Source: PVC group bacterium
GTDB lineage: Bacteria; Auribacterota; Erginobacteria; Erginobacterales; Erginobacteraceae
Reading direction: 5' to 3'
DNA length: 25,520 bases
NCBI GenBank assembly: GCA_043804695.1
Contig: JAZDIV010000083.1
Coordinates: 1 to 25,520 of the forward strand
In this document: one piece after another, positions 1 to 25,520 of the stretch
How positions within the stretch are numbered: position 1 is the stretch's first letter
How the letters are laid out: each line of letters starts with the position of its first letter
Position numbers and translations under genes: made by a program
Notes under the pieces: model-generated
What the model was told of the DNA's origin: nothing
Seen by the model: the letters and a program-made list of their open reading frames with translations, nothing else
The model's database searches: none

Positions 1-719
1 ATCTCCGCCGGGTCGAAAACTCCCTCTTTTCCAAAGAGAATCATCTGCCGGTAGGCGGGCGCCGCATTGTCCGCCCGGTAGAACTGTTCATGATAGAGCC
101 GGTTGGCGGCAAAGATCATAGCCCAGGGGTCGGAAAGGCGCCCCAGGTATTCGTTCAGGCTGATCATCATCAGCCACCGCGGCAGGTACCCGTTGGGGAC
201 GACCGCGGTCCGGTATCCCCGGGTCGCTCCCCATTCCAGCACTTCCTGCAGCTGGGGAATCCCTTCCCGCCGGTGCTCGCGTAAAAATTCATTCTCGCGG
301 CCCTGGATGCGGAGGGAGAAGGCCGCGGCCAGGTCCTCGGCTTGCGTCACCTCATCGCTTTGAAAGGGCGCGCCGACAATGAAAGCCCGGCGGCTGACCC
401 GGTCCATCTCCGAGAGCAGGCCGGGGCGGTCCGGCGGGGAGAGATGTTCCAGAACATCGATGTTCACGGCGACGTCGAACGCCTGATCGGGGAAAGGGAG
501 GGAGAGAGCATCCCCCCGCAGGAAACCATCGCCGGAAAAGATCCCCCGGTCCAGGTTGACGATCCGGTCCTCCGGCAGGTAGCTCCGTAAAAATCCCTCT
601 CGGCTGCCGGCATCCAGTATCCGGAAGACCTTCCGGTCACGGACAGCATCGATCATTTCACCTCCCAGGCGGTAGCGCTGGAGCTGATCGAAGGTCATGG
701 AGGAAGAAACGGTGCTCAT
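1..719 (-). CDS. Class I SAM-dependent methyltransferase (Methyltransf_11-like), probably glycan-related; runs off the window start
   Basis: Not in the ORF track. Manual translation from ATG 719 gives MSTVSSSMTFDQLQRYRLGGEMIDAVRDRKVFRILDAGSREGFL...LRGDALSLPFPDQAFDVAVNIDVLEHL...LLSEMDRVSRR, with motif I (ILDAGS) and the GDALSLPF / FD..V..DVLEH motifs. No stop before position 1. Confidence 0.85.
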   Translation of the reverse strand, partial: MSTVSSSMTFDQLQRYRLGGEMIDAVRDRKVFRILDAGSREGFLRSYLPEDRIVNLDRGIFSGDGFLRGDALSLPFPDQAFDVAVNIDVLEHLSPPDRPGLLSEMDRVSRRAFIVGAPFQSDEVTQAEDLAAAFSLRIQGRENEFLREHRREGIPQLQEVLEWGATRGYRTAVVPNGYLPRWLMMISLNEYLGRLSDPWAMIFAANRLYHEQFYRADNAAPAYRQMILFGKEGVFDPAE

Positions 720-939
720 AATGGCATTCTACACTTTCAGAAAGCCCTAATGTAATGGTAAAGAAATAGGGGGCATTAGAGTATTCATTGTGCACCGGGT
801 CCGTGAGGGCTTCATCAAGCCAGCACGTAATTACTCCGGCTCGCGATTATTCTTATCCCGGTAATACTACATAAAAATATTTGAAAAGAAAACAGTATTA
901 AGTACTGCTTTCTCCACCACTCTATGTTATTTTTCTCGC

Positions 940-1749
940 ATGACGGTTTTACATTTGCACACGATCTTCAGACATAAATACCTCCTTTACGCCCTGGTAA
1001 AGCGGGACGTTCTGGGAAGGTACAAGGGATCCGTCTTCGGGATCGTCTGGTCGGTCATCGAGCCGCTCGCCCTCCTGGTTATTTACACCGCCGTCTTCGG
1101 CGGGCTTCTCGGACTCCGCCTGGAGGACGATCCCCGCCTGTCGTCTTATGCTCTCGAAGTCTTCTGCGGGATTGTGATCTGGCTGGCGATCAGCGAGGGG
1201 ATCAACCGCTGCACGACGGTGGTCCTGGAGAACGCCGGCATGGTGAAGAAGGTCATCTTCCCCGGAGAGATTCTGCCTCTGAAGGTGGTCTGCTCGGCCA
1301 TTGTCCACCAGTGCATCGGGCTGGTCGTCCTCCTGGCCGGGATACTGGCCCTGGGCCGGGGGCCCTTCTGGACCTGGGCGCTGATCCCGCTCCTGATTAT
1401 TCCCCAGCTCCTCCTGACCGCCGGGGTCGGCTGGGTGGTAGCCGGTATTGGCGTGTTTATCCGCGATATCAAGCAGGCCGTCTCGCTGGGGACACTCTGC
1501 TGGATGTTCCTGACCCCGATCTTTTACCCGGAGTACTACCTGCGGCAGGCCTTCGGCGGCAAACTCGCTTTCTGGCTGACCGCGAACCCGGCGGCCGCCC
1601 TGATCCACAACTACCGGCAGATCCTCCTCCGGGGGCGCCTGCCCGACCGGACGATGTACTTCTACGTTCTGGCGCTGGGAGCACTCCTCTTTATCTTCGG
1701 CCTCTGGTGGTACAACAAGACGAAGAAAGCATTTGTTGACGTTATTTAA
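940..1749 (+). CDS. wzm: ABC-2 type polysaccharide export permease
   Basis: RDVLGRYKGSVFGIVWSVIEPL, VKKVIFP, WMFLTPIFYP, NP and C-terminal FVDVI motifs; about six hydrophobic segments; upstream of wzt. Confidence 0.93.
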   Translation: MTVLHLHTIFRHKYLLYALVKRDVLGRYKGSVFGIVWSVIEPLALLVIYTAVFGGLLGLRLEDDPRLSSYALEVFCGIVIWLAISEGINRCTTVVLENAGMVKKVIFPGEILPLKVVCSAIVHQCIGLVVLLAGILALGRGPFWTWALIPLLIIPQLLLTAGVGWVVAGIGVFIRDIKQAVSLGTLCWMFLTPIFYPEYYLRQAFGGKLAFWLTANPAAALIHNYRQILLRGRLPDRTMYFYVLALGALLFIFGLWWYNKTKKAFVDVI

Positions 1750-1750
1750 G

Positions 1751-1880
1751 AAATCCTAAATCCTAATTTCCTTGATCCTAAAATTGGGAAATTCTAAATT
1801 CTATTTTTCTAAATCCTAAAATTAAAATCCTAAATCCTAATTCCCTAAATCCTAAAACTATAAATTCTAAATCCTATTTA
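1751..1880 (+). repeat. AT-rich tandem heptamer array (AAATCCT/AAATTCT) with a 36-38 nt higher-order period
   Basis: Read directly; higher-order units start at 1751, 1789, 1825 and 1862. Confidence 0.9.
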
Positions 1881-1882
1881 AA

Positions 1883-2242
1883 ATGAATCAAAAAGCAGGC
1901 TCCAAACAATATGATCTGGAAGAGAGAACCTTTCATTTCGCGAAAAGAGTAATTATGTATGTAAACAGTTTGCCAAAGACAATAGGCAATATTGAAGTCG
2001 GAAGGCAATTAATAAGAGCAGCTGGTTCCGTGGGCGCTAATTACCGGGAAGCTAATGAATCACTCAGCAAAAAAGATTTCACTTATCGGTGTAAGGTATG
2101 CCGGAAAGAGTCAAAGGAAAGTATATATTGGCTCCGGCTGAGTGAACCTAACAAGAATCGCTTACAAGAACAGAAAGAACTTATCCAGGAAGCAACAGAA
2201 ATTATGCGTATATTCGGCGCAATAGTCACGAAGTGCAATTGA
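1883..2242 (+). CDS. Four helix bundle protein (23S rRNA IVS-protein family, TIGR02436-like)
   Basis: DLEERTFHFA...QLIRAAGSVGANYREANESLSKKDF...CRKESKESIYWLRL signature; 119 aa; AT-rich codon usage unlike its neighbours. Confidence 0.92.
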   Translation: MNQKAGSKQYDLEERTFHFAKRVIMYVNSLPKTIGNIEVGRQLIRAAGSVGANYREANESLSKKDFTYRCKVCRKESKESIYWLRLSEPNKNRLQEQKELIQEATEIMRIFGAIVTKCN

Positions 2243-2274
2243 TTTAGGATTTAGAAAAATAGAATTTAGGATTT
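2243..2274 (-). repeat. Inverted copy of part of the upstream heptamer array
   Basis: 2243-2269 is the exact reverse complement of 1794-1820 (27 bp); extends to 32 bp with one G-U pair. Confidence 0.9.
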
Positions 2275-2296
2275 TTATTTCAAGGTATTGTTTATA

Positions 2297-3547
2297 ATGA
2301 CTGAACCGGCTATCTCTCTCAAGAACGTCTCTAAGAAATTTCCGATCTACGATAGTCCGCTCCAGCGTTTGCAGGAAGCTCTCCGGGGGGGGAGGAGGCG
2401 GTATCACCGCGAATTCTGGGCCCTCCGGGATATCAATCTGGAGGTGCCTTCCGGCGTCACACTGGGAATCCTGGGGCAGAACGGCTCCGGCAAAACCACC
2501 ATCCTCCAGCTGATGGCCGGCATCATGGAACCCACCCTGGGAACAGTCTCCGTCCGGGGAAGGGTCTCGACCATCCTCGAACTGGGGGCCGGGTTCAACC
2601 CCGATTTCACCGGCCGCGAGAACGCGTTTCTGAGCGGAATCATCCTGGGGCTCTCCCCGGGCGAGATCAAGGCCAGGATGGACGAGATTATTTCCTTCGC
2701 CGAGATCGGCGAGTTCATCGACCAGCCGGTCAAGACCTATTCCAGCGGGATGTACGTCCGCCTGGCCTTCGCGGTCGCGGTCACCCTGGACCCCGATATC
2801 CTGTTGATCGACGAGGTCCTGGCGGTGGGCGACGCCTATTTCCAGCACAAATGCACGCGGAAGATCCGGGACTTCCAGGAGCAGGGGAAGACCCTGGTCT
2901 ACGTCACCCATGACATCGAGAGCGTGCGGAACATCTGCCATCAGGCAATGATCCTGGATTATTCCCGGCTCCTGGCCCGGGGGGAGCCGGGGGAGATCGC
3001 GGACCAGTACCTGGCCCTGATCCAGGGGCGCGATGATGAGCGTTCTTCCGGGAAGGCGGCCCCGGCCCGGCATCGCCCGTCGGATTACAGCCGGTACGGG
3101 ACCGGGGAGGCCGAGATTTCTTCCATCGAACTGCTGGACGGAAAGGGGGACCCGAATACCTGCTTCCGGAGCGGAGAGGAGTTTTCCATCCGGTTCCACG
3201 TTTCTTTTAACGCGGATGTGAAACAGTTCGTGCTCGGCAATATCTTCAGGAACAGATTCGGCTTGAACATCTTCGGGACCAATACCGACTGGCACGGCCT
3301 GCCGGCGGAAAACTTCCGGAAGGGAGATCGGTGCGTCGTCGTCTTCCGCCACCGCGCCGACTTTGCCGCCGGGACGTACTCAATCAACCCCGCCGCCTCC
3401 TCCGTCGCCGGCGCCAACGCCTACCGCACGCTGGACTGGATCAACAACGCCGCCATCATCCGGATCGACAATCCCCGCCGGATGGAGGGGTATGTCGGTC
3501 TCCCGACCCGGATTGAGATTGAAAGGGAATCGACAAACGGTTACTAA
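2297..3547 (+). CDS. wzt: Polysaccharide ABC transporter ATP-binding protein with Wzt C-terminal domain
   Basis: Walker A GQNGSGKTT, signature YSSGMYVRLAF, Walker B ILLIDEVLAVGD, H-loop VTHD, then RYGTGEAEISSIEL Wzt_C-like domain. ATG 2297 preferred over TTG 2288. Confidence 0.93.
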   Translation: MTEPAISLKNVSKKFPIYDSPLQRLQEALRGGRRRYHREFWALRDINLEVPSGVTLGILGQNGSGKTTILQLMAGIMEPTLGTVSVRGRVSTILELGAGFNPDFTGRENAFLSGIILGLSPGEIKARMDEIISFAEIGEFIDQPVKTYSSGMYVRLAFAVAVTLDPDILLIDEVLAVGDAYFQHKCTRKIRDFQEQGKTLVYVTHDIESVRNICHQAMILDYSRLLARGEPGEIADQYLALIQGRDDERSSGKAAPARHRPSDYSRYGTGEAEISSIELLDGKGDPNTCFRSGEEFSIRFHVSFNADVKQFVLGNIFRNRFGLNIFGTNTDWHGLPAENFRKGDRCVVVFRHRADFAAGTYSINPAASSVAGANAYRTLDWINNAAIIRIDNPRRMEGYVGLPTRIEIERESTNGY

Positions 3548-3575
3548 TGCCTTGAGACAAACAAGCCCTAAGTCA

Positions 3576-4934
3576 ATGATGCTGATTGTATTATCAGCAT
3601 CTCTCGTTCTGGGGATTGCCTACATCATTGTTATTCCTCCCTGGCAATCACCCGATGAGCCAACCCATTTTGAGTACGCAAAAGTCCTGGCTCTCGGCGC
3701 CGCGCCCTGGGCACCTCTTCCCAGCCCTGACCTGCAGGAGAAGATCATCGTTTCGCTCGATCGCCACGATTACTGGCGATATGTCCAGGAAGAGAGACCG
3801 TCAACGCTTCCGGCTACCTTCCGAGAGACGCCGTTTTTATTTTCCGCTCCAACCCAGATCGGGAAAAACCCTCCCCTCTATTACCTTCTGGCTTCCCTGG
3901 TCCTGCGGTTATCCCCCAGCCTATCGGTGGAGACCGAACTCTACCGGCTGCGGATACTTTCACTCCTCTTTACCATTCTGACCGTCGGACTGGTCGGGGC
4001 CGTCGCCGCCGAGATTTTCGGGAGTTCCTCTCCTGTCTGTCCGGCTGCCGCCGGCATTGTCGCTTTTCTCCCCCAATTTATGGTAATCGGGACCTCGGTC
4101 AGTCCGGACCCCTGCATCAACCTCTTCGGCGCGGCTTCGATCTATTTAGTACTCAGATTCCAGAGGACAGGCTTTACCTTGTCCCGGACAATGTTTCTCC
4201 TGCTCTGGTATGGTCTGGGGCTGCTGGTTAATTACAAATGTTTGATCCTCCTTTCGGCACTGCCGGGAGTTATGATTATTCATTTCTTTCTCCATCGGCC
4301 AAGGACTCTCTCCTTTAAAAAGGTGATGATCTGGTTCGGAGTAATCTTCCTGGTTTTCCTGGTGGCCTATTCCGGGATGGTCTGGTACTACTCGGCAATT
4401 GCCCGGGTCTTCATTGTCAGAGTCAATATTCTATACTCAATGCTCGCTTCTTTCCTGCGGGGGGACACGTATTTCCGCGCGGGTTTCTGGCACTGGTTTC
4501 ACGCCGAACTCTTCAAAAGCTTCTGGCTGAAGTATGGTTGGTTAAAGTTTGAACTGCCGCCGCCCGTTTACCTGGTTCTCAAAATTGCCAGTCTCTTCTC
4601 TTTAGCGGGGATCGGACTCTTTCTGGGTCAGTGGATAGTGACCCGGGGAAAAATCCCGAGTCAGACGCGGGAGGCTATTATAACCCTGCTTTTCTTTGCT
4701 GCGGTCACACTGGGGGCCTATTATTTATTCTGGGGTCTCAGGGGAGAGGATACCACTACTCAGGGGAGACATCTCTTTTTAGTGATGCCCGCCTGGTCGA
4801 TTCTCTTTATCTTCGGTTGGAGCCGTTTTTTTCCCGCCCGCTGGATAACGGGGGTCAGTTACGGGTTACTGGCCGGTTTCATCCTGCTGGACGCGGTGTC
4901 AATCCTGTTTTATATCATTCCCACGTTTTCTTAG
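3576..4934 (+). CDS. Polytopic membrane protein, DUF2142 / GT-C glycosyltransferase-like
   Basis: PPWQSPDEPTHFEY, NPPLYYLL and late QGRHLF motifs; about 10 or more TM segments. Start is uncertain (ATG 3576 or TTG 3552); the track start at 3363 overlaps wzt. Confidence 0.75.
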   Translation: MMLIVLSASLVLGIAYIIVIPPWQSPDEPTHFEYAKVLALGAAPWAPLPSPDLQEKIIVSLDRHDYWRYVQEERPSTLPATFRETPFLFSAPTQIGKNPPLYYLLASLVLRLSPSLSVETELYRLRILSLLFTILTVGLVGAVAAEIFGSSSPVCPAAAGIVAFLPQFMVIGTSVSPDPCINLFGAASIYLVLRFQRTGFTLSRTMFLLLWYGLGLLVNYKCLILLSALPGVMIIHFFLHRPRTLSFKKVMIWFGVIFLVFLVAYSGMVWYYSAIARVFIVRVNILYSMLASFLRGDTYFRAGFWHWFHAELFKSFWLKYGWLKFELPPPVYLVLKIASLFSLAGIGLFLGQWIVTRGKIPSQTREAIITLLFFAAVTLGAYYLFWGLRGEDTTTQGRHLFLVMPAWSILFIFGWSRFFPARWITGVSYGLLAGFILLDAVSILFYIIPTFS

Positions 4935-5321
4935 GCGGAATAGTTTTTTCAACCACCGCCAGAACCGTTGAAAGATGTTTCCCCGTAGTTTCCGGATGAT
5001 CTCCTGCCGGCGTCGTTCGATCGATTCCACTTCCTCACGGGTGAAATCCTTCCGGAAGAGGTTCTCATCCACCTCGGCGTCCAGCATTTTCAGCGGGTCG
5101 CCGCCGAAGGAAAGGACCGTTGCCTCGATCTCCTTCCAGCCGAGGTTCCGGCAGGCCTGGAGACGCCGGAAGCCGGCGACCAGCCGGTTTTGCTCATCCA
5201 CCAGGATCGGATTGAGCAGACCCACCTTCCGGATGGAAATCTCCAGAGAGGCGATATTCCCCGGGTCCTGCCGGATCCTTTCCTTTTTGTTGACGATGAT
5301 GTCGTCGATCGGTATCTTCAT
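4899..5321 (-). CDS. Small ParB/Srx N-terminal domain protein
   Basis: LEISIRKVGLLNPILV...LVAGFRRLQAC...EVDENLFRKDFT (ParB GxRR and EN..R motifs); GGGAG SD upstream. Confidence 0.88.
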   Translation of the reverse strand: MKIPIDDIIVNKKERIRQDPGNIASLEISIRKVGLLNPILVDEQNRLVAGFRRLQACRNLGWKEIEATVLSFGGDPLKMLDAEVDENLFRKDFTREEVESIERRRQEIIRKLRGNIFQRFWRWLKKLFRLRKRGNDIKQD

Positions 5322-5322
5322 T

Positions 5323-5355
5323 TATAAATTAGCTCCCTTCGGTCGCAAATTTATA
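5323..5355. repeat. Small palindromic element, family copy 1
   Basis: TATAAATTAGC TCCCTTCGGTC GCAAATTTATA; contains the SD of the ParB-N gene on the minus strand. Confidence 0.65.
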
Positions 5356-5445
5356 CTGAAATAATCTTGCTCTTTCTTGCCGCAGTACAGTATATTATAT
5401 TGACTTAAACGCCACAACATTCAACATTTTTATCCAAGGGAGGAA

Positions 5446-7350
5446 ATGATGAGAAAGAGTTGGTTCAGACTGGCAGGGCTGGTAAGTGCGGTTCTGTTAA
5501 TCTCCATCGCCGGCGCCGGAATGGCGGATGCCGGAGTCCCCGGCAAGATGATCGGCTATGCCCGGGTGGGCAACCCCGACGGGCTGATCAGCGGGGTGGA
5601 GAAATTCACCCAGGGGCTTGATCTGCCGCCGATGGCCACCATGGTCATGAAGATGGGTCTGGGCGGTTTGATTGAAAACCCGAACCTGGTCGGAGTGGAC
5701 ATGGCCGGTCCCCTCTGCCTGGTCAGCTTCAGCCCGGACGCGGCCGACGCCTGGGGGGTCTGTTTCACCCTCAGCAACCCCGATGTGTACCTGGGGGTTC
5801 TCAACAAGAGCCTGAAGCTGAAATCCGAAGACGAAAAGTCCGGCATCAAGGTCTATGCCAAGGAGACGAAGGAATTCGACCTGGACGCCTACCAGGCGGC
5901 CTCGCCGGAGGAACAGTCGAACACCGATAAATTCTACCGGACCGAGGAAAAGACCGTCGCGGTGGCGATCAAGGACAAAACCGCCTGGCTTTCGCTCGAC
6001 CCGGCCATCTTAAAGGACGTGCAGTCTCTCACCCCCGCCGACTTCGCGGCCCCGGTCGAGGGAGCGCTCGTCATCGGGCTCAAGGTCCAGCCCCTCCTTG
6101 ACGTCGCGGAAGAAGGGTTGCGGGAAAAACTGGACTCGCTGTATATGGGCACCCCGGATACCGGTTCTCCGTTCGGGCCGGAAATCGCCAAGCAAATGGC
6201 CCGATCCTATGTCGATTTCTATCTCTACTACGCGCGGCAGGTAGAGACCGTCGTCTTCGGACTCACCGTTGACGGCACCGGTGTCACCGTCGAGAAGCTG
6301 GTTGAGGCCAAGCCGGGCTCAACGCTGGCCAAGTTTCTCATGGCCCAGAAGAAAGGGAAGCTGTCTTTGGCCCGGTATCTTCAGCCCTCCCCCTGGATGG
6401 TCGTCGCCGGGCGGATTGAAAAACCGGAGATGGTACTGAAAATATATCGCCGGCTATTTGATGTATTCGACGGGGTGATTACGGAACTGGGCTCTGCCGG
6501 GGGAGAAAAGGATATCAGCGGCAAGCTGGCCGCATTCAAGGACACCTACCTGGGTTTGATGGAGACCTATTTCACCCGGTGCGCCGGCGACGAGATGGCA
6601 TTTTCGCTCTCTTCTTCGCCCGACGCATTCATCTCCGCGGTCTCCCTCCAGAAGATCAGGGATCGGAAAGCCTACGGGGAGTACATCGCCGGCAGCTTCC
6701 TGGAGAACCACGATCTCCTGGCGTTATTCTATGAAAGGCTGGGCATCACGATGGATGTTTCAGGCATTGAGAAGCCGGTTCTTTACAAAGGAGCGGATAT
6801 ATACACGGCCCGGATGACGATTGATTTCAAGAAGCTCCTGAAGAAAGAATCGTTTACCGGTGACGAGCAACGGGTCTTCGCCATTATGGCAGCCCCCATC
6901 GTCATGCAGATGGCGGCCACCGATGACCTGGCTGTGACCGAGATGTCCTGGGGAGGGGAGTCCGATATAAAGGCCCGGCTCGACCTGATTGCGGCCGGGA
7001 AGAGCTCGTTCGATACGGATCAACTGGGCACCCCCTGGCAGAACGCCAACGGCGTCGTTTATTTCTCCATCAACCGGTACCTGAAGAACCTCCTGGGCTC
7101 GATGATTCAGAAGGCCGCCCCGGAGGGGGTCGGGACACCGCAGGCCGAGGTTTTCGAGGCCCTGGGGAAGCTCGATCTGCCCCTGGTTACCTACCTGACC
7201 GCGGACGGAGCGACCCTGAAGGCCGTCACCGCGGTTCCCATGGATAAGATCCTGGCGGTCAAGGCGGTCATCGAGGAACTGAAGAGCAAGATGCCCGCTG
7301 CCCCCGCGCCCACATCCGGCGGTACCCCGGTGCCTGCCGCCGCCGAGTAA
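5446..7350 (+). CDS. Exported hypothetical protein (634 aa)
   Basis: GGAGG SD, Sec signal peptide (MMRKSWFRLAGLVSAVLLISIAGAGMADA), host-like codon usage, Pro/Ala-rich tail; no family recognised. Confidence 0.8.
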   Translation: MMRKSWFRLAGLVSAVLLISIAGAGMADAGVPGKMIGYARVGNPDGLISGVEKFTQGLDLPPMATMVMKMGLGGLIENPNLVGVDMAGPLCLVSFSPDAADAWGVCFTLSNPDVYLGVLNKSLKLKSEDEKSGIKVYAKETKEFDLDAYQAASPEEQSNTDKFYRTEEKTVAVAIKDKTAWLSLDPAILKDVQSLTPADFAAPVEGALVIGLKVQPLLDVAEEGLREKLDSLYMGTPDTGSPFGPEIAKQMARSYVDFYLYYARQVETVVFGLTVDGTGVTVEKLVEAKPGSTLAKFLMAQKKGKLSLARYLQPSPWMVVAGRIEKPEMVLKIYRRLFDVFDGVITELGSAGGEKDISGKLAAFKDTYLGLMETYFTRCAGDEMAFSLSSSPDAFISAVSLQKIRDRKAYGEYIAGSFLENHDLLALFYERLGITMDVSGIEKPVLYKGADIYTARMTIDFKKLLKKESFTGDEQRVFAIMAAPIVMQMAATDDLAVTEMSWGGESDIKARLDLIAAGKSSFDTDQLGTPWQNANGVVYFSINRYLKNLLGSMIQKAAPEGVGTPQAEVFEALGKLDLPLVTYLTADGATLKAVTAVPMDKILAVKAVIEELKSKMPAAPAPTSGGTPVPAAAE

Positions 7351-7372
7351 CGTCAGCAGCCGGCGTGCCGTA

Positions 7373-8101
7373 ATGAACGGGCACGGATTAAAACGTACCG
7401 CAATCCGTTGCCTGCTCTCCGTCTTCGCGTTTCTGGTCTGTGTCCCGGCGTTTCTCTGTTGCGCCGATGATCCCTCGGCGCCGGAAACAACCTCCCGCAT
7501 TTCTCTTCCTCCGCCGGTCCTGGAGGGTACGGTCTCGCTTGAAGAGGTGATCCACTCCCGGCGTTCGGTTCGTTCATTCCAGGACCGACCGCTCACGCTC
7601 CCGGAGATCTCCCAGCTGCTCTGGGCGGCCGGCGGCAAAACCATCGACGGATTGACCGGGGCGACCCGCTCCTGCCCATCGGCGGGAGGCATTTATCCGC
7701 TCTTTGTTTACCTGGTCGCTGGCCGGGTCGCCGGCCTGCCGTCCGGTCTTTACCGGTACGAGTGGAAAGATCATGCCCTGGTCATGCTCCAGCCGGGTGA
7801 TCAACGCTTCCATCTAACAGACGCGGCCTATGGTCAGCCGTGGGTCGCTTCCGCCCCCACCTCCATTGTCATCACCGCCGATATCAGCCGGACGGCGTCC
7901 CGCTACGGGGAGAGGGGAGAGAAGCGCTATGTACCCATGGATGCCGGCCACGCCGGCCAGAACGTTTCCCTCCAGGCCCGGGCCCTCGGTCTGGGGAGCG
8001 TCATTGTCGGTGCGTTTGACGACAGCCGGGTCGGGGACGTTCTGGGTGTCAAGAAAGAAACCCCGCTCTATATTATACCGGTGGGATGGCCGGTTCCCTG
8101 A
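7373..8101 (+). CDS. SagB/ThcOx-type nitroreductase-family flavoprotein with N-terminal hydrophobic segment
   Basis: SLEEVIHSRRSVRSF, LLWAA, RSCPSAGGIYPL, YGERGEKRY, DAGHAGQNVSLQA, VGAFDD. Confidence 0.9.
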   Translation: MNGHGLKRTAIRCLLSVFAFLVCVPAFLCCADDPSAPETTSRISLPPPVLEGTVSLEEVIHSRRSVRSFQDRPLTLPEISQLLWAAGGKTIDGLTGATRSCPSAGGIYPLFVYLVAGRVAGLPSGLYRYEWKDHALVMLQPGDQRFHLTDAAYGQPWVASAPTSIVITADISRTASRYGERGEKRYVPMDAGHAGQNVSLQARALGLGSVIVGAFDDSRVGDVLGVKKETPLYIIPVGWPVP

Positions 8102-8184
8102 TCCAGCTTCCTGGAGATTCAATGAACCGCGAAGACGAAATGAGCGTAAAGAAAAACATACGATAAAATATCGTCGACCTTTGT

Positions 8185-8230
8185 TTAAAAATCAGCGAGC
8201 CCCGATTTATCGGGGCTCGCTGATTTTTAA
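8185..8230. terminator. Perfect 22-bp inverted repeat between convergent nitroreductase and tRNA genes; likely bidirectional terminator and member of the palindrome family
   Basis: TTAAAAATCAGCGAGCCCCGAT-TT-ATCGGGGCTCGCTGATTTTTAA, with T tracts on both strands. Confidence 0.8.
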
Positions 8231-8304
8231 TAGCGGAGGAGGGATTCGAACCCCCGACACGCGGATTATGATTCCGCTGCTCTAACCGGCTGAGCTACTC
8301 CGCC
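8231..8304 (-). tRNA. tRNA-Met (CAT), probably elongator; CCA not encoded
   Basis: Reverse complement GGCGGAGTAGCTCAGCCGGTTAGAGCAGCGGAATCATAATCCGCGTGTCGGGGGTTCGAATCCCTCCTCCGCTA folds as a cloverleaf. G1-C72 is paired (not initiator); it lacks the C4/C5 typical of Ile2. Confidence 0.93.
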
Positions 8305-8344
8305 GAAAAAGAAATGTTTCACTACCCGTAAAAAGCGAAACAAT

Positions 8345-8373
8345 ATAGTATGGAAAACGAAAGACGACTTCAA
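8345..8373 (-). promoter_or_regulatory. Candidate sigma70 promoter for the tRNA
   Basis: Minus strand TTGAAG-17 nt-TACTAT, about 40 nt upstream of the tRNA. Confidence 0.5.
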
Positions 8374-8495
8374 CAGGAAATATTGCGGCGACGAAGTCGG
8401 GGCAATATAAATAACCGCTATGGCGTGAATTGTTGGATGTATACTAAGCCTATAATCATTGTTCGTTTCAATTCATTTTAGAAAAAGCAAGTATC

Positions 8496-8524
8496 TAAAT
8501 TAGCGAGCGCAGCTCGCTAATTTA
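8496..8524. repeat. Small palindromic element upstream of lpxD
   Basis: TAAATTAGCGAGC-GCA-GCTCGCTAATTTA, just before the AAGGAG SD. Confidence 0.75.
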
Positions 8525-8538
8525 TAAAGGAGTCCAGC

Positions 8539-9579
8539 ATGAAAAAGACGCTCAAAGAGATCGCCGGAATGATCGGGGGCGAACTGGCCGGAGACCCTTC
8601 CATTACCGTCGGGAAGATCGCCGGCCTGGAGGGAGCGGAGCCCGGCTCTCTGGTCTGGATAGAGAAGAAGAGATATCTGAAAGACGCCGAGAAAACAGCG
8701 GCAGCGGCCGTCATCTGCGGCCGCGAGATCGAATCGTCCCTGAAGCCCCTGATCCGGGTCGACAACCCCCGGCTGGCTTTCGCCCGGCTGGCCCAGGTTT
8801 TCTTTCCGCCCCGCCGGTTCGCCCCCGGCATTTCTCCCGACGCTACCGTCAGCCCGGAAGCCGGGATCGGGAGCGGGGTCTCGATCCAGCCCCGGGCGGT
8901 GATCGAGGCGGGGGTGAAGATCGGCGACCGGACGGTGATCGGCGCGGGGACGTTCATCGGTTTGAATTCAAAGGTGGGCTCCGATACCCGGCTCTACCCC
9001 AATGTCACGGTGAATGAAGACGTCGAGATCGGCGATCGCTGTATCATTCACTCCGGGGCGGTCTTAGGCGGGGATGGATTCGGATATGTTCAGGACGAAA
9101 CCGGGCTCCAGGTCAAGATTCCCCAGGTTGGAAAAGTAATCATCGAGGACAACGTCGAGATCGGCTGTAACGTCTGCGTCGACCGAGCCACTTTCGGCGA
9201 GACCATTATCAGAAAGGGAACCAAGATCGACAACCTGGTTCAGATCGCCCACAACGACGATATCGGAGAAAACTGCGCCATATCGGGACTGAGCGCCCTG
9301 GCCGGATCGGTTAAAACGGGAAAGAACGTAATCATGGGCGGCCAGTGCGGCATTGCCGACCATGTTGAGATCGGAGATAACGTCATACTGGGCGCCCGGG
9401 CCGGGCTTGCCCCCCATAAGAAGGTTAAACCCAACCAGATCCTCTGGGGGGCGCCCGCCCGACCCATCAATGAAGCCAAGCTGCTCTATGTCATGGAATC
9501 ACGGAAATTGAAGGAGATCATGCAGGAGAGAGAAAGCTGGAAAAAACAGGATGACGCGGCGGATGAAAATGGGAAATAG
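8539..9579 (+). CDS. lpxD: UDP-3-O-(3-hydroxyacyl)glucosamine N-acyltransferase
   Basis: LpxD N-domain (VDNPRLAFA), hexapeptide repeats, GGDGFGY, KIPQVGKVIIEDNVEIG, DRATF, TKIDNLVQIAHN. Confidence 0.96.
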   Translation: MKKTLKEIAGMIGGELAGDPSITVGKIAGLEGAEPGSLVWIEKKRYLKDAEKTAAAAVICGREIESSLKPLIRVDNPRLAFARLAQVFFPPRRFAPGISPDATVSPEAGIGSGVSIQPRAVIEAGVKIGDRTVIGAGTFIGLNSKVGSDTRLYPNVTVNEDVEIGDRCIIHSGAVLGGDGFGYVQDETGLQVKIPQVGKVIIEDNVEIGCNVCVDRATFGETIIRKGTKIDNLVQIAHNDDIGENCAISGLSALAGSVKTGKNVIMGGQCGIADHVEIGDNVILGARAGLAPHKKVKPNQILWGAPARPINEAKLLYVMESRKLKEIMQERESWKKQDDAADENGK

Positions 9580-9594
9580 ACGCAGATTATCAAG

Positions 9595-9623
9595 TTGCCT
9601 CTCTAATAGATATATAGTATATT
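9595..9623 (+). promoter_or_regulatory. Candidate sigma70 promoter for the first protease unit
   Basis: TTGCCT-17 nt-TATATT. Confidence 0.45.
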
Positions 9624-9641
9624 TAAAAGGCTTCTGCAAAA

Positions 9642-9695
9642 TATAAATTAGCGAACCCCGATTTTATCGGGGTAGACTACGGGAGATAATTTATA
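9642..9695. repeat. Palindromic element abutting ATG 9696
   Basis: TATAAATTA GCGA ACCCCGAT-TTT-ATCGGGGT AGACTACGGGAGA TAATTTATA; shares outer arms with 5323/8496/13604 and the inner CCCCGAT stem with 8185. Confidence 0.7.
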
Positions 9696-10379
9696 ATGAA
9701 GAAAATCACAATGGCTGTTTATCAGGCTGTCCCGGTCTTCTGTCTCAGCCTGCTCGTTTTTCTCTGCCCGGCCGTCGCCGCCGAAACGGCGCCGCCGGAA
9801 GCCGTGGCGGCGGCGGAATCGGGGCTGGCCCAGTTTTTAACCGAACTCCCCGACAGTGAGATGGGCAACTTCGGCTTTTTACCGGGTGACCGTCTCTCCG
9901 CCGCCCGCGTCGGAATCCCCCTCCAGCTGTACACGATCACGCCGGACGTCCTTTTCAACGCCGCGGCTGACGCATCTGTCGATGCCCTCCTCTCACCCAC
10001 CGGGAGATGGTTCTTTCCGGTTATCCTGGAGGGAACGCCGCGGGCCATCCTGACGGTGGAGCGGATGGACGGGAAGTGGGAGGCGGTGACGCTCGGGATG
10101 ACCCCCCTCGCCGGAGAACTGGAGAAGATCCGGCGGCAGTGGCCGGGTGGGGAAGGCTATCATCCGAAACTGGTGGCCGTCTACCAGGCGGCTTCCTATT
10201 TCTTCACGGTTCCGGAGAAGGACAATAAGAATTTCACTCCCCTCACCTTCGACGGGGTGGGGTTCAGGGGCTATTATCAGAAGACCGGCCCCGAGTACTC
10301 CTCGACCGCCACACTCTCCGAAGTGATCGGGCCGCTCCGGGAGGCGGTGGAGGAAAACATCCGCTTCTATCAAAAGTAG
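9696..10379 (+). CDS. Secreted protein, candidate free-standing propeptide/chaperone of the downstream cysteine protease
   Basis: Signal peptide; VGIPLQLYTI...WFFPVILEGTPRAILTV...LAGELEKI resembles staphopain prodomain motifs as recalled; 23 nt upstream of the protease gene. Confidence 0.6.
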   Translation: MKKITMAVYQAVPVFCLSLLVFLCPAVAAETAPPEAVAAAESGLAQFLTELPDSEMGNFGFLPGDRLSAARVGIPLQLYTITPDVLFNAAADASVDALLSPTGRWFFPVILEGTPRAILTVERMDGKWEAVTLGMTPLAGELEKIRRQWPGGEGYHPKLVAVYQAASYFFTVPEKDNKNFTPLTFDGVGFRGYYQKTGPEYSSTATLSEVIGPLREAVEENIRFYQK

Positions 10380-10402
10380 GCACCCGGAGAGCAGAGGATA
10401 CA

Positions 10403-11776
10403 ATGAAGAAACACATTGCCGTTGTTTTTTTGCTGATTGCCGGACTGCTGTCGGCTGGGGCAATTTCCGCCTCGGCCGGGATCTTGAGTGTCCCGGTGCT
10501 TTACCAGCAGCAGGAGCAATGGTGCTGGGCGGCCTCCTGCCAGATGATTCTCTCTTACTACGGTTACTCCTCCACCCAGTGTGACATGGCCAACTGGTGC
10601 TTTTATCAGACTTCCTGCTGCAACAACGTGATCTGGCCGTCCGGGACCGGCCCCTCCTGCAACCAGTCGAACTGGATCTTCGGGTACGACCGGGACATGC
10701 AGGATGTCCTGGTGGCATGGGGATCGATTTATGGTACCGGCGTATCCTCGTATCTGCTCTGGTCGACACTCACCTCCGAGATCGACTCCAGCCGGCCCTT
10801 TGTGATCGGGTTCTCCTGGAGCGGTGGAGGGGGGCACGCCCTGGTCGGCCGGGGATACTCCGGTGGTTATGTCTATTACAACGACCCCTGGCCCGGCAAC
10901 GGATATATGTACGCGATCTATAGCTGGATGTGTTACGGCTGCTCGGAAGGCGTCTGCCACACCTGGGACGAGAGCTACTGTCTCACCACCAGCCCGGCCG
11001 CGGCTGCCGACCGCGCCCCGCTCCAGTTGTTCGCGGGGGATTTTAATGGCGATGCGTATTCCGACATCGCCGTTTTCCGGCCCTCTTCCGGCCTCTGGTC
11101 GGTGCGGGGGGTGACCCGGACTTATTTCGGCCGGAGCGGCGATATCCCGGTCCCGGCCGATTTTAACGGGGACAGCCGGGCCGATCTGGCCATCTTCCGC
11201 CCCTCCTCCGGGCTCTGGTCGGTGAAGGGGATTACCCGGTTTTATTTCGGCCGGAGCGGCGATATTCCGATCCCGATGCACTACAAGGCGGGCGGCAACA
11301 CGGCCTGCGTCTTCCGTCCCTCTGCCGGACTTTGGGCGACCCGGGGGGGGAACCGGGTATATTTCGGAAGAAGCGGCGATAACCCGGTGCCCGGCCCCTA
11401 TGCCAGCCGCGACGGGCGAAGAGGATCCGTCAACTACGCCATCTTCCGCCCCTCCACCGGCCTCTGGTCGATCAAGGGCTTGACCCGGTTGTATTTCGGC
11501 CGGAGCGGGGATACCCCGGTCCCGGGGGCGTACACCACAGGTTCTACCGACACCTGGAAACCGGCAATCTTCCGAGCCGCCAGCGGCCTCTGGTCGGTGC
11601 GCGGGGTGACCCGGGCCTACTTCGGCCGGAGCGGGGATACCCCGGTCCCGGCCGATTACACCGGCTACTGGGGCGACGAGATGGCGGTCTTCCGGGCCAG
11701 CTCCGGCCTCTGGTCGATCCGGGGCGGGAACCGCTATTATTTCGGCCGTTCCGGGGACCTCCCGGCGACGAGATAG
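10403..11776 (+). CDS. Secreted papain-fold cysteine protease (C39-like/C70 type) with 6 C-terminal FG-GAP-like repeats
   Basis: Signal peptide; LSVPVLYQQQEQWCWAASCQM (Gln/Cys), GGHALVGRGY (His), YYNDPW (Asp); repeats 11036-11773. Confidence 0.88.
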   Translation: MKKHIAVVFLLIAGLLSAGAISASAGILSVPVLYQQQEQWCWAASCQMILSYYGYSSTQCDMANWCFYQTSCCNNVIWPSGTGPSCNQSNWIFGYDRDMQDVLVAWGSIYGTGVSSYLLWSTLTSEIDSSRPFVIGFSWSGGGGHALVGRGYSGGYVYYNDPWPGNGYMYAIYSWMCYGCSEGVCHTWDESYCLTTSPAAAADRAPLQLFAGDFNGDAYSDIAVFRPSSGLWSVRGVTRTYFGRSGDIPVPADFNGDSRADLAIFRPSSGLWSVKGITRFYFGRSGDIPIPMHYKAGGNTACVFRPSAGLWATRGGNRVYFGRSGDNPVPGPYASRDGRRGSVNYAIFRPSTGLWSIKGLTRLYFGRSGDTPVPGAYTTGSTDTWKPAIFRAASGLWSVRGVTRAYFGRSGDTPVPADYTGYWGDEMAVFRASSGLWSIRGGNRYYFGRSGDLPATR

Positions 11777-11864
11777 AGAATAGGGAATGGGGATTGGGGA
11801 ATAGGGAATAGCCGCCAATCCCCAATCCCCAATCCCTAATCCCCATTCCCCATCCCCTCTTCCC
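11777..11864. repeat. Inverted heptamer arrays (GGAATAG/GGATTGG x5, CCGC, CAATCCC-like x7), able to form a hairpin
   Basis: Read directly after the stop codon at 11776. Confidence 0.88.
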
Positions 11865-11917
11865 AAGCTGTCTTTTCCGGTGTATATTTATAAATTGAAA
11901 GACTGGAGAGGCATAGG

Positions 11918-13345
11918 ATGAAAGGCAGTCATAAAGCAACAACAGTAGCTCTTTTCATCATGTTCCTCCCTCCCGCTGCAATCACTGCCCGGGCCGACGC
12001 CTTGCTCCCCTTCGAACCGGATGACACTCTGGAAGAGATCCGCTACAAGATCGATTATAACGGGTACGATTTCACCGTTGGCAGTAACTGGGTCTTTGAC
12101 CTGCCGGAAAACGAGAAAACGGCCTTCTTCAGCCGCCGCGCACCTCTCTATCCACGGCGCGGGGGCGCCGGTGACGAGATCGGGCCCCTGGGCGATATCC
12201 TCGGCACCTTCGATCTTCCATCCAGCTTCGACTGGCGGAGCTACAACGGGCACAGCTATATCGGCCCCATCAGGGACCAGGGAAACTGCGGATCCTGCTA
12301 CGCCTTCGCGGCGGCGGCCGCCGCCGAAGGGACCTACAACCGGGCCAACGGTCTCTACGACGGGGACCGGGCTGACTTCTCCGAGGCTTTCATCGCCTTC
12401 TGCCTCTCCGACCACTACAGCCAGCACTTCGACGGGTGCGACGGGGCCGACTACGACTACTACGAACTGGAGGCCCTCGTACAGTACGGAATCTGCGGCG
12501 AGACGGTTTATCCCTATTCCGACCACGACCAGTCCTGTCCGCTCTCGCCATATCCTTCTCTCCAGCAATTCCAGGCCTGGCATCGGATCCCCTGCAACGA
12601 TATCGAAGCGATCAAGTCCGCGATCATGACCTACGGGGTGGTCGACGCGGCGGTGGAAGTGGGGAGCGCGTTCGAGAGCTACAGAGGAGGGATTTACCAG
12701 GACACCAACACCAGCTGTGGTGCCAGCCCCTGCTACTACACCGATACCAACCACGCCATCTCACTGGTAGGCTGGAACGACAACGGGGGAAACGGATACT
12801 GGATCCTCCGGAACTCCTGGGGGACGAGCTGGGGGGAAAGCGGCTACATGCGGATCAGCTATACCTCCGCGTTCGTCTCCTGCGAGGCCGCCTACCTGGT
12901 GTACGGGGAAACACCGCCGCCCGCTCCGACGCCGCCCCCGGTCCCGACCCCGCCGCCGGGGCCCACCCCGGCGCCCTATCTCCCGGGGGATTACAATGGC
13001 GACGGCACGGCCGACCTGGCCGTCTTCCGGCCCTCAACCGGTCTCTGGGCGGTTAAGAGCGTCACCCGGGCTTACTACGGTGCTTCGGGTGACACCCCGG
13101 TTTCCGGGGACTACAACGGAGACCGCCGGTCCGACATCGCCATCTTCCGCCCTGCCAGCGGCCTCTGGGCGATCCGGGGGATCGCCCGGCTCTACTTCGG
13201 GAACAGTTGGGCCGTCCCGGCCTCGGGTGACTACACGGGGGCCGGGAAATACACCCCGGCTTTTTTCCGGAACGGATTATGGAAAATAAGGAACGTCACC
13301 GATGTCTATTTCGGGCGGACAGGAGATAGCCCGATGGCGAGGTAA
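11918..13345 (+). CDS. Secreted C1 (papain family) peptidase, Pro/Thr linker, 3 FG-GAP-like repeats
   Basis: LPSSFDWR, DQGNCGSCYAF, NHAISLVGW, RNSWGTSWGESGYMRI; repeats 12986-13342. Confidence 0.93.
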   Translation: MKGSHKATTVALFIMFLPPAAITARADALLPFEPDDTLEEIRYKIDYNGYDFTVGSNWVFDLPENEKTAFFSRRAPLYPRRGGAGDEIGPLGDILGTFDLPSSFDWRSYNGHSYIGPIRDQGNCGSCYAFAAAAAAEGTYNRANGLYDGDRADFSEAFIAFCLSDHYSQHFDGCDGADYDYYELEALVQYGICGETVYPYSDHDQSCPLSPYPSLQQFQAWHRIPCNDIEAIKSAIMTYGVVDAAVEVGSAFESYRGGIYQDTNTSCGASPCYYTDTNHAISLVGWNDNGGNGYWILRNSWGTSWGESGYMRISYTSAFVSCEAAYLVYGETPPPAPTPPPVPTPPPGPTPAPYLPGDYNGDGTADLAVFRPSTGLWAVKSVTRAYYGASGDTPVSGDYNGDRRSDIAIFRPASGLWAIRGIARLYFGNSWAVPASGDYTGAGKYTPAFFRNGLWKIRNVTDVYFGRTGDSPMAR

Positions 13346-13353
13346 ACAAAGAA

Positions 13354-13383
13354 CGCATAGCGCATAGAGCAGAGTGCATAGAG
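13354..13383 (+). repeat. Short heptamer array CGCATAG CGCATAG AGCAGAG TGCATAG
   Basis: Read directly. Confidence 0.6.
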
Positions 13384-13400
13384 ACTGGGGAGCTAACTTA

Positions 13401-13455
13401 CTGTTTCGGAATTCCAATAACCGGATAAAATCCGGTTATTGAAATTCCGAAACAG
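13401..13455. repeat. 26-bp inverted repeat (one mismatch, 3-nt loop); possible terminator or stabilising hairpin
   Basis: CTGTTTCGGAATTCCAATAACCGGAT-AAA-ATCCGGTTATTGAAATTCCGAAACAG. Confidence 0.8.
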
Positions 13456-13603
13456 ACGAAAAAGCAACCAGGGAAAAATATTTTGTTTAGTTTTGTTACG
13501 CTAAAGTCTTACCGTTGTTTATTGAGCAGTTGCATTCAAACTAATTCTTGGATAATCATCGGTCTGATACACGTTTAAAAGGTACAATTCACTCCAATTC
13601 TTC

Positions 13604-13630
13604 TAAATTAGCGCCGGAGGCGCTAATTTA
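13604..13630. repeat. Small palindromic element upstream of the GTG at 13652
   Basis: TAAATTAGCGCC-GGA-GGCGCTAATTTA. Confidence 0.75.
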
Positions 13631-13651
13631 CTGCTGAAAACGGCGAAGACA

Positions 13652-15457
13652 GTGAAACGTTCTCATATAATAATAATAGTGGTATCGTGGGTGCTCATGA
13701 TCACGGCAATGCCCCGGGCACAAGCTCGTGACTATCCCCTGATGCGGCCGGACCCGGCCACCAAGCGGTCCTGGATAGACTCCTACGAGGCCGCGCCCCG
13801 GGCCTACATCGACCCCAATCTCCAGCCGCGCCGGGGTTCGCTAAGCCTTCTCAGCCACCTCCAGTACACCCCCTCCCAGCGGGACCAGGACTCCTGCGGC
13901 AACTGCTGGGCCTGGGCGGGGACCGGCTGCCTGGCCATCGCCCTTGATGTGCAGGAGAGCATCAAGGACCGCCTCTCCATCCAGTACCTCAACAACTGCG
14001 GGACCGAGATCTCCTGCTGTCAAGGTGGCTGGCTATACAACGTGGTTAATTTTTACGGGAGCGTGAAAAAGGCCGTTCCCTGGTCAAACACCGGGGCATC
14101 CTGGCAGGACGGAGGTGGATCGTGCAATTCAACCTGCAGTAACGTCTCAACCTCGCCCAGTTATGCCATCTCCTCCACATCCTATTCGAGCGTGACGACC
14201 CACAACGTCGGCCAGACCACCGCCGTCAATAACCTGAAGAACGTTCTCAGCCAGGGGAAGGCGATCTGGTTCGGCTTCTTCATGTCCACCAACGCCGACT
14301 GGACCAGCTTTGAGAATTTCTGGGATCAGCAGGCTGAAACGGCGGTCTGGGATTTCGACCCGACCTGCGGCAAGACGCCGGACGCCGGCACGGGGGGGCA
14401 CGCGGTGCTCTGTGTCGGCTACAACGACGATGATTCCCAGAACAGCTACTGGATCATGCTCAACTCCTGGGGGACCACCCTCGGGCGGCCCAACGGTCTC
14501 TTCCGTGTCGCCATGGACATGGACTACGATTGCGTGGAAGGCGGCGGCTGGGGCGACTACAACCATTATTGGCAGACCATCGATGTGACCTTTGGCGACG
14601 TCGGCGCGCCGACCCCCGTTGTCAACCCGACCCCGGTCACCGGTCCGACGCCGCCCCCCGGCGGGACCGGAGACACGTTCGGGTCTCCGCTCATTATCCC
14701 GGCCAACTACCGCGCCGGCGGGAGCAATGCCGGGTTCACCGATGACTACCAGGTGTATGACGGCTGGATCAGCGGGGAGACGGGGCCCGACCTGGTCTAC
14801 CGCTTCACCACTTCCGGCGCCGGGGGGCTTGTTATTCATCTGACCGGACTCTCGGAGGACCTCGATGTATTTCTCTGCGACGGTCCCTCGGTCAATTCGG
14901 TCTCTGCCTCCAGTTACGGACCGGGCACATCGTCGGAGCAGATCGAGATCGCCAGCGCCCCCGCCGGGACCTATTACCTGGTAATTGACGGCTGGTGGGG
15001 CGCGGTGAGTTCATACGCATTGAGTATCGCCTCCGATTTCGCCGCCCCCACACCGGTTCCGGGCCCGACACCCGTCCCGGGGACTGTCTCCCATGCCGGT
15101 GATTATAATGGGGACGGATACGACGACATCGCCATTTTCCGGTCTTCCTGCGGTCTCTGGGCGATCCGGGGGGTGACCCGGGCCTACTTCGGAAAAAGCG
15201 GCGACCTGCCCGTCCCGGGAGATTATGACGGCGACGGCCGCTACGAAGTGACCGTATTCCGGAACAGCTCGGCTCTCTGGGCGATCCGGGGGATCACCCG
15301 GATCTACTTCGGGAAGACCGGCGACCGCCCGGTGCCGAGCGATTATGACGGGAACGGCACCTTTGAGCCGGCCTTTTTCCGAAAAGGCCTCTGGGCCGCC
15401 CGGGGGGTGACCAGGGCTTATTTCGGTATCGCCGGCGATCTTCCGGCCATCCGCTGA
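13652..15457 (+). CDS. Secreted C1-family peptidase, PPC-like beta-sandwich, Pro/Thr linkers, 3 FG-GAP-like repeats
   Basis: Signal peptide; DQDSCGNCWAW, GHAVLCVGY, LNSWG; DLDVFL...EQIEIASAPAGTYYLVIDG (PPC-like); repeats 15098-15454. Confidence 0.9.
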   Translation: MKRSHIIIIVVSWVLMITAMPRAQARDYPLMRPDPATKRSWIDSYEAAPRAYIDPNLQPRRGSLSLLSHLQYTPSQRDQDSCGNCWAWAGTGCLAIALDVQESIKDRLSIQYLNNCGTEISCCQGGWLYNVVNFYGSVKKAVPWSNTGASWQDGGGSCNSTCSNVSTSPSYAISSTSYSSVTTHNVGQTTAVNNLKNVLSQGKAIWFGFFMSTNADWTSFENFWDQQAETAVWDFDPTCGKTPDAGTGGHAVLCVGYNDDDSQNSYWIMLNSWGTTLGRPNGLFRVAMDMDYDCVEGGGWGDYNHYWQTIDVTFGDVGAPTPVVNPTPVTGPTPPPGGTGDTFGSPLIIPANYRAGGSNAGFTDDYQVYDGWISGETGPDLVYRFTTSGAGGLVIHLTGLSEDLDVFLCDGPSVNSVSASSYGPGTSSEQIEIASAPAGTYYLVIDGWWGAVSSYALSIASDFAAPTPVPGPTPVPGTVSHAGDYNGDGYDDIAIFRSSCGLWAIRGVTRAYFGKSGDLPVPGDYDGDGRYEVTVFRNSSALWAIRGITRIYFGKTGDRPVPSDYDGNGTFEPAFFRKGLWAARGVTRAYFGIAGDLPAIR

Positions 15458-15502
15458 CCTCCTTTCTTCCAGCGGTTCTTTGTGCGTTATCTGTACTTTA
15501 CC

Positions 15503-15531
15503 TTGACAGGCGGTAATTATGTGAGTATACT
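15503..15531 (+). promoter_or_regulatory. Near-consensus sigma70 promoter
   Basis: TTGACA-17 nt-TATACT; conserved in the paralogous block at 22193-22222. Confidence 0.75.
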
Positions 15532-15639
15532 TTAATATGCGAATTGCTTTTTGACATATTGCCACGTATTTTAAAATGCAGGAAAGGCAAGACGTGATAT
15601 TATTTTTTATAATAACCTCTTCGAGTAAGGTATAGCTAA

Positions 15640-18600
15640 ATGACAGCGCCATATTTTCGCCGCCTGGGGATATCGTTTTTTCTTTGTTGCAGTCTTTTCC
15701 TCTCTCCGGCCTTTTCCCCCGCCCAGCAATTAAAGGTCATCGTCCCCGCCGGGAGCAAGGCCGGTCTGGCCTCCACCGGCAGTCTGATCGCCGACCGCGG
15801 ATCATACCTTGTTTACCAGGTTCCGGTTTCCACTTTGAAAAGCCTGGCTCGAACCCCCGGTTTTCAACCGCGCCCCGACTTCGACCGGATCGAGCTCAAT
15901 CGGGTGGCAATCGATACCGCCGCCGGAGCACCCGCGGTCCCGGCGCGCCTCGCCGCGGCCGAGGCGGGTGATCGGTTGATGCTGGTCCAGTTTTCCGCCC
16001 CACCGATTGATTCCGACCTGGCCCTGGTGGCGGGGGCGGGGGCGGAGATCGTCCAGTACGTTCCCCAGAACGCTTACATCATCTGGGTCCCCGCCGGCGC
16101 GGCGGGCTCGATGGAGAAGGCGGCCCTCTCTCCCGTGGTCCAGTACTACGGGCCCTACCACCCTTATTACGCCCTTTCCCCCCGGCTGGACGGAGCGGAA
16201 GACCAGATCGCCGTCACCGTCCAGTTCTACAACTACGGGGAAGAGGCGCGGACCGATGCCGAGAAGGTGGCCGCCGGGGCGGCCCGCGTGATCATGAAGC
16301 CGACCGAGGCGCTGGGCGGACTCTATATCAACGTCCGGGTGGTCGTCCCCGCCGCCGACCTATCCTCTTTAGCCTCCCTCCCCGGCGTGATCACGGTCGA
16401 GCCTTACGTTGAGCCGGAGCTCTACGGCGAGCGGCAGGACCAGGTGATCGCCCTGAACTTGAACGTAGGCGAGACCGGCCCCTCCGGCCCGGGATATCTC
16501 GCCTGGCTTGGTTTATTCGGCTTTCCCACCGCCCCCGGCGAGTATCCGATCATCGACATCGTCGATGACGGATTCGACACGGGGAACGCCGCCAACCCCG
16601 GCAACTCCGAGTTCCGCGAACTCAACAACCCGGCGCTCTCTTCACGCTGCGTATACGCGATTATCGCCGCCGGGGCATCGGGCTTCGGTCCCGAGGGGGT
16701 GGACGGGCACGGGACCATCAACTGCTCGATCGTCGGCGGTTACAACGACGGCGTGGGGTCGCCCGCCAACGTCGATTCCCAGGGCTACCACTGGGGGCTC
16801 GGTGTCTCCCCCTACGGCCGGATCGCCTCGACCAGGATCTTCGGTCCTTCCGGCTGGTCTTACCCCGACGAGGACCTGATGGTGAGCAATCAATACGCCG
16901 CCGGTGTCCGGACCACCTCCAACTCCTGGGGCGCCAACGTCTACGGAGCCTACGACGCCGACGCCCAGGCCTACGACCGCCGGACCCGGGACGCCCAGTC
17001 CGGAACACCGGGCAACCAGGAAATGCTCTTCGTCTTCGCCGCCGGTAACGCCGGTTCCGGCGCCGGTTCGGTGGGAACACCGGGAACGGCCAAAAACGTG
17101 ATCACCGTGGGGGCGAGCGAGAACGAGGACATCGCATTGAACTACACCGATGGTTGCGGGGTGGGACCCTCCGGTGCGAACAACATCCAGGACATCATCA
17201 ATTTCTCCAGCCGCGGCCCCTGCGACGACGGACGGGTCAAGCCCGAGATCGTCGCCCCCGGGACCCACATCCACGGTGCCGCCTCCTACTACGCGGGTTA
17301 TACCGGCTACAGCGTTTGCGACAAGTACAACCCCGCCGGGCAGACCAAGTACGCCGAGTCATCGGGGACGAGCCACTCGACCCCGGCGATCGCCGGCGGC
17401 CTCTCCCTCCTCGTCAACTACCTCTCCCGGGGGCACGGGATCGGCGATCCCAGCCCGGCCCTGCGCAAGGCGTGCATCATCAACTCCTCCTACTTCCTGA
17501 CCGGCGTGTCCGCCAACGACGATCTCCCCAGCAACAGCCAGGGTTTCGGAATGATCAACCTCGATCTGGCCTTCGATCAGACGGTCAACCGCATCTTCGT
17601 CGATCAGACCGAGGTCCTCCACAACTCCGGCGACACCTACCAGATCTCCTTCTCGATCAACAACAGCTTGGAGCCCTTCCGGGCCGCGCTCGCCTGGACC
17701 GATGAGCCGGGACCTACCTCGGGCGCCGCCTATGTTAACGATCTGGATCTGGAGGTGGACGTGGGCGGGGTTACGTATCTGGGCAATAACTTCACCCTCG
17801 GTGTCTCCCAGAGCGGCGGGTCCGCCGACCCTAGAAACAACACCGAGTGCGTTTTCCTCCCCGCCGGCAGCAGCGGGAGTGTCACCGTGACCGTCCGGGG
17901 AACCACCATCGCCGGCGACGGGGTACCCGGCAACGGCGACGCCACCGACCAGGACTTCGCCCTTGCCATCTACAACGCCCTGACCTCCACCCCCACCCCC
18001 ACCCCGGAAGGCTACAAGACGCCGACTCCAACCCCGACAACCACCCCCACGCCGGAAGGGTATAAAACCGTCACCCCCACACCCTCGGTTACGCCTACGG
18101 CAACGCCCTCTCCATACGATAAAATATTTGAGTACGACGTGGAAACGCCGACCGGGGATAGCCAGTGTCTGGGAGTGGAATTCGACGGTGTCAATTACTG
18201 GATAACCGGAGGGAACTCCGGTTCCGATCCTAATAAGTTATACAAACTCGACAACACCTGCAGCAGTGTTATTGCCGCCTACAACCAGCCCGCTCATTCC
18301 ACCGGCTGGGGCTGGAGGGATCTCGCTTTCGACGGCGCCTATCTCTATGCTTCCGTAACCGGCAATATTGATCAGATTAATCCCGCCACCGGTTCATGGA
18401 CCGGGGTCAGTATCCCGGGCCCGCTTACCCCGAATCGGGGATTGGCTTACGACCCGGCCACGGATCATTTCTGGACCGCAAACTTTAGCTCCGACATCTA
18501 TGAGATTGACCGGAGCGGGACCGTCATCAACTCCTACGGTAACGCGAACTCTATCTACGGATTGGCCTGGGATGATGTCAGTCAGGACGGCCCCTGGCTG

Positions 18601-21447
18601 TGGGCCTATTCCCAGGATGGGCCGCCGTATGTACTTATATCCCAGTTCGATCCCTCGAGCGGAGTCTATACTGGTGTCACCCACCTGGGTGTATATCATA
18701 ACTACAGCGGCGATATGGCCGGTGGAGCCACATTTGCCCGGATGGGAGCGAAAGCGGTGTTTATCGGATTAACCCAGGATACACCCGATCTCATATTCGG
18801 ATTGGGTGTTGGGCCCGCCGTCACAGTCACCCCCACCCCGGAAGGCTACAAGACGCCGACTCCAACCCCGACAACCACGCTCACGCCGGAGGGCTACAAA
18901 ACGCCGACCCCGACCGCCACCCCTTCGCCGGACTATTGCAGCGCGAGCGGCGGGTGCGACGAGTATATCACACGCGTACAATTCAACACGATCGACAATT
19001 CCAGCGGATGCGGAGGGTATGCCGATTACACGGCGCTCTCAACCGTCATCACTCGTGAGGCCGCCTACGGCATCACCGTCACCAATCCGGTCCTCTACAC
19101 CGGCGATGCGTGCGATGTGTGGGTGGACTGGAACCGGAACCGGAGTTTCTCCGATGCCGGGGAAAGCACGACGCTCAGCGGCGGCCCGGCTGTGTTCACC
19201 GGCACGATCACGGGCCCCGCGGGCGCGCTGCTGGGTGAGACTCGTCTGCGGATCAGGTTGCGGTACTATGAAGATGTCGAACCCTGCGGGGATTTCACCT
19301 ACGGCGAAGTCGAGGACTATACCGTGATAGTGGTGCCGTTGGTCACCCCCACCCCCACCCCGGAAGGCTACAAGACTCCGACTCCAACCCCGACAACCAC
19401 GCCCACGCCGGAGGGCTACAAAACGCCGACCCCGACCGCCACCCCTTCGCCGGGTTATTGCAGCGCGAGCGGCGGTTGCGACGAGTATATCGCACGCGTG
19501 CAATTCAACATGATCGACAATTCCAGCGGATGCGAAGGGTATGCCGATTACACGGCGCTTTCGACCGTCATCAGTCGTGAGGCCGCCTACGGCATCACCG
19601 TCACCAATCCGGTTCTCTACACCGGCGATGCGTGCGATGTGTGGGTGGACTGGAACCAGAACCGGAGTTTCTACGATGCCGGGGAGAGTACGACGCTCAA
19701 CGGCGGCCCGAATGTGTTCACCGGCACGATCACGGGCCCGGCGGGCGCGCTGCTGAATGAGACTCGTCTGCGGATCAGGTTGCGGTACTATGAAGATGTC
19801 GAACCCTGCGGGGATTTCACCTACGGCGAAGTCGAGGACTATACTGTGATAGTGGTGCCGTTGGTCACCCCCACCCCGGAAGGCTACAAGACGCCGACTC
19901 CAACCCCGACAACCACGCCCACGCCATCGGTAACACCAACACCAACTGTGACGCCCACGCCGTCCGTCACGCCAACACCGATTACGCCCACGCCGTACGT
20001 GACACCAACGCCCACGCCCTCGGTGACACCAATACCGATACCCAGTGCGACCCCGACGCCCGAGTACTGTCATCCCGCCCTGGAGATTGCCGACCTGGAA
20101 GATCTGTGGCTGGCGCAGACCCGAGCTTCCGTCGGTGACGGATGGAGGTACAACATCACCAAGGCGGCCCCGGCTGCCGATCTGTACGGGTACATTGAGG
20201 ACAATGCCGGCACGTTTGTCGACCAGAGCGCGTATGCCTGCCAGCCGGTGGCGGTGCGAATTGCCCGGGTAAATGAGGACGTAAATATTCTGGAAGGGGA
20301 CTACCTGAGGGTGACCTTCGGCGGCGGGACGGAAGTGAATGTTTATCCTCCGGCTTTAAGCGGTAATATAGATACTTACTATTATATCGGCGCCGACGGG
20401 AGCACCTATGTTGACCGCTGGCTCTGCGAGCCGGCCAAAGCGGTACCGACGCCGACACTGACGGCCACCCCCACACCAACGCCAACTCCCACTCCCACAG
20501 TACCGCCGACCCCGGCGCCTACCGTATCTCCGACACCGGCGCCCACCGTACCGCCGACCCCGGCGCCCACCGCACCGCCGACCCCGGCGCCTACCGTACC
20601 TCCGACCCCGGCGCCCACCGCACCTCCGACCCCGGCGCCCACCGTATCTCCGACCCCGGCGCCGAGCCCCACCCCCACCTGTGGTCCGATCGTGCCCCTG
20701 GAAAGGTTAGTTATCGAATCCGGAGATTATGACGGCGATGGCACCGATGACGTCGCCATCTTCCGGGAGAGTTCCGGTTTGTGGGCGATCAGAGGAGTAT
20801 CCCGGGTCTATTTCGGAGGCGTTTCCGACCAGCCGGTTCCCGACGACTATGACGGAGACGGGGTAATAGAAATTGCCGTCTTCCGCGGAAGTTCCGGCAG
20901 TTGGACGATTCGGGGCTTGACCAGGGTTTATTTCGGAACCACTGGCGATATTCCGGTCCCCGGTGATTACGACGGTAACGGAAGCGCCGATATCGGAACC
21001 TTCCGGGATTCCTCCGGTCTCTGGATGATCAGAGATGTGACCCGGGTAAATTTCGGAAAAGCTGATGATTGGCCGGTGCCCGGTGATTATGATGGAGACG
21101 GCACCGGGGAAATCGGTATCTTCCGGCCCGGGTGCGGTCTCTGGGCGATCCGGGGAGTATTCCGGCTTTACTTCGGCAAGGATGAGGACTGGCCCCGCCC
21201 GGGCGACTATGACGGAGACGGGACCTGGAACGTGGGTATCTTCCGCCGCCCGGTCGGTTTGTGGGCTCTCCGCGGCATTACCCGCCTCTACTATGGCTGT
21301 TGTCTTGACTGGCCGGTCCCGGCCGATTACGACGGCAGCGGCACCGAAGACACCGGCATCTTCCGCGGAAGCTCCGGTCTCTGGGCGATAAAAGGAGTCT
21401 CAAGAGCCTACTTCGGCACCTCAGGGGATATTCCGGTGACGAGGTAG
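15640..21447 (+). CDS. Giant secreted S8 subtilase: prodomain, S8 core with jelly-roll domain, beta-propeller-like domain, 2 GEVED domains, unknown domain, Pro/Thr linkers, 6 FG-GAP-like repeats
   Basis: Triad IVDDGFD / DGHGT / GTSHSTP, oxyanion FAAGN; LAWTD..NDLDLEV; FDG..W / LAYD / LAWD blades (about 18115-18810); YGEVEDY twice; repeats 20722-21444. Confidence 0.93.
18827..19925 (+). repeat. Tandem 522-bp linker+GEVED duplication, with two more copies at 23299-23820 and 24421-24936
   Basis: Near-identical DNA; GEVED coding starts at 18931, 19453, 23410 and 24529. Confidence 0.95.
20494..20661 (+). repeat. Seven 24-nt tandem units encoding PT(V/A)(P/S)PTPA
   Basis: Read directly in the linker before the C-terminal module. 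Confidence 0.9.
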
Positions 21448-21600
21448 GGGGGAAAGTTATCCCCCTGCCGGGGAAATTAGGTTTGGGGAATGCCAGACGA
21501 TCCACCTGAACACTTCATTCCAACCCCTGACATTCTCTGTACGGGGTTTTAATACACAATGTGAGAAGGGAGAGAAAAGTTAAGAAATGATCCCCTTCTG

Positions 21601-21702
21601 TCTACCCCGGCGCCCACGGTGCCGACGATGACGACGACACTGACGCCGATCGCCATCCCCACGGCAGTCGCCACCCGGACCCCGGCGCCCCGCCCCACCC
21701 CC
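21601..21702 (+). pseudogene. Orphan degenerate Pro/Thr linker fragment
   Basis: Translates to STPAPTVPTMTTTLTPIAIPTAVATRTPAPRPTP; in-frame TGA at 21562 and no proper start; GC-rich patch in an AT-rich spacer. Confidence 0.55.
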
Positions 21703-21948
21703 AATCTCAGAAGGATCATCCGCCTATCCACCATCGTCCGCCGCGTACACTGTGAGCCTTACTTACAAATCGAATTGGATTATATGAGATAAGACTAAAT
21801 TGTGCCAACAGTTGTTGTTACTTGTAAACTTTAATTGACACTTTCATCTAACAATAGCCGTGTCAGGAGGATTGGATTTTTTTAAAAAAAGTTGAATCTC
21901 GTTGACTACTAAAATATTACGCAAACACACACCCGAGAAATCTAAGTG

Positions 21949-21964
21949 TGGCACGGTTTTTGCA
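21949..21964 (+). promoter_or_regulatory. sigma54 -24/-12 promoter motif
   Basis: TGGCACGGTTTTTGCA matches TGGCACG-N4-TTGCW with GG-N10-GC spacing. Confidence 0.65.
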
Positions 21965-22192
21965 TATAAATAAGCCACAATGCTATAGTAAATTCCATCA
22001 AAATCCAAGAATATAGTCGGAGTGCCCATCAATAAGGAAAACCTGGAAGCTATTGGGATATGAGGAAGCTTGAGTTTAAAAAAAATCTAAGGAAACATGT
22101 TCACGTTTCTCTGGAGTGACCAGCGCTCCGCAACATGATGAACTGATTCACCTGCCGGGTAAACCGGCAGGGATCTTTGTGCGTATTTTACC

Positions 22193-22222
22193 TTGACTTA
22201 GCACTAATTATGTGATTATACT
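22193..22222 (+). promoter_or_regulatory. sigma70 promoter paralogous to 15503-15531
   Basis: TTGACT-18 nt-TATACT in a homologous context. Confidence 0.65.
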
Positions 22223-22350
22223 TTAATACAGACGTAAATTCATTTTATTCCGTGCTTTTTGACCAAATATGGTTGCCCATATTTTTTAAAATGCAGGAAA
22301 GGCAAGACGTGATATTATTTATAATAATCTCAAGGACAAGGAGATAGCTA

Positions 22351-25300
22351 ATGACAGCGCCATATTTTCGCCGCCTGTGGATATCGTTTTTTATTTGTTG
22401 CGGCCTTTTCCTCTTTCCGGCTTTTTCCCGCGCCCAGTCTCCATTCGGCTCTACTGCAGCCTGGGGGGAAGCGGCTAAACTGGCCCAGATCAGAAGTGCG
22501 ATTGCGGAGAAAGATTTTCACTGGACAGCCCGAGATTATGGAAGAGAGTTCGCGCTCGGCGCCATCATTAAAGAGGAAGAGAACGGGATTGAGCCCCCGA
22601 CGATGGAGCAGGTGGAATCGCTGCCGGACTCGGTTGACTGGCGCAGTAACGGCGGCAATTTTGTCTCCCCGGTGAAAAATCAGGCCAGCTGCGGCTCCTG
22701 CTGGGCCTTCGCCGCCGTCGGTTCTCTGGAATCCCTGGTCTGCATCTCGCACAATACCCCGGGCCAGTTTCTGGATCTTGCCGAGCAGATCCTGGTCTCC
22801 TGCTGTACAGGAAATTACGGCTGCAGTGGCGGCTACATGGATATCACGGCCCAGTTCATGCGGGATGAAGGCACGTATCTGGAAACCTGTTTCCCTTACA
22901 CGGCCACCAACAATAACTGCGGCAATGCCTGCGCCGGATGGGGAGCCCTGGCTTACAAAATTGACGGCTTTTCCTTTGTTCCCCGTACCGTGGCCACGCT
23001 TAAATCAGCGGTCTATAGCTATGGCCCGACCCAGGTCGCTTTTTATGTTTACTCCGACTTCCAGTCCTACAGCGGCGGGGTCTATGAGTACGCTTGGGGT
23101 TCTTATTTGGGCGGGCATGCCGTGCTGCTGATCGGCTATCAGGACACCCCCGGTCAGTACGGCGGCGGTTATTTCATCGTCAAAAACAGCTGGGGAACTT
23201 CCTGGGGTGAGAGCGGATTTTTCCGGATCGGCTACAGCCAGGTCACCAACTCGGTGACTTTCGGGAGCAGCTCCTACGCCTATACCTACCTGCCTCCCAC
23301 CACCCCCACCCCCACCCCGGAAGACTACAAGACGCCGACTCCAACCCCGACAACCACGCCCACGCCGGAGGGCTACAAAACGGCGACCCCGACCGCCACC
23401 CCTTTGCCGAGCTATTGCAGCGCGAGCGGCGGTTGCGACGAGTATATCGCACGCGTGCAATTCAACACGATCGACAATTCCAGCGGATGCGGAGGGTATG
23501 CCGATTACACGGCGCTCTCGACCGTCATCAGTAGTGAGACCGCCTACGGCATCACCGTCACCAATCCGGTCCTCTACACCGGCGATGCGTGCGATGTGTG
23601 GGTGGACTGGAACCGGAACGGGAGTTTCTCCGATGCCGGGGAGAGCACGACGCTCAGCGGCGGCCCGGCTGTGTTCACCGGCACAATCACGAGCCCCGCG
23701 GGAGCGCCGCTGGGGGAGACCCGTCTGCGGATCAGGTTGCGGTACTATGAAAATGTCGAACCCTGCGGGGATTTCACTTACGGCGAAGTCGAGGACTATA
23801 CCGTGATAGTGGTGTCGTTGATCACCCTCACCCCGACACCGGAGGGTTACCACACCCCCTCACCGTCGCCCACACCGGTTACCACCCCTACCCCGAGGAC
23901 AGTTACAAAATATCCAATCGACGATTCTTATGTAAGGAGCTGGACCCCGGATACTGTTTATGGCGCGGCTGGGGCCTTCACAGTGAATCCAAGAACAGCA
24001 GATATTTGCAGGGTATATATTAAATTTGATTTATCCGACATCCCTTCCGGGGAGACAATATCGTCGGCAATATTAAGGTATTATTATTTTGGTTGGTGGG
24101 AAGCGGACCCTGCCGGCAGGATAAATGATATGTATAAAATAACCGGCAATTGGGATGAAGGCACCTTAACCTGGAATAACAAGCCAGGCTATGATATGTC
24201 GGTATGTGGGTCTTATACCGTGCCGTATTCTTTCGGGTGGATAGAAACTGACGTTACCCAATATGTTCAGGATAAAGTGAATGGGGAAATGGACTACGGA
24301 ATTTTGGTAAAGGACCGTAATGAACAGCCGCTAGGGTTGAATACAAATCCTATAATGTACTCAAAAGAATATAATGGTTTAAACCCGGAGCTCGTAATCG
24401 AATTTTCAATGCCAGCGTCGACCCCCACCCCCACCCCGGAAGGCTACACGACGCCGACTCCACCCCCGACAACCACGCCCACGCCGGAGGGCTATAAAAC
24501 GGCGACCCCGACCGCCACCCCTTTGCCGAACTATTGCAGCGCGAGTGGCGAGTACGACGAGTATATCGCCCGCGTGCAATTCAACACGATCGACAATTCC
24601 AGCGGACGCGAAGGGTATGCCGATTACACGGCGTTCTCAACCGTCGTCACTCGTGAAGCCGCCTACGGCATCACCGTCACCAATCCGGTCCCCTGGGACG
24701 GCGATGCGTGCGATGTGTGGGTGGACTGGAACCAGAACGGGAGTTTCTACGATGCCGGGGAGAGCACGACGCTCAGCGGCGGCCCGGGTGTGTTCACCGG
24801 CACGATCACGGGCCCGGCGGGCGCGCTACTGGGGGAGACCCGTCTGCGGATCAGGTTGCGGTACTATCAAGATGTCGAACCCTGCGGGGATTTCACCTAC
24901 GGCGAAGTCGAGGACTATACCGTGATAGTGGTACCGTCGGACGTGTTAACGGTGGCGCCCGATGAGGCGTTTGAGTCCGCGGGCACTCCGGGCGGGCCCT
25001 TTGACCCGGCATCGAAGACCTACACGCTGACGAACCTGGGCGGGGAGAGCCTCGACTGGACCGCCGGGGCGACGGCGGATTGGCTGACGGTGGCGCCCGG
25101 CAGCGGGGGTCTGGCCGCGGGGGCCTCGACGGAGGTCGAGGTGAGCCTGAACGCAAACGCCGGCGCGCTGATACCGGGAGACTATGAGGATATCGTCACG
25201 TTTGCCAACATTTCTTCCGGCTTTACCCGGACGCGCGGCGTTTCTCTGACCGTGATCGCCATTCCCGGCCAGATTGCGGTGGAAGACTCGATCCCGCCGA

Positions 25301-25520
25301 CTGACGATCACGAGATGCCCTTCGGCGAGGTGATTGTCGGCACTTCCCGCACCGAGCAGGTGACGGTGCACAACACCGACCCGACGTATAACCTGGTGGT
25401 GGACGGGATCGAATTGACGGGCGGCCATTCCCCGGCCTCGCTTTCAGCGCCGGGAACGGAGGAAGATAGCCTGGACACGAACTCGCGCAAGGGAAAGACA
25501 AAATTGCCGATCGAGTCGGA
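22351..25520 (+). CDS. Large secreted C1 peptidase with GEVED, DNRLRE/CBM96-like, GEVED, BACON-like and further Ig-like domains; runs off the window end
   Basis: Not in the ORF track. AAGGAG SD, then [122 protein letters not shown]. No stop found to 25520. Confidence 0.93.
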   Translation, partial: MTAPYFRRLWISFFICCGLFLFPAFSRAQSPFGSTAAWGEAAKLAQIRSAIAEKDFHWTARDYGREFALGAIIKEEENGIEPPTMEQVESLPDSVDWRSNGGNFVSPVKNQASCGSCWAFAAVGSLESLVCISHNTPGQFLDLAEQILVSCCTGNYGCSGGYMDITAQFMRDEGTYLETCFPYTATNNNCGNACAGWGALAYKIDGFSFVPRTVATLKSAVYSYGPTQVAFYVYSDFQSYSGGVYEYAWGSYLGGHAVLLIGYQDTPGQYGGGYFIVKNSWGTSWGESGFFRIGYSQVTNSVTFGSSSYAYTYLPPTTPTPTPEDYKTPTPTPTTTPTPEGYKTATPTATPLPSYCSASGGCDEYIARVQFNTIDNSSGCGGYADYTALSTVISSETAYGITVTNPVLYTGDACDVWVDWNRNGSFSDAGESTTLSGGPAVFTGTITSPAGAPLGETRLRIRLRYYENVEPCGDFTYGEVEDYTVIVVSLITLTPTPEGYHTPSPSPTPVTTPTPRTVTKYPIDDSYVRSWTPDTVYGAAGAFTVNPRTADICRVYIKFDLSDIPSGETISSAILRYYYFGWWEADPAGRINDMYKITGNWDEGTLTWNNKPGYDMSVCGSYTVPYSFGWIETDVTQYVQDKVNGEMDYGILVKDRNEQPLGLNTNPIMYSKEYNGLNPELVIEFSMPASTPTPTPEGYTTPTPPPTTTPTPEGYKTATPTATPLPNYCSASGEYDEYIARVQFNTIDNSSGREGYADYTAFSTVVTREAAYGITVTNPVPWDGDACDVWVDWNQNGSFYDAGESTTLSGGPGVFTGTITGPAGALLGETRLRIRLRYYQDVEPCGDFTYGEVEDYTVIVVPSDVLTVAPDEAFESAGTPGGPFDPASKTYTLTNLGGESLDWTAGATADWLTVAPGSGGLAAGASTEVEVSLNANAGALIPGDYEDIVTFANISSGFTRTRGVSLTVIAIPGQIAVEDSIPPTDDHEMPFGEVIVGTSRTEQVTVHNTDPTYNLVVDGIELTGGHSPASLSAPGTEEDSLDTNSRKGKTKLPIES

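Follow-up and report, generated by a model that had tools for sequence, protein, structure and literature searches.

Evidence for recent copying of a linker plus GEVED unit, and for peptide selection on its PEGYKTP motif, in secreted proteins of one order of Candidatus Auribacterota

Nearly identical stretches of DNA encoding Pro/Thr linkers recur between the domains of two neighbouring protease genes in a draft genome (G000) of a PVC group bacterium. Is this DNA maintained as a joint for domain shuffling, as a preliminary description proposed, or is its repetition a consequence of copying, with the peptide that it encodes having a role of its own? The window is the whole stretch of 25,520 nt analysed here (contig JAZDIV010000083.1), and carries the following features.

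15493..15726, + strand: 5' module (promoter-like region, leader and signal peptide), common to 22183-22437
15640..21447, + strand: gene P0001 (S8 protease), ORF and translation of 1935 aa, in the order signal peptide, S8 subtilase, linker L0, 236-aa domain, linker and GEVED (G1), linker and GEVED (G2), partial linker block with Pro/Thr linker, DUF7257-like domain, Pro/Ala/Thr linker of 24-nt period, six FG-GAP-like repeats of 40 aa
17989..18114, + strand: linker L0, from S8 to the 236-aa domain, with GEVED on neither side
18823..19344, + strand: cassette G1, linker at 18823-18930 (108 nt, two PEGYKTP) and GEVED at 18931-19344 (414 nt)
19345..19866, + strand: cassette G2, in tandem with G1 at a period of 522 nt
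19867..19926, + strand: third unit, truncated (start only), a 60-nt block followed by an ordinary Pro/Thr linker
22351..25518, + strand: gene P0002 (C1 protease), 3' end open and continuing in contig C98 (overlap seen), in the order signal peptide, C1 papain-like peptidase, G3, PEGYHTP linker, CBM96, G4, BACON/Ig-like domains
23302..23823, + strand: cassette G3, linker with PEDYKTP and PEGYKTA, and GEVED
23824..23886, + strand: linker TLTPTPEGYHTPSPSPTPVTT, peptide motif retained in codons unlike those of the 60-nt block
24421..24942, + strand: cassette G4, linker with PEGYTTP and PEGYKTA, and GEVED

Pfam agrees with the domain positions given earlier for S8 and two GEVED domains in P0001, and for C1, two GEVED domains, CBM96 (then named DNRLRE) and BACON in P0002. 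S8 scores 115.7 bits, and GEVED (PF20009) scores 119.5 bits in P0001 and 136.7 bits in P0002, over two stretches in each protein and above the gathering cut-off of 24.4 bits. The DUF7257 match in P0001 (21 bits) is under the cut-off of its model, and the 236 aa encoded at 18115-18822, previously called a propeller, have no Pfam match at E-values up to 1. The 24-nt tandem array of P0001 lies at 20494-20663.

The recurrence of linker DNA at domain junctions is clear. A block of about 60 nt occurs six times in the two secreted protease genes, each time between domains. The repeat search of the window found these as a 108-nt family of six members (17988, 18822, 19344, 19860, 23301 and 24420), with 68-84% gapless identity to the first copy, and in BLASTN the core of 60-62 nt at 19864-19925 matches the copies at 17994, 18826, 23307 and 24426 with 96.7-98.4% identity. 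The 20-mer core CCGGAAGGCTACAAGACGCC has nine matches in the window with up to three mismatches, all on the + strand, against an expectation of 0.01 from shuffled sequences. The repeats are direct (the search covered direct repeats only), and the spacings of 834, 522 and 516 nt are all multiples of three. At the peptide level the window has 13 P[ED][GD]Y.T sites, including the degenerate PEGYHTP, located at 23839. The earlier picture needs correction here: every linker preceding GEVED has two PEGYK motifs rather than one, and the repeat is not confined to the linker but continues across the entire GEVED domain (512-590 nt at 92-94% identity).

The repeat unit is thus 522 nt, made up of a 36-codon Pro/Thr linker (108 nt) and a 138-codon GEVED domain (414 nt). 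G000 has five copies, four in the window and one on contig C119, aligning over approximately 510-640 nt at 91-94% identity (BLASTN), and all five contain GEVEDY. The tandem pair G1/G2 (18820-19409 and 19342-19925) is 94.2% identical over 590 nt. G2 plus the truncated third unit is homologous to C119:6901-6263 (91% over 639 nt), and both ends of this segment are within linkers, while the homology of G4 stops where GEVED ends, with no linker following. In the GEVED part alone, the five copies are 92.2-95.7% identical to each other at the nucleotide level, compared with 80-82% to the single copy of a genome of the same genus (G001) and 64-67% to those of G011 and G013. The copies within the genome are therefore more alike than orthologues from the nearest relatives, as in a concerted repeat family, although in the GEVED tree they form an unresolved fork with G001, leaving their monophyly without formal support. 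We consider it likely, jointly with the selection on the peptide discussed below, that the unit has multiplied very recently in this species. This would have involved one tandem duplication in the S8 gene and two copies in the neighbouring C1 gene; the C119 copy sits in a metallo-beta-lactamase (MBL)-fold gene, apparently the position common to relatives.

The copies also appear to be mosaic through exchange among themselves. In a four-gamete test on the five copies, 154 of 253 informative site pairs fail, with seven different bipartitions, and ongoing exchange is suggested by this pattern; the clustering of incompatible sites is non-significant (permutation p 0.07), and recurrent mutation or short-read chimeras of 93%-identical repeats could inflate the apparent mosaicism. 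L0 has a sharp boundary: against the cassette linkers, identity is 92-97% over its leading 66 nt (2-5 differences) and falls to 64-67% over the 42 nt that follow (14-15 differences; Fisher p 8e-6 to 6e-4). This looks like a short tract of gene conversion or recombination within the linker. That the cassettes were mis-joined or duplicated by the metagenome assembler is extremely improbable. The genome is a draft (155 contigs, 88% completeness), and in copies that are 92-96% identical, shared exact stretches longer than the k-mer could give rise to chimeras and so imitate mosaicism. However, a single contig carries four of the copies, set among unique sequences and differing from one another at 5-8% of sites; the frame stays open in every copy, and a related arrangement, with PEGY linkers before GEVED, is found independently in G001, G011 and G013.

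Relatives show how the unit is placed elsewhere. Of the 14 genomes of the order, 5 were found to have GEVED of the cassette type; G000 (five copies) and G005 (three) are the only ones in which it is multicopy. A gene in G011 and G013 encodes an MBL-fold domain, a linker with three P-x-GY[KR]TP motifs, GEVED, a PT linker and FG-GAP repeats, and the C119 gene has the same layout. S8 orthologues of relatives carry other domain sets; the comparison is between genera and families, where homology ends in the linkers, and a search turned up no near-identical strain. Beyond the window, genome-wide BLASTN found the block DNA on C119 and more diverged linker copies, with 75-86% DNA identity, on contigs C39, C124, C134 and C80; exact 20-mers are common to the block and the linkers on C39 and C124. 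The linker is thus not limited to two genes, nor are the architectures invariant. With copied segments that end at or within Pro/Thr linkers and with other domain orders in relatives, cassette shuffling through linkers is real.

It does not follow that the linker DNA itself is selected as an in-frame homology joint, in an intron-free form of exon shuffling, and this we regard as improbable. The six near-identical blocks at successive domain junctions in the same frame are what such a joint would predict, as are the linker-only copy at 17989 with its sharp boundary, the C119 segment ending in linkers at either side, the shared 20-mers and the variable architectures of relatives. However, the special synonymous conservation claimed for the linker was not found. 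The four cassettes of the window have 11 variable sites in the 36 linker codons and 54 in the 138 codons of the adjoining GEVED; 3 and 14 of these are purely synonymous (in approximately 32 and 98 synonymous sites), and the linker is no better conserved than GEVED (Fisher p 0.56). Pooled pS in the linker is about half that of GEVED (0.047 versus 0.106), and pairwise dS is 0.03-0.07 versus 0.10-0.15; these rest on tiny counts (1-2 versus 9-13 differences per pair), which leave room for some extra homogenisation or constraint on linker DNA. Linker dN is approximately equal to dS. Further, the two PEGYK motifs of a single linker differ in codons (GAA..AAG and GAG..AAA), all synonymous codons are used for the motif across the order, which argues that the peptide is kept and not the DNA, and the other motif-bearing Pro/Thr linkers of the genome have diverged to the 75-86% given above. 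Modules are also shared at a boundary that is not a linker: the 5' modules of P0001 and P0002 have an overall identity of 78%, rising to 92% in the 88 nt that encode the signal peptide, and their homology ends where signal-peptide cleavage is predicted (...AQ). The C-terminal domains are equally variable in those S8 relatives that lack Pro/Thr linkers. Lastly, no site-specific recombinase or reverse transcriptase was identified with Pfam among the 13 window ORFs scanned (P0001, P0002 and 11 selected ORFs of at least 150 aa). Programmed variation by a shufflon, diversity-generating retroelement or invertible cassette was considered and rejected, as no such enzyme was found in these ORFs and the repeats, in a search for direct repeats only, are direct.

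The identity of the copies is thus attributed to recent copying and exchange, and not to selection for a DNA joint. The proposal that in-frame cassettes let domains be added and moved stands, given the tandem pair, the dispersed G3 and G4, the C119 segment, the L0 patch and the architectures of relatives; the part in which linker DNA is kept as a joint is not supported. The linkers, as direct repeats of 20-60 nt, would have the length that unequal crossing-over or gene conversion requires, and a working protein would result only from an in-frame junction in an unstructured linker. These two properties would explain why the unit ends at or inside linkers, so that linkers may in practice serve as joints simply through being repetitive. 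The copies point to ordinary repeat-driven recombination via linkers, for which a dedicated joint is unneeded, and the locus would represent bacterial domain shuffling caught shortly after the event, in which the unit, where it ends and how its copies exchange sequence can be read base by base.

The peptide motif has a much wider distribution than the cassette. Searched as a degenerate nucleotide pattern, PEGYKTP is found in 13 of the 14 genomes of the order and in 0 of the 47 other genomes of the phylum, with every synonymous codon used, and the reversed-pattern control gave 0 matches in all genomes; being confined to a single clade, this phyletic pattern counts as one event. In this genome 12 ORFs together carry 27 motif sites in a Pro/Thr context, and in 218 Pro/Thr-rich stretches no other aromatic context recurs (PEGYKTP is seen nine times). 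A search of 185,579 species genomes gave 44 matches at 40 loci; approximately 40 of the 44 lie within Pro/Thr linkers, and their sources are chiefly MAGs titled PVC group bacterium or Ca. Erginobacter occultus. Linkers without the motif do exist: family f14 has TPTP[ST]PTP in 6/6 genomes and PEGYKTP in 0/6, and G004 has 17 linker matches and 0 motifs. A relaxed pattern, TP-x-G-[YF]-x-TP, is also absent from G004 and the four f14 genomes tested. A search of a literature library for substrings of the peptide returned no paper. Every motif site is internal, followed by more linker and a folded domain, and a C-terminal sorting signal (PGF-CTERM, PEP-CTERM), which comes after a Thr/Pro-rich spacer at the very C-terminus and precedes a transmembrane helix and basic residues, was rejected.

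Several sites can be followed between proteins. After the MBL domain, the motif is kept at the orthologous site in G000, G011 and G013; after S8, PEGYKTP in G000 corresponds to PVGYRTP in G005. The motif also follows a repeat domain in the C124 protein and a look-alike in G001, and precedes the IDFYYRD domain in C80, L025, L050 and L064. Substitutions are conservative (Y/F, K/R/H, T/S), with the position following the first Pro free. In the five fresh copies the motif is decaying (PEDYKTP, PEGYTTP, PDGYITA, PEGDTTP), and together with linker dN close to dS this indicates that not every motif copy is under constraint. The core [E/V/A]-G-[Y/F]-[K/R/H]-[T/S]-P in TPTP would then be a short linear motif under peptide selection in the Pro/Thr linkers of numerous secreted multidomain proteins in one order of Ca. 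Auribacterota, the second half of the reading that we hold likely; PEGYKTP probably has its job in the protein, not in the DNA.

Alternatively, PEGYKTP could lack a function of its own and simply mark homologous linkers that the order's ancestor spread by domain shuffling and that persist through continued copying. The linkers on C39, C124, C134 and C80, being alignable to the block, do point to some common descent, and the decay in fresh copies, the loss from G004 and the gain or loss between G000 and G001 in the C124-type protein are compatible with this. The explanation is nevertheless unlikely, since the exact seven-residue motif is kept over four families in freely varying codons despite GEVED identities of 64-67%, persists at orthologous sites, and changes conservatively around one free position.

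Assuming peptide selection, the motif would most likely be recognised by an extracellular enzyme that acts on linkers, by proteolytic processing or O-glycosylation; the earlier idea of EGYK as a possible signal for modification or cleavage is consistent with the conservation of the peptide across the order. Papain-type C1 peptidases classically prefer an aromatic P2 with a basic P1, and several to many predicted secreted C1 peptidases are encoded by bacteria of the order. However, these are present also in G004 and f14, both without the motif, so that cleavage gains no support from the phyletic data. As a further lead, the window encodes a GT-C/PMT-like enzyme found only in the order. Within the order, neither its distribution nor that of C1 peptidases separates genomes with the motif from those without. 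A more specific, and rather doubtful, possibility is that PEGYKTP is an undescribed order-specific signal read outside the cytoplasm, either the single cleavable site in protease-resistant linkers or the acceptor sequon at which a new system glycosylates linkers, and that its coding DNA incidentally gives short homologies for cassette duplication and movement. With cleavage, the C1 peptidases encoded beside these genes would suit the P2/P1 residues, and catalytic or binding modules would undergo programmed release from the FG-GAP-type C-terminal domain. An order-restricted linker motif would offer a simple, testable handle on the processing or decoration of the numerous secreted multidomain proteases and binding proteins of an uncultured PVC-group lineage, and a sequence marker for its secretome in metagenomes.

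Among the closest known systems is the Pro-Thr box of Cellulomonas fimi CenA and Cex, which Warren et al. (1986) reportedly discussed in terms of "sequence conservation and region shuffling". Pro/Thr linkers of this type are sites of glycosylation and proteolytic clipping, and their recurrence has for many years been taken to reflect domain shuffling. Both systems have a stereotyped Pro/Thr linker in different secreted hydrolases with varying domain orders; here, however, an embedded non-Pro/Thr motif (EGYK) is limited to one Auribacterota order, and the DNA identity is explained by copying of the whole linker and domain. In-frame tandem repeats of surface proteins undergo concerted evolution by unequal crossing-over and gene conversion, and the units described here resemble them in being head to tail, in frame, apparently mosaic and of high nucleotide identity, but differ in that the unit combines a linker with an entire folded domain, has spread to a second gene and has sequence in common with a third. 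The Bacteroidota O-glycosylation motif D-[ST]-[AILVMT] and the low-complexity acceptor sites of PglL-type enzymes are likewise short, lineage-specific signals in unstructured Ser/Thr/Pro-rich stretches of secreted proteins; in contrast, PEGYKTP, a candidate signal predicted from sequence, has Tyr-Lys in a TPTP context. GEVED (PF20009), according to PMC10952558, is a module of extracellular multidomain proteins with mosaic architectures arising via domain shuffling. In CshA-family fibrillar adhesins, which show domain shuffling and repeat amplification, it occurs with a CshA_NR2 tip domain or stalk repeats; its partners here are proteases and an enzyme of the MBL fold, and the copying appears recent (92-96% nucleotide identity), with unit ends and exchange that can be read directly.

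The genes that carry the repeats are neighbours on the plus strand of contig C83, which is covered completely by the window (draft genome of 2.97 Mb in 155 contigs, completeness 88%).

15640-21447, plus strand: S8 protease gene P0001, 1935 aa
22351 to contig end, plus strand: C1 protease gene P0002

P0001 encodes a signal peptide, S8 subtilase, linker, unassigned domain and two successive linker + GEVED units, followed by a Pro/Thr linker, a DUF7257-like domain, a Pro/Ala/Thr linker and six FG-GAP-like repeats. The segment at 18115-18822 had been labelled a propeller, but has no Pfam match at E up to 1. In P0002, the order is signal peptide, C1 peptidase, linker + GEVED, linker, CBM96, linker + GEVED and BACON/Ig-like domains. 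The gene runs on into contig C98, as the final 141 nt of the window (25380-25520) are identical to C98:1-141; C98 carries a long stretch rich in Pro/Thr/Arg. A search for a P0002 orthologue with the CBM96 segment in G001 (same genus), G003, G005, G007 and G011 (same order) found only matches of 35-38% identity, in G001.

The recurrence of near-identical linker DNA at domain junctions, reported in the preliminary description, is confirmed: a 20-mer core is matched nine times with up to three mismatches, against 0.01 expected, and a 108-nt family has six copies, at 17988, 18822, 19344, 19860, 23301 and 24420. Genome-wide BLASTN of the region shows that the repeat extends past the linker, the unit being a 36-codon linker plus a 138-codon GEVED domain. 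The tandem pair 18820-19409 and 19342-19925 is 94.2% identical over 590 nt with a period of 522 nt (BLASTN). The P0002 copies (23301-23858 and 24421-24940) are 92-94% identical to this pair, and 19374-20012 matches a fifth copy at C119:6901-6263 with 91% identity over 639 nt. The following GEVED copies were compared for codon differences.

18931-19344: GEVED of cassette G1 (P0001)
19453-19866: GEVED of cassette G2 (P0001)
23410-23823: GEVED of cassette G3 (P0002)
24529-24942: GEVED of cassette G4 (P0002)

Of the 14 genomes of the order, 5 were found to have GEVED of this type, and multiple copies are confined to this genome (five) and G005 (three). Mutual identity of the five copies is 92.2-95.7% in the GEVED part, compared with 80-82% to the sole copy of G001 and 64-67% to those of G011 and G013. 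The G011/G013 protein consists of an MBL-fold domain, a linker with three P-x-GY[KR]TP, GEVED, a Pro/Thr linker and FG-GAP repeats, and the C119 gene has the same layout. From this agreement we infer that the domain would have started out in an MBL-fold gene of the C119 type, and that a recent burst at the species level would have brought it into both protease genes. The tree did not resolve the GEVED copies of this genome from G001, so it is branch lengths and identities that argue for a burst. None of 24 metagenome relatives found with the S8 C-terminus is a same-species strain (best identity 66%). Pairs of GEVED copies carry 10-23 non-synonymous and 9-10 synonymous codon differences (dN/dS about 0.4-0.8), suggesting that the duplicated binding domains may be under relaxed or diversifying selection.

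Special synonymous conservation of the linker, as had been claimed, is not seen relative to GEVED. Across the four window cassettes, 3 of 11 variable sites in the 36 linker codons are purely synonymous, against 14 of 54 in the 138 GEVED codons (Fisher p 0.56). By the Nei-Gojobori method, dS ranges from 0.03 to 0.07 in the linker and from 0.10 to 0.15 in GEVED, values that derive from 1-2 and 9-13 synonymous differences per pair, respectively. Pooled pS (0.047 for linker, 0.106 for GEVED) shows a weak, non-significant trend; the lower linker value is the main reason to consider that the linker may have been homogenised to some extra degree. The two PEGYK motifs of each linker differ in codons (GAA GGC TAC AAG and GAG GGC TAC AAA), and each retains its own codons between copies, a mark of descent of the whole unit rather than of a selected DNA word.

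The interpretation of the linkers as joints for domain shuffling is partly supported: copies do end at or in linkers, but conservation that matches GEVED speaks against a dedicated role of the linker DNA. The copies have their 5' ends at the opening codons of the linker. The segment shared with C119 starts in mid-linker and stops 150 nt into the following Pro/Thr linker, and homology ends in the next linker for G3 and at the GEVED end for G4. In effect, the linkers act as joints. The linker-only copy of P0001 (17989-18114, between S8 and the unassigned domain) has 2-5 differences from the cassette linkers in its first 66 nt and 14-15 in the following 42 nt (Fisher p 8e-6 to 6e-4). Such a break is indicative of a short tract, from conversion or crossover, that has one end within the linker. 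Relative to the others, the break in the C119 copy runs the opposite way, its head being diverged and its tail similar (p 0.002-0.013). In a four-gamete test of the five cassettes, 154 of 253 informative site pairs fail (clustering test p 0.07), suggesting that exchange between cassette copies may have taken place; chimeric assembly may also lie behind this appearance. Unequal crossing-over between the like stretches flanking GEVED would account for the composite linker and the spacings of 522 and 516 nt.

Other features also weigh against a dedicated role of the linkers. P0001 and P0002 share a second module, of about 255 nt, at their 5' ends (15493-15726 and 22183-22437), comprising promoter, leader and signal peptide, and its homology ends at the signal-peptide cleavage site. 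It includes a promoter-like region (TTGAC...TATACT), with 78% identity overall and 92% across the signal peptide; no third copy of this signal peptide was found in the genome. S8 orthologues in G005, G011 and G003, along with 23 metagenome relatives, have quite different sets of C-terminal domains; they share a common ...DQDFALxxYN end before the divergent domains, and most are without Pro/Thr linkers. Among the window ORFs scanned, there is no recombinase or reverse transcriptase.

The two genes belong to a row of five secreted peptidase genes (10403-25518: C39-like, C1, C1+PPC, S8, C1). An FG-GAP-like domain closes four of the five, the 3' end of the fifth lying beyond the contig. This domain consists of six 40-aa repeats ending in ...D(I/L)PVTR; in P0001 (20680-21444) it is preceded by a PTPTCGP motif, as it is in three relatives.

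11024-11773: FG-GAP-like C-terminal domain
12593-13342: FG-GAP-like C-terminal domain
14705-15454: FG-GAP-like C-terminal domain

FG-GAP-like repeats match more than 40 contigs of the genome (BLASTN), and the domain looks like a putative lineage-wide anchoring or sorting domain. Directly upstream of the 5' module of P0002 is an element of about 42 nt (22136-22180) with a G+C hairpin, CCTGCCGG-GTAAA-CCGGCAGG, copies of which (85-96% identity, BLASTN) are found on at least 13 other contigs.

At the peptide level, a six-frame search of the genome found TPEGY[KHR]TP in linkers on C39, C80 (in a protein of 5896 aa), C119 (two), C124 and C134, in other codons. Across 12 ORFs, the relaxed core occurs at 27 sites with Pro/Thr context, and it is the sole recurrent aromatic context among 218 Pro/Thr-rich stretches. 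With a crude boundary rule that splits linkers at neighbouring motifs, 24 of the 27 sites lie within 12 residues of a linker end, compared with 23.3 expected. As a degenerate DNA pattern, PEGYKTP is present in 13 of the 14 genomes of the order (all except G004) and in none of 47 elsewhere in the phylum, a pattern of one clade that counts as a single event. The reversed pattern is absent from every genome, and all synonymous codons of the motif are in use. A cross-species scan with the motif peptide (one genome each of 185,579 species) gave 44 matches at 40 loci, about 40 of them in Pro/Thr linkers and four elsewhere (L052, L063, L053 and L054). The linkers concerned belong mostly to MAGs whose titles read 'PVC group bacterium', 'Candidatus Erginobacter occultus' or 'uncultured bacterium'; PMC9324843 assigns Ca. 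Erginobacter to Ca. Auribacterota. At L053/L054, on one MAG contig, the peptide occurs twice, each time after the identical non-linker stretch ITQHITNPNGV.HISPGRIPGFRGF, with stops close by.

All 14 genomes of the order, and 6 of 6 of f14, another family of the phylum, have DNA coding for TPTP[ST]PTP. PEGYKTP is absent from f14 and from G004, which has 17 linker hits, and relaxed TP-x-G-[YF]-x-TP was not found in G004 or in four f14 genomes tested. Thus, the motif is not a by-product of Pro/Thr linkers. It is kept at orthologous sites across genera and families; the Y/F, K/R/H and T/S positions show conservative substitutions, and the residue that follows Pro varies freely. This persistence and conservatism make selection on the peptide fairly probable. 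In the five fresh cassette copies the motif is decaying (PEDYKTP, PEGYTTP, PDGYITA, PEGDTTP), and gains and losses also occur between close relatives.

The motif places Tyr/Phe and then Lys/Arg/His in a stretch that otherwise has only Pro/Thr, and papain-type peptidases favour this pair at P2-P1. Our first guess is that the motif may be a built-in protease processing site, and our second that it may be an O-glycosylation sequon. Peptidase_C1 has nine matches in the genome, four within the window; the C1 peptidases of the window include 11918-13345 and the catalytic domain of P0002. Of 61 genomes, 32 have C1 peptidases, those of f14 among them. Phyletic patterns favour neither guess, because C1 peptidases and the GT-C/PMT-like enzyme of the window are both also found in the motif-less G004.

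940-1749: Wzm
2288-3547: Wzt
3363-4934: GT-C/PMT-like membrane glycosyltransferase (PF02366 at 29 bits)

This glycosyltransferase matches no NCBIfam model and, by sequence, no PDB structure; homologues were detected in all 14 genomes of the order and in none of the 47 from the rest of the phylum. G005 and G007 conserve the order Wzm, Wzt, GT-C, unknown (634 aa), nitroreductase, LpxD, as does G002 over the stretch compared. As the enzyme of the motif it remains a lead only: the motif-less G004 still carries an open copy, divided by contig ends, and the Wzm-Wzt...LpxD neighbourhood would suit envelope glycan work equally. The idea that the FG-GAP-like C-terminal domain may bind the linker motif drew 'no support' from one complex prediction, an outcome that counts neither for nor against it.

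That domains are shuffled by way of stereotyped Pro/Thr linkers was reportedly proposed long ago, by Warren et al. in 1986, for Cellulomonas fimi cellulases, which the present case resembles. GEVED is described as a shuffled module of adhesins in PMC10952558, whereas here GEVED units are found in protease genes. Nothing relevant on linker recombination was found in the literature searched, and linkers are not mentioned in the available part of the Auribacterota paper (PMC9324843). Substrings of the motif peptide, including GYKTPTP, were not found in the literature searched, making a lineage-specific linker motif a modest novelty as far as those substrings go. Modestly new as well, to judge from the copies compared, would be the very recent and still readable burst of the linker + GEVED unit into protease genes.
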